Below, one piece after another: positions 1 to 64,000 of a stretch of DNA of 64,000 nt (positions are counted from its first letter, which is position 1; the number at the start of each line of letters is the position of its first letter). Where the stretch lies: positions 12,524,001 through 12,588,000 of the forward strand of contig NC_135813.1 in NCBI RefSeq assembly GCF_964213995.1, in the 5' to 3' direction. The notes below the pieces were generated by a model. It was not told the origin of the DNA. It worked only from the letters and a program-made list of their open reading frames with translations, and did not search any database. This DNA is from Mustelus asterias. Taxonomy: Eukaryota. The position numbers and the translations under genes were made by a program.

Positions 1-185
1 TACTTCATCCCCGTTGATGCAGACAGGGGCATGTTCTCCTTGATGCTTCCTGAAGTCGATGGCAACCTTCTTTGTTTTGTTGATATTGAGGGAGAGATTA
101 TTGTTGCCGCACCAGTTCACCAGATTCGCTATCTCATTCCTGTACTCTGTCTTGTCATTGTTTGAGACCTGACCCACTATGGGTG
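1..185 (-). mobile_element. Rex1-type LINE RT fragment (continues outside the window)
   Basis: Similar to 33190-33350. Confidence 0.75.
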
Positions 186-1061
186 GTGTTGCAAGGACAT
201 TGGTGCATTCCCCAGGAGCCACTTATCAGTCAATGACAGGTTGGATTATTTCAGTAGAGGAGTAACCAGTAGAAGAGTTCTGAATAGTATAAAAAAAACT
301 GCAATTATCAGCAAAGATCAATACTCCTGACCTTGTGATGGAAGGATGGTCACTCTTCTGAGGAACTCCTGCAGTGATGTTCGGGAATTGAGAGAATTGA
401 CCTCCAATGACTCCAACCTTTGTGTTAGGTATGAGTACAATCAGTGGAGTGTTTCCCCTGATTTCAATTGATCTCAATTCAACTGATCTCAATTTTGCTA
501 GGCTTGGTCAACTGATGCCTTGGTGTGAAGGGCAGTCATTCTCAATGCAACTCTCAAATTCAGTTCTTTTGTCCATGTTCGGACCAAGGCTGTAAAGTGA
601 TCTGAAGCCAAATGGCCCTGGCTGCCTCCAACCTGAACATTGGTGAGCAGATGTTTGATGAGCAAGTGTTAGTTGATAGCATTGTTGACGATATCTTCCA
701 TCATTTTTCTGATGATTGAAAGCAGACTGAAGGATGGGTAATTGGCTGAATTGGATTTATCCTGCTTTTTGTGGAAAGGGCATACCTGGACAATTTTCCA
801 GATTATCGGATAGATGCCAGATTTGAATCTCAAGAATTCCGTAGGACTTTAGGAAATACATTTTCAAAAGAGCTTGAAGTACACGATAAAGGAACAAATG
901 CTAAAATCTTTCATTATCTGAGACAAAAAATGATTCCTTTCATAAGAAACATGAACAATGGAAACACTCCATTGCAATTTAAAACCCGGCTTTTCAATTG
1001 TAGCACATTCTGAAACTTTATGATGACATAATTATGATGACTAAATCTTAAAGCTAACCAT

Positions 1062-1362
1062 TAGAACCATAGAATCCCTACAGTGCAGAAGGAGGTCATT
1101 TGGCCCATCAAGTCTGCACCGATTCCACCCATGTCCTATTCCCATAACCCCACATATTTACCCTGCGAATACCCCTGACACTAGAGTCAATTTAGCATGG
1201 CCAATAACCTAACCCGAACCTCCTTGGACTGTGGGAGGAAACCGGAGCACCCAGAGTAAACCCACGCAGACACAGGGACAATGTGCAAACTCCACACAGA
1301 CAATGACCCGAGGTCAGAATTGAACCCAAGTCCCTGGTGCTGTGAGGCAGCAGTGCTAACCA
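1062..1362 (-). mobile_element. HE1-type V-SINE with CR1-derived tail
   Basis: tRNA-like head gtggttagcactgctgcctcacag...ggttcaatt, V domain tgtggagtttgcac...ggtgctccggtttcctcccacagtcc, tail ...gcactgtagggattctatg. Confidence 0.9.
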
Positions 1363-2384
1363 CGATAGATTAATGAGTAGAATACTGATTTCCTTCAGTT
1401 CCTCCCTCTCACGAAACTGTGTTCCCCAACATTTCTGGTATATCCTTTTTGTCCTGCTTTGTGAAGACAGAACCAAAGTATGTATTTAGTTGGTCAGCCA
1501 TTTTTTTGTTCCCCATTATAAATTGCCCTGTTTCTAACTGTAACCAATCTTTTCCTCTTCACATATCGACAGAAGCTCTTGCAGTCAGTTTCCATATTCC
1601 CTGCAAGCCAAGTTTGGAACAGTTATGCAGGGGATGCAGCTAGTTCTAGAGCACAGGTATTCAGTGCTACTGCTGTCATCTTGCCATCCCCTAAAGCTTT
1701 TGCTGTATCCGGCATCTTCAGCCAATTGTTGGTGTGTGGAGTGAATGAAATCGGCTGAGGATTGGCAGCAGTGATGTTGGGGACCTCTGCAGGAGGCTGA
1801 GATGGATCATCCACTCAGCATTTCTTGCTGAAGATGATTGTAAATGCTTCAGCTTGATCTTTTGCAATGATGTGCTAGCCTCCTCCATCACTGAGAATGG
1901 GGAGGTTTGTGTCACCTCCTCCTCCAGTTTGTTGTTTAATTGTTCACCACCATTCACGCCTAGATGTGATAAGACTGCAGAACTTTAATCCTACCTGTTG
2001 GTTGTGGGTCACTCTGTCTATAAAATGCTGCTTTCACTAATTAGCATGTTGTAATCCTATGTTGTAGTTTTGCTAGATCTAATTTTTAGTTATGCATGAC
2101 GCTGCTCCTGGCATACGCTCCTACACTCCTCATTGAACCAGGGTTGGGCCCCTGGCTTGACAGTGATGGTGAAGTGAAGGACGTGCCAAGCCATGAGTTA
2201 AGGAAGCAGCACGTTCTAGATGCCGAGATTTGAACTGCTAAGTCTTTCCCGAATCTATTCCATACAACGCAATGGAGGGTGTCCTTAGTGTGAGGATGGA
2301 TTTTACTCCAAGATGCCTGCAACGTGGTCATTCCTACCATTTCCGTCACTAGCAGATGCATGTGTTACAGGTAGATTGGTGAGG

Positions 2385-2711
2385 ATCATAGGCTCATAGA
2401 CTCCCTACAGTGCAGAAGGAGACCATTCAGCCCATCAAGCCTGCACCGGCAACAATCCCACCCAGTCCCTATCCCCATAACCCCCAAGTATCTACTCTGC
2501 TAATCCCCCTAACACTAAGGGGCAATTTACCCTGGCCAATCAACCTAACCCACACATCTTTGGACTGTGGGAGGAAACTGAAGCACCCGGAGAAAACCCA
2601 CACAGACACGGGGAGAATGTGCAAACTCCACACAGTCACCTGAGGCCGGAATTGAACCCGATTCCCTGGCGCTGTGAGGCAGCAGTGCTAGCCAGTGTGT
2701 CACCGTGCTGC
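2385..2711 (-). mobile_element. HE1-type V-SINE
   Basis: Same head, core and tail as 1062-1362. Confidence 0.9.
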
Positions 2712-2883
2712 CTGCAGTCAAGTAGATTTTCTTTCTTGTTGGTTCACCCACTACCTGCAGAGGTCCAATCTGGCAAATACATATTTCAAGACTCAGCTAG
2801 TTACGGTGTTACCCAGCCACTCTTGGTGATCGACGCTGAAATCCCTCCGAGAGTATATTCTGTGCTCTTGCTTTTTCCATGAA

Positions 2884-3230
2884 TGGCATGGGGGCACAGT
2901 AGTTAGCACTGCTGCCTCACAGCGCCAGGGACCTGGGCTCAATTCCAGCCTTGGGTCACTGTCTGTGTGGAGCTTGCACATTCTCCCCGTGTTTGCCTGG
3001 GTTTCCTCCGGGTGCTCCGGTTTCCTCCTGCAGTCCAAAGATGTGCGGGTTAGGTAGATTGGCCATGCTAAGATTCCCCTTAGTGTCCCAAGATGTGTAG
3101 GTTAGATGGATTAGCCATGATAAATGTGTGGGGTTTTGGGGATAGGGCAGAGGAGAGGTAAGATAAGATAGGCAGGTAAGATAGTCTGTAGGAGAGTTGG
3201 CGCAGACTCAATGGGCTGTAGGAATTCTAA
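2884..3230 (+). mobile_element. HE1-type V-SINE, head-to-head with 2385-2711
   Basis: Same head and core. Confidence 0.9.
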
Positions 3231-3755
3231 CACGGAGGAGTATTGGTTCATCAGCTGAATGAGGGCAATAGGTGGCAATCAGCTGGATATTTCCCTGTCC
3301 ATGTTTGAACTGATGTCATGAGAATTCAACAGGTTTGGAGTCATTGTTGATGTCTCCTCCTGACTGTATATCACTGTGGTGCCTCTGGTGGGTATAGTGT
3401 TGGAGGAGTCTGGCACATTGGCTGTAAGATGTGATTCAATGAGTATCAGGATATTGGTTGAATTGGATTTCTTTTGCTTTATGTGGACAGGGCATAGTTG
3501 TACAATTCACATTATCGGATAAATGCCAACTCTTTTGGACAGCTGTCCAAATTTTGGTACAAGTTCACAGATAGTACTGAGGCAGATATTCCAAGATCAA
3601 CCGGACAGTGTGTGAATTTGTCTTTAAGTGCCCTACACTGGAAAGTCTGTCCTGTTTTAATCTTATTAAACCTTTCTGCAGCAAACCTTTCTGTGGCTTG
3701 CCAGGCAACTTCAGGGGCAGTCAACCACACGGCTGTGGATCACATATAGATTAGA

Positions 3756-4352
3756 TTTGAGTTTGATTTGATTAAATTTGATTTGATTTATTATTGTCAC
3801 ATGTATTGGGATACAGTGAAAAGTATTGTTTCTTGCACGCTATTCAGACAAAGCATACCATTCATAGAGAAGGAAAGAGAGGGTGCAGAATGTAATTTAT
3901 AGTCATAGCTAGGGTGTAGAGAAAGATTAATTTAATATAAAGTAGATCCATTCAAAAGTCTGATGGCAGCAGGGAAGAAGCTGTTCTTGAGTCAGTTGGT
4001 ACGTGACCTCAGGGTTTCGTATCTTTTTCCCAATGGAAGAAGGTGGAAGAGAGAATGTCCGGGGTGCATGGGTTATAATTATGATTCTACTGGTTGCTTT
4101 TCCGAGACAGTGGGAAATGTAGTCAGAAACAATGGGTGGGAGGCTGGTTTGCGTGGAGGACTGGACTTCGTTCACAACCCTTCGTAGTTTTTTGCGGTCT
4201 TGGACAGAGCAGGAGCCATACCAAGCTGTGAAACAATCAGAAAGGATGCTTTCTATGGTGTATCTGTAAAAGTTGGTGAGAGCTGTAGCGGACATGCCAA
4301 ATTTCCTTAGCCTCCTGAGAAAGTAAAGGCATTGGTGGGCTTTCATAACTAT
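3756..4352 (-). mobile_element. Rex1-type LINE 3' fragment
   Basis: KAHQCLYFLRRLRKFGMS...; (aaatc)n tail; 345 bp upstream of the LRRC8-like exon. Confidence 0.9.
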
Positions 4353-4696
4353 GGGAGATTTACTTCCGGTGGAAGATCAGTGATGATGTGGAGATGCCGG
4401 CGTTGAACTGGGGTAAGCACAGATGTGATAATCTTCTTACTGAAGATTAGTGATCCAGATCAGTTTTTATGAAATTCCAATAATTTCATGATCATCATTA
4501 TTCCTGAGTCTAATTTGTTAGTTTCACGTTTATTAATTAATTTAACTTAGAATCCCGAGCTGCTAGGTTGGTGGGATTTGAATTTATACCTCTGGATTAC
4601 TAGTCCAGTCACATCTTCACAATGCAACTCTTCCTCTAAGTGTCTATAAAATGTAGTTTTCAAATGTCATTTTAAATTTTTGCATTTATTTCAGGT

Positions 4697-7105
4697 ATGT
4701 TTTCGATCGGTGATGTTTCAATTTTGGAGGACAATAAGCAACCTGCCTACAAGGTCTTCAAGCCTTGGTGGGACACTTTCATGGATTATCTGACCATTAT
4801 CATGTTGTTTTTGGCTATCTTTGGCTGCAGCATACAGCTTTACATGGATGAGACTTTCTGTTTGCCACATCCCAATAAAGATGGAAAGGCACCCGATGAG
4901 ATAGGTTCAGCCTTGCATAAAACTTCAAGAATATCCGATGACAGTACCAATCCGGAAGCACGTATGAATCCAAATGCACAGCCTTCTGTCCGCCAAGGGA
5001 GGGCTACAAAGTTATACGTTTGGCAGTACTGGTATGTCAATCAAATGTGTTATAGTCAAATTCCATGGTTTACCAGGTTCTTCTCTTATCTAATTCTATT
5101 CCACACAGTGGTCCTGATTATCTGCAGTAACTTCTGTTTCACATATCCGAAAACAAGCTCCAAATTGCAACAGTTCCTTGACATCCTTCAAAAGTGTTTT
5201 CAGTCACCTTGGACATCCAAAGCACTATCAACAGCAGTGTGTGTAGATGCCAGTGAACGGGAAGAAGCCTTGGCATCACAGAAGGCCTCTGACGATGACA
5301 GCGACAACATCAGCATTAAAGAAGATACATCAAATGTGAAACTCGCCACACGCATTCACTCAAACGTGACAGTGTCTGGCTCAACTATGGACAAAAAGGA
5401 TGCAGAACAGGCCAAAGCTTTGTTTGAGAAAGTAAGGAGATTCAGACTCCATGTTGAAGAGAAAGATACCATCTACAAATTATATATTGGCCAAACGTTG
5501 TTCAAAACAATACACTGCTTAATTATTATTGGTTACTTTCCAGCCTATATCTATGTTGTTAACTTTAATAATGTATGTGAACCTAATGCACTAAAATTGG
5601 TTATTTACAAGACTTTCGATTGTACTTATAGCACTGCTCGCTTTGTTGGGAAAATGGCTCTGCTATATTTGGGTTTAGTGATTATCTATTGGATACTCTG
5701 CGTCCACACAATATGTTGGGTCTTCAGGAAATCTCTCAAAATATATTCATTTGAGAAACGAGGTGAGAGCCAGTTCACTGATATCCCTGAGGTGACAAAT
5801 GACTTTGCCTTCTTGTTGCATTTGATTGATCAGTATGACACCCTATATTGCAAGCGTCTTACCGTCTTCCTCTCAGAGGTAAGTGAGAAAAAATTAAAAT
5901 TATTAAGTTTAAATAATGATTGGACAGTGGAGAAGGTGAAGCAACATTTGAAAAAGACTAAGAAGGATCAGTATGAGTTGTACCTCTTCATGCTATCAGG
6001 GATTCCTGAATCGGTCTACGAAGTTACCGACCTGCAGGTCTTAAGGCTGGAGCTTTGTAGTAATGTTAAAATATCCAACAAAATAACCCAACTGGAGCAC
6101 TTGGAAGAAATCTGGCTCTCGCATTGTGTGACCGAAGTTACCCCATCAGCTCTAATGTGGTTGAGGAATCAGCTGAAGAAAGTGGGAGTTAAATTTGTGA
6201 GTCGTGACGAAATCCCAGATTGGGTCTACAAATTGATCCAGCTCAAGGAGCTGTACCTCACTGGAAAGCTGGCCTTTGAGAAAAAAGGTTTGGAACTGGA
6301 ACCCATGAAGGGTCTCCGCTCTCTGAAGGTCCTTTACCTCAAAACAAGTCTCTCTAAGATACCTTCGACTATCATTGACGTTGCATTCCACCTGCTCAAG
6401 CTTTGCATTCATAATGATAAGACCAAGCTCTCGGGATTGAGTATCTTAAAGAAAATGGTAAATCTGACTCAAATTGAACTTCACAACTGTGAATTGGATA
6501 AAATCCCGACTGCCACTTACGCCTTATCCAAACTTCAAGTCTTGGACCTTAAAGGCAACAATCTTACCAAGATTGAAGATATTGTCAACTTGCAATTCCT
6601 GCAGAAGTTAACCTGTTTGAAGTTCTGGTTTAACATGATCAAGACCATTCCTTCAACTATCAATTTAATCAAGAAGCTTGAATATCTTTACTTGTCAAAC
6701 AACCTGATTGAGGTATTACCAAAAGTCCTTTTCACTATTGATAAGCTGCATTACTTGGATATACACCACAACAACATTTCTGTAATTCCCACAGATATCG
6801 GAAATCTGAAAAACTTGTACTATTTGGATTTAAGTTACAATAAAATAGAAACGCTGCCAGAACAGCTTTTCAAATGTAACAAGCTCATGACGCTCAAACT
6901 AAACAGCAACCTGATCTCGTCCATCAGCGGAAAGGTCTCCAAGCTCAGCCAATTATCCCAGCTGGAACTCCAAGGAAACAACCTGGAAAAACTCCCCCTG
7001 GAAATAGGGCAATGCCCTATGCTAAAGCTTAATGGACTTCTCATAGAACTGTATGTTATTGAGTCACTTCCTTTAGAAATAAGGGAAAAGATGGGTGGCA
7101 ATTAG
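4697..7105 (+). CDS. LRRC8 (volume-regulated anion channel subunit) family protein, divergent LRRC8D-like paralogue, single coding exon, 802 aa
   Basis: Intact ORF with LRRC8 hallmarks KPWWD, NQMCY, KCFQSPWTSKALS, DKKDAEQAKALFEKV, DIPEVTNDFAFLLHLIDQYD, four hydrophobic TM segments and a C-terminal LRR array. Splice acceptor ttttgcatttatttcag ends at 4694, two bases before the ATG. Family is certain; paralogue identity is not, so no symbol is given. Confidence 0.95.
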   Translation: MFSIGDVSILEDNKQPAYKVFKPWWDTFMDYLTIIMLFLAIFGCSIQLYMDETFCLPHPNKDGKAPDEIGSALHKTSRISDDSTNPEARMNPNAQPSVRQGRATKLYVWQYWYVNQMCYSQIPWFTRFFSYLILFHTVVLIICSNFCFTYPKTSSKLQQFLDILQKCFQSPWTSKALSTAVCVDASEREEALASQKASDDDSDNISIKEDTSNVKLATRIHSNVTVSGSTMDKKDAEQAKALFEKVRRFRLHVEEKDTIYKLYIGQTLFKTIHCLIIIGYFPAYIYVVNFNNVCEPNALKLVIYKTFDCTYSTARFVGKMALLYLGLVIIYWILCVHTICWVFRKSLKIYSFEKRGESQFTDIPEVTNDFAFLLHLIDQYDTLYCKRLTVFLSEVSEKKLKLLSLNNDWTVEKVKQHLKKTKKDQYELYLFMLSGIPESVYEVTDLQVLRLELCSNVKISNKITQLEHLEEIWLSHCVTEVTPSALMWLRNQLKKVGVKFVSRDEIPDWVYKLIQLKELYLTGKLAFEKKGLELEPMKGLRSLKVLYLKTSLSKIPSTIIDVAFHLLKLCIHNDKTKLSGLSILKKMVNLTQIELHNCELDKIPTATYALSKLQVLDLKGNNLTKIEDIVNLQFLQKLTCLKFWFNMIKTIPSTINLIKKLEYLYLSNNLIEVLPKVLFTIDKLHYLDIHHNNISVIPTDIGNLKNLYYLDLSYNKIETLPEQLFKCNKLMTLKLNSNLISSISGKVSKLSQLSQLELQGNNLEKLPLEIGQCPMLKLNGLLIELYVIESLPLEIREKMGGN

Positions 7106-7232
7106 ATCGAAAAGCGTCAGATATCAACAGCTTAGTTCCAAAGATGTCGATGTTTGGTGAAAACGACGCTGGGTGTAAGGAAGAAAGCAACCGATTGGAA
7201 CTAAATGAATCAAATGACCTAGATAGATTTTG

Positions 7233-7238
7233 AATAAA
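7233..7238 (+). terminator. Candidate polyadenylation signal of the LRRC8-like gene
   Basis: AATAAA about 130 nt after the stop codon, followed by T-rich sequence. Confidence 0.55.
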
Positions 7239-7357
7239 GCTTCTCATATGACATAATATTCTTACATTTTAATGGTTATACTTTATTAGTTAAGCCTTCT
7301 TTTCACTGAGATTTATGCTGGCTCAAATGTAGCACCAACATTACCTGCCATTTGTTC

Positions 7358-7675
7358 ATAGAATCAGATTCATAGAATCATAGAATCCCAGCAGTGCACA
7401 AGGAGGCCATTTGCCCATCGAGTCTGTACCAACTGCAATCCCACCCAGGCCCTATTCCTGTCACCCCCACATATTTACCCTGCTAATCCCCCTGACATTA
7501 GGGTCAATTCAGCATGGCCAATCAACCTAACCCGCACATCTTTGGACTGTGGGAGCAAACCGGAGCACCCGGAGGAAACCCACGCAGACACGGGGAGAAA
7601 GTGCAACCTCCACGCAGACCCGAGGCTGGAATTGAACCCCGGTCCCTGGTGCTGTGAGGCAGCAGTGCTAACTAC
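7358..7675 (-). mobile_element. HE1-type V-SINE
   Basis: Same head, core and tail. Confidence 0.9.
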
Positions 7676-8194
7676 TGATTTCCAGGAATGTTCAGAGTTT
7701 TGTTTACATTTCTATCTTTATCTGGCTATCTTGTTGCTTTACCTTTAAGTTTTGAATATCAACTGCGGGCCTACAAGAATGATATGGGGATCTGGTGGGG
7801 TGGGGGGGATCGGTAATTAGGGATTAAGTTACTTCAATAATAAGAGGACATAATGAGGGGGAAGCAGGAAGCGAAAACATTTTGGATAAATAGAACAGGA
7901 TTTAAAATTGTATTGGGAGCTGTGTCTAAGCCCCTTGTAGTAACTATGATGTGGCAGTGTGCACAAATGCAGAGATGAGATAAGCATGTAACAAAATTTA
8001 GTCATTTTAATGGAAGATTTTAACTAATTGGAATAAGCAGAAAGGTGGCAAATTTCTTGACTGTTTCAAGATTGTTTTCTGCAACAATGGCCGGAATTCG
8101 GGGGGGGGGCGACTGTGTAAAGGTCCATTGCCCTCGGGCGGGATTCTCCGGTTTTGAGGCGAGCGCGGCCGGAGAATCCCGTATATAGAATTTT

Positions 8195-8525
8195 TATAGA
8201 AACCCTACAGTGCAGAAGGAGGCCATTCGGCCCATCGAGTCTGCACCGACCACAATCCCACCCAGGCTCTACCCCCACATATTTACCCGCTAATCCCTCT
8301 AACCTACGCATCTCAGGACTCTAAGGGGCAATTTTTAACCTGGCCAATCAACCTAACCCGCACATCTTTGGACTGTGGGAGGAAACCGGAGCACCCGGAG
8401 GAAACCCACGCAGACACGAGGAGAATGTGCAAACTCCACACAGACAGTGACCCAAGCCGGGAATCGAACCCGGGACCCTGGAGCTGTGAAGCAGCAGTGC
8501 TAACCACTGTGCTACCGTGCCGCCC
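8195..8525 (-). mobile_element. HE1-type V-SINE (young, CpGs retained)
   Basis: Same head, core and tail. Confidence 0.92.
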
Positions 8526-9364
8526 ATATCCTAAAGAAGCAGGCCTTAGTGCATTTAGTAATGAATAATGAGCCACATTGAGTAAACAACCTTAACTGTG
8601 TGTGAACGTTTATCTATTAGTAATCATAATTTGATCAAGTTCGATGTTGCATTTGAAAGGGAGAAATGTGAAGCAGCTTCTAAAGTTCCAGATTATGTAA
8701 ACCTGACTTCGATGCAATGAGACTGTGATTGTGCAAAGAACACTGGGCCCATCTGTTAATGGCTCAGTTGGCACAAGATCAGAGGAAGGTGTTCAAAAAA
8801 AAACCAACTTCACACAATACAGAACCATTTTATACCCCGAAGGGACAAGAGTGCTACTTTTCCCCACAAAGAAGCAGTCATGCTTGACAAGAGGTGAGAG
8901 ACAATGTACAAAAACACACAAAACATCCCAGAATGCAAAAAAAAGGCACAGATCCTAGCCACTGGGGGAGGTACAAATTACAACAAAACAGAGAGTAAGT
9001 GCTACAAAAAGGAATGTGAAAAGAAACTTGCAAAGATATCAAAATCAAAGCATTCTTTTTAGTGATTTCAATAGGGAAACAGGCATGGTCAGGAACAATG
9101 TGGGTTGATAAGTGATATGGGAAATAAAAATAAGTCCAAAGATGTGCAGGTTAGGTGGATCGGCCATGCTAAATTACCCGTTAGCGTCCAAAATTGTGTA
9201 GGTTAGGTGAATTAGCCATGGGAAATGTGCAGGGCTACGGAGATAGGCAGGAGGGGTGGTGGATCTGGGTAAGATGTTGTTTCGGAGAGTTGATGCAGAC
9301 TCGATCGGCCGAATGGCCTCCTTCTGCACTGTAGGTATTCTATGGTTCTAAATAATAGACAGAT

Positions 9365-10623
9365 TGAACATAGAACATAGAACAGTACAGCACAGAACAG
9401 GCCCTTCGGCCTACGATGTTGTGCCGAGCTTAATCTGAAACCAAGATCAAGCGATCCCACTCCCTATCATCCTGGTGTGCTCCATGTGCCTATCCAATAA
9501 CCGCTTAAATGTTCCTAAAGTGTCTGACTGCACTATCACTGCAGGCAGTCCATTCCACACCCCAACCACTCTCTGAGTAAAGAACCTACCTCGGACATCC
9601 TTCCTATATCTCCCACCATGAACCCTATAGTTATGCCCCCTTGTAATAGCTCCATCCACCCGAGGAAATAGTCTTTGAACGTTCACTCTATCTATCCCCT
9701 TCATCATTTTATAAACCTCTATTAAGTCTCCCCTCAACCTCCTCCGCTCCAGAGAGAACAGCCCTAGCTCCCTCAACCTTTCCTCAAACCTTTTAGAGTA
9801 TAAAAGTTGGGGTCTGATGTTGCAGATGCATAGAACGTTGGTTCGGCCGCATTTGGAATACTGCGTCCAGTTCTGGTCGCTACACGACCAGAAGGACGTG
9901 GAGGCTTTGGAGAGAGTACAGAGGAGGTTTACCAGGATGTTGCCTGGTATGGAGGGGCTTAGTTATGAGGAGAGATTGGGTAAACTGGGGTTGTTCTCCC
10001 TGGAAAGACGGAGGATGAGGGGAGACTTAATAGAGGTGTATAAAATTATGAAAGGCATAGATAGGGTGAACGGTGGGAAGCTTTTCCCCAGGTTGGTGGT
10101 GACGTTCACGAGGGGTCATAGGTTCAAGGTGAAGTGGGGGAGGTTTAACACAGATATCAGAAGGACATATTTTACACAGAGGGTGGTGGGGGCCTGGAAT
10201 GCACTGCCAGGCAAGGTGGTGGAGGCGGACACACTGGGAACGTTTAAGACTTATCTAAATAGCCATATGAACGGAGTGGGAATGGAGGGATACAAAAGAA
10301 TGGTCTAGTTTGGACCAGGGAGCGGCACGGGCTTGGAGGGCCGAAGGGCCTGTTCCTGTGCTGTATTGTTCTTTGTTTTTTTGTTCTTTGTTCTCATAAG
10401 ACCCACCCTCCAAACCAGGCAGCATCCTGGTAAATCTCCTTTGCACTCTTTCCAGCGCTTCCACATCCTTCTTATAGTGAGGTGACCAGAACTGCACACA
10501 ATATTCCAAACGTGGTCTCACCAAGGTCCTGTACAGTTGCAGCATAACCCCACGGCTCTTAAACTCCAACCCCCTGTTAATAAAAGCTAACACACTATAG
10601 GCCTTCTTCACAGCTCTATCCAC
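9365..10623 (-). mobile_element. 5'-truncated CR1 interrupted by the 9790-10392 insertion
   Basis: ORF pieces 10255-10623 and 9447-9776 join into a continuous CR1 ORF2 C-terminus (..GSYE|ERLRELGLFSLE..); tail (ttctatg)n at 9365. Confidence 0.9.
9790..10392 (+). mobile_element. 5'-truncated CR1 of the same subfamily as the 3' half of 14095-17440, nested in an opposite-strand CR1
   Basis: Near-identical to about 16845-17440; encodes LVRPHLEYCVQFWS...GMEGYKRMV*. Confidence 0.92.
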
Positions 10624-10889
10624 TAATTACTTTGCAGCAGTGTTTAAAGCACAGGATGACAAGTGTATGCCAAACATGCCAAGGAAATTAACATTGAATC
10701 AGGGGCAGGAATTCACCGAAATGAACATGAATAAATAAGAATAGTAAAAAAGGTGGCAAATTCGTAGGACCAGCTGGTTAGCATCCCTGGATTTTGAAGG
10801 ATATAGCTGGTACATATAGCTGGTACCCTAACTGGGATTTTGCAAATTTCTCTTGATTTCGGAGCTTTTCCTTTAGATTGGGACATTTT

Positions 10890-11016
10890 TGGCCAGAATT
10901 TTACCGCCTTGCCTGTCCCGGAATCGGAGCGGGCAAAGCTCATAGAATGGAATTCTCCGTTGACCTCGGGCGGGATTTTATGAGCCTCGTCCGAGCAAGG
11001 TCGTAAAATCCCGCCC
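10890..11016. mobile_element. MITE-like element with terminal inverted repeats (family copies at about 8089-8182, 11955-12078, 12308-12507, 41630-41743, 42547-42673)
   Basis: Ends ggccagaattttac ... gtaaaatcccgccc, with an internal copy of the terminal repeat. Confidence 0.7.
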
Positions 11017-11019
11017 TTT

Positions 11020-12300
11020 GTGTCACTCTGCTACTTAAGAAAGGCGAGGGAGGGAATCTGAGGAATGATAGACCAGTTAGCCTCACATCTGTAGTCCAGA
11101 AATCACTAAAATGGAGTGTCTGAATGCCTTGAAAATATTCCACTGATTAGGGAAAGCCAGTCTAGATTTATAAGGGACATATCAAACGTGACAAAAGCTG
11201 TTTGAATGTTTTGAAGAGAAGATTAGATTATATGAATGTCAATGTACATTATTTACGTGGACTTCTAGAAGGCATTTGTTAAAGTCCCTTACAAGATATT
11301 GTTCTGCTGAAAGGTCATCACCTGAACCGTTAACTCTGTTTTCCTCTCTCCACAGGTGCTGCCAGACCTGCTGAGTATTTCCAGAATTTTCAGTTTTTGT
11401 TGTCCCTTATCAGAGGTTGTTGGCTAAAGTTGGAGCTCATGGAATAGATGACAAAGTATTGACCTGATTAGGAAATTGGCAGGAGACAGAGAATGGGGAT
11501 AAATGGACAGGATGTGAAGTGATGTCCCACACGGATTTGTGGCTTGGACTATTCGCCGTATTTATGAATAATTTAGATGATGGGATAAAGTGCCAGATAT
11601 CCAAATTTGCCAATGACACAAAGATAGATATCATTGTAAATAGTGCCGAGGGAAGCATAAAATTACAGAGATGTTCAAAGGTTACGTGTGAGTAAATCGG
11701 TGACAAATGGACTCCAATGAAGGCGAGTGTGAGGTAATCTATTTCAAAATTAGAAAGAATAGAACAGTGTGCTTTCTAATGTTGAAATGCTGGAAGCTGT
11801 GGCAGCTCAAAGAGACTTTGGGAATTGTGTGCATAAATCATTAAAATATCACAAACAGATACATAAAATAAACAATAAGGTTAATAGAACGCTGGGCTTT
11901 ATATCGAGAGGACTACAATACAAGAAATGAGAAATTAGGCTACAGACTTGCTCTCCGGAATTCTACCGCCTCGGCTGCCACGGATTTGGAGCGGGCGAGG
12001 GGCGAACAACGGAAATATCCGTTGACCTCGGGCGGGAATTTTCAGTCTCGCTTGAGCGAGGCCATAAAATCCCACCCATTGAACACCAATGAGATTACAC
12101 CAGGAATACTGGGTTTAGTCTGGAAGCTTCACTTTAACAGGAATATATTTTGCTTTGAAGGGAGTGTAGTGCTGATTTACCAGAATGATACCTGACACCA
12201 AGTGTTAATTTATAAAGAGAGAAACTGGGATTTGAATAGGTAGGTGCCTGATGGCCGGCGCAAATATGATGGGCTGAAGGGCCTCTTTTTGTACTGTAAA
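11020..12300 (+). mobile_element. Old degenerate CR1 RT region with nested insertions
   Basis: Remnants of RPVSLTSVV, KFANDTK and the ..FTRMIP segment. Confidence 0.7.
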
Positions 12301-12607
12301 ACCCAATGGCCCGAATTTTCTGGCCATTCTTGCCGGCAGGATCTTCCACTCCCACTGACAGCAAACCCCCACCACGGGATTCCTGGCAGCAGTGGGTGCA
12401 TCGAATGGGAAACCCCATTGATAGTTGCAGGATCCTGCTGCAGGCCAATGATGGGTTGCCTCCGCCACCATGAAACATGCTGCAGGAGCTGCAGAAAATC
12501 CCGCCCTCTGACTCGGTGAGATTGCACAACTATTGTTGCATTCCTTGGAACTTAGACAGTCAATGGATATTAAGGTGAGCTGATAGGGTAGATAGGGAAA
12601 ACTATTT

Positions 12608-12972
12608 TGGGCGGCATGGGGGCACAGTGGTTAGCGCTACTGCCTCACAGCACCAGGGACCTGGGTTCAATTCTGGCCTTGGGTGACTGTGTGGAGTTTG
12701 CACGTTCTCCCCGTGTCTGTGTGGGTTTCCTCCGGGTGCTCCGGTTTCCCCCCAGAGTCCAAAGATGTGCAGGTTAGGTGGATTGGCCATGCGAAATTGC
12801 CCCTTAGTGTCCAAAGATGTGTAGGTTAGGCGGATTGATCATGGTAAATGTGTGGGACTATGGGGGTAGGGGAGAGGGGAGGACCTTGGTGGGATGTTCT
12901 TTCAGAGAGTCAGTGCAGAAAGAGGCCATTCGGCCCATTGAGTCTGCACTGTAGGGATTCCATGATTCTATT
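12608..12972 (+). mobile_element. HE1-type V-SINE
   Basis: Same head, core and tail; a 5'-truncated relative lies at 9133-9350. Confidence 0.9.
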
Positions 12973-13315
12973 TCCTTTGCTCAGGGTGTTGAGGTTACCC
13001 TAGAAAATAAATCCAGATCTTCAGGAATGAAGTTAGGAGACACTTCTACAATCCCCCCCCCCCCTTATGCATAGAAGTTTGGGACCCTCTTTTAAAAGCT
13101 GCAGTTAATTGCCAGGTCGATTCTTAACTTTAAATCTGATGTTGACAGATGTTTGTTAACCAAAGGATATGGGGCAAAAAAGTAGGTTCAAGGGAGTTAA
13201 ATTGCCTCTTCCTGTGTTCCTGAGAAGGTCATGTTTTAATTGAAGTTCGGGAATGCCCCTATGCTTTTCCCTTGGACAGTTCCCAGTCTGATGTGGGCTG
13301 GCCTCAGTGTCTACT

Positions 13316-13453
13316 GATGTGGAGATGCCGGCGTTGGATTGGGGTAAACACAGTAAGAGTTTTAACAACACCAGGTTAAAGTCCAACAGGTTATTTATTT
13401 GGTAGCAAATGGACCTGTTGGACTTTAACCTGGTGTTGTTAAAACTCTTACTT
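13316..13453. mobile_element. Penelope-like terminal-repeat insertion with a perfect 40-bp inverted repeat and 10-bp target duplication
   Basis: 13352-13391 is the exact reverse complement of 13413-13452; agtgtctact at 13306 and 13454; the same start sequence occurs at about 4385-4421. Confidence 0.7.
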
Positions 13454-13705
13454 AGTGTCTACTTCCACAGCAGTGGGAAATCGTTCCGTGTGTCACTGAA
13501 GCGGTAATGTATTCTCAGAATCCCAGAATCATTCAGATGGGAGAAATCTAAGAACCAAACGGTTATCTTCTAAGAACCTGGGACCAGAATAAAAACAGAT
13601 TAACTTTTCAAAGGCTTCTTATCCGGTATTTGTAAAGGATTAACCTCAATTAGGGACCTATCAGCTCGGAACTTTTCAGTTGATTGTAACTTGTTTACAG
13701 GTCAC

Positions 13706-13756
13706 ATGGCGAATCTGACTCCAGCTCAAATATTTATTCGGGGAACTACTACAGAC
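13706..13756 (+). CDS. PHYHD1: PHYHD1 candidate first coding exon (MANLTPAQI...)
   Basis: Acceptor ttgtttacag ends at 13700. MANLTPAQI resembles the human N-terminus MACLSPSQL. The only phase-0 donor is a weak GAC|GTGTAA at 13757, so the 3' boundary is uncertain. Confidence 0.5.
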
Positions 13757-13906
13757 GTGTAATATTTATTTTCACATGGACACACATACCCTTTTGACCC
13801 ACATCGGTCAACGCAGGGAGTAGCCTGGCGTGTGTCCATGTACATGTGACAGGCAAAGCAGCTTTAATGCTTTCCTTTCTCAGTCTCGTTGTTCGGCCGA
13901 AGGAGA

Positions 13907-13954
13907 ATGAATATATCTTCAAATAACATGCTCACTGGCGAATTCAGCACAGCG
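13907..13954 (+). CDS. PHYHD1: PHYHD1 alternative candidate first coding exon (MNISSNNMLTGEFSTA)
   Basis: Acceptor tttcctttctcag ends at 13883, consensus donor GCG|GTGAGT at 13955, and ATG 13907 is in phase 0 with the exon at 18597. No homology support. Confidence 0.3.
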
Positions 13955-14094
13955 GTGAGTAGTGACTTTCGCACAGTCAAAAGTTCAGGGAGTCCTGGGG
14001 AAGTTTGCATCACCTTCACTTTGTTACACTTGTTGCCAGCAAATGTGTTTAGCTGCCCGCTGTACACTGCAGCCTACCTTTTATACTTAGTGCG

Positions 14095-17000
14095 CTTAAT
14101 TGGAACACATTCTGGGGAAGGTGGGACCTGTACAAACAGGACGGGGTGCACCTGAACCAGAGGGGCACCAATATCCTAGGAGGGAAATTTGCTACGGCTC
14201 TTCAGGGGGGTTTAAACTAAATTGTCAGGGGAGTGGGAAAAGGAGTTGTAGTCCAGAGGTCAGTGAGGGTGGTGAGGTATTGGGGAAGGTATCAGGGTCA
14301 AGGGTGGGTACCGGTAGACAGGAAGGTGGGTTGAAGTGTGTCTACTTCAATGCAAGGAGCATCCGGAACAAAGTAGATGAGCTTGGGGCGTGGATTGGTA
14401 CTTGGGACTACGATGTTGTGGCCATTACGGAGACGTGGGTAGAACAAGGACAGGAATGGTTGTTGGACGTTCCGGGGTATGGATGTTTCACTAAGTGTAG
14501 GGAAGCTGGTAAAAGAGGTGGAGGAGTGGCATTGTTAATCAAGGATAGTTTAACGGCTGCGGAAAGGCACTTCGAGGGGGATCTGCACACTGAGGTAATA
14601 TGGGCTGAGGTTAGAAATAGGAAAGGAGCAGTCACATTGTTAGGAGTTTACTATAGGCCCCCAAATAGTAATAGAGATGTGGAGGAAGAAATTGCTAAGC
14701 AGATTATGGATATGTGTGGGGGTCGCAGGGTAGTTGTCATGGGGGACTTTAACTTTCCAAATATTACCTTTTGTAGGTCAAATAGTTCGGATGGGGCAGT
14801 TTTTGTGCAGTGTGTGCAGGAGGGTTTCCTGACACAATATGTGGATAGGCCGACAAGAGGTGAGGCCACATTGGATTTGGTACTGGGAAATGAACCGGGC
14901 CAAGTGTTAGATTTGGTTGTGGGAGAGCACTTTGGAGATAGTGACCACAATTCGCTGTCTTTTGTTATTGCAATAGAGAGGGATAGGGCCGTACGGCAGG
15001 GCAAGGTTTACAATTGGGGGAGAGGTAATTATGATGCGATTAGGCAAGAATTAGGGGACATAAGTTGGGAACAGAAACTGTCAGGGAAAGGAACTAATGA
15101 AAAGTGGAACTTTTTCAAGGAACAAATACTGGGTGTCCTTGATAGGTATGTCCCTGTCAGGCAGGGAGGAAATGGCCGAGTGAGGGAACCATGGTTCACG
15201 AAAGAGGTGGAATGTCTTGTGAAAAGGAAGAGGGAAGCTTATGTAGGGATGAGGAAACAAGGTTCAGATGGCTCGATTGAGAGTTACAAGTTAGCAAGGA
15301 ATGAGCTGAAAAAGGGGCTTAGGAGAGCTAGGAGGGGACATGAGAAGTCCTTGGCGGGTCGGATCAAGGAAAACCCCAAGGCTTTTTACTCTTATGTGAG
15401 GAATAAAAGAATGACCAGGGTGAGGTTAGGGCCGGTCAAGGACAGTAGTGGGAACTTGTGTATGGAGTCAGTAGAGATAGGCGAGGTGATGTTAGGTCCA
15501 AGCAGCTAAAAACGGAGGGAGCTCTGGAGGAGTACAATGAAAGTAGGAAAATACTCAAACGGGGAATTAGAAGAGCAAAAAGGGGTCACGAAATGTTCTT
15601 GGCAGACAGGATTAAGGAGAATCCCAAGGCATTTTATTCATACGTTAGGAACAAAAGGGTTGTTAGGGAAAAAATTGGACCTCTCAGGGACAAAAGTGGG
15701 GACTTATGCTTGGAGCCCAAAGAAGTAGGGGAGATCCTAAATGAATACTTTGCGTCGGTATTCACAAAGGAGAGGGATGTGTTGACTGGGAGTGTCTCGG
15801 AGGGGAGTGTTGAACCGTTGGAGAAAATCTCCATTACAAAGGAGGAGGTGTTAGGTTTGTTAGAGAATATAAAGACTGACAAATCCCCAGGGCCTGATGG
15901 AATCTATCCAAGGCTGCTCAGGGAGACGAGAGGTGAAATCGTTGGGCCTCTGACGCAAATCTTTGTCTCGTCACTGGACACAGGTGAGGTCCCAGAGGAT
16001 TGGAGGATAGCCAATGTGGTCCCGTTATTTAAGAAGGGTAGGAAGGATAACCCGGGTAATTATAGGCCGGTGAGCTTGACATCCGTGGTGGGGAAGTTGT
16101 TGGAGAAGGTTCTTAGAGATAGGATGTATGCGCATTTAGAAAGGAATAAACTCATTAACGATAGTCAGCATGGTTTTGTGAGAGGGAGGTCATGCCTCAC
16201 TAACCTGGTGGTGTTTTTTGAAGAAGTGACCAAAATGGTTGACGAAGGAAGGGCCGTGGATGTTGTCTATATGGACTTTAGTAAAGCGTTTGACAAAGTC
16301 CCTCATGGTAGGCTAGTGAAAAAGGTTGGATCCCATGGGATAAAGGGGGAGGTGGCTAGATGGGTGGAGAACTGGCTTGGTCATAGAAGACAGAGGGTGG
16401 TAGTGGAAGGGTCTTTTTCCGGCTGGAGGCCTGTGACTAGTGGTGTACCGCAGGGCTCTGTATTGGGACCTCTGCTGTTTGTGATTTATATAAATGATCT
16501 GGAAGAAGGAGTAACTGGGGTGATCAGTAAGTTTGCGGACGACACAAAACTGGCAGGACTTGCAGATAGTGAGGAACATTGTCAGAGGCTACAGAAGGAT
16601 ATAGATAGGCTGGAAATTTGGGCAAGGAAATGGCAGATGGAGTTCAATCCTGATAAATGCGAAGTGATGCATTTTGGTGGGAATAATGTAGGGAGGAGCT
16701 ACACGATAAATGGAAGAACCATAAAGGGTGTAGAGACGCAGAGGGACCTGGGTGTGCAAGTCCACAGATCTTTGAAGGTGACGTCACAGGTGGAGAAGGT
16801 GGTGAAGAAGGCATATGGCATGCTTGCCTTTATAGGACGGGGCATAGAGTATAAGAGTTGGGGTCTGATGTTGCAGATGTATAGAACGTTGGTTCGGCCG
16901 CATTTGGAATACTGCGTCCAGTTCTGGTCGCCACACTACCAGAAGGACGTGGAGGCTTTGGAGACAGTACAGAGGAGGTTTACCAGGATGTTGCCTGGTA

Positions 17001-17440
17001 TGGAGGGGCTTGGTTATGAGGAGAGATTGGGGAAACTGGGGTTGTTCTCCTTGGAAGGACGGAGGATGAGGGGAGACTTAATAGAGGTGTATAAAATTAT
17101 GAAAGGCATAGATAGGGTGAACGGTGGGAAGCTTTTCCCCGGGTCGGTGGTGACGTTCACGAGGGGTCATAGGTTCAAGGTGAAGGGGGGGAGGTTTAAC
17201 ACAGATATCAGAAGGACATATTTCACACAGAGGGTCGTGGGGGCCTGGAATGTGTTGCCGGGCAAGGTGGTGGAGGCGGACACACTGGGAACGTTTAAGA
17301 CTTATCTAGACAGCTATATGAACGGAGTGGGAATGGAGGGATACAAAAGAATGGTCTAGTTTGGACCAGGGAGCGGCACGGGCTTGGAGGGCCGAAGGGC
17401 CTGTTCCTGTGCTGTATTGTTCTTTGTTTTTTTGTTCTGT
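14095..17440 (+). mobile_element. Young CR1-clade LINE, chimeric: ORF1 esterase C-terminus, AP endonuclease, reverse transcriptase and 3' tail
   Basis: 14098-14220 encodes NWNTFWGRWDLYKQDGVHLNQRG...LN* (SGNH esterase DGxH motif). Endonuclease motifs NARSI, ITETW, YRPP, GDFN, LDL, SDH. RT motifs KSPGPDGI, NYRPVSLTS, DFSKAFD, GVPQGSVLGP, FADD. Tail ends in gttcttt-type repeats. Confidence 0.96.
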
Positions 17441-17741
17441 TTTTTAAACCACATTCTATCACATTGTATCCATCAGGTTAGAAACCACATTAGAGGTAAA
17501 GTGGCCATAAACCCCAAATGACCGTAGACTACTGACCCCTTTGAGGGGGGAGAGCAGATTGGTGGTGATTTAACCCGAGGATCCTCAGGCCAGAGGCAAG
17601 GTTGAGAAGGCAGGGCCTTCATGAAGATTATAAAGCACATTAGCTCAAACGGGACATATTTCACACGGGATTGACATTAAACCAGATTTAAACCACATTG
17701 TTGCACTGAATTCACACTACACCATATTTAAGCCCATGTCA

Positions 17742-18098
17742 TTTTTAAAATTCATTCATGGGACATGGGCGTCGCTGGCTAGCCAGCATTTATTACCCAT
17801 CCCTAGTTGCCTTTGGGGAGCAGTTGAGAGTCAACCACATTGCTGTGGCCTTGGAGTCACATGTAGGCCAAGAACAGGTAAAGAGAGTGGATTTCCTTTC
17901 CTAAAGGACATTAGTGAACCTTGGTTCTTCCGACAATTGACAATGGTTTCACAGTCATCAGTAGATTCTTAATTCCATATTTTTAAAAATTGAATTCAAA
18001 TTCCACCATCTGCTGTGGCAGGATTTGAACCCAGGTCCTCAGTGCATTAGCTGAGTTTCTGGATTAATAGTCTCGTGATAACACCACTGGGCCATCGC
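17742..18098 (-). mobile_element. Second tRNA-derived SINE family (copies also at about 35552-35900 -, 56035-56310 +, fragments 4445-4620 and 29170-29330)
   Basis: B-box-like gggttcaaatcc on the minus strand; shared body gagagtcaaccacattgctgtggc...tcagtagattcttaattcca. Confidence 0.75.
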
Positions 18099-18596
18099 TT
18101 GCATCATGTGGAAATCTCAGTTGTAAACTGTGATGGGTGGAGAGATAGCATCCATTGTTACCATAGAAATGGCATCATTCTTGGAGCAGGTTCACAGGCT
18201 GTTTTCTCAACTGTAGTCCGGTGCTTCAATCACTGTGAGACACAGCGCAGGACATGCCTCTACATTCCTTGCATTTAGTACCAGTGGGTCTCGGAGCGCT
18301 GTTCATTACCGTGGCATCACAGCTGTCCGTGTGTGCCATCTGACGGAGATTATTGAATAGCAAACTAGAGCACACTCTCATCTGAAAGATCACACCTTGG
18401 AAGTGCTGCACTCACTCAGTACTGCAATTAAGCTATAGGTAAGATTGTGTGCTGAACTCCTGCAGTGAGATTTGGACGCATGACCATCTAACTCAGGACT
18501 GAGAGGGTTATCGCTGAGCTGACCATGAGTACAGAATTTAATGAGCAGGTTCTGATCTAATTTATCTGTTAAAACTTTACTTCCCCTCATCTCCAG

Positions 18597-18755
18597 TTCA
18601 GGAAAGATGGCTTTGTTGCAATTGAAGGGTTTTTCACAGAAGATGAGTGTGACTCTCTGAGAGCACGGATTTCAGACATTATTGATGAGATGGAGGTTCC
18701 CCAAGAACTTCGCACTGAATTCTCAACACAAGAAACGGAGCAGCTTAACAGACAG
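18597..18755 (+). CDS. PHYHD1: PHYHD1 coding exon (FRKDGFVAIEG...EQLNRQ)
   Basis: ctccag| ... CAG|gtttgt; 159 nt; matches PHYHD1 FQQDGFLVLEGF...RTEFSTQEEEQLRAQ. Confidence 0.95.
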
Positions 18756-18897
18756 GTTTGTATTTAGGTGTGTGCGTGAAAGAACTTGGTGTTGGTGTGT
18801 GTTTGTCAGTGATCGCAGTGCGTGTGCCTATAGTGTTTTATGTGCATGACAGGGTGTCTACTTAAGGATGTGATATTTTAATTAATTAAAATGTTTA

Positions 18898-19292
18898 AAT
18901 GTTAGCCCAATCCATCATGCAAACCAGCCTCCCATCCATTGACTCTGTCTACACTTCCCACTGCCTCGGCAAAGCAGCCAGTATAATTAAGGACCCCACG
19001 CACCCCGGACATTCTCTCTTCCACCTTCTTCCGTCGGGGAAAGGATACAAAAGTCTGACGTCACGTACCAACCGACTCAAGAACAGTTTCTTCCCTGCTG
19101 CTATCAGACTTTTGAATGGACCTACCTCGCATTAAGTTGATCTTTCTCTACACCCTAGCGATGACTGTGACACTTCATTCTGCAATCTCTCCTTTCCTTC
19201 TCTATGAACGGTATGCTTTGTCTGTACAGCGCGCAAGAAACTATACTTTTCAATGTATGTTAATAGATGTGACAATAATAAATCAAATCAAA
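18898..19292 (+). mobile_element. Rex1-type LINE 3' fragment
   Basis: [14 protein letters not shown]...KNSFFPAAIRLLN; (aaatc)n tail. Confidence 0.9.
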
Positions 19293-19539
19293 TACCAAAG
19301 GAATGATAACTTGTTTCAGATTGACCCATAACCTTAAATTAAAGCCTTGCATTCTTTAGTTGGGAGGTGTCAGGAAGTGAATTACTCATTTGATTTGATT
19401 TATTATTGGCACTGGTACGAAAGCAAATGTGGTTAATCTCGTTGAAAAGTCCAATGGTTTTGTTGTTTATAAGAACACAAATAACTGAAGGATGAGAATA
19501 TTCCACGCAGACAAGTGAAGCTCGTGCCCCTGGTACTCA

Positions 19540-19861
19540 ATAGAATCCCGACGGTGCAGAAGGAGGCCATTTGGCCCATCGAGTCTGCACTGACAACAAT
19601 CCCACCCAGGTCCTATCCCTGTAACCCCACATATTTACCCTGCTAGTCCCCCCTGACACTAAGGGCAATTTAGCATGGCCAATCAACCTAACCCGCACAT
19701 CTTTGGACTGTGGGAGAAAACCGGAGCATCCGGAGGAAACCCACGCAGAGACGGGGAGAATGTGCAAACTCCACACAGACAGTGACCCGAGGCCGGAATT
19801 GAACTCGGGACCCTGGCCCTGTGAGGCAGCGGTGCTAACCGCTGTGCCACCGTGCTGCCCC
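19540..19861 (-). mobile_element. HE1-type V-SINE
   Basis: Same head, core and tail. Confidence 0.9.
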
Positions 19862-20226
19862 CTGTTATTTTAACTCTCCTGTTGAAGCATCCAACTGGAT
19901 TTTGAAAGCTCCAATTGTTTATAGCACAACTGTTCTCTCCTGGCAGGTTGTTCCAAAGGTTTTTTCAGTCTTTAAGTAAGGAACTTGCTCCTAATATCTG
20001 GTTTCAATTTATTTTTCACTAATGCATGCCATCAAACTCTCCTGACTTTCCATGGCTATTGGAGATTGAGAGGAATCCTTTTTTTTTCTTTGTCTTAATG
20101 CATTCCTGACTGGCCTCAGAAGATGCAGGTGAGCAAGTGTGTTGGTGGTTACATAGCGGATCTCTGCTTCATAACAAATTCTGGGTTGTAGAGATTCTGC
20201 TGTTAATTGTTGCAATTGTTTTTTAG

Positions 20227-20331
<105 letters not shown>

Positions 20332-20902
20332 TAATTAATAAAAGAAACATTTGCATTTATATGACGCCTTTATTATCACAGTGAAGCACTTCACATAATG
20401 AATTATCTTTTTGAAGTACAGTTACTTTTGTTATAAGAGCATAAGAACTAGGAGGAGGCCATCTGACCCCCTCGAGCCTGCACCACCATTCAATAAGATC
20501 ATGGCTGATCTTTTCGTGGGCTCAGCTCCACTTACCCGCCCGCTCACCCTTAATTCCTTTACTGTTCAAACATTTATCTATCCTTGCCTTAAAAACATTC
20601 GATGAGGTAGCTTCCGCTGCTTCACTGGGCAGGGAATTCCACAGATTCACTTCCCTTTAGGTGAAGAAGTTCCTCCTCAACTCAAACCAAAAATTGAGAC
20701 TTTTACACACTTCAAATCCCTGATAAGCAGCAGTCCATTCTGATTGTTGTGATGCACTGTCAGCTTGTGAAAATATAATTGTTCTGATTGTCAATTCTCT
20801 GCTTGTCCTTTCTTTTGAGTCTATTTCTATCTAAAATAATAATCTAACTATTTTCAGAGGCCCTTCCTGCTATTTCAGGAATGCTTTAGTGATCTTAGTT
20901 GA

Positions 20903-22327
20903 TGTTATGACTGGACAGGAAGATTCCAGAATGGAATCTTGGCGCACAAGACTGTAACTTTTACTACTTTTTAATAAAAACATGAAGGAACAGAATCACA
21001 GGACCTCTAATTCGTTTTAACAACAGGGGAAAAAATTAAACATAAAAACGTTGGATTATAATATAATACTCCTTTACTCCCCCCACACACACATTTTAAT
21101 TAACACAATTACAAAGTATATTGTAAGTTACAATGTTCTCATTAACACAACATACCTTTAAACACACAGATTGGTTGTGGTCAAATACACACACTCCACT
21201 CTGAACCCAAGTTAGTATCTGGGTATTTCTCCTCAGAGTCTTACCAGATGATTGTCACATGAGAGTTTTCAAACTCCATTCCCAAAATATGCTTTAAAAT
21301 CTTCATTCATAATAATACTTTCCTTTAGTGGTTTGTATTCCAAGATCAGATCCACGTTTTCTAAATGATACTTTTAAGAAAAGCTTCTCCTCCACTTTCA
21401 ACAGTAAATCCAGTCCAGGATTTACATCGACACCTTTAGGATTTTTTTGGCTTGACTGCTGTACAAGCTGTTCACAATTGATTTAACTCTCAATTTCCGG
21501 ACTCTAATAAAATGGTATCAAATGTTTCATTTACCTCTGAAATCTGCTATCCTACCTTAAATTTGGTACTACAATTGTCTCTTTAAGTCAGTAAAAAGTC
21601 TTGCAACACGAAGTTAACTTTAACTCAGATCACTTTCTTCCTTGCATTTTTCTGTTAAATATCTTGGTCTCTGTTCTTTTAACTCGAGGCATCTTAGACA
21701 TTCCTTTTGTTCCAATTCTCTGGTTATATGAATTGTAATTTGTCCCTTAGGAAGCCTGCATCTTTACAACTCCCTTGTCCTGTCTAGCTTCTCCTGGCAG
21801 AATTGAGAGAGGTTCATTCCCTGTTTATTTGATTTGATTTATTGTTGTCACATGTGTTGGGATACAGTGAAAAGTATTGTTTCTTGTGCATTATACAGTC
21901 AAAACATACCGTTCATAGAGTACGTAGGGGAGAAGAAAAGGATAGGATGCAGGACAGCGTGTTGCAGTTGCAGGTAGGGTGAAAAGAGTTGGAGTTCAGT
22001 TTTAAGAGCATAAAACGTTAGTAAAAGATGGAATTGGGGGATATGCTAAACTTAAAAAGCTTTTCTATCTTACAAGGGCTCCAGTTGCAAAGCAACAACT
22101 GCTACTACTATTTATTCTTCATACTGTAACCCTCTCTAAGCACAATAGAATCACAGTTGGAATTGAAACCAATCCCCAAACATACAAACACCTTTGTTCA
22201 GCATGAATCTAACTATAGGTTTTACCCTTCCAGGGACAGAAATATTAAACACACTCAGAATTATACCTTAATTCTAATGTCTACCAATACAAATATAAAT
22301 CCCTTAAAACAACCTTTGTTTTCTTGC
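20903..22327 (-). mobile_element. Probable solo LTR with nested Rex1 tail; diverged inverted partial copy at 22375-22565
   Basis: Ends ...cataaca on the minus strand; second copy begins tgttaggaaaacaa and matches about 21800-22160 in reverse; non-coding and AT-rich. Confidence 0.45.
21824..21985 (-). mobile_element. Rex1-type 3' tail inserted in an LTR-like sequence
   Basis: Matches the tails at 3780-3920 and 32541-32690. Confidence 0.75.
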
Positions 22328-23202
22328 TTCTGAGATGTTGCAAAATGTCCAGCATGTTTGGAGAGATAATAAAATTGTTAGGAAAACAATGGTTGTGATT
22401 CTATTGGGCTTAGAGAGGGTTACAGCATGAAGAATAGAAGTAGCAGTCATTGCTTAGCAACTGGAGCCCTTGTAAGTTAGAAAAGCTTTTAAGTTTTAGT
22501 TTTAGCTGGTTATATTGCATTTGGAGACAGGACACCAGGGAGCAAACCTCTCTCAACTCTGCCACCTAATTGGATGGTTCTACTAAAAAAGCCATCTCAG
22601 GCATGGTGGATTGAATGATCTCATTCTGTGTTGCATCATTCTATGATTTTCCCATAGCTGTGACTGCACTTCACTAAGATATTAAAGGCACCATATAAAT
22701 GCAAGTTCATGCCTTCTGACAATGTAGAACGTGTATCAATATTTTGGAATGAAACTGCTCCTTTTTTTAGATGTCATTTGTCCTCATTCTTAGTTCTGCG
22801 GGTGAGAGTTGATGGATTTCCTCCACTATGCCATTCTGTAATAATTACCTAGAAAGTGACAAATGACAGATGAGGGATGCCTCTTCCCCTCTCCCCATGG
22901 TCTCCAATTGGATAGCACTCTGATATACCATGGCTTAAGATCAGGGACCCAGCAAGGAATAATAGCTGTCAACACTTGTGCAGTGCGTTGAACCTCCACC
23001 ATGGCAACAAACATCTGTTCTTTATGGTACAATTATTGTTTTCTTTTCCTGCCCTAAAACTGCTGACTCCTGTTGGGATACCGTTCCAAGGACACTGGCT
23101 GTCCTCTAGTACATTGCTCATTCTTCATGTCTGGACTTTGACAGTGAATGATGTATTTAGTGGCAAGGATTTACAGTGGATATCAGTCACCTTTTCATTT
23201 AA

Positions 23203-23508
23203 TATAGAATCCCTACAGTGTAGAAGGAGGCCATTTGGCCCATCGAAGCTGCACTGACCGCAATCTCACCCAGGCCGTATTCCTACATATTTACCCTGCT
23301 ACTCCCCCTGATGCTAGGATCAATTTAGCATGGCCAATCAACCTAACCCACACATCTTTAGAGTGTGGGAGGAAACCGGAGCACCCGGAGGAAACCCACG
23401 CAGACACAGGGAGAACGTGCAGACTCCACACAGACAGTGTGACCTGAGACCAGAATTGAACCCAGGTCTCTGGTGCTGTGAGGCAGCAGTGCTAACCACT
23501 GTGCCGCT
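23203..23508 (-). mobile_element. HE1-type V-SINE
   Basis: Same head, core and tail. Confidence 0.9.
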
Positions 23509-23806
23509 CCGTGTATATTCACTGTTAAAGGGAATCACTGCGCAGCGTTCATGAGTGGAGACTTTGCTGTTTATTTTCTGTTCTCTCCCTCCATAACCCA
23601 GGGGCAAGAAGGCTATTTGTGCCCAGGCTAACAACACAGATAAGGTTCAGACCTGGGACCTTGTAAATGGCTGAACTACTCACCAGCAAGTGTATCTGCC
23701 AACTGAGCAACTGAGAAGTCTAAAATCCTTAGGTGAATTAGAAAGATGTCTTACTGAGCCAGGGCAGATCAGGTATCCATTCATTCTCATTTTCTTCTTT
23801 GTTCAG

Positions 23807-23854
23807 GTGACTTTCTTATACCAAAGGAGAAATCCTTAAATAAAATTGGACACG
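23807..23854 (+). CDS. PHYHD1: PHYHD1 coding exon (DFLIPKEKSLNKIGH)
   Basis: gttcag| ... G|gtaagg; 48 nt; conserved NKIGH. Confidence 0.95.
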
Positions 23855-24351
23855 GTAAGGTTACTGTTTCACACTACTTGGGAACAAAGAGAATGGTTCC
23901 ATATTTTCTTATTCTGTCTGAAGAAGCATCAACACATTCTTCTGAGGGGGCCATCAGCATTCACTCCAAGCTTTAGTGAAATTATTAGATTCCAAATGTC
24001 AGCAAAATGCTCATAAAGCAGACGGAAGCATTGAGTGAATTGAAAAGCCTTTTGTATCTCCTCAACAGGCTGGTTTTTAACCTGCTCATTGGGCCTTCTG
24101 TTTATCAGGGAAGGAGCTGTTGAAGGTTTTTCCGCTCCTTAACCCAGACAAACTGAGACTGATTGAAATAATCCCATTGCAGCAAAACTGAAACCAAATG
24201 TCTCCGCACAGAGCAATAAAGTCTGTTAGAAAACCCGACTGATGTTCTGTGCGAGAATGTTCCAACCTGAAACACTAGTTTCATATGGTGTTTTCTTTTG
24301 GATATTAGCAAGAAACATTCACGGAAACAGTGAGAACTCAGACCTCTCTTT

Positions 24352-24692
24352 CATAGAACCATAGAGTAGAATCATAAAATCCCTACAGTGCAGGTGAAGG
24401 CCATTCAGCCCATCGAGTCTGCACTGACCACAATCCCATGCAGGGCCCATTCCCGTAACCCCACATATTTACCCTGCTGATCCCCTTACACTAGGGTCAA
24501 TTTAACATGGCCAATCAACCTAACCTGCACATCTTTGGCCTGTGGGAGGAAACCGGAGCACCCGGAGGAAACCCATGCAGACACAGGGAGAATGTGCAAA
24601 CTCCTCACAGACAGTGACCCAAGCCAGGAATCGAACCCGGGTCCCTGGTGCTGTGAGGCAGCAGTGTTAACCACTGTGCCACCATGCTGCCC
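24352..24692 (-). mobile_element. HE1-type V-SINE
   Basis: Same head, core and tail. Confidence 0.9.
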
Positions 24693-24919
24693 ATTTTTAT
24701 CATTATTGAGTGATTATTATGCTTTTGTTTAAAAATTAAGCTTCTACAAGCACCTTACGTCAGCTGGGACCCTGTATTGTAATGAAAAGAAATCTGATTG
24801 ATGGGACAGTAAGATTATCCTCCAAGTGGGTCCCACCGGTCATTAATTCTAGTGTTTCATTTTCTGCAGGGTATCTCTCTTGCTCAGAGACTCACTCTTA
24901 ATATAATTCTTCTCCACAG

Positions 24920-24975
24920 CTCTTCATGCTTTGGAACCTACATTCAAAAATCTCACACATTCACTCAAAGTTCAG
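24920..24975 (+). CDS. PHYHD1: PHYHD1 coding exon (LHALEPTFKNLTHSLKVQ)
   Basis: ccacag| ... CAG|gtgggt; 56 nt; phase agrees with both neighbours. Confidence 0.95.
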
Positions 24976-25509
24976 GTGGGTATATCTTGAGTGTACGATA
25001 AGTGTGATGGAGTGTCTCTGTAATTACTAGCATATGGGAATCAGCACAGCAGTCATGCCTGATAAAGGTGATCATGTTACATGAGACTGAAATGGCTCGT
25101 TTGGAGAGCCAGTGCAGACACGACGGGCCAAATGGCCTCCTTCTGCGCCGTAACAATTCTGTGATTTCAAATTGACTGGGAACCTGGTAGAAGGCAATAA
25201 AACTTTTGCTGAATTCAATTTTAGCAACACCTTCTCATCCCCAACCCTACAAACAGTTTCTTTTCGGTACGTCATCCAAAAGATCTCCAGTTAATTATTG
25301 CAAAGAGCCAATTCATTGTATAAGTGCCATTCTTAGGACACCCATTTCAATCCCCTTCTGGCTGCCCTCTGAAGCCGAACCAGACCATTTGTGGCCTCAA
25401 TACTCTGTTTGGCCCTGAGCTGAGATTCCGAGCCCATATCCTCTCCATCACCAAGATGGACCATTTTCATCTCTGTCACCTGTTCGTGTCCTGTCCTTGT
25501 ATGAACCTA

Positions 25510-25960
25510 TAAATTAGGAGCAGGAGTAGGCCATTCAGCCCCTCAAGCTTGCTCTGCCATTCAATAAGATCATGGCTGATCTGATGGTGGCCTCAATTCC
25601 ACATTCCGCCTACTCCTGATAACCTTTGACTCCCTTGTTAGTCAAGAATCTATTTACCTTTGCCTTAAACTTACTCAATGATCCTGCTGTCCAGTTAAAA
25701 GAGTTCCAAAGATTCCTGATCCTCTGAGAGAAAAGCATTGTTCTCATCTCGTCTTAATTGGAAGGGCCCTCATTTTTAATCTGAGTCCCCTAGTTCTGGT
25801 CTCTCTCACAATGGGAAACATCTTTTCAGCACCCGCCTTGTCAAATCCTCTCAGGATCCTATATATTTCGATAAGATCACCTCTCAGGCTGCTAAACTCT
25901 AATGGATACGAGCCCAGCCTGGCCCAGCCTTTCCTCAAAAGATAACCCCCCCTACCCCAG
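25510..25960 (-). mobile_element. CR1 LINE 3' fragment
   Basis: LRGDLIEIYRILRGFDK; CR1 tail at 25510. Confidence 0.8.
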
Positions 25961-26564
25961 GTTTCACCTGTGGCTGCAATCTGGATCGAGGCTTTTGTTA
26001 ACTTCAGATGAGAACGCACTGATGGCCAGTGTCTACCTTCCACCCTCTGTAGACTTGCTGCCTATGTCCTCTCTTGCAGTCAGCCCTGTGCCCACTGATC
26101 TACATTGGTTCCTGGTCCAGCACTGTCTCCAATTTAAAATTCCCATTCTTGTGTTCAAATCCCCCTTGATGCAAAGACCAATTCACAGAATGAAGTACAA
26201 GTGTGCAGTGGGGGCAAGAACTGTAGACTCACTTTTGTGTAATGGGGGTTACCAGAAATATTTTTATGTGGATCATAAAGAGGCGTTGCCCCTCGTTATC
26301 TCTGTAACCTCCTCCAGTCCCACAACCCTCCATATTTTTGATATTTACTGCATTTTTAAATGTTGCTTCTGAAGTTGGTAAAGATATCATTGGGACCTAT
26401 GTTTGTGATTTTGATTGTCTAAATGCGCGTCCTTGGCTTAAGCTTCAGAACAGACATCCACAAAGTCGATATGGACAATGAAGACTATTTGCTCCATTCT
26501 ACATGATCTACTTAAAAATATTTCTAGTAACCCCTGTTATAATCCAGGTCAGAAACTCCAAAGT

Positions 26565-27306
26565 GTTTTATGAAATCTGCCTGGATCATGAGTTTTGCAA
26601 TTTGAATTTGGCTAGGGTAAGCGTGAGATGTTTCACTTCAGGCATGATTCAAATGACCCACCCGGGAGCTTTTATCAAACAAAGTTTATTTAAGAATACA
26701 GTTAATATATAGCAATAACTTTTACCAATTACAAACAAGAAAAAAAATCATGATATTGTAGAAAGCTTAACAACTAAATGCAATGTTCCAACCAAACAAA
26801 CTTCCCTATAAACATACACCTGCCACAGGTTTAGCACAGAAAACAAGGATGCTCACGTGATGCTGGAACTTAATCCTTTGGTTGGAGAATTGAAACTCTG
26901 TCTTCCCAAACTTGTAACTTCCAGCAGATCTGGAGGTAGAGATGATGCCACTGCTGGCTTCTAGCTTTTAACCAATGAACCACCGCAAGAGACAGAATTC
27001 TCACTCCAGGAAGGCAAGAAAGAGAGAGAAAACCTGCCGGCGTCCAGCCTGAAGTAGAACACCTTCTAACTAAAACAGCACCCAGTGGGCCAAAACTGAA
27101 AGTGAAAGAACTCCTACCACCTGACCTGTCAATCATTCTTTCTCCAGCAATTCAGGGTCATAAAAATCCCGGACACAACATGAGGCCCAGAATAAAAATA
27201 AACAAAACCCCATTTAAGCAGCAATAAAAGAGACTTCTCATCAGACAGTTCAGGGCTTGCTTATATATGATTAAAAATACATTTCTTAAAGATACACTAG
27301 TGTCAC
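26565..27306 (-). mobile_element. Probable solo LTR
   Basis: Minus strand begins tgtgaca, has AATAAA near its end (tttatt about 26685) and LTR-like composition; no second copy in the window. Confidence 0.4.
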
Positions 27307-27593
27307 ACCCCCATTACAGAAAAATGATTCTCCAGTTTTTGGCCCCCACTCAGACTTGTACTTCATTCTGTGAATTGGTCATTGCATCAAAGCTTCTTGA
27401 CTTTAGTTAGTTTGAACCTGAACCCTTTGTCCTATTGCTAATTTCACTTAATTATCTAGATTTGCTTTTTCTATGCCTTTTAATATTGACTATGCCCATG
27501 CAAGATACCTTCTTCATGCCACCTTTTAAAGCTGAAAATGTTGATTTATCTGGCCTTTAATCAGTCCTCTGATGCTGATGATCAGCCTCACAG

Positions 27594-27885
27594 ATGGCAC
27601 AGTGGTTAGCACTGCTGCCTCACAGCGTCGGGGACCCGGGTTCAATTCCCGGCTTGGGCCACTGTCTGTGTGGAGTTTGCACGTTCTCCCCGTGTCTGCG
27701 TGGGTTTCCTCCGGGTGCTCCGGTTTCCTCCCACAAGCGGAAAAATGTGCTGGTTAGGTGGATTGGCCGTGCTAAATTCTCCCTTAGTGTACCCGAACAG
27801 GAGTGTGACGACTAGGGGATTTACACAGTAACTTCATTGCAGTGTTAATGTAAGCCTACTTGTGACTAATAAATAAGCTTTAAAA
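27594..27885 (+). mobile_element. V-SINE with alternative tail
   Basis: HE1-like head and core, then ...cacagtaacttcattgcagtgttaatgtaagcctacttgtgactaataaa. Confidence 0.88.
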
Positions 27886-28114
27886 CTTTAAAATTGTCCA
27901 TGTATCTTGACTGCGTTGGTTTTATATCCATATGAGTGAAGGAAAAAAAATGACCAAAGGCTTCCTGTTGCTGTTACTGCCAGTGAGCTATGTGAGTGCA
28001 GCTTTAAGAGGTTTGAGTGCAGGCAATTCGGCCACCCTCATTGCTCAACGTAGGTCTAAAGAAAGACTAGAAAGTATATATCCACTGTTAAATGAATCTC
28101 TCTCCGTGTGACAG

Positions 28115-28177
28115 GAGGTCGCCCAGAAGTTAGAACTAAAGGAACCTGTCATTGTGCAGAGTATGTATATCTTCAAG
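28115..28177 (+). CDS. PHYHD1: PHYHD1 coding exon (EVAQKLELKEPVIVQSMYIFK)
   Basis: gacag| ... AAG|gtatgt; 63 nt; conserved QSMYIFK. Confidence 0.95.
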
Positions 28178-28359
28178 GTATGTTGGAAATTGTTTATCTG
28201 CTTTCACTCTCAGTGACTCGGTCGGACTGGAAGCTGAAATTTAGGCCATTTAGAAATCATAATACAATCAAGCAGTCAACATGGTTTCATGAAAGGGAAG
28301 CTGTGTTTGACAAATTTATTAGAGTTGTTTGAAGATGTAACAAGCAGAGTGGATAAAAA

Positions 28360-28715
28360 CAATGGAATACAGAAAATAGGAGCAGGAGTAGACCATTCAG
28401 CCCTTCGAGCCTGCTCCGCCATTCAATATGATCATGCCTGATCCTGTATCTCAACACCATACTCCAGCACTCTCCCCATCACCCTTGACGCCTTTAGAGT
28501 CTAAAAATCTATCTATTTCCATTTTAAATATATTCACTGATTTGGCCTCCACAGCCTTCTGTGGAAGAGAACTCCACAGACTCACCACACTCCAAGTGAA
28601 GTCTCCCCTCATCTCAGTCCTAAATGGCCTAACTTGTATCCTGAGACTGTGACCCTTTGTTCTGTACCCCAGCCAGAGGAAACAACATCCCTGCATCCAG
28701 CCCTGTCTGAATTTT
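28360..28715 (-). mobile_element. CR1 LINE 3' fragment
   Basis: RTKGHSLRI...VVSLWSSLPQKAVEA; CR1 tail. Confidence 0.82.
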
Positions 28716-28745
28716 AAGTTTCAAGCAGCGTCATTGAAGGGGAAA

Positions 28746-29170
28746 TCATAGAATCAATAGAATGCCGAAGAGGCCATTCAGCCCATCGAGTCTGCACCAA
28801 CTCTCTGACAGAGTATCTTATCCAGCCCCTCTCGCCTGCCCTATTGCCATAACCCCACACATTTCCCACAGCTAATCCATCTAACGTATTTATCTTGGGA
28901 CACTAAGGTGCAATTTAACATGGCCAATCCACCTAACCTGCATATCTTTGGACTGTGAAGGTCATAATGAACCACATGACAACCCAGTAGTTCGTGATCA
29001 TAGAATCCCTACAGTGCAGAAGGAGGCCAATCGGCCCATCAAGTCTGCACTGACCACAATCCCACTCAGGCCCTATTCTCATAACCCCATGCATTTACTC
29101 TAGCTAGTCCCCCTGACACTAAGGGGCAATTTAACATGGCCAATCAACCTAACCCACACATCTTTGGACA
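28746..29170 (-). mobile_element. Two 5'-truncated HE1-type SINE 3' halves
   Basis: 28746-28957 and 28998-29170 contain only the tail and end of the core. Confidence 0.8.
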
Positions 29171-29498
29171 TCATTAATGAATTATATTCCAGATTGATTA
29201 ATCAATTGAATTTTAAATTTTCCCAGTTGTCTTGGTGGGATTTGAATTCATGACCCCGGGGCATTAGTTAGCCACTTTATTACTACAGTGCTGGATTACT
29301 GATCCAGTAACATTACCACTATGTTATCGTCCATCTAATTACTGAAATGGACCTACTAGTAAAATACTGAAGGCAAAAACATGGAAAACTCTAAGAGCTA
29401 GCAGGGGGGAAAGCTATAAATTTGTGAATGAAAATGAGAAGGTGGCAAATGGTCATCCTCCTCTGTCTATCTTATCTATTATCAGCTTGTTGGGTCCA

Positions 29499-29738
29499 TC
29501 TAAAGGCGTCAAGGGTGATGGGGAGAGTGCTGGAGTATGGTGTTGAGATACAGGATCAGGCATGATCATATTGAATGGCGGAGCAGGCTCGAAGGGCTGA
29601 ATGGTCTACTCCTGCTCCTATTTTCTATATTCCAATGTTTTTATCCACTCTGCTTGTTACATCTTCAAACAACTCTAATAAATTTGTCAAACACAACTTC
29701 CCTTTCATGAAGCCATGTTGACTGCTTGATTGTATTAT
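29499..29738 (-). repeat. Inverted 240-bp copy of 28259-28498 flanked by a 14-bp direct repeat
   Basis: Four mismatches by eye; ttgttgggtccatc at 29487-29500 and 29743-29756. Confidence 0.92.
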
Positions 29739-30197
29739 AAGTTTGTTGGGTCCATCCATTCGTTTGAACAGATGAGGGGACAGCACTGATACAAGTTTTA
29801 AAATGGTTTTCTTTCATTGAACAGAACTTAAAACATTAACATGACAAGCAAAAAGAAAAAGCAGACTTGGAGACTGGCTTCTACTGCCAGCTCCTTAACT
29901 GAATGGATCTCAAAAACAAAGTGAAAAACACACACTAAAATCCAATCTATGTTTCAACTGTTATCTCGTTATCTCCGACTTAGAAAAACAATCCTTGCAG
30001 CTGTGGTTATGTTGCTGTTTGCCTGCATTGTGTACCCTTCAGGAATGCAGGCAGTTTTTCGCTAATCTTTAGCCTTCTGATTCTTCTTGTAGTCAAGTTA
30101 TCAAAGATAGTTGCATAGGCAGAAATATCTTAAAATGAAGTATTTGCATAGACTGAAGCAAGCAGGGCTAAATATACATGGGGGGGCGGGGGGCGGG

Positions 30198-31075
30198 GGG
30201 GGTGATTCTCCCAAAAAAGTTCTAAGTGCTGAATTTGTGGGAAAACTGGTGTAAATCACAATTTTATTTTTCAGTGGGAGTTCACACTCGAATCGGCCAC
30301 ACTCTGTGCAGTGCAAAGGTCACAATCGTGAATATCATTAATAGCCCGGGGGGCGGAGCTTATTCATGCCAGAGTCTGACATTCACGGATCTCTGCACAT
30401 GCGCAGTGGCCTCGAACTGTCAGTCTGTAGCTCGCTGGCCTGCTTGATCATGGCCAGCCTGGGCCCCTCGCAATGCTGCCCCCCAACCCCCATCCCCGGC
30501 CAAATCGTGGCCCCCATGAGCATTCGCGGTCCAGTCCCGACCCCCCCCCCGCCCCCGGCAGTGATTATTCCCCCACCCACGGGAGGCAGACCCCCCAGCA
30601 GACACCCCCACCCCTCTGCAAACCCCCCATCACAGAAAGCAGACATCCCCCAGCAGACCAACTGCCCCCCCCCTCCACCCGCCACCCCCCCCCCGCCCCC
30701 CCCCCCCGCCCCCCCCGCCCCCCCCCCCCCCCCCCCCCCGCCCCTCCCCCCCCCCCCCCCCCGCCCCTCCCCCCCCCCGCTAGTTCCCCGAAAGTGGGGA
30801 GCTAGTCTGAACCTTGCTGGCGTGAAATTGCACTGATGGGGTGGGAGATGCCAAGGGGCTGGGGAATTCAGTCCTGGGCCTGATAATCACATTTAAATAA
30901 GATTAAAAATAGATTTAAATCACTTACCAGCAAGCTGTTCCCGTTGGTTTCCAGCGTGGTCCTGACTACGCCGGATATCTGGCACTGGGAAATGCGGGTG
31001 CGTCGGAAACGCATGTGTGAATCCTGCGAATCGTCCGACACGCGATTCTCCCAGCGGGATGGGAGCATCGTCCCC
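30198..31075. mobile_element. Non-autonomous DNA transposon with about 16-bp terminal inverted repeats and an internal poly-C tract
   Basis: Left gggggtgattctccca, right tgggagcatcgtcccc; CpG-rich interior; no credible ORF. Confidence 0.6.
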
Positions 31076-31607
31076 AGGATCTCTCAAAGCTACAGAGCAA
31101 AAGTGTTTGAGTACCTTATCTGTTTAATGTTTTGTTGGTGTTAATTAGTAGCAGCTCAGAGCGCTGACCCTCTCTAATATTTAACACTTGATGCAACACT
31201 AGATTTTTTTATAACATCCTTTGCCATGCTGGTTTCACCTCCAGGGTTTATACTAATGAAGTCACTCACCTACTTAATGACTACTGCTTGGGATGATCAT
31301 GTATCTGTTATGGACATGCTAAGAATTTGTTTTTTTTAATCTTCACACACACTTACTCCCCTTTGGGGAATAGTGAAGAGATGAAGGAAGGATTTCTGGG
31401 CTAATAATCAGCCCATTGAATCATATCATGAATGTTCCTTCCATGGTCAATGGGTCCTAGAGCTTCTGGTCCAGACGGAGGGCACTGCCACTGTGTCACA
31501 AGGCCTCTTTTGCTAAAATTATTAGCCATGTTACTGAACTTCTTCAGTTCAATCCCGTGTTAATTATCATGTACTAATTGGGTTGAATGATTTGTCTCAG
31601 GATAGTT

Positions 31608-31807
31608 NNNNNNNNNNNNNNNNNNNNNNNNNNNNNNNNNNNNNNNNNNNNNNNNNNNNNNNNNNNNNNNNNNNNNNNNNNNNNNNNNNNNNNNNNNNNN
31701 NNNNNNNNNNNNNNNNNNNNNNNNNNNNNNNNNNNNNNNNNNNNNNNNNNNNNNNNNNNNNNNNNNNNNNNNNNNNNNNNNNNNNNNNNNNNNNNNNNNN
31801 NNNNNNN
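31608..31807. other. Assembly gap (200 N)
   Basis: Exactly 200 n, typical of a fixed-size scaffolding gap of unknown true length. Confidence 0.99.
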
Positions 31808-31909
31808 GGCGAAAGGCAAGAAAGTGGAGTTAAACCCATAATCATGTCAACCATGACCTGTTTGAATGGCAGAGCAGGCTCGTGAAGCCAAATGAAGCAA
31901 AATATTTAA

Positions 31910-32213
31910 TCACAGAATCCTACAATGCAGAAGGAGACCATTCGGCCCATCAAGTCTGCATCGACCACAATCCCACCCAGACCCTATACCCACAACCCTA
32001 GCTAGTCCCCCTGACACTAAGGGACAATTTTAGCATGGCCAGTCCCCCCAACCTGCTCATCTTTGGGCTGTGGAAGGAAACCAGAGCACCCCGGAGAAAC
32101 CCACGCAGACACGAGGAGAATGTGCAAACTCCACACAGACAGTGACCCAATCCCGGGAATTGAACCCTGGCGCTGTGAGACAGCAGTGCTAACCCACTGT
32201 GCCACCGTGCCAC
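31910..32213 (-). mobile_element. HE1-type V-SINE
   Basis: Same head, core and tail. Confidence 0.9.
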
Positions 32214-32540
32214 CTCTTTCAGATGTAATGTTTCCTTGCACTATGTAAATGTTTTGGGTTCAGTGCAGTTTTTAAATTAAAAGGTATGCAATATTATCAT
32301 GTGTTCATGAAATATTATAAAAGCCAAGTGTATGTGTTGATTTGCCAGTGTTTTATGGTTTGGAGTTGAAGATTACAGGCAGCCTGAGAATAGGCAATTT
32401 GCCTGGAACTTGCCTTAGTGGCTCTCCCGATGTAGTTGACTAAGTTTATGTAGTGAGCTCCTAGGCAGTACGAACCAGGTTGGATTGTATTCTACCCCCG
32501 ACCTGTGCTCATAGAATCACAGAACAGTTGCAGCACAGAA

Positions 32541-34385
32541 TTTGATTTGATTTGATTTATTATTGTCACATGTATTGTATACAGTGAAAAGTAATGTTTC
32601 TTGCACGCTATACAGACAAAACATAGCGTTTATAGAGAAGGAAGGGAAAGAGTGCAGAATGTAGTGTTACAGTCATAGCTAGGGTGTAGAGAAAGATCAA
32701 CGTAATGCAAGGAAGGTCCATTCAAAAGTCTGATGACAGCAGGGAAGGAGCTGTTCTTGAGTCGGTTGGTGTGTGACCTCAGACTTTTGTATCTTTTTCT
32801 TGATGGAAGAAGGTGGAAGAGGGTATGTCTGGGATGCGTGGGGTCCTTGATTATGCTGGCTGCTTTTCCGAGACAGCAGAAAGTATAGACGGAGTCAATG
32901 GATGGGAGGCTGGTTTGTGTGATTGACTGAGCTTCATTCATGACCCTTTGTAGTTTCTTGTGGTCTTGGACAGAGCAGGTGTCATACCAAGCTGCGATAC
33001 AACCAGAGAGAATGCTTTCTGTGGTGCATCTGTAAAGGTTGGTGAGAATTGTAGCGGACATGCCAAATTTCCTTAGCTTCTTGAGAAAGTAGAGGCATTG
33101 TTGGGCTTTCTTAACCGTAGCGTCGGTATGGAGGGACCAGGTGATCTGGACACCTAGAAACTTGAAGCTTTCAACCATTTCCACTCCTTCATGTCCTCCA
33201 CTACGCTTCCTGAATTTGATGACTATCTCCTTCATTTTACTGACATTGAGGGAGAGATTATTGTTGTTACACCAGTTCACCAGCTTCTCTATTTCTTTCC
33301 TGTACTCCGTCTCATCATTGTTTGAGATCCAATCCACTACGGTGGTGTCGTCAGCAAACTTGAAAATCGAGTTGGAGGGGAATCTGACCACACAGTCATA
33401 GGTGTATAAGGAGTATAGTGAGGGGTTGAGAACACAGCCTTGTGGGGCACTGGTGTTGAGGATGATCGTGGAGGAGGTGTTGTTGCCTATCCTTACTGAT
33501 TGCGGTCTGTGGGTTAGGAAGTCTAGGATCCAGTCACAGAGGGAGGAGCCAAACCCTAGGCCACAGAGTTTGGAGATGATTTTTGTGGGAATAATGGTGT
33601 TGAAGGCTGAGCTGTAGTCAATAAATAGGAGTCTGACGTAGGTGTGTTTGTTATCCGGGTGTTCCAGGGTTGAGTGTAGGACCAGGGAGATGGCATCTGC
33701 TGTGAACCTGTTGCAACGATAGGTGAGCTGTAGTGGATCTAGGCAATCTGGGAGGCTGGAATTGATTTGTCCCATGACTAACCTGTTGAAGCACTTCATA
33801 AGGTGAGGTGGGCAGCACGATGACACAGTGGTTAGCACTGCTGCCTCACAGCGCCAGGGACCTGGGTTCAATTCCTGGCTTGGATCACTGGCTGTGTGGA
33901 GTCTGCACCTTCTCCCCGTGTCTGCATGGGTTTCCTCTGGGTGCTCTGGTTTCCTCCTACCATCTGAAAGACGTGCTAGTTAGGTGCATTGGCTATGCTA
34001 AATTCTCCCTCAGTGTACCCGAACAGGCGGTGGAGTGTGGCGACTAGGAGAATTTCACAGTAACTACATTGCAGTGTTAATGTAAGCCTACTTGTGACAC
34101 ATAAATAAACTTTAAACTAATGATGGAAGTCAGAGCCACCGGATGATAATAATTAAGGTAAGCTGCCTGGCTTTTCTATGGTACAGGGATGACGGTTGTC
34201 TTCTTGAAGCAGATAGGGACCTCAGATTGGTGTAAAAAGAGGTTAAAGATGCCTGCGAATACCCCCGCTAGCTGATTCACGCAGGATCTAAGTTCTCGTC
34301 CAGGTACCCCTTCCGGGCCAGTCGCTTTCCGTAGGTTGACTTCCGAGAAGGCTGATCTGACGTCTGTGATGGTGACCTTGTATAC
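32541..34385 (-). mobile_element. Rex1/Babar-type LINE (RT and 3' end), interrupted by a SINE at about 33808-34120
   Basis: [60 protein letters not shown]; tail aataaatcaaatcaaatc. Confidence 0.92.
33808..34120 (+). mobile_element. V-SINE with alternative tail, inserted in Rex1
   Basis: Same alternative tail; Rex1 sequence resumes on both sides. Confidence 0.88.
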
Positions 34386-34787
34386 TGGTTTGGCCAGGCT
34401 TCCGGGGCAGAAGGTGTGCTTTGGCTGACCTCTTGCTCAAAATGGCCATTCTGCCCCTCGTGTCCGGTTGTCCTTCCGCTTGCTCTTGTAACTGGATAAT
34501 AGTAAAAGGAATATCACCAATGTCGTTCCTCACCAGAATCGTGACTGATTCTTATGTAATGATTTTGTCTTTCCTCAGCAATAATCTTATTGTTTGCTCA
34601 GTTACTTTTGCTCCTCTGTCCCTTTTGTTGTAAACAACGGGAGGGATATGAGGTCACATTGGTGATGTAGTGAGTGATGGGTTTGCCAGCACTTAGAGGA
34701 AATGGTGGGGGTGTGTGCTTTTCCCATCTCCTCCAGGTCGATCGACCGAGCCTCAACTTCTTGCTTCTTGTAGGTGGAACTTGATGA

Positions 34788-35051
<264 letters not shown>

Positions 35052-36112
35052 TGACATTGTCCATTAGTTATGAAATCTCAAATCTCAGCTGTGGTAAAAT
35101 TATGTTTTTTTTCCATTTGTTCCTGCGATTTGGGTGTCTCTGGCAAGGCTAGCATTTGCTCCCAACCCCTAATTGCCCTTGAATAAGGTGGTGAGCTGCC
35201 TTCTTGAACTGCAAGCTGTTCATGTGGTGTAGGTACAGTTAGTTCCAGGATTTTGACCCAGCAACAGTGAAAGAATGGCGATATAGTTCCAAGTCAGGAT
35301 GGTGGGGGACTTGGAGGAGAACTTTTGTTCCTATGTGACTGCTGCCCTTGACCTTCTGGTGGGTTGGAGGTTGTGGGTTTGGAAGATGCTGTCCAAGAAG
35401 CCTTGCTGAGTTGCTGCAGTGCATCTTAAGCAGGTGGTACACTGGATGGAAGTCATTGCATAGGCAGAGTTGCAAGATGGGAAGATAGAGGCACCTCAAG
35501 CCATTCTCTTGTTTTTTATTATTAATTAATTTAAACATTTATTAATTAATGAGGGACATGGGCATTGCTGGCTGGCCTGCATCCCTACCTGCCCTTGAAA
35601 CTGAGTGACCTACTAGGCCATTTCAGAGGGCAGGTGAGAGTCAACCACATTGCTGTGGCTCTGGAGTCACATGTAGGCCCGACCAAGTAAAGATGGCAGA
35701 TTTCCTTCCCTAAAGAACATTCGTGAACCAGATAGTTTTTTCCGACAATCGTTTCATGGTCATCAGTAGATTCTTAATTCCAGATTTAAAAAAAAATTGA
35801 ATTCAAATTCCACCAGCTGCTGCAGCGGGATTTGAACCCGGGTCCCCAGAACATTAGCTGAGTTTCTGGATTAATAATCTAGCGATAAGACCACTAGGCC
35901 TCTCTACAGACCAGACAGTAGGTCTCCTTCTTGCTTCCTCATCTATGGGAAGTATGGTGCATGGGTAGAAAATTTGTGAAGAAACCCTCATAACTGGAAA
36001 ATCCAAATAAAACATGATACAAAAATGTGCATTATTAGTGATTGAAAATCTAAGACACTGCATAAAGTCTGTTTATGCCCATTATACAGCACTTTGTTTT
36101 TCTGCCTGACAG

Positions 36113-36229
36113 TTGGTATTACACGGAGGATGGTACGAGCCCCAAAGGGAGAATATCCTCTGATTCAGTTTACCGGAAAGGAGCGTGATTATCCAGATGA
36201 TGAATTCATTCCTGTTCCAGTTAAAAAAG
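36113..36229 (+). CDS. PHYHD1: PHYHD1 coding exon (GITRRMVRAPKG...PVPVKK)
   Basis: tgacag| ... G|gtagat; 117 nt. Confidence 0.95.
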
Positions 36230-36319
36230 GTAGATGGCCATTTGTATTACATTGGGATGATAATGGACATTGATGGCGACGCTTTGTATTGTATTGAATG
36301 CCCCCCCCCCCCCCCCCCA

Positions 36320-36830
36320 AACCCCCCTACAGTGCAAGGGGGGGGGGGGCATTCGGCCCATCCAGTTTGCAGTGACCATCCGAAAGAGCATCTTACCCAA
36401 GAAGCCCCATCCCCATAATCCGGTGCATTCAGCATGGCCAATCCAGCTAACATGCACATCTTTGGACTGTGGGAGGAAACCAGAGCATCCAGAGGAAACC
36501 CACGCAGACACGAGGAGAATGTCCAAATTCACACAGTCAGTGACCCGAGACCGGAATTGAACCCAAATCCCTGGCGCTGTGAGGCAGCAGTGCTAACCAC
36601 TGTGCCACCCCATGTTTATCCGTGTATATTCACTGTTAAAAAACAATCACTGCACAGCGATCCTAAGTGGAGACTTTTGTGTTTTTTTTTGTTCTCTCCC
36701 TCCTTAACCCTGGGGCATGAAGGCTATTTGTGCCCAAGCTCCACATAGACAGTCACCCGAGGGTGGAATCAAACCCGGGTCCCTGGCGCTGTGAGGCAGC
36801 AGTGCTAACCACTGTGCCACCATGCCACCC
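36320..36830 (-). mobile_element. Composite HE1-type SINE: extra head (36740-36830), about 120 bp of captured sequence, then a full SINE
   Basis: Two SINE heads separated by sequence shared with 23511-23629. Confidence 0.82.
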
Positions 36831-37427
36831 TGGTAGCTCCATATATTGTGGTCAAAAGTTGCTGACATAAACTGTAGCTATAGAATATCAGGGGGACATG
36901 ATGAGTAATGATGTTGGTGCCTCTGATGATGTCAAAAATACTTGTGATCACCTTCAAAACCATGAGATTATATTCCTACGTTGAACTCAGCTCCTGTTAC
37001 TCTTGTGATTATTCAGCCTATGGCTACGGCCACTGGTTTTTGGTTTTCACAGAAAAACAAATGGAATCGTAGAACATGATCTTCAAAATACTGGTTAAAA
37101 TGATTGTGCAATCGAAATAGGTTGGATTTTATCCAAGCCTTAATGTAATTCTCCATCCTATATAGCAGGAAATGGTCTAGTGTCCTGAGTCCCTGTACTG
37201 TGGGCGTGAGGATGTAGGGAGAGGAAAGCAGAGGGGAGGTGGCAAGACTAAGCCAACTAGGAAGGAAGCGATATGTGAAGTGGCACCTGAGCCCAGAACA
37301 CTACCCGAGAGTTTGGTCTAAAAGTATTTTTGGCGTAGTCCTCAAAACAGGCAGGCCAGGTGAGTGTTTTGTCATCTGGCGAATGGTAACTTGCTAAAAT
37401 TAGGCTGTGTTTGATGGTATACCATGT

Positions 37428-37765
37428 GTAGAATCACAGAATCATTGAGTCCATACAGTGCAGAAGGAGGCCATTTGGCCCATCGAGCCTGCACCAACAA
37501 CAATCCCATCCCGGCCCTGTCCCCGTAACCCCACATATTTACCCTGCTAGTCCCCCTGACAATCAGGATCAATTTTAGCATGGCCAATCCACCTAGCCCG
37601 CACACCTTTGGACTGTGGGAGGAAACTGGAGCATCCGGAGGAAATCCACACAGACACTGGGAGAACGTGCAGACTCCACATAGACAGTGAACCAAGGCCG
37701 GAATTGAATCTGGGTCCCTGCCGCTGTGAGGCAGCAGTGCTAGCCACTGTGCTACCGTGCCACCC
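37428..37765 (-). mobile_element. HE1-type V-SINE
   Basis: Same head, core and tail. Confidence 0.9.
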
Positions 37766-38099
37766 AGTAGTCGTGATGTTTTACTCTGCTACATCATTGC
37801 AAGCAACAGAGTAGGCAGCAGCCTAATCTGTAGAGGTTTAGAAGTATTTTTATAACAGTGGAAGAAAAATTCTCTAAAAGGGGAAAAAGAACAGTGCTGC
37901 CCTGTTGACTGCCATATTTTCCTTGGAGACGGTAAGAAATGTAAGTTCAGAAAGACTGAAACATTTGTGCAGATATTGAGTTAGTTGGCCAGAGTTAACA
38001 AAAAGAAAGGCCCAAACATTAACTGGTGCTGCACCTTGATTCATGGGACTGTACATAGAAAGCAGTCTAGTACGTTTACAGTTTAACATGATGAATAAG

Positions 38100-38630
38100 G
38101 TGATGGAATTAATTCCTACCTTTTGGAAAATGTCCTAGATGTGATTGCATTAGAAAGGGTGCAGAAAAGAGTCACCAGGATTTGGCCTGTGCTGCGGCGT
38201 TTCAGCTATGAAAAGAGGCTGGATAAACTGGAGTTATTCTCTTTAGAGCAGAGAAGGCTGAGGGGAGGCCCGATTGAGGTGTACAAGGACGTAGAGAGGG
38301 CAGATAGGAAGAAACTTTTCCCATTAGGAGAGGGGTCGATAACCAGGGTACATAGATTTAAGGTCGGGGGCAGGAGGTATAGAGGGGATTTGAGGAAAAC
38401 TTTTTCACCCAGAGGGTGGTAGGAATCTGGAACTCACTGCCTCAAAGGGCGGTGGAGGCAGGAACCCTCAAAACATTTAAGAAGCATTTAGATGAGCACT
38501 TGAAATGCCATGGCATACAAGGCTATGGACCAAGTGCTGAAAAATGGGATTAGAACAGATAGGTGCTTGATGGCTGGTGCAGACACGATGGGTCGAATGG
38601 CCTCTTTTCTGTGCTGTAAAGCTCTCTGAC
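38100..38630 (+). mobile_element. CR1 LINE 3' fragment
   Basis: LERVQKRVTR...LFSLEQRRLRG; CR1 tail. Confidence 0.85.
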
Positions 38631-39332
38631 TTCATATCAGGGCGCAGGGGTGTGATGTAATTGCATTTCTGCACTTGTGTGGACCAGTGTGCACGTGCGG
38701 TTGAGTTTTGGTGGCCATTTTGCACGGCCATTTTGTGTTGGCAGGAGTCACAATCCACAATGTGAGAGCATTGCTGGTGCTTTGAATTTGCCTCCATTTT
38801 GCCTGAGGGCTGGTTTACAAATAGCATTTGAGACTTTTAAGTTGCAGGATGCTTGTTGATCTGCCTGGATGTCGGGAAGGTACAGAAAAACCTGAAAGAA
38901 TGAAAGCTTCTGGACTTCTGGTCTGTGATGCTCAACCAGACTGCAGCAAGAATAGATTTGGAACATTAAGAGCATTCAAATGGTTATTGGATAAACATAT
39001 GGATGATATTGGAATAGTGTAGGTTAGATGGGCTTTAGATTGGTTTCACTGGTCGGCGCAACATTGAGGGCCGAAGGGCCTGTACTGCGCTGTAATGTTC
39101 TATGTTCTATGTGATGTCCAAAACTGGCAGTGCCAAGGGGACAAAAACACTTTTGGGTCTTGGTGTTACTGACGGCAGTGGGACTATCCTTATTTAATTT
39201 TACAATGCTGCGGTATAAAGACAGCAATGAATAAATATAAATTGTTCTGGACCTGAAGGTTAATTTGAATGAAAATGTTGTCTCAGTGTAACTCAGACAG
39301 CTGCTTGTTGCTGGATGATTTGCTGTATGCAG

Positions 39333-39459
39333 GTGGGCTGATCCTCATCCATGGAGAGATTGTGCACAAAAGTGCTGCAAACACGTCAGATAAATCGAGG
39401 CACGTCTACACTTTCCACCTGTTGGAATCTCAGGATAGTCACTGGAGTGAGGAGAACTG
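39333..39459 (+). CDS. PHYHD1: PHYHD1 coding exon (GLILIHGEIVHKSAANTSDKSRHVYTFH...EENW)
   Basis: atgcag| ... TG|gtgagg; 127 nt; distal His (VHK) and the 2-oxoglutarate-binding Arg (SRH) are present. Confidence 0.96.
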
Positions 39460-39922
39460 GTGAGGATTTCAGTTTGTCCCTCAATGCCTCTCTCAGTGAG
39501 AGAGTTGCATTTGCAACATTTCTGTGTTGGGTTGATGTTGTTGCTTTCAATGTAACCATCTGCTGTTTCCTCTTCCACGGTTCTCCCTTTGACTAACAGT
39601 GGGGGTGTTGTCTAAACTGTCAATCCTGCTGCAGTTAACCTCTGTGTCAGTCTGTTGGCAGCTGATGAAGGATCGAACGGTCCAGGTAATTTTGATCCAG
39701 CTGGAGGGGACAATGCTGCTGTGTAGTGCGCCATCTACTGCCCTGGCTCAGATTGCAAAGCTCTTCTGGCAAATGTTAAAGTGCCTCCACCCAACCCAGC
39801 ACATTATTTTAAAGTTTATTTTTAGTGTCACAAGTAGGTTTTCATTAACACTGCAATGAAGCTATTGTGAAAATCCATTTTGATGATCGTAACTTGTAGT
39901 TGGGAAACTGGACTGTTCCATT

Positions 39923-40110
39923 CAGTGAGTGAGTGAGTGAGCGAGACGGTGGGTGAGCGGGTATGTGTGCGTGAGTGAGTGTGTGCGTGAGTGAGGTGAG
40001 TGAATGAGGTGAGTGAGTGAGTGTGTGCGTGAGTGAGGTGAGTGAGTGAGGTGAGTGAGTGAGACGGTGGGTGAGCGGGTATGTGTGCGTGAGTGAGTGA
40101 GTGTGAGTGG
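39923..40110. repeat. Compound (GTGA)n microsatellite/minisatellite
   Basis: Imperfect gtga repeats with a duplicated gagacggtgggtgagcgggtatgtgtgc unit. Confidence 0.9.
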
Positions 40111-42378
40111 TGACCTGTGCCACCGTGAGAAGTTGATGAGCTGAATTTCCACCATTAGTATTTAAAGGTTAAGGTCACACAAATGCGTCCTTTTGGGAGT
40201 GGGAAATGGAAGGTGATACTTTCACTCAGCGTGAATCGAGACAATCCACCCACGGTTCCCAGCTGACTGACCCTGTATCATCCAGTACAGTGTTTGCTAT
40301 TCTGTATCTACGCCAGTTCTGATAACTGCCGCTTTCTTTCATCGCCAGACATTGTTTGGCCCTTTTTTCATTGAGAGAGAGATTACAGATAAAAATTCTA
40401 ATCTAATCTAATAGAAAGGGCTTGCATAAACAGGTTGTGCCACAAAATATTTCAGCAGCGCCTTGTTTCTTTTTTTGAACAAGGTCCCCCTGAGCTCAGC
40501 CAGGTTTCAACCTTCCAGGTTGTGCTCTAAATTATTGTTGCAGGATACTTGTTACTCACAGCGCTCCCTGTACCATTCAAAACCTTTGGAGGCAGAGCAG
40601 GTGGCGAGCTTCTTTTCAACATTGTTTCTCCAACATCTTTGTTTAAATCCTTCGCTGGCTCCCATTGTTATTCGGCACCCCTCTATCGCCAGCTTGGTGC
40701 AGCAGTGTCCTTTTCTAACTACTTTCTAGATATCTGCAGCTTGGACTGACGACTTTTCTCTTGTTTCACTGGATTTCTTCCATTCTTGTTTGGGTGTTTG
40801 CAGTGTGGATCAAATACCTCGTCGCCAGTTTTCTTGGCAGTATTTTTGAAGGATAAGCTTGCAGACCACAAACAAAACAAGAGCTTTATTGGAAAGGTGT
40901 TTACGTGACAGGCTGTTTGGATACACTGCCTGTTTGTCTGCACAAGTGGCAGGACGTCACCTAGTCGGTCCCTTAAAATGCCCTTGTTCCAACCGGGAAC
41001 AATGTGAATACACAACAGTCATTATCTCGGTGTCATTTTGGAAATCCCTGATTATCACTTCAAATTCAACCAGGAAAGTCAGATTAGAGAACATAAATTA
41101 AAATGAATTAAAAGCCAGTGTACAGAATGTGGGAAATGTACAAAACTAAGCGGAAATCAGCACAGAACTTTACTAAGCCCAGTGTTTTTAATTGGATTCA
41201 TTCTGGAACAGGAACAACTTCACATGCTCATGGTATTCAAGTATATCAAAAAAGTACATTTCACTGTGATAGACTGGCTATTCATCTGTGGCAACACTTT
41301 CAGATTTAAGTAAAATAATTGCCACAAGAAGTAGTGGAGGCAAAAGCAATGGGTCTGTTCAGAATTGAGTTAGATGCTAAAGAAGGGATTGTGGGATCCC
41401 AGAGGCTGAACATTGCGGGACAAACTGTCTTCTCTCGTTCAAACTTTTCTCTTAATGCAGTAGAATAAGCAGGGGCAACGCAAACTAAATTGTACAATTT
41501 TAAAGGAGGCAGAGAAAGCTGGCAAAGCATCGACATGAAACTTTTAAGGACAAGTTGAGAAGGCTTTTTAAAATAAAAGCAGATCTTTGGCTTCATCAAT
41601 AGCATCAATGCAGTTACGTTAAGCCCCTCGGGGTGGGATTTTACGGCCTTGCTCGGACGAGACTGGAAATTCCTGTCCGAGATCAACGGAGATTTCTGTT
41701 GTTCGACCCTCATCCGCGCCGATTCTGTGGTAGAGTTCCGGCCTCTATCTCTATATATATATTTTATATAAAATAGTGGCTTGGTCTCAGCTGCGTTCAG
41801 TTCTGGGCTCCACACATTTGCTTTTCCAGAATCAAGGTGCAGAAGAACCAGGGGCAACATGAGGAAACTTATTTTTTAAAAACATGAGTTGTGATCTGGA
41901 ACGTACTGCCCGAAAAGGAGGTGGAAACAGACTGAATTGGAACTTTGAAACGAGAATGCAATAAATATTTGAAAAGTGAAAAATCTTTATAGTGTAATGG
42001 GGAGTGAGACAAATTGTAGAACCATAATCAATGAGCTATCACAGGCATGATGAGCTGAACGGGCTCCTCTATAGAATCATAGAATCCTACAGTACAGAAG
42101 GAGGCCATTTGGGCCATCAAACCCACCAGGTCCTATCCCCGTAATCCCATGTATTTACTCTGCTAATGCCCTGACACTAGGGACATTAGCATGGCCAATC
42201 CAACTAACCTGTACGTCTTTGGAGTGTGGGAGGAAACAGGAGCACCCGGGGACATGGGGAGAATGTGCAAATTTCTGTGCTGTATCATTTTAATGACTCA
42301 TAGAGACAGTATATGGCTGAATAAAGTTTGGATCATTGTTTAGACAAATCTGCTGAATGTTTTTTTTTTCAATTCCAG

Positions 42379-42424
42379 GTTGCAGCCAACTCCAGAACTA
42401 CCATTCCCACTTTTGTACACTTAA
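42379..42424 (+). CDS. PHYHD1: PHYHD1 last coding exon (LQPTPELPFPLLYT*)
   Basis: ttccag|G TTG CAG ... TAC ACT TAA; matches the PHYHD1 C-terminus LQPTAELPFPQLYT. Confidence 0.96.
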
Positions 42425-43003
42425 AAGTTCATCTTTTTACCCAGTGTCAATGGAATACAGGAATAACCGAGGTCTAATGTTGTATGTGCTGTTAGCTGGA
42501 AAGTACATTTTAAATTGGATTCATTTTGGGAGAGGAACAACTTCATGGGTGGAATTTTACAGCCTTGCTGGTCCCAAAACTGTAAAATCCTGCCCGAGAT
42601 CAACGGACCTCCCCATGCTCAGGCCACCACCTGCTCCAATTCCCGTGGCGGGCGGGATGGTAAAACTCCAGCCCACATTCCTATGGTGTTGGGAGTGTAT
42701 TTACAAAGTCAACTTCACCATGACGAACTGGCTGTTCTTCTGTGGCAATGCTCACAGGTGTAAGTACAATAAATTGCAACCCTCTGAACTTCTGCCCCTC
42801 CCAATCTGTCATTCTGACAGTGATTTGGATTGGCCTCACATTTTACCTTTTCCAGAATTAAGGTGCAGTTTATATATCCTGTGCCTTGCTTTATTCCTCC
42901 TATTTTAAGAATTTAAATTCATAAAACAAATCTGCTTTGATGGAAATGTGTAATACACAACTTTTAATAAGAGTTAATTAAGTTAATTATTTTAGTGTAC
43001 TGT

Positions 43004-43009
43004 AATAAA
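43004..43009 (+). terminator. Candidate PHYHD1 polyadenylation signal
   Basis: First AATAAA after the stop, about 580 nt downstream. Confidence 0.5.
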
Positions 43010-44465
43010 CTGGAAAGAAATTGAGGTAGATTGTGTGAGTCGCCTGCATGCCTGAAAATCTTGGCTCAGATACCCAATCAATCAAATCTTGGGGAACTCT
43101 GATAAGAGTCGTGTTGGTTCCCTTGGTGTGGCAATTGTAAAGAAAGAGTTCCTATTATAAAAATGAAGAAAACCATTAAACCCACCTGGACGATCGATAA
43201 GTTCTGATTTATTGTGTGACATTTCACACTTTCAGTGAATACAGTGCAAACTTTCTACACTTCACGATAATACAGATCAATGTAAGCATAACATAGAAGG
43301 TAATCAATACATGATTGAAGTGCAGCTAAAACAGAGTTGGACATTTGGACTGGGGCGTGTTTGTAGGTGGCGTGGGGGAAGAAAGAGGTTTGTACATTAA
43401 TTACACTACAATTTTACCATAAGTACATCTAAGACACTGAATGTGCTGCAACTGTTGAGTAAGCTAACATCGGAATGGATGAGAGTTCAAGGGTTTTGAT
43501 TAATCGCTTTACTTGTGTGGCCCTAAAGTGTGAATTGGAACTCAATGTGAGTCCTTAAATTATGAATTCCTTACACTGGGCTATTCAGGTGTGTGTGCGT
43601 GGGGATTATGAGTAAATGGTTGCCATTGAATTGTTCCTGTTTCATCTCTGCCTCCTTTCGTCTTCTCCCTTTCCTATTCCAATGGTTCCTGAGGGATGGT
43701 TCCAGATATCTTGTTTCCTCTTTGGAAAACAATGGTGGGGATCAGACGGTGAGATGTGGGCGCTGCTGGCTGTGTAAGTTCAGACAAATAAATGTGAGGT
43801 GAAGTTGGGGACATGCAGAGAGATTGTCTGGTCATGATTGAAGATAGAGAGGGGAATGGAAGGATGGAACAGGGAAGAGGTGTAGGTGGCAGTATAGAAA
43901 GAAGCAGAGGTGAGACTGGATTAGGCCAAAGGGGATAAGACGCTATAGAAACTACTACTCATGGATCACTAAAACTAGTAACTGGGGACATCAGCCATGT
44001 GGAAATGAATCCATTATCAGTGCAACATCATTAAAAAGAACTACATTAAATTATCTTTTACACATCAGCTCAGGAGTAAACAAAGCATGCATTGAGTCAT
44101 TTCAACGAGTGATATTTAGATTTATTGTACATGGTTTTTAAAAATGTTTTGTGGCCCTTTAGAATCTTCCATTTCCTAATGCTGTTCCATTATTAACACT
44201 TCCACATGCACCTTCACAAAAGTTTACAATCAAGACATCTCATTTCAGTAAGTTTCTTCAAAGCATCATTTTACGGTGCGGAACATTACTTAAATAAAAG
44301 AAAATTCACCCAACTTGTGGGAAACATTGAACTCGTGTTGTTAAAGTGTCCCAACATTGCATGGAAGGAACGGCACTTAAATTTATCAGTCCTTTAGTCT
44401 GGCAAACTGATATGGGACAATTTCCTTCTTGTTGCATTCTACGACTTGTGCTTATGTTTTGTTTG

Positions 44466-44783
44466 GAATCGTAAAATCCCTACAGTGCAGAAGGAGGCCC
44501 TTCGGCCCATCGAGGCTGCACCAACCACAATCCCACCCAGCCCCTATCCCCATAACCCCATGCATTTACCCTAGCTGACACTAAGGGACAATTTAGCATG
44601 GCCAATCCACCTAACCTGCACATCTTTGGTCTGTATGAGGAGATCAGAGCACCCAGAGGAAACCCACGCAGACATGGGGAGAATGTGCAAACTCTGCACA
44701 GACAGTGACCCAAGCTGGGAATCGAATCCGGGTCCCTGGCGCTGTGAGGCAGCAGTGCTAACCATTGAGCCACCGTACTGCCC
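44466..44783 (-). mobile_element. HE1-type V-SINE
   Basis: Same head, core and tail; a partial copy lies at 42070-42272. Confidence 0.9.
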
Positions 44784-45683
44784 AAATGAAATACAAGTTT
44801 CGAATGCTAACTTTCGGGAGAAACTTTGATAGAAACATATCTGGTCTCCTCTGCAGGTAATCACTCTTGCTGCTTCTCATGTCTGACACCCATCCAGTTT
44901 CTGGCCCAGTGGCCATTCTTTACAAGTCAGGACAGTAAATGTCAGCCTATTTTACCACAAACACGTCACAGCCAAGCTCGAACCTCACTGATATCTACAT
45001 TCCCCATGTTTCTCAACTGGCATCACTAGAAAGATAACAACTAGGATCTAGATGTCTAGTTTATTCCACTACTTGATCCTAGAGGCAAAGTCAGGCTTTT
45101 CTAACTTATTTAATATACATTATGTTGAAAATAAGGTGAATAGGAACTGTTTTAATTGATAGTGGATCAGCACAGCCCTAATCACAGAGCTCATGTTCTA
45201 ACTCATGTTCTACCTAAGGGGTAATATTTCACCCCCAAAAAAAGTGTTTATTAAAAAGTCCACTGGTCAATTATCATGAGGTAGTGATTTTGTTTTCCTT
45301 CCATTAAGTTTTCTCTGGTGGGTGTGGATCTGATAACTACCAAATCAGAAAACATGAAACAATCCACCGTCTAATCTGGGTGAAATGTGGAATGTGACAC
45401 CTGACCCACTCAGCAAGAGAAAAACAAAAAATTAAAAACATAAATTAGTGCAAAATGCGATGTAGTTGTGATTTTGTTTTTTAGTAAAATATGTAAGCTT
45501 TTTGTTTGTTCCATATGTATATGTCCAAGAGGTTGTTTTTTTGGAGATCTCTGTCTTTCTCCACTCTTTCTGCTCCTGGCATCAAGAATTTGTATTTAAT
45601 CAGTGCCATTAACATAGGAAATGTATCCAAAGTGCTTCATGTGGACATAATCAGATAAAAGTTTACACCAAGCCAAAAACCTT

Positions 45684-45980
45684 GGGGCAGCACGGTGGCA
45701 CAGTGGTTAGCACTACTGTCTCACAGCGCCAGGGACCCGGGTTCAATTCCGGCCTCGGGTCACTGTCTGTGTGGACTTTGCACCTTCTCCCCATGCCTGC
45801 GTGGGTTTCCTCCGGGTGCTCCGGTTTCCTCCCACAGTCTGAAAGACGTGCTGGTTAGGTGCATTGGCCGTGCTAAATTCTCTCTCAGTGTATCCGAACA
45901 GGTGCCGGAGTGTGGGATTTTCACAGTAACTTCATTGCAGTGTTAATGTAAGCCTATTTGTGGCACTGATAAAAAAACTT
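45684..45980 (+). mobile_element. V-SINE with alternative tail
   Basis: Same alternative tail. Confidence 0.88.
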
Positions 45981-46364
45981 TTTAAAAACAGAGCTTTTAG
46001 GATTGGGGCTTGACAGGGTACATTGAGGCTGTTTCCTCTCCTGGGCTATCTAGAACATGGGGGCACAGTCTCAGGTTATGGCTCCAATCATTTAGAACTG
46101 AGATGAGGAGAAATCTTCTCACTTAAAGGGTGAGGGTTGTGAATGTGACATCATTTAAATTTATTTAAGGCTGAGATAGACAGAATTTTGGTCACTCAAG
46201 AAGCTGGGGGATATTGGAAGTGTGCAGGAAAAGGATGATGAAGGCAGATGGTCAGCTATGATTTTATTTAATGGTGGAATAGGTACGAGAAACCACATGG
46301 TCTATTCCTACTCCCGATTTAGGACAAGGCACCAGTCACTGCTGAATGACTGGCAACTGATTTC

Positions 46365-47380
46365 CATAGAATCATACAGTGCAGAACAGGCCCTTCAGCC
46401 CATCTAGTCAGCACCAACAAGCAAGAAATACCTGACTTCCCACTTAATCCCATTTACCAGCACTTGGCCCATAGCCTTGAATGTTATGACATGTCTTTTT
46501 AAACGGTGTGAGGAAACTTGCCTCTATCACACTCCCCGGCAGCTCATTCCAAACCATCACCACCCTCTGGGGAAAAGAGTTTTTCCTCACATCCCCTCAA
46601 TCTCCTGCCCCTCATCTTGAATCTATGACCCCTCGTGACTGACCCTTCAACTAAGGAGAACAGCTGCTCCTTACCCACTCTGTCTATGCCACCCAATCTT
46701 GTACACCTCGATTAGGTCACCCCTCAGCCTTCTCTGCTCCAACGATAACAACCCAAGTCTATCCAACCTCTCTTCACAAATGTTCCATCCCAGGCAGCAT
46801 CCTGGTGAACCTCCTCTGCACTCCCTCCAGTGCAATCACATCCTTCTGATAATGTGCTGACCAGAACTGCACACAGTACTCCAGCTGTGGCCTCACCAAA
46901 GTTCTATACAACTCCAACATGACTTCCCTGCTTTTGAAATTTATGCTTCGATTCATAAAGGCAAGTGTCCCATGTGCCTTTCCGCCTTCAGAGATCTGTG
47001 GACAAACACGCCAAGGTCCCTTTGTTCCACAGAACTTCCTAGTGTCCTATCATTCATTGAGTACTTCCTTGTCAAATTACTCCTTCCAAAGTGTATCACC
47101 TCACACATCTCAGGGTTAAATTCCATCTGCCTCTTATCTGCCCATTTTGATAATTCCATCTATATCTTCTTGTAGCCCATGACACTCCGCCTCATTGTTA
47201 ATCACCCAGCCAATCTTTATGTCATCCACAAACTTACTAATCCTACCCTCCACATAGTCATCTATGTTGTTTATATAAATGACGAACAATAGGGGACCCA
47301 GCACAGATCCCTGTGGTACGCCACCAGCTTCCTGTCACTAAAGCAGCCTTCTGTGAACACCTTCTGTCTCCTACAACTTA
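46365..47380 (-). mobile_element. CR1 LINE 3' fragment
   Basis: WADKRQMEFNP, LVRPQLEYCVQFWS; CR1 tail at 46365. Confidence 0.88.
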
Positions 47381-47549
47381 TCGCAATTATTTTCTGAAGC
47401 AGTTCCTATAAGGAGGACAGAGTAACCAGATTGAGCGACTCACCAATTCTTTTATCTGCCTGATCTTCCCTTCACTTGCTCGGAGGATGTTCCTTCTGTT
47501 TGCGTGGTATTTCATTCCCCAGGGACTGGTTACAATTTCCTTCTGCTTA

Positions 47550-48240
47550 CACATAAGAACATGAGAACTCGGAGCAGGAGTAGGCCATCTGGCCCCTCGA
47601 GCCTGCTCCGCCATTCAATAAGATCATGGCTGATCTTTTCGTAGACTCAGCTCCATTTACCCACCCACTCACCATAACCCTTAATTCCTTCACTGTTCAA
47701 AAATGTATCTATCCTTGCCTTAAAAACATTCAATGAGGTAGCCTCAACTGCTTCACTGGGCAGGGAATTCCACAGATTCACAACCCTTTGTGTGAAGAAG
47801 TTCCTCCTCAACTTGGTCCTAAACCTGCTCCCCCTTATTTTGAGGCTATGCCCCCTAGTTCTAGTTTCACCCGCCAGTGGAAATAACTTCCCTGCTTCTA
47901 TCTTATCTATTCCCTTCATAATCTTACATGTTTCTATAAGATCTCCCCTCATTCTTCTGAATTCCAGTGCGTATAGCCCCAGTCTACTCGGTCTCTCCTC
48001 ATAAGCCAATCCTCTCAACTCCGGAATCAACCTAGTGAATCTCCTCTGCACCCTTTCCAGTGCCAGTATATCCTTTCTCAAGTAAGGAGACCAAAGCTGT
48101 ACACAGTACTTCAGGTGTGGCCTCACCAGCACCTTATACAGATGCAACATAACCTCGCTGTTTTTAAACTCCATCCTTCTAGCAATGAAGGACAAAATTC
48201 CATTTGCCTTCTTAATTACCTGCTGCACCTGCAAACCAAC
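47550..48240 (-). mobile_element. CR1 LINE 3' fragment (subfamily also at 20437-20685 and 56380-56855)
   Basis: ORF with LVRPHLKYCVQLWSP...RNFFTQRVVNLWNSLP; shared tail aggagtaggccatctggcccctcgagcctg. Confidence 0.9.
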
Positions 48241-48469
48241 TACACAGTTCAACTGACCACATATTACGACATACATTTTGTAAATGTGGTTTTGCATGGT
48301 TGCCGGTTACTCTAGTATCATTCCTGGTTGACTCGGCATGATTAAGGACTAATGTTCACTGCATTTTTCAATACGTGTAGCCTATAGGATTCAGCAATGA
48401 TTTTACATTCAGTAACATCTTCAGTCCCATCAGTGCATGATTAGGTTTGCAAATGTTTTGAGGTGTAAA

Positions 48470-48776
48470 GTAAAAGTAAAGTTTATTTATTAGTCACAAG
48501 TAGGCTTACCTTCACACTGCAATGAATTTACTGTGAAAATCCCCCAGTTGCCACACTCCGGCACCTGTTCGGTTACACTGAGGGAGAATTTAATACGGCC
48601 AATACACCTAACCAGCACGTCTTTCGGACTGTGGGAGGAAACCGGAGCACCCGGAGGAAACCCACGCAGATTCAGGGAGAACGTGCAAACTCCACACAGT
48701 GACCCAAGCCGGGAATCAAACCTGGGTCCCTGGCGCTGTGAGGCAGCAGTGCCAACCACCGTGTCACCGTGTGGCC
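48470..48776 (-). mobile_element. V-SINE with alternative tail
   Basis: Same alternative tail, reverse strand. Confidence 0.88.
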
Positions 48777-48849
48777 CCTACAATTGATTACCAGCAATGG
48801 AAATCCGTGACACTCTACTATCACTAGATCTGGTTGACAGTACAATTGA

Positions 48850-49160
48850 AATCATAAAATCATAGAATCCTGACAGTGCAGAAAGAGGCCATTTGGCCCA
48901 TCAAGCCTGCACCAACAACAATCCCACCCAGGCCCTATCCCACGTATTTACCTTGCTAATCTCCCTGACACTAAGGGGCAATTTAACATGGCCAATCCAC
49001 CTAGCCTTCACATCTTTGGGAATGTGGGAGGAAACCGGAGCACCCGGAGGAAACCCACGCTCCACGGGGAGAACGTGCAAACTCCACACAGTTACCTGAG
49101 GCCGGAATTGAACCCGGGTCCCTGGCGCTGTGAGGCAGCAGTGCTCACCACCCTGCCACC
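48850..49160 (-). mobile_element. HE1-type V-SINE
   Basis: Same head, core and tail. Confidence 0.9.
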
Positions 49161-49596
49161 TTAAAATATTTGTCTTTAGTCAATATTTACTCTTTTCAAA
49201 AACAAAATCTTATAACTTCAACCCTTCTCCATTTGATAATGCAGGGGCGGGGTTAATGAAAGGCCATTTTATATTGAGCTCAATCCTATCCTTACCTAAT
49301 ATCCACGTGACAAATATCCAACAACAGAAGTCACTTGATCCGGAATCAGGAAAACAATTAAAATTAAAAATAAAACCCAGTAGATGGAAATCTGAAACAA
49401 AAACAGAAAATGCTGGAGGAACTCAGCAGGTCAGGCAACATTTGTAAAGCAAGATAAAGGATAATCTTCAGTTATAACCATTTATCAAACACTTTTAAAA
49501 TTAATGCTCAAAAATGAACCTTTTCCTTAACCTTGCCTGGCCTGCTGAGTATTTCCAGCAATTTTGTCTCAGATTTCCAGCAGCTGCAGTGTTCTA

Positions 49597-49602
49597 TTTA
49601 TT
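49597..49602 (-). terminator. Candidate DOLK polyadenylation signal
   Basis: TTTATT on + (AATAAA on -) about 840 nt past the DOLK stop; closer ATTAAA variants exist near 50128 and 50214. Confidence 0.35.
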
Positions 49603-49669
49603 GCTAAATATGGCTTCCAATTGGGTGAAAACAAAATAGCTGTCACAGTAAATCAAAAGTCAGAAATGT

Positions 49670-49857
49670 AAAAGCAAATTACTGCGGATGCTGGAATCCG
49701 ATTTCATGATTTCCAAAAACAGAAAGTGCTGGGAAAGCTCAGCAGGTCTGACTGCATCTGTGGAGGGAGAATAGAGCCAACATTGAAGCGTTGGCTCCAT
49801 TCTCTCTCCACAGATGCTGTCTGACCTGCTGAGATTTTCCAGCATTTTCTGTTTTTG
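49670..49857. repeat. Palindromic Penelope-type repeat (68-bp arms); older relatives at about 49380-49590 and 11300-11400
   Basis: 49714-49781 pairs with 49790-49857 with 7 differences. Confidence 0.7.
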
Positions 49858-50442
49858 ACTCAGCAATATAAAGATTCACGTGATTGCATCACTGGTGGGA
49901 GTGCATTACTTTTGTTCCATTGTTAACCGAACTGAAAAGAACCACTCGACAAGTTTTCCCTCTTCCGACTGGTGACGTGTGACAAGCGATAGACACCAGC
50001 AGTGGCCATTTACCATTCTGATGTTTCAGGTATAGTTCTTCATTCATCTGTTCTAATTTACTCCCGAGACATTAACATCTTCCTTTCTTGAAAGATTCTG
50101 AGGAGTGGAAACCCTTGGCTGATTCATTTTAATTGACCCCCCCTTGGCCAGGGGGAGACCAGTTAATTCTGTGCAGAGCAGGGAATAAACTAGGGGACCT
50201 TCCATGTGTATGGTTTAATTTCACATCGTGGCATGAATTTAGTTCTGGGGAAGCCTTAACACATTCTTCTGCATTAAAATCTTAAATTAATAATTTAAGC
50301 AGTTAGTTATTAACTTGCTCGGAGTCACCTCCGAATATTACGATTTCCTCCTTCATTGGTATTTCAGCTAAAGGAATAGTGCCCTAGTACCTGAAAAAAC
50401 AGAACGTTCACTGTGGTGTCAGAGTACATCCAATTATCCCAT

Positions 50443-52014
50443 TTAAACCATCAGCATAAGGAAAAGATACAAAGGCAATAAAAGATTGTCTATTTGATTG
50501 GTGTAAGCTTCTAGCATGGAGACTATGACAATAGACCCCATAATCCAGCTGTAGCTGCCATTCAGATTCACTGTTTTATCAAAGATCAGAATTAAAGCAA
50601 CAGTAATGATCTGGGCAAAGACAGAGGTTGCTGTCCCTTCGAAGGTCTTCTTCGTTCCGGGCCACCTAACCTCTCCCATCGTGCTTCCAACAACAGAGGC
50701 CATGGCGTCACCAATCCCCACAGCCAGGACTCCTGCGTAGGGAGCTAGTGCTACCTCCCCTGGAAAGGAGCTCTGTGGGGCAAACACTCCAGGGAACAAC
50801 CACACAGGCAAGGTCAGTCCGAGCAGCAGGTAAATGTGCGTCAGGATTAAAGGTCCACCGTCACGGTCATCAAGAAACAGGGCCAGCATTGGTCTCAACA
50901 TCAACCCGAGTGGTTTAATCCTAAAATGCCTTATGTATTCCAACACCACGAATGCAGCAAAGCAAACCACAGCAGCAATGTAGAGTAACGGGCGGTCATA
51001 GATGAGGCCTGGGATGTAGGTTGCCACTATAATGACATGAAAGCTTTTTCGCATGGCTGTGGAAGCTTTATACTCTTTAGATTCAGATGATTGCTTATAG
51101 TTCTGGTGAAAGACAACGAGCGAGGCAAGAAATGCCAGTGTCATCCAGTAGCTCAGTAGGTAGATCCTGGTTCTGGTGGACGTGAGGAAGTTGAGAAGCC
51201 AAGCAACAAGATGGTTCCTGGTCAGTCGGTGGAACCAGGGCACCATGATTCCCAATCCAAAAATGACTGCCGTCACGTGGAAAATCAGCGAGGAGACCCA
51301 AGTCTTGGAGTCCATGAAACAGTACAAAATAGTGAAGACTAATCCCAGGAGCGCCGTCCCCACCACAATCACCAAGAGGAACGATGCAAGTGGATCATGT
51401 CTGCCATCTCCGAAAGTCAAAGAACGTTTGATGAGCTGGTTTGTGATGATGCTCAAACCTGACAAGAACAACATAACTTCTCCTGGCGTGAAGCTCCGTG
51501 GCATAATGTAAAGGACAATGAGGGAAAGATAGACAAAAATCAATAGTACCTCCAGGATTTCGATGACCTCGGCAACTGAAAGAGAGTGCTTAAGGGCGTA
51601 TATTATGGCACAGGACGCGAAGCCGTACACAATACTGGTATTGGTGGGCAGTGGCTTTGTGAGGCCCAAACCCAGCAATGAGATGAACAGGGCGATGGCC
51701 ATTCCAGCAGCCGAACACACAACGCAGAACCGCTCGAACTGTACGTTGCCGACCGTTTCCCACCGCTCCTTCAGCACGATTCCCAGCAGGGGCAAAACCA
51801 CGCTGGCCGGCAGCAAGCCACTACTAAAGGCCGTCCTGTATTGGAAAACAGCATTCCCGGACTTCAGTAGCCGGTCCCACTTGTGCTGAACGTAGTAAGC
51901 CTGAACCGCCAAGGCGAGTGTGCACCAGGAAAAGGTGTTCCAGATCTCAGCGTGGACAGACAGCACGATGATGAAGACGATGAAAGACTCCACCAAGACA
52001 GGGTTTTGCAACAT
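50443..52014 (-). CDS. DOLK: Dolichol kinase, single coding exon (523 aa from the likely start; the ORF extends in frame to an ATG at 52098, 551 aa)
   Basis: [75 protein letters not shown]; polytopic membrane protein; syntenic position between PHYHD1 and NUP188. ATG 52014 has the context gccgcaATG. Confidence 0.97.
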
Positions 52015-52574
52015 TGCGGCAGACTTTTCTTCTGACGTACGCGGTGCCGAGAACGTTTTAATCATCCTAGAATCCGGCAAAGTGCGATTCCATTCCATTT
52101 GCCAACAATTATTCCTTTAAAAATCTCTCCTTTGATTGGATTTCCTTCGAACCTTTGATCTAACTGAGTGTCAGACCTGGAACAGAAATTGTAACGTAGA
52201 CTGCGTTAGTTACGGATAGAATGTTGTAGAGAGGCTTTTTCATCCGTCTGTGCATCAGTCAAAGGAATGTCAGTAAGTCAGATTAGACCCAACAAGTTTG
52301 CTTATATTTGTCTTTAATTCACCTCACTTTGTACTGGGGAGATCAGCAGGTAAGCCTGGCGCAGTCTGAAATTGAGCTCACAGTCCAGTCTTTATCAATT
52401 TGCCTGTGAATTCCATGCTCGGATGGTAATCCTGACCACCTCCCCCCAACCCCACCCGACTAACACAAATAAGGTGAGATTTTCAAATGTTTTGGTGCTC
52501 TCCCTGGGTGGTGCTTTAGAAGGAAGCTTATGATTGTGGAATAGCTGGAACCCAGTTTGTACAATGTAGTCTCC

Positions 52575-52980
52575 AGAAACATAGAAAATAGGGGCAAGTG
52601 GAGGTCATTCAGCCCTTCGAGCCTGCGCCACCATTCAATATGATCATGGGTGATCATGCACTTTCAGTATCCCACTCCCGCTTTCTCTCCATATCCCGTG
52701 ATCCCTTTAGCCACAAGGGCCGCATCCAGCTCCCTCTTGGACATATCTAATGAACTGGCCCCAGCAGCTTTCTGTGGTAGAGAATTTCACAGGTTCACAA
52801 CTCTCTGAGTGAAGACGTTCTTCCTCATCTCAGTCCTGAATGGTTTACCCCTTATTCTTAGACTGTGACCAGTGGTTCTGCACTTCCCCAACATTGGGAA
52901 CATTCTTCCCGCATCTAGCATGTCCAGTCCTATCCGGATTTTTATATGTTTCTATGAGATCCCCTCTCATTCTTCCAAAA
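52575..52980 (-). mobile_element. CR1 LINE 3' fragment
   Basis: CR1 tail and C-terminal coding remnant similar to 28360-28715. Confidence 0.78.
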
Positions 52981-53156
52981 GGCTCTTGATAAAGAACATT
53001 ATATCCTTATCATTGTGTAACCTCAATACTCAACTGGCAATTAGTAACAGAATAGTTTTTTTTCAACATTTTAGTGATAAACAGGCAGAAAAAAAGGTCA
53101 CGTTCAGTTTGGATATGCCATCAGCTTAAAATACATGGAATGGAGGCAGCCACTAG

Positions 53157-53440
53157 GGCGGCACGATGGCACAGTGGTTAAGCACAGCTGCCTTACAGCG
53201 CCAGGGACCTGGGTTCGATTCCTGGCTTGGGTCACTGTCTGTGTGGAGTATGCACGTTCTCCCCGTGTCTGCGTGGGTTTCCTCCCACAGTCCAAAGTGC
53301 TGGTTAGGTGCACTAGCCATGCTAAATTCTCCCTTAGTGTACCTGAACAGTCACCAGAGTGTGGCGACTGGGGATTTTCACAGTAACTTCATTGCAGTGT
53401 TATTGTATGCCTACTTGTGACACTACTGGATAAACTAAAA
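53157..53440 (+). mobile_element. V-SINE with alternative tail
   Basis: Same alternative tail; internal deletion in the core. Confidence 0.85.
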
Positions 53441-53784
53441 CTAAGCTAGTCAATTCATTTGCAGTTTAGAAATAAATTAACTGGAAAAATTCTACTGAAA
53501 ACAACTGTTTGGTGCAGAATCACTAACATTATTGTGTTATCAATACCACCATTTTGCTGAATTAAAAAACAACTACTTTCAAAGTAGCTGGGCTGAGCAG
53601 GCTTCAGTTGCTGTTCTAAGTATCATCTGTCTGTGGAGTTAACGGGGAAAACATGTATTCATTGACAAAGAAAGTAAGCGATCAGTGTCATCTTCCACTC
53701 CACAGACACAATATCTAACTCCTGCCATCAAAAAAATGAGTACAAAAGTTGATAGTGCACTGTGTTTTGTGTTTTCTATTGTGA

Positions 53785-54390
53785 ACAGGAGTAGGCCATT
53801 CAGCCCCTTGAGTCTCTTCCATCACTCAATTAGATTATGACAGATCTGCATCTTAATTCCAGCTGCCTGTCCTAGTTCTGTAATCCCCATGCCATTGCTC
53901 AACAAACGTTCATCAATCTTGAATTTGAAATTTTCAATTATCCCAGCCTCAACAGCTTTTAGGGGAAGAGAGTCCAGACTTTCACTAACCCTCGTGTGAA
54001 GCCCTCTAAATCATCAAGCTCTATTCTTAAAGTTATGTTCGCTTGTTCTGTGTTTCCGTACCGGAATTTAGATGTACCTTATTAAATCCTTTGATTATCT
54101 TACACACCTCAATTAGATCATTCATTAATCAATATCCAAGGGAATACAGCCCGCACTATGCAATCTGTCCTCATAATTTAACACTTTTAGCCCCAGTATC
54201 CCTCCGGTGAATCTGTGCTGCACCACCTCTGAGGCTAATGTATCCCCTTAGAGGTGCAGTGCTCAGAACTGAATGCAGTTCATTGGGTCCTGTTCAGAGC
54301 TCTGTCAGCTGTAACATAGCTTCTACCTCTGCGTATTCCAGTCCTCCTCAGATAAGAGCCTATATTCCATTAGCCTTTTTAAACAGCTTC
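53785..54390 (-). mobile_element. Old CR1 LINE 3' fragment
   Basis: Degenerate match to the other CR1 3' ends in the window. Confidence 0.65.
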
Positions 54391-54921
54391 AATATTGGAT
54401 GTCGGATGTCTCTCTTCACTGACCAAAAATTGCCAAATAAAATTAAAATTGTTCAACTGCCTACCTTTTGTGACTTTGGACATTTTAGTCAATGCTTTCC
54501 TGGGCTTTTTTCTATATTTTTTTCAGATAGAAACACAGAAACTAGAAGCAGGAGTAGGCCATTCGGCCCTTCGATCTAAGTCTATTAAAGTGCTAATTGT
54601 GTCCTTCACCCTTCTGCCATCATCCAAAGATACCTGTAACATATGATTAATATTTCTGTTTCATATCTCTACTGGTAAGGTATCTATGACAATTTTTAAA
54701 AGTATGCATTTTAAAATCTAAATCATGTGAATGAACAGTAGGATATTTAATTAGCATCCTGGGAGCTGTGTATTTTATATTAGGAAGAAATTCTGACAGA
54801 TTGTAAACTCTTTAAAATGGGTCAGTTGATTTTTTTTGGGCATGTGGATAAAGTAAACCTTTTCACAAAATACAGTTCCCCTTACTGGAAATGAGACCTA
54901 CAGGGATGACTACTTAGATGA

Positions 54922-55212
54922 TGGCGCAGTGGTTAGCACTGCTGCCTCAAAGTACCAGGAACCTGGGTTCGATTCCTGGCTTGTCACTGTCTGTGCGGAG
55001 TCTGCATGTTCTCTCTGTGTCTGCGTGGGTTTCCTCTGGGCGCTCCAGTTTCCTCCCACAGACCGAAAAAAAATGTGCTGGTTAGGTACATTGGCTATGC
55101 TAAATTCTCCCTCGACGTACCCAAACAGGCGCCGGAGTGTGGCGATGAGGGGATTTTCACAGTAACGTCATTGCAATGTCAATGTAAGCCTACTTGTGAC
55201 ACTAATAATTAA
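54922..55212 (+). mobile_element. V-SINE with alternative tail
   Basis: Same alternative tail. Confidence 0.85.
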
Positions 55213-55509
55213 ACTCAAGACTAGGGTTCTGTTCTGAATGAAGCTTATAATTAAGGCTTATTAAAGCCAGTTTTTATTTCCAATTTGAAAGCCCAGGTTA
55301 TAAAACAAATAAAGAGAAAATCAGTAAATCAGCTGGTAAACCTTGAGCTCCAATATACCCAGACATATTTGGAGAAAATCAGTAAAGAACAATTTTTAAT
55401 TTGAACATCACTAGAACTCAAGTAATGACCTTCGAAACGAGAAATCACAAATTACTTCACAGTTTACAGACAATATCTTTAAACGATCAGACTAGTTCTT
55501 GAAGACTAT

Positions 55510-55945
55510 TACTTGCATTTATATAGTGCTTTTCACCTACACAAGGTGTCCCAAAGCGCTCTACAGCCAAGTAATTACTTTTGAAGTGAAGTCATTGTTG
55601 TAACTTGGGAAACTTGGCACCCAATTTGCACACTGCAAGGTCCCACAATCTTTAATGAAACGATGACTAGATAATCTATAGCTGAGGAATAAATATTGGC
55701 CAGGGCATCAAGGGGAACTTGCCTGCTCTTCTGAAAAGGGAATCTTGGGATCTTTTACACCCACATGAGAGCAGATGGGGCCTCAATTTGCATCCCTTCT
55801 GAAACATGGCACATCCGAAGGTGCAGTACTCCCTCAGGACTGTACTGGTCAGCCTCGATACCATGGCCAAAACTCTGCAGTGGGAACTGAACCAACAAAC
55901 TTCTAACTGAGAGGTGAGAGTTCTACAACTGAGTACAGGCTGACC
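55510..55945 (-). mobile_element. DeuSINE (SacSINE1/AmnSINE1-like) in the DOLK 5' intron; fragments at about 18370-18530 and 20345-20430
   Basis: Deu-domain-like gggatcttttacacccacatgagagcagatggggcctc...tgcagtactccctcaggactgtactgg and tail ...cactatataaatgcaagt. Confidence 0.7.
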
Positions 55946-56886
55946 CCTGTACAAAAGAAATTGAAGAACTGATGTTTATTGTTATATCTTCAAGGCACTT
56001 AATTGCTAGCATGATAGTATAAGGTGGTGGAGGTAGTGGTGGTGTCACTGGGCTAGTAACCCAGAGATCCAGGGCTATGTTCTGGGGACCAGAGTTTAAT
56101 CCCACATGGCAGATGGTGAAATTTGTATTTCATAAAGATCTGGAATTAAAAATGATGACCATGAAACCATTGTTAATTGTTGTAAAAATCCATCTGGTTC
56201 ACTAATCTGCTGTCTGCACCTGGTCTGGTTTACATCTGATTCCAGATTCACTCAATTTCTCTGAAATGGCAATAAATGCTGGCCTAGCCAGAGATGTCCA
56301 CATGAACAAATATTTTTTTTAAATGCCAGAACAAGAGAATGTTGCATTTATGCTTTTAATAAACATGAAGTATGTCTTTAACATAACAACTAGGAGCAGG
56401 AGGAGGCCATCTGGCCCCTCGAGCCTGCACCGCCATTCAATATGATCATGGCTGATCTTTTCATGGACTCAGCTCCACTTACCCGCCCGCTCATCATAAC
56501 CCTTAATTCCTTTACTGTTCAAAAATGCATCTATCCTTGCCTTAAAAACAGTCAATGAGGTAGCCTCAACTGCTTCACTGGGCAGGGAATTCCAGATCCA
56601 CAACCCTCTGTGTGAAGAAGTTCCTCTTCAACTCAGTCCTAAATCTGCTCCCCCTTATTTTGAGGCTATGCCCCCTAGTTCTAGTTTCACCTGCCAGTAG
56701 AAACGACTTCCCTGCTTCTTATCTACTCCCTATATGTTTCTATAAGATCTCCCCTCAATCTTCTGAATTCCAATGATTGTAGCCCCAGTCTATTCAGTCT
56801 CACCTCTGCAATCAACCTAGTGAATCTCCTCTGTACCCCCTCCAGTGCCAGTATAACCAATCTTCGATTGAAACCAATGTATTCAG

Positions 56887-57622
56887 AGGACTATTAATGT
56901 GGTATTTCTTTCGACACCAATCAAGTAAACGAACTCAAATTAACTTAGGGACAAAGTAAAAGGGGCGGCTCCCCAAAAGGAAGGGGGGAACAGCCCGAAC
57001 CAAAATCAAAGTCGAAAGGAAACTTAAAACGTCAAACCAAAAGGTGATTATCGGGGTCGATAATACACCCCAGCCCCTGCGGCGCCCAGCGGTCGCGGAA
57101 GGCGTCAACCGCGCCCGTGGACACCGCATGTTCCCTCTCCAGAGACACCTGGCCGCGAATGTAGCCGCGGTAGAGGGGCAGACAGTCGGGATGGACGGCC
57201 CCGTCGATCGCCCGCTGCCTGGACCTATTGATGGCGCGTCTCGCCAGGACTATTAATGTGGTAGCTTTTTCGGCACCAATCAAGTAAACGAACTCAAATT
57301 AACTTAGGGACAAAGTAAAAGGGGCGGCTCCCCAAAAGGAAGGGGGGAACAGCCCGAACCAAAATCAAAGTCGAAAGGAAACTTAAAACGTCAAACCAAA
57401 AGGTGATTATCGGGGTCGATAACACACCCCAGCCCCTGCGGCGCCCAGCGGTCGCGGAAGGCGTCAACCGCGCCCGTGGACACCGCATGCTCCCTCTCCA
57501 GAGACACCTGGCCGCGAATGTAGCCGCGGTAGAGGGACAGACAGTCGGGATGGACGGCCCCGTCGATCGCCCGCTGCCTGGACCTATTGATGGCGCGTCT
57601 CGCCAGGACTATTAATGTGGTA
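56887..57622 (-). mobile_element. Two tandem copies of a 5'-truncated Tx1-like (L1 group) LINE 3' end, period 359 bp
   Basis: GC/CpG-rich. Encodes LARRAINRSRQRAIDG...YRGYIRGQVSLEREHA...FRDRWAPQGLGC, resembling the Tx1 ORF2 C-terminus. The 18-mer aggactattaatgtggta occurs at 56887, 57246 and 57605. Confidence 0.78.
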
Positions 57623-58260
57623 AATATGCTGGACTTGCTCCATATATAATGAGGAATAAATGATTGACAATTACTGCCGTGTTAAGAACGTAGTTCTAAA
57701 GATAATTCAGGTCCTGTCATTTCAATATAAACCTTTTTTTGTTGTTTTCCTTCTAAATATTGGGTCTGGGGATGTACATGCAATGGTGGTATAGGCAACA
57801 TACAATGTGTGTAAACCTCAGTGTTGTGATAAGTATGCATCTCTTGTCCTGATTTTCGATAAGGAATATTTTGTATCTTTTTTCACAAATTTAGCAGCAC
57901 AGTTTTTCAAACGTATTTATTGCTGGAAATCTAAAATCTGATTTTAACAATTTCTACTTAGCAAAAATATTCAACTGGCCTATAATCAGTTTTGAAGACA
58001 CCAATCTATGTTCTACTTTTAAGAGATGTATCAACCCAAATGACATTTAAAACCAAAATGAGAGAATTTTATTCCAGATGAACAAGACATGGGAGGTTTG
58101 CCTTTGCATTGAACTAGAAACAGCTGACAGCAACCCACTGGCCAAATACGCACAGCAGGAATCAGGAAACAGATTGCACATGCCCTGTACAAAATGCTCA
58201 ATAGCCAAAATAAAGAAAATTGATTAACTAAATGTAAAATACAGTACTCCAATTTCAACT

Positions 58261-58568
58261 CATAGAATCACTACCGTGCAGGATGTGCCATTCGGACCAT
58301 CAAGTCCGCACCGACAACAATCCCACCTAGGCCCTATCCACGTAACCCTACTATTCCTCTAACCTACTCATCCCGGGAACTAAGGGGCAATTTAGCACAG
58401 CCAATGCACCTAACTCACACATCTTTAGACTGTGGGAGGAAACTGGAGTACCTGGAGGAAACCACACAGGGAGAACGTGCAAACTCCACACAGTCAGTGA
58501 CCCAAGCCGAGAATCAAACTCAGATCCCTGGAGCTGTGAGGTAGCAGTGCTAAACACACTGCCGCCCA
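58261..58568 (-). mobile_element. HE1-type V-SINE
   Basis: Same head, core and tail. Confidence 0.88.
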
Positions 58569-59033
58569 CTGACATAATAGATGTGTCAGCCAAAAATAGC
58601 AAACAACTGGTCGGAAATATAAAGCGGAATAGTTACAGTCAACCTTTCCGTATAGTAAGAGTTTGATTAATACAGTGTTATTTCAATTCCAGTTACGGTA
58701 CACACCCTAATCTTCCAGTCACAATTCAAAAAGAGGGTGCCCCAGAAAAAAAACTTTCCGATCAGCTGCTTATTAAATGACAATTTTAGCAGTGACGAGC
58801 GGTAGAAAAAAATTCTCACAGCCTGTGTGGCCCTCAGTTGTCGTACTTGGTTAATAGCAGGGGAGGGCAATTGATTAAAACACTTAGAATAAAAACATCC
58901 GATTGTTAGGCGAGAAGACGAAAACGACAATAAAGGGGAACAATCCCACTTTATTTTTCCACTGGCAAAACAAAACAGTTCGGGGGGGTAAGCATCATCC
59001 CTCATAACAATATCTCAGCACACAAACACACAC

Positions 59034-59100
59034 CTGTCACCTTCCAGGGGGCGGCCATGATGAAAGGTCAATCACGTGACACGAACCGCTCAGCGCGTCC
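59034..59100 (-). other. DOLK: Probable DOLK non-coding exon 1 (transcription start approximate)
   Basis: Minus-strand donors CAG|GTGTGT (exon end 59034) and AAG|GTGACA (59041) at the CpG-island edge; matching acceptor aatttctgttccag| with exon start at 52176. Confidence 0.55.
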
Positions 59101-59550
59101 GCGGTTGAAGGTCACGTGAGGAAAGGGCGGCAGGGATCACGTGAGGAGGGTCGTCCCAACGCGGGGAGGGGAAAGAGCGCCCTGTCAGCACAGAGGGGCG
59201 GAGCCGACGAGGAGTCACGTGCAGGGGGGGAAAGAACGGCGCTCGATCAGCACAGAGGGCGGCGGATCACGTGCAGGGGGGGGAGAGAGAGGGAATGACC
59301 CGAGCGTCGGTCACGTGAGGAGGGTCGGCAATGGCGGCGGTGGTTGGGTCGTATGTGAGGTAAAGAAAAATAGATGAAAACTTTTTTCTCCCGCCCAGAA
59401 ATAAAAAGCCCGATTCGGATCAAAGGCAGGCGGCTCTGCTGAATAAAATCTACTTTATCCGCGAATGAAGGGCGAGCCGGAGGCCGGTGTTGCAGGGGGG
59501 GGGGGGGGGGGGGGTTTACAGTTGGTAACTGGGTGAGAGCGCGCTCGACA
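59040..59550. promoter_or_regulatory. CpG-island bidirectional promoter of DOLK and NUP188 with six CACGTG E-boxes, GC boxes and a YY1-like ATGGCCGCC motif
   Basis: The only CpG-rich non-repeat segment of the window; CACGTG at 59073, 59113, 59138, 59216, 59268 and 59312; GGGCGG boxes; lies between the divergent genes as in human. Confidence 0.85.
59331..59359 (+). CDS. NUP188: Nucleoporin NUP188 coding exon 1 (MAAVVGSYVR, phase 2); no further exon found in the window
   Basis: ggcaATGGCGGCG...GTGAG|gtaaag; resembles human MAAAAGGPCVR ending at the same phase-2 donor; head-to-head with DOLK. Confidence 0.85.
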
Positions 59551-59939
59551 CGAGTTTACATTCAAACTCTCCATCAGGCTGATGGAGCCAAATGGGCATT
59601 TGATCCTTTCAGGATATTCGTTTTAACGTTTCGCCCTCTTCATTTTGCAAACAAGTAATTCCGAGTTGTGGTTTTTTTTTGAGTATAAATTTACCGGAAT
59701 CCTGACAGGAAACTGTTCTTTCTCTCAAACTCCAAACCCCCCCCCCCCCCCGCCCCCCCCGTCACTCAGTGATCTGAAAGGACCCCTTGGTACCCAGGAT
59801 CTTCACCCAGCACCTGGTATTCTCAGATCTGTACCAAAACAGATCTTGTAACCAAGGCTCGTGGACGGCACACGACCTCGCCAGCAGTCAGATATGTTAA
59901 CAAATCTCCACAAATGAGTTTTAGTCAGCCTTCCTATCG

Positions 59940-60232
59940 TAGAATCCATACAGCGCAAAAAGAGGCCATTTGACCCATCAAGCCGGCACTGACAACAATC
60001 TCACCCAGACCCTATCCCTGTAGCTCCACATATTTACGGACTACTCCCTTTGACACTAAGGGGCAGTTTAGCATGCCAATATAGCTAACCCGCACATCTT
60101 TGGAGTGTGGGAGGAAACCCACTCATACACACAGAGGACGTGCAGATCCCGCACAGACAGTGACCTGAGGCCGGAATTGAACCCGGTCCCTGGCACGGTG
60201 ATGCAACAATGCTAACCACTGTGCTGCCCACA
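59940..60232 (-). mobile_element. HE1-type V-SINE
   Basis: Same head, core and tail. Confidence 0.88.
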
Positions 60233-60929
60233 GGCCATGTGTTATGAATATAAGCTCCATATGAAATAGGAACAGAAGTAGGCCATTGGGTCCCTTGTGC
60301 TTCTCTGCCATTCCGTAAGATCTGTTTTGAGTTCCCTATTCCCCATCTCAGAATCATACAGTGCAGAAGAGACCCTTCGTCACATCAAGTCTGCACTGAC
60401 ACACCTGACCTCTGACCTAGCCCCATTTACCAGCACTCGGTCCGTAGCCCTCTACCCCAGATAACCTTTGATTTCCCCTTGCCCAACAAGGATCTATGCA
60501 CTTCTGCCTAAAAAATATTCAGTGACCCTGCTTCCACTGCCTTCTGAGGCAGAGTGTTCCAAAGTTGCACAACCCTCTGCGAGGAAAAAACATTCTCCTC
60601 ATCTATAACAGTGCCCCCTAGTTCTGGACTCACCGACAAGAAGAAACACCCTTTCAATGTCCACTGTTCAGGATCCTCTATTTAAATTAAGTCACCCAAC
60701 CTTTCCTCATCAGGCAACCTGCTCCATCCAGGTATCAATCCACTAAATCTCCTCTGAACGGCACCAATGCATTTACATTCCTTAAATAAGGATACCAAAA
60801 CTGCACACAGTATTTGAAATGCGGTCTCACCAATGCCTTATATAACTGAAGCATACATCCTTAAGTTGCTTATTGTTTTTCAGTGCAGTGCAATTTTCAG
60901 CACAGTACTATGAGTGAAAATGATTGGTT

Positions 60930-63380
60930 AGAGGTTTACAGCATGGTAACGGGCCACTTTGTTTTTAACCACTGAGCTAGTCCCAACTGCCCGTGTTTGG
61001 CCCATATCCCTCTATACCCATCTTACCCATGTAACTGTCTAAACACTTTAAAAAAACAAAATTGTATCCGCCTCTATTACTACATCTGGCAGCTTGTTCC
61101 AGACACTCACCACCCTCTGTGTGGGAAAAAAATGCCCCTCTGGACCCTTTTGTATCTCTCCCCTCTCACCTTAAACCTATGCCCTCTGGTTTTAGACTCC
61201 CCTACCTTTGGGAAAAGATATTGAATATCTAGCTGATCTATGCTCATTATTTTATAGACCTCTATAAGATCACCATTCAGTCTCCTACGCTCCGGAGAAA
61301 ACAATCCCAGTCTATCCAGCCTCCTTATAACTCAATCCATCAAATCCTGGTAGCATCCTAGTAAATCTTTTCTGCACTCTTTCTAGTTTAATAATATCCT
61401 TTCTATAACCGTACACAGTATTCCAAGTGTGGCCTTACCAATGTCTTGCACAACTTCAACAAGACATCCCAACTCCTGTATTCAATGTCCTGACCAATGA
61501 AACCAAGCATGCTGAATGCTGCCTTCACTACTCTGTCCACCTGTAACTCCAGTTTCAAGGAGCTATGAACCTGTACCCCTAGATCTCTTTGTTCTATACC
61601 TCTCCCCAACGCCCTACCATTAACTGAGTAAGTCCTGCCCTGGTTCGATCTACCAAAATGCATGACCTCACATTTATCTAAATTAAACTCCATCTGCCAT
61701 TCGTCAGCCCACTGGCTCAATTGATCAAGATCCCACTGCAATTGGAGATAACTTTCTTCACTGTCCACTATGCCACCAATCTTGGTGTCACCTGCAAACT
61801 TACTAACCATGCCTCCAACATTCTCATCCAAATCATTAATATAAATGACAAATAACAGTGGACCCAGCATCAATCCCTGAGGCACACCGCTGGTCACAGG
61901 CCTCCAGTTTGAAAAACAACCCTTTACAACCACTCTCTGTCTTCTGTCATCCAGCCAATTTTGTATCCATTTGGCTACCTCACCCTGGATCCCGTGAGAT
62001 TTAACCTTATGCAACAACCCACCATGCGGTACCTTGTCAAAGGCCTTGCTAAAGTCCATGTAGACAACGTCAACTGCACTGCCCTCATCGACTTTCTTGA
62101 ATGCCCCTTCAAAAAACTCAGTCAAATTTGAGAGACATGATTTTCCACTCAAAGCCATGCTGACTGTCCCTAATCAGTCCTTGCCTTTCTAAATGCCTGT
62201 AGATCCTGTCTCTCAGGATACCTAACAACTTACTCACTACAGATGTGAGACTCACCGGCCTGTCGTTCCCAGGGTTTTCCCTACAGCCCTTTTTAAACAA
62301 AGGCACTACATTTGCCACCCTCCAATCTTCAGGCATCTCACGTGTGGCTGTCAATGATTCAAATATCTCTGCTCGGGGACCCGCAGTTTCCTCTCTAGCC
62401 TCCCACAATGGGATACACTTCATCAGGTCCCGTGGATTTATCTACCTTGATGCGCTTTAAGACTTCCAGCACTACCACCTCTGTTATATGTACACTCCTC
62501 AAGACATCACTATTTTTTTCCCCAAGTTCCCTAACATCCATGCCTTTCTCAATAGTAAATACTGATGAGAAATATTCATTTAGGATCTCGCCCAGCTCTT
62601 GTAGATCTGCACATAGATGACCTTATTGATCCTTAAGAGGCTCTACCCTCTCCCTAGTTACTCTTTTGGCCTTTATGTATTTGTAGAATCTCTTTGATTC
62701 TCCTTTACCTTATCTGCCAAAGCAATCTCATGTCCCCTTTTTGCCCTCCTGATTTCTCTCTTCGCTCTACTCCTACACCCTCTATACTTTTCAAGGGATC
62801 CACTTGATCCCAGCTGCCTGTGCATGTCATGTGCCTCCTTCTTCTTCTTGACCAGGGCCTTATTATCGCGAGTCATCCAGGCTTCCCTACTTCTACCAGC
62901 CATGCCTTCCACTGGAAGAGGAGTGCTTACCCTGAACCCTGGTTAATACATTTTTGAAAGCCAGACATCCCTTTACCTGCCAACAGACTCTCCCAGTTAA
63001 CTTTTGAAAGTTCCTGTCTAATACCATCAAAATTGGCCTTGCCCCAATTTAGAATTTTAACTTTTGGGCCAGACCTATCATTCTCTATAGCTATCTTAAA
63101 ACTAATGGAATTATGGTCACTGGTCCCAAAGTGATTCCTCACTAACACTTCTGTCACCTGCCCTCCCTTATTTCCCAAGAGAAGGTCAAGTTTTGCCCTC
63201 TCTCTAGTCGGCCATCCACATACTGAATGAGAAATTCCTCCTGAATACACTCAACAAATTTCTCTCCATCCATGGCTGTCCCAGTCAATGTTGGGAAAGT
63301 TAAAATCCCCTACTATTACCACCCTATTTTTCTTGGCGCTATCTGTAATCTCCTTATATATTTGCTCCTCAATTTCCCTG
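60930..63380 (-). mobile_element. Degenerate CR1 LINE (endonuclease end to RT and tail) in NUP188 intron 1
   Basis: Frameshifted ORFs with LDLLLGN, SDHN, DWRVANVVPLFKKG, DFSKAFDKV, GVPQG, LVRPHLEYCV. Confidence 0.93.
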
Positions 63381-64000
63381 GTTGCAATGCTCAGACTTTA
63401 GTGTAGGAATAAACATTACATTTTAGTGAGAGGCATTGTTTCATTTTTGTTGGCTGTTATTCAGGCTGAAATGTACTTTTATTCTCTGCATTTCCCCATC
63501 CATAGGAAAAGCTACAGAGCTTTTATGACGCAACAACTTGATAAATTCCACAGTTTGAGTCCCATGTGATTACAATTTACCAGATCAGTGACTGTGGAGT
63601 AAACTTGTTGTCTAGTTATAGAATCTACAATTTCTTTCAAACACTTGATTGAATGTTGCCTATGTATTTTGCAACCAGAATGTGAAGAGAAAATAAGTTC
63701 ATATTTTTAATGAAAATTTGCCCTCCAGTTTACTCCTTTTAGCTGTTGAAAATAGTGCATCTTTTGCAGTTTCTATTTCTGAATTCTTATGGTTTTCTTT
63801 CCTTTTCTGTCATGTGATTCAATAGCACTGTCTGCCATCTTAAAAAAATTACACAAAAGGACAAATTCATATATAGGATAATTCTGACTTGTGAAATTAA
63901 GTAGTGTATTCTTTGGTGCTTTTTCCAAAACCATTCTTGTCTCTTCATCACCCTTTCTCTTCCTTTTAAGATTATCCTTAAAATTTCTCTTTGAAGCTTT

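Follow-up and report, generated by a model that had tools for sequence, protein, structure and literature searches.

A shark, Mustelus asterias, carries near its LRRC8A gene a further intact gene of the LRRC8 family, and the question is what this gene is: a displaced LRRC8A or LRRC8D, a decaying duplicate, or a VRAC subunit of its own lineage. We studied it in a window of 64,000 nucleotides (assembly GCF_964213995.1, contig NC_135813.1, positions 12,524,001 to 12,588,000 of the forward strand) and call it the Q gene, and its product the Q protein. The explanation that we prefer, and regard as probable in its entirety, is that the Q gene represents a D-family lineage of cartilaginous fishes only, which arose in the first vertebrate genome duplication (1R), was copied in tandem, and encodes a predicted accessory partner of LRRC8A with an altered pore. 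We are highly confident of the evolutionary identity that this explanation gives to the gene.

The features considered are collected in Table 1. Translation of the plus strand bears out the intact, single-exon LRRC8 gene of the initial annotation: it is one open frame with zero internal stops. All motifs quoted there are in place (MFSIGDV at residue 1, CLPHP at 55, NQMCY at 115, KALSTAVC at 175, DKKDAEQ at 232). As a marker CLPHP held in part: orthologues also lack the second cysteine, but the residues after CLP vary among them, so the motif is not diagnostic. The probable splice acceptor would imply an upstream non-coding exon, and the same layout precedes the ATG in L004, L006 and L007.

Table 1. 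Features of the Q gene, its surroundings and the LRRC8 loci of the genome (window positions unless a contig is named)
Feature	Position or loci	Strand	Remarks
Q gene, complete single-exon CDS	4697..7105	+	802 aa, P0001; D-family LRRC8 subunit, member of the Q clade
Probable splice acceptor of the Q gene	4676..4694	+	pyrimidine tract and AG ending 2 bases before the ATG
Candidate polyadenylation signal	7233..7238	+	AATAAA, the sole AATAAA/ATTAAA within 7106-9000, 128 bases past the Q gene stop
Pore domain, Pannexin-like four-TM	4697..5920	+	aa 1-408 of the Q protein
Leucine-rich-repeat domain, cytoplasmic	5921..7102	+	aa 409-802 of the Q protein
Tyr49 of the Q protein	4841..4843	+	pore-lining Thr48 site of LRRC8A/D; common to Z
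Tyr107-Val108-Trp109 of the Q protein	5015..5023	+	selectivity-filter site, Asp102-Arg103-His104 in LRRC8A
Three PhyH-domain exons, synteny marker	18597..39406	+	exons at 18597, 34857 and 39329; PHYHD1 by position
Dolichol kinase (DOLK), synteny marker	50443..52116	-	single exon
L002, tandem sister (Z)	G000:C13:12511123-12513495	+	single-exon, 13 kb upstream of the window start
LRRC8 loci on C13	L006, L002, Q gene	+	all on the plus strand
LRRC8 loci on C8	L007, L005, L003, L010		B-C-D cluster chromosome
LRRC8 loci on C19	L008, L004, L009		L009 distant from both others

The product is an LRRC8 protein. It matches Pannexin_like (PF12534; E 6e-104) and LRR families in Pfam. Among PDB sequences LRRC8D is the top match at 797 bits, followed by A at 745 and C at 733. 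Cys55, Cys118, Cys294 and Cys309 are extracellular and invariant across 85 LRRC8 proteins. A model folded from 85 aligned sequences (pLDDT 79) has four TM helices, LRRC8 structures rank first in its Foldseek search, and its LRR domain superposes on those of LRRC8A/C structures with a TM-score of 0.94-0.97.

Some database models of this gene and its orthologues are defective. The protein deposited for the locus (P0002, 753 aa) starts at a later Met and lacks the N-terminus (window 4697-4843); the catshark model of 766 aa is shortened in the same way, and the electric-ray model merges both tandem genes. In all named sources the orthologues are annotated as "LRRC8D-like", "hypothetical" or "uncharacterized". 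The stingray entry is one protein under three accessions; several accessions per protein in NCBI practice usually correspond to RNA-supported UTR variants, which is at most an indirect sign of transcription.

The neighbourhood is that of LRRC8A, which in human adjoins PHYHD1-DOLK-NUP188. The PhyH exons and dolichol kinase lie downstream of the Q gene, and 6-13 kb beyond the window end come the sole two Nup188_N matches in this genome, each of them weak (E 5.8 and 9.6), in agreement with the synteny first proposed. The window also contains LINE-type endonuclease and reverse-transcriptase frames at 14100-17359 (+), 32630-33979 (-) and 61403-62173 (-), and an N gap of 200 bases (31608-31807).

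The genome itself has at least 10 LRRC8 loci belonging to four subfamilies; 10 is a floor, as the genome search used a stricter first look. The true LRRC8A (L006; 1467 bits to mouse A) spans the region from 41 to 35 kb upstream, its last exon being 35 kb before the window, and has the late intron that had been expected of LRRC8A. The true LRRC8D (L003; 1498 bits) sits in the B-C-D cluster on C8. Thus the Q gene is neither LRRC8A nor the only LRRC8D of this genome. Behind LRRC8A stand two D-family genes in tandem, of which the Q gene is the second. The first, L002 (Z), is 49% identical to the Q protein; it keeps an Asp-x-Gln filter and has the same Tyr at the Thr48 site. Its lineage is also limited to chondrichthyans. 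The order Z-then-Q can be read in the fused electric-ray model, and the pair carries consecutive accessions in chimaera and bamboo sharks. Within 258 kb around the locus, tblastn with eight subfamily queries revealed no C/E or X remnant. The proposal of a "sixth type of VRAC subunit" therefore stands as to an extra subunit and falls short as to number: the extra LRRC8 loci of this genome are five, the Q gene included.

Some of the other loci deserve description. L010 (C8:124.08 Mb) and L009 (C19:2.21 Mb) belong to an unnamed fourth subfamily, X, and each adjoins AKAP95-domain exons. Members of X occur in lamprey, chimaera, coelacanth, sturgeon and amphibians under the automatic names "C-like" or "A-like"; the filter residue of L010 is Arg, as in LRRC8A. 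AKAP95-domain matches number 67 genome-wide and are scattered, many with stop codons, which suggests a repeat-borne or retrocopied domain. L004 (C19:23.75 Mb) represents a third D lineage, D19, and adjoins an E-like gene; its relatives are found in lungfish, gar, bowfin, perch and a frog, and a rattlesnake has a fused E+D-like model. The E-like gene, L008 (C19:23.79 Mb), is of C/E type and on the expected chromosome, its grouping with frog E being supported at 88/76 only. Wei and Zhang (PMC4316641) report that LRRC8E was not found in shark, in contrast to this locus. The canonical LRRC8D of the shark (L003, C8:124.12 Mb) has Glu-Tyr in place of the mammalian Asp-Phe143.

The relationships were assessed with a 66-row FastTree tree and a 33-row maximum-likelihood IQ-TREE tree under LG+C20. 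The 33 rows were hand-picked from about 440 proteins, leaving aside near-duplicates and the majority of teleosts and of long branches. The trees are unrooted, there being no invertebrate LRRC8 among the sequences retrieved. Four subfamilies emerge: A/B, which includes cyclostome sequences; C/E; X, made up of L009, L010 and sequences from chimaera, coelacanth, sturgeon, amphibians and a lamprey; and the D family (100/99). The Q and Z clades, each with a chimaera member, are sisters (100/100), and the sister group of this pair is canonical D with D19 (the latter two joined at 100/98). D19 is represented by L004, lungfish and gar, to which the 66-row tree adds bowfin, perch and a frog. AU tests rejected the grouping of Q with A (p-AU 8e-72), with D (p 9e-60) and with X (p 4e-34), of Z with C/E (p 2e-6), and of the Q+Z pair with D (p 0.006) or with D19 (p 0.004). 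Two readings by position fell with these tests, namely Z in the C/E slot and the Q gene in the X slot. The placement of Q is unchanged when Z is removed, and also in pore-only and LRR-only trees. The fast rate of the Q lineage makes a deep placement more exposed to long-branch error. Q and Z have in common two deletions and 14 residues absent from the majority of any other group, which argues against a long-branch join of the two.

The Q gene is thus a member of the D subfamily: it forms a clade with D and D19, has a single coding exon and lies on a paralogous chromosome. It is not an LRRC8D orthologue, as it is outside the D clade and the B-C-D cluster and has no Phe143, nor an LRRC8A orthologue, as it is outside the A clade and lacks Arg103 and the late intron.

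The chromosomal context points to genome duplication as the source of the lineage. The three chromosomes with LRRC8 genes also bear the three best Dynamin_M matches of the genome and the three HR1 loci with several exons, one of which lies 250 kb from LRRC8B; both X genes are flanked by AKAP95-domain exons. On C17 (76.3-76.55 Mb) five or more Dynamin_M loci stand in tandem, with both orientations represented, and may form an Mx-like cluster. Family searches for KYAT1 (9/38 candidates scored) and TIMM44 did not place these genes near LRRC8 clusters. According to Lamb 2021 (PMC8040251), block 9A holds DNM1/PKN3/LRRC8A, 9C holds DNM3/PKN2/LRRC8C and 9D holds DNM2/PKN1/LRRC8E, and the first duplication parted A,B from C,D. 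The shape of the D-family tree, (9A pair)(9C, 9D), corresponds to the duplication order in that study. The same study treats A, C and E as one trio, whereas our trees join A to B, and C to E. An ancestral tandem cluster A/B - C/E - D - X would have been multiplied by genome duplication; the 9A copy would have retained A and D, and D would then have doubled in tandem before the chimaera-shark split. The Q/Z lineage was likely born in 1R, a date that rests on topology and synteny, as no cyclostome D-family sequence was found and there is no invertebrate outgroup. The initial annotation had offered either a genome-duplication paralogue of LRRC8D or an old tandem duplicate, and each part proved partly right: the gene goes back to a duplication copy that was later doubled in tandem.

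Retention in cartilaginous fishes, also proposed at the outset, is evident. The protein searches retrieved 25 proteins more than 58% identical to P0001, two of them from the window itself, and orthologues are present in 20 named chondrichthyans (sharks, rays and one chimaera). In a search with a Q+Z profile (7998 candidates scored), chondrichthyan members reached at least 1221 bits, and the next single-gene proteins among the best 120 of 994 matches were canonical D at 1074 bits or less. Two bony-vertebrate proteins ranked above canonical D, P0012 and P0014, and turned out to be fused models of other LRRC8 genes. There was no further Q-like cluster among 50%-identity representatives, no Q orthologue of bony vertebrates in the protein searches and no cyclostome orthologue among the retrieved sequences. 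Judging by these protein searches, the lineage is likely absent from bony vertebrates. Full-text searches, whose scope excludes subscription papers and Abascal and Zardoya 2012, gave no description of the extra chondrichthyan LRRC8 genes and no match to the name "LRRC8F". In the Q clade, cartilaginous fishes have a real and conserved lineage of D-family VRAC subunits, apparently undescribed and of predicted function.

Codons 1-398 were compared with the contig of one related organism by the Nei-Gojobori count, omitting four codons where the alignment had been locally redone. They differ by 24.5 synonymous and 47.5 non-synonymous changes, giving dN/dS of 0.49 (p 0.01). With the borders of the two variable loops set by hand, the ratio is 0.33 outside them (p 0.0006) and 1.06 within them. 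Neutrality, which would have spoken against a working gene, is therefore rejected for the N-terminal half. The shark and chimaera proteins are 63% identical for Q vs 88% for LRRC8D; 351 columns are invariant among 11 Q orthologues; and the Q protein retains 193/231 family-conserved columns, the other 38/231 being altered. These comparisons indicate a gene that is under purifying selection and yet fast-evolving.

The most pronounced changes are in the pore. Mammalian filter residues are Arg103 in A, Leu in C and Phe143 in D, where the Phe is credited with pore widening (PMC13586245 and PMC12795811). Across 24 Q orthologues this residue is Val, Ile or Asn in 22 and Tyr in 2. The preceding residue is Tyr, Phe or His in place of Asp, the following one is Trp in 24/24, and the Thr48 site has Tyr in 23/23 orthologues that cover it. 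As in LRRC8D, the residue at N-terminal position 8 carries no charge. The sites of Asp102, Trp143, Pro126 and His312, conserved in LRRC8A, are all substituted, and the intracellular loop is not A-like. We infer that the Q gene is transcribed. Mammalian channels all require A and another subunit, and A:D channels assemble 4:2 (PMC13586245). By analogy with 4A:2D, the Q protein is predicted to be an accessory, minority subunit that joins LRRC8A in the hexamer. It quite probably works in this A-dependent way. Swelling-activated channels of LRRC8A and the Q protein would have an altered pore, in which the uncharged filter residue would dilute the Arg103 ring. Such a dilution would likely lower anion selectivity and favour neutral osmolytes. 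R103A is known to give measurable Na permeability (PMC6451053) and LRRC8D to confer taurine flux (PMC4687416). That the Q protein raises organic-osmolyte permeability is a prediction from residues to which we give slightly less than an even chance.

Two features of the pore tell against the explanation given above: the bulky Tyr49, Trp109 and Tyr107 could narrow or disable the pore, and the filter Phe of D, linked to a wider pore, is not kept. This Phe being absent and the new aromatics perhaps narrowing the pore, a damping subunit is possible. Such a silent or inhibitory Q protein would join LRRC8A and damp or close the channel, so that volume regulation is tuned downward. The invariance of Tyr49 and Trp109 among orthologues and the four substituted LRRC8A sites speak for it; charge at Thr48 in LRRC8A strips the gating lipids (PMC12795811). 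However, the same paper reports that a change of Thr48 in the D subunit alone left A:D gating unaltered, and the Q protein keeps its fold, cysteines and most conserved sites. We regard this possibility as unlikely. A channel independent of LRRC8A, built of Q homomers or of both tandem D-like proteins, would fit the persistence of the pair in chimaera, sharks and rays and the derived residues and deletions that Q and Z share. The LRRC8A intracellular loop is, however, required for activity (PMC6028502), and with its different loop the Q protein is very unlikely to act in this way.

The identity of the gene could also be read differently. A later chondrichthyan-specific copy of LRRC8D, moved beside LRRC8A and pushed outward in the trees by fast divergence, would account for the long Q stem branch, for orthologues solely in cartilaginous fishes and for the lack of a cyclostome one among the retrieved sequences. 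It is improbable, only marginally less so than the independent channel: the AU tests that reject Q, or the pair, with D employ a site-mixture model, and the locus is the very site that a duplicated A/B-C/E-D-X cluster predicts for a D copy. As to a decaying, non-functional duplicate, the fast rate and a dN/dS close to 1 within both variable loops are what one would expect of it. We find this hardly credible in view of a frame that is open in 20 named species on both sides of the chimaera split, the 351 invariant columns and the constraint on the core.

Among known proteins, LRRC8D (PDB 6m04, 9dx7, 9t5m) is the closest named relative of the Q protein (49% identity). The two share the single coding exon, the uncharged position 8 and filter, and the D-family residues P123, D235 and P296. 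They differ in the filter (Y-V-W vs D-F-Q), in Tyr vs Thr48, in the two deletions common only to Q and Z, in rate, the Q gene being much faster, and in location. With LRRC8A (SWELL1, the obligatory VRAC subunit) the Q protein shares the fold, the four extracellular cysteines and the locus (41 kb apart), but it is 46% identical and lacks Arg103, the A-type intracellular loop, the late intron and the second Cys after CLP. The history of the gene resembles that of "cryptic" ohnologues such as Bmp16, CHST16 and nanos1A/B, retained by cartilaginous fish or lost from amniotes, which are genome-duplication copies overlooked because model species lost them. Unlike these, the lost LRRC8 copies all belong, as subunits, to a single combinatorial channel, and the five extra loci occur together in one genome.

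The selectivity of VRAC is set by the subunits that join LRRC8A, and five subunits are counted in the field. The set of ten genes revises the history of LRRC8: A goes with B and C goes with E, while X and the D lineage next to E survive as additional lineages in certain amphibians, reptiles and fishes. The Q protein, a natural subunit whose filter is rebuilt and whose lipid-gate site holds a bulky residue, offers a tool at hand for the study of selectivity and gating. The VRAC of skate hepatocytes is an outlier, with Na/Cs permeability of about 0.2 of Cl and choline of 0.55, vs 0.02-0.04 elsewhere (PMC6363415), and the Q lineage is a testable candidate cause. In a broader conjecture, which we put forward tentatively and consider rather doubtful, an early four-gene cluster (A/B, C/E, D, X) left up to ten subunits in cartilaginous fishes, whose Q/Z VRACs, with a charge-poor rebuilt filter, would carry TMAO, taurine or urea and would explain why the swelling-activated current of skate liver cells is unusually permeable to cations.

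What the first reader, a model, noticed from the sequence alone, without database searches (positions are those of the whole stretch)
4997..5050. Rewritten pore-constriction motif: Y107-V108-W109 replaces DRH/DFQ
Seen: GRATKLYVWQYWYVNQMC aligns without gaps to LRRC8D GRKTNLDFQQYVFINQMC. Established: LRRC8A D102-R103-H104 forms the narrowest extracellular ring and R103 governs anion selectivity and DCPIB/ATP block. Here the conserved Asp is Tyr, the filter residue is Val and the next residue is Trp. Inference: an uncharged aromatic constriction with changed selectivity, possibly suited to neutral or methylamine osmolytes; the TMAO idea is speculation.
Basis: partly seen in the sequence, partly recalled or inferred. 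Interest (0 to 1): 0.7.

Follow-up and report, generated by a model that had tools for sequence, protein, structure and literature searches.

The report
Shark-lineage VRAC subunit, rebuilt pore mouth
This is an intact extra gene for a volume-regulated anion channel (LRRC8) subunit, found so far only in sharks, rays and chimaeras, whose outer pore mouth has swapped a conserved aspartate and glutamine for aromatic residues; it likely joins the core subunit LRRC8A to form a swelling-activated osmolyte channel with altered permeation, but a role in TMAO release is untested.

Summary
Y107-V108-W109 of an intact 802-aa LRRC8 gene aligns without gaps to LRRC8D D-F-Q and LRRC8A D102-R103-H104.

The gene is not LRRC8D. 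It is one of a tandem pair (here X, with neighbour Y) between LRRC8A and PHYHD1. The pair forms a clade sister to LRRC8D and its D-like paralogue, and was found only in cartilaginous fishes.

Across 21 species W109 is fixed (21/21) and position 107 is always Tyr, His or Phe. The filter residue varies (Ile 9, Asn 8, Val 2, Thr 1, Tyr 1), so YVW itself is not conserved. Trp at that site occurs in 0 of 307 other LRRC8 rows. X lost 5 of 11 shared pore-lining residues, while the equally fast-evolving Y lost 0 of 11.

An uncharged filter residue is ordinary for non-A/B subunits. In published structures only that residue faces the pore axis, so the aromatics likely reshape the lid and the inter-subunit cleft, not the ring itself.

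Best reading: an accessory LRRC8A partner with a retuned outer pore (0.55). TMAO selectivity has no support. Expression and assembly are untested.

The parts
4697..7105 (+). LRRC8 paralogue 'X' (my label), 802 aa, whole coding sequence in one exon
   Evidence: ORF; Pfam PF12534 E 6e-104 plus LRR domains; AlphaFold2 model matches LRRC8A/C/D structures
5015..5023 (+). Y107-V108-W109, equivalent to LRRC8A D102-R103-H104 at the tip of helix EL1H
   Evidence: 21 orthologues
5009..5011 (+). K105, at the LRRC8A D100 position (inactivation site); charge reversed relative to LRRC8A
   Evidence: alignment; role of D100 from passages
4850..4852 (+). E52, at the LRRC8A K51 position; Glu, Asp or Asn in all 21 orthologues, never basic
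   Evidence: role of K51 from PMC13596092
4829..4843 (+). End of TM1: S45 (T44 position) and Y49 (T48 lipid-gate position; Tyr is shared with neighbour Y)
   Evidence: role of T48 from PMC12795811
4712..4720 (+). N-terminal inner-filter residues D6 and S8 (LRRC8A E6/R8; LRRC8D E6/A8)
   Evidence: roles from PMC10480491 and PMC12795811
4693..4694 (+). Likely splice-acceptor AG two bases before the ATG, after a pyrimidine tract; same layout as the D, D-like and Y genes of this genome
   Evidence: sequence; start contexts printed; splicing itself not shown
18594..39460 (+). PHYHD1-like exons (six pieces), the downstream synteny marker
   Evidence: tblastn with the PhyH part of P0127, best E 1e-18; Pfam PF05721 on P0127

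Best explanation
The window encodes an intact LRRC8D-related channel subunit, found only in cartilaginous fishes, that likely assembles with LRRC8A into a swelling-activated channel whose outer mouth is rebuilt and is predicted to pass organic osmolytes with altered selectivity, inactivation and drug block. Shown: the full fold, the retained extracellular cysteines, the clade, its place beside LRRC8A, and the fixed changes (D102 to Tyr/His/Phe, Q/H104 to Trp, K51 to Glu/Asp/Asn, T44 to Ser; Lys at the D100 site in 16 of 21). Inferred: like other non-A subunits it needs LRRC8A, since it shares only 3 of 45 residues with the variable part of the LRRC8A intracellular loop. In a mixed hexamer the ring would hold Arg from LRRC8A and a small uncharged residue (Val/Ile/Asn) from X, predicted to be at least as open as with LRRC8C Leu. 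Tyr/His107 would replace the acidic lid above the ring. Trp109 would fill the inter-subunit cleft used by DCPIB. The N terminus lacks R8, as in LRRC8D, which would favour D-like passage of neutral and zwitterionic solutes.
For: Intact ORF in 21 species from chimaera to sharks and rays. W109 in 21/21; aromatic or His at 107 in 21/21; Trp at that site in 0 of 307 other rows. 5 of 11 shared pore-lining positions lost in all X rows against a background of 78 of 406 (p 0.041). Neighbour Y has the same background (76 of 407) but lost 0 of 11. 2 of the 4 shared EL1H-tip positions are among 15 radical losses (p 0.007). The 51/100 pair reads K/D in 7 of 8 LRRC8A rows, E/K or D/K in 16 of 21 X rows, and N/Q or N/H in 4 stingray-type rows, so both charges change together. 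X+Y group with the D and D-like clade (SH-aLRT 100); grouping with LRRC8A is rejected (p-AU 6e-57). Published: D102A slowed iodide influx (10.1101/331207); K98/D100 set inactivation; LRRC8D confers passage of neutral and zwitterionic solutes.
Against: No RNA evidence was obtained, and assembly and function are untested. The gene evolves fast (62% identity shark to chimaera, vs 87% for D and 94% for A), and 356 of 799 columns are invariant in the clade, so a fixed Trp is not remarkable alone. Counting all losses, the tip enrichment is not significant (p 0.17). Two of the five pore losses are conservative (E6D, T44S). The pore set was compiled from papers after I had seen the alignment. The filter residue varies. 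Loss of the Asp is not unique: HRQ occurs in some frog LRRC8B and VYQ in a perch D-like protein (16 of 307 rows non-acidic). The collection's gene model for this locus (P0003) starts at M50 and lacks the N terminus and most of TM1.
Confidence: 0.55

Rival explanations
1. The motif is a by-product of fast, relaxed evolution in a duplicate gene. The subunit works much like LRRC8C/D, and the changes have little effect on permeation.
For: 62% identity shark to chimaera; 78 of 406 family-shared positions lost across the whole protein; five different residues at the filter site; tip enrichment p 0.17 when all losses are counted; other lineages also lost the Asp.
Against: Neighbour Y evolves as fast and keeps D-x-Q and all 11 shared pore positions. 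After the change, W109 and the aromatic 107 stayed fixed in 21 of 21 species. D102A impairs LRRC8A function.
Confidence: 0.23
2. The changes mainly alter assembly or gating. X would be a damping or partner-restricted subunit (as LRRC8A/B channels carry little transport), possibly pairing with its tandem neighbour Y.
For: D102 and H104 border the inter-subunit cleft (passages). D102A lowers activity. X also lost otherwise conserved non-pore residues: W143, K145, H155, E175, E179 and P126 positions. LRRC8A/B channels lack significant transport (PMC12182595).
Against: The residue facing the axis is small and uncharged, not occluding. The overall fold and the extracellular cysteines are retained. 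Changes extend to pore-lining sites K51, T44 and E6.
Confidence: 0.15
3. One reading: the aromatic residues form a cage that selects TMAO or other methylamine osmolytes.
For: The clade was found only in cartilaginous fishes, which use urea and TMAO as osmolytes (recalled). Aromatic side chains bind trimethylammonium groups (recalled). Positions 107, 109 and 112 are mostly aromatic.
Against: The axis-facing residue is non-aromatic in 20 of 21 species. A heteromer would keep Arg103 from LRRC8A. These fishes also keep LRRC8D and a D-like gene, and LRRC8D already passes neutral osmolytes. No paper linking LRRC8 and TMAO transport surfaced in the listings.
Confidence: 0.07

Closest known systems
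LRRC8D (VRAC accessory subunit)
   Same: Nearest characterised relative: same clade side, 47% identity, single coding exon, uncharged filter residue, no R8 in the N terminus. Databases label the orthologues 'LRRC8D-like'.
   Different: Not its orthologue: true LRRC8D lies on another contig with B and C. D-F/Y-Q becomes Y/H/F-x-W, Q51 becomes E/D/N, T48 becomes Y, and W183 becomes C/Y. It evolves several times faster.
LRRC8A (SWELL1, obligatory subunit)
   Same: Same fold (Foldseek E 1e-59 to 7xzh). Neighbouring gene about 46 kb upstream on the same contig.
   Different: No R103 and no R8; 3 of 45 identities in the variable intracellular loop; two coding exons in A versus one here; clade with A rejected.
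LRRC8C and LRRC8E
   Same: Aliphatic filter residue (Leu) comparable to the Val/Ile of shark X.
   Different: They keep D-L-Q and K51 and have a separate first coding exon; different branch of the tree.
Tandem neighbour 'Y' (G000 locus L018; P0013-P0017, P0019-P0022)
   Same: Sister clade, also found only in cartilaginous fishes; shares Tyr at the T48 site and the fast rate.
   Different: Keeps D-x-Q and all 11 shared pore positions.

Membership tests
LRRC8 family | Pannexin-like four-helix pore domain (PF12534) | tested here: met
   E 6.1e-104, residues 1-339
LRRC8 family | C-terminal leucine-rich repeat domain | tested here: met
   PF13855/PF12799/PF23598; model LRR superposes on LRRC8C LRR, TMt 0.94
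LRRC8 family | Four extracellular cysteines (LRRC8A C54, C113, C295, C310; their pairing is recalled) | tested here: met
   C55, C118, C294 and C309 present in 11 of 11 X rows
VRAC accessory subunit | Co-assembles with LRRC8A | not tested
VRAC accessory subunit | Swelling-activated anion and osmolyte flux | not testable with these tools
   Needs electrophysiology or flux assays
LRRC8D orthologue | Groups with LRRC8D in the tree | tested here: not met
   X+Y are sister to D plus D-like; this genome's own D nests with chimaera D
LRRC8D orthologue | Lies in the B-C-D tandem cluster | tested here: not met
   Lies between LRRC8A and PHYHD1 on C13; B, C and D are on C8
LRRC8D orthologue | D/E-F/Y-Q filter motif | tested here: not met
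   0 of 21 X rows
LRRC8A orthologue | R103, conserved intracellular loop, clade with A | tested here: not met
   (p-AU 6e-57)

The most novel reading that the evidence does not exclude
Cartilaginous fishes kept a copy of the LRRC8D-type gene beside LRRC8A that bony vertebrates lost, duplicated it before chimaeras and sharks split, and rebuilt one copy's outer pore into a dedicated exit route for their methylamine and other organic osmolytes.
Probability: 0.1. Interest if true: 0.75.

Novelty: new variant of a known kind. Interest (0 to 1): 0.45.

Why it matters
What sets substrate choice in VRAC heteromers is still argued from five mammalian subunits. This gene is a natural variant kept across all cartilaginous fish lineages sampled. 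It changes the lid (D102), the cleft (H104) and the K51/D100 charges together, and it comes with a built-in control: an equally divergent tandem sister that kept them. It makes the roles of these residues in permeation, inactivation and DCPIB block directly testable. It also offers a candidate for organic osmolyte release in sharks and rays. The genome studied has 10 LRRC8 genes, twice the mammalian set, and databases hide two of them under the label 'LRRC8D-like'.

Tried and rejected
Expression: no RNA holder was listed among 6 runs. The best contigs of the four runs laid continue across the presumed intron-exon boundary, as DNA would. This is no evidence either way. The supplement of the catshark transcriptome paper PMC11979771 could not be read and may hold tissue expression of the orthologue.

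No coordinates were returned, so no pore radius or K51/D100 distance was computed. In the monomer model helix EL1H starts at residue 105, two residues earlier than in LRRC8A, but confidence there is low (block pLDDT 64), so I do not use it.

Selection: from the 40 of 154 difference rows shown for the laid runs, codons 1-111 of organism B give 19 amino-acid-changing and 2 silent codons (pN 0.090, pS 0.030, Fisher p 0.13). A locally misaligned stretch near codons 88-91 was left out. Not significant; no full orthologue DNA was available for dN/dS.

Assembly error or frameshift: rejected. LRRC8D or LRRC8A orthology: rejected.

Literature: searches for LRRC8 with 'cartilaginous fish' (5 papers), 'chondrichth' (1), 'elasmobranch' (0), 'LRRC8F' (0), paralog/synteny/shark (20 of 794 listed), trimethylamine (11), TMAO efflux in elasmobranchs (4) and K51+D100 (0) showed no description of this clade. 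The library lacks most subscription papers. The 2012 LRRC8 evolution paper by Abascal and Zardoya was not read.

Earlier scan findings: none returned. The ORF at 50443-52116 gave no Pfam or PDB hit.

Full report
OBSERVATION. The stretch 4997-5050 reads GRATKLYVWQYWYVNQMC, inside one uninterrupted ORF of 802 codons at 4697-7105. It aligns without gaps to LRRC8D and LRRC8C chains of the PDB. In multiple alignments Y107, V108 and W109 fall on LRRC8A D102, R103 and H104. Three runs of organism A cover the motif with no differing base; two of them are one sample and may be the assembly's source. A second organism reads Y-I-W. Among 345 aligned family rows, 26 lacked part of the triplet and 12 belong to this clade. 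Of the other 307, 291 have an acid first and none has Trp third. These rows come from ranked hit lists and are weighted to LRRC8A and D.

WHAT THE GENE IS. It has the LRRC8 pore domain and LRR domain and the four extracellular cysteines. Its AlphaFold2 model (mean pLDDT 76, pTM 0.55) matches LRRC8A, C and D structures. The genome G000 holds 10 LRRC8 genes (16 matches): A, a neighbour I call Y, and this gene X on C13; B, C, D and one more on C8; three on C19. The labels X, Y, x, y and G are mine, and F is a recalled name. Downstream in the window lie PHYHD1-like exons. A sheep gene model fuses LRRC8A directly to a PhyH domain (P0127), an indirect hint that mammals have nothing in between.

PHYLOGENY AND DISTRIBUTION. 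A 72-row FastTree and a 31-row IQ-TREE put X and Y together (SH-aLRT 100) as sister to LRRC8D plus its D-like paralogue. Holding X+Y with LRRC8A is rejected (p-AU 6e-57). The single coding exon, shared with D, D-like and Y but not with A, C or E, agrees. Each of X and Y contains a chimaera sequence, so the duplication predates the chimaera-shark split. The tandem seems conserved: the chimaera proteins have consecutive accessions and the same longest-contig length as its LRRC8A, and an electric-ray gene model fuses a Y-like and an X protein. All named members are cartilaginous fishes. In a profile search (best 120 of 928 listed), members score 1121-1517 bits and other single proteins at most 1060; two longer bony-vertebrate gene models scored within or above that range, at only 42-45% identity. 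None of 23 further 50%-cluster representatives that I placed in the tree joined the clade. Absence from bony vertebrates is therefore likely but not proven, since a member could hide inside a cluster or below the listed ranks. An origin from whole-genome duplication with loss in bony vertebrates is inference.

CONSERVATION OF THE MOTIF. In 21 species, position 107 is Tyr 16, His 4, Phe 1; position 108 is Ile 9, Asn 8, Val 2, Thr 1, Tyr 1; position 109 is Trp 21. So YVW is not conserved, but aromatic-x-Trp is. The gene evolves fast (62% identity shark to chimaera; Y 58%, D 87%, A 94%), and 356 of 799 columns are invariant, so fixation alone says little. The better test compares X with Y on positions shared by the other non-A/B classes. 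X lost 78 of 406 and Y 76 of 407. Of 11 shared pore-lining positions named in the papers read, X lost 5 (E6, T44, K51, D102, Q104; p 0.041) and Y none. At the EL1H tip, 2 of 4 shared positions are among 15 radical losses (p 0.007), but p is 0.17 when all losses count. The pore set was chosen after I had seen the alignment, and two losses are conservative, so this is modest evidence. The 51/100 pair changes jointly: K/D in 7 of 8 A rows, E/K or D/K in 16 of 21 X rows, N/Q or N/H in 4 stingray-type rows, D/S in the chimaera. That the two residues touch is untested. Loss of the Asp alone is not unique: 16 of 307 other rows lack it, including frog LRRC8B HRQ and perch VYQ.

HOW IT LIKELY WORKS. 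From published structures: R103 forms the constriction, D102 lies above it like a lid, and D102A slowed iodide influx (10.1101/331207; passages and section 8). The filter is one residue per subunit: R103, L105 or F143/144 (PMC12795811, PMC13586245, PMC7229184; passages). D102/L101 and H104-Y106 border an inter-subunit cleft used by DCPIB, block does not require R103 in heteromers, and K51 may help anchor it (PMC8831520, PMC13596092; passages). N-terminal E6/R8 form a second filter (PMC10480491; passages). K98/D100 set inactivation, non-A subunits need LRRC8A, and LRRC8D admits neutral and zwitterionic solutes (PMC12182595, PMC6028502; passages). X lacks R103, R8 and the LRRC8A loop sequence (3 of 45 identities), so it is likely an accessory subunit. 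In a mixed hexamer its small filter residue would sit among Arg from LRRC8A, Tyr/His107 would replace the acidic lid, Trp109 would fill the cleft, and the reversed 52/105 charges would change inactivation. The predicted result is a D-like osmolyte-passing channel with retuned permeation, gating and block (0.55). All functional steps are inferred.

RIVALS. Relaxed drift with little functional effect (0.23) fits the fast rate and variable filter residue, but not the contrast with Y. A damping or partner-restricted subunit (0.15) fits the cleft location and the loss of other conserved residues such as W143 and H155. A TMAO-selective aromatic cage (0.07) rests only on the taxonomic range and on recalled physiology; the axis-facing residue is non-aromatic in 20 of 21 species.

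OPEN POINTS. Expression is unknown, and a catshark transcriptome supplement that may answer it could not be read (PMC11979771; listing only). The collection's model for this locus starts at M50, and one catshark model at about M37, while 20 of 21 rows include the N terminus. Assembly with LRRC8A and pore radius were not computed.

NOVELTY. The proteins are in databases as 'LRRC8D-like'. Eight paper searches showed no description of the clade or its pore, but the library lacks most subscription papers and the main LRRC8 evolution paper was not read. PMC6994961 (passages) uses only chimaera LRRC8A as an outgroup. Verdict: new variant of a known kind, interest 0.45.

Noticed in passing
L018:1091-3568 (+), about 13 kb upstream of the window: Tandem sister gene Y, also found only in cartilaginous fishes. 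It keeps D-x-Q but shares Tyr at the T48 lipid-gate site with X and has a C-terminal extension.
   Followed up: partly
L023:3244-5604 (-) and L026:5925-8261 (+): Two further LRRC8 genes (motifs DRE and DVQ) form a separate deep clade with amphibian and lamprey proteins labelled C-like or A-like. One has Arg at the filter site. No mammalian member was among the rows placed in the trees.
   Followed up: partly
window 5135-5137: C147 replaces LRRC8A W143, which is invariant in all other rows; it is Cys or Tyr in all 21 X orthologues.
   Followed up: no
window 4697-4846: The collection's protein for this locus (P0003) starts at M50. An acceptor-like pyrimidine tract and AG lie near 4830, so a shorter splice form lacking the N terminus and most of TM1 is possible, or the model is wrong.
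   Followed up: no
window 4697-5029: Between the window and organism B, 19 amino-acid-changing versus 2 silent codons in the first 111 codons (p 0.13); a weak hint of fast or positive selection in the N-terminal part.
   Followed up: partly
window 50443-52116 (-): Intronless 557-codon membrane-protein frame that looks like dolichol kinase (recalled; no Pfam or PDB hit), matching the recalled mammalian order LRRC8A-PHYHD1-DOLK.
   Followed up: partly
P0240, P0232, P0229 (frog LRRC8B) and P0247 (perch D-like): Independent losses of the D102 aspartate (HRQ, VYQ) in other accessory subunits.
   Followed up: no
window 9447-17359, 32630-33979, 47647-48306, 61403-62173: Long frames resembling LINE reverse transcriptase and endonuclease fragments (recalled family features).
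   Followed up: no
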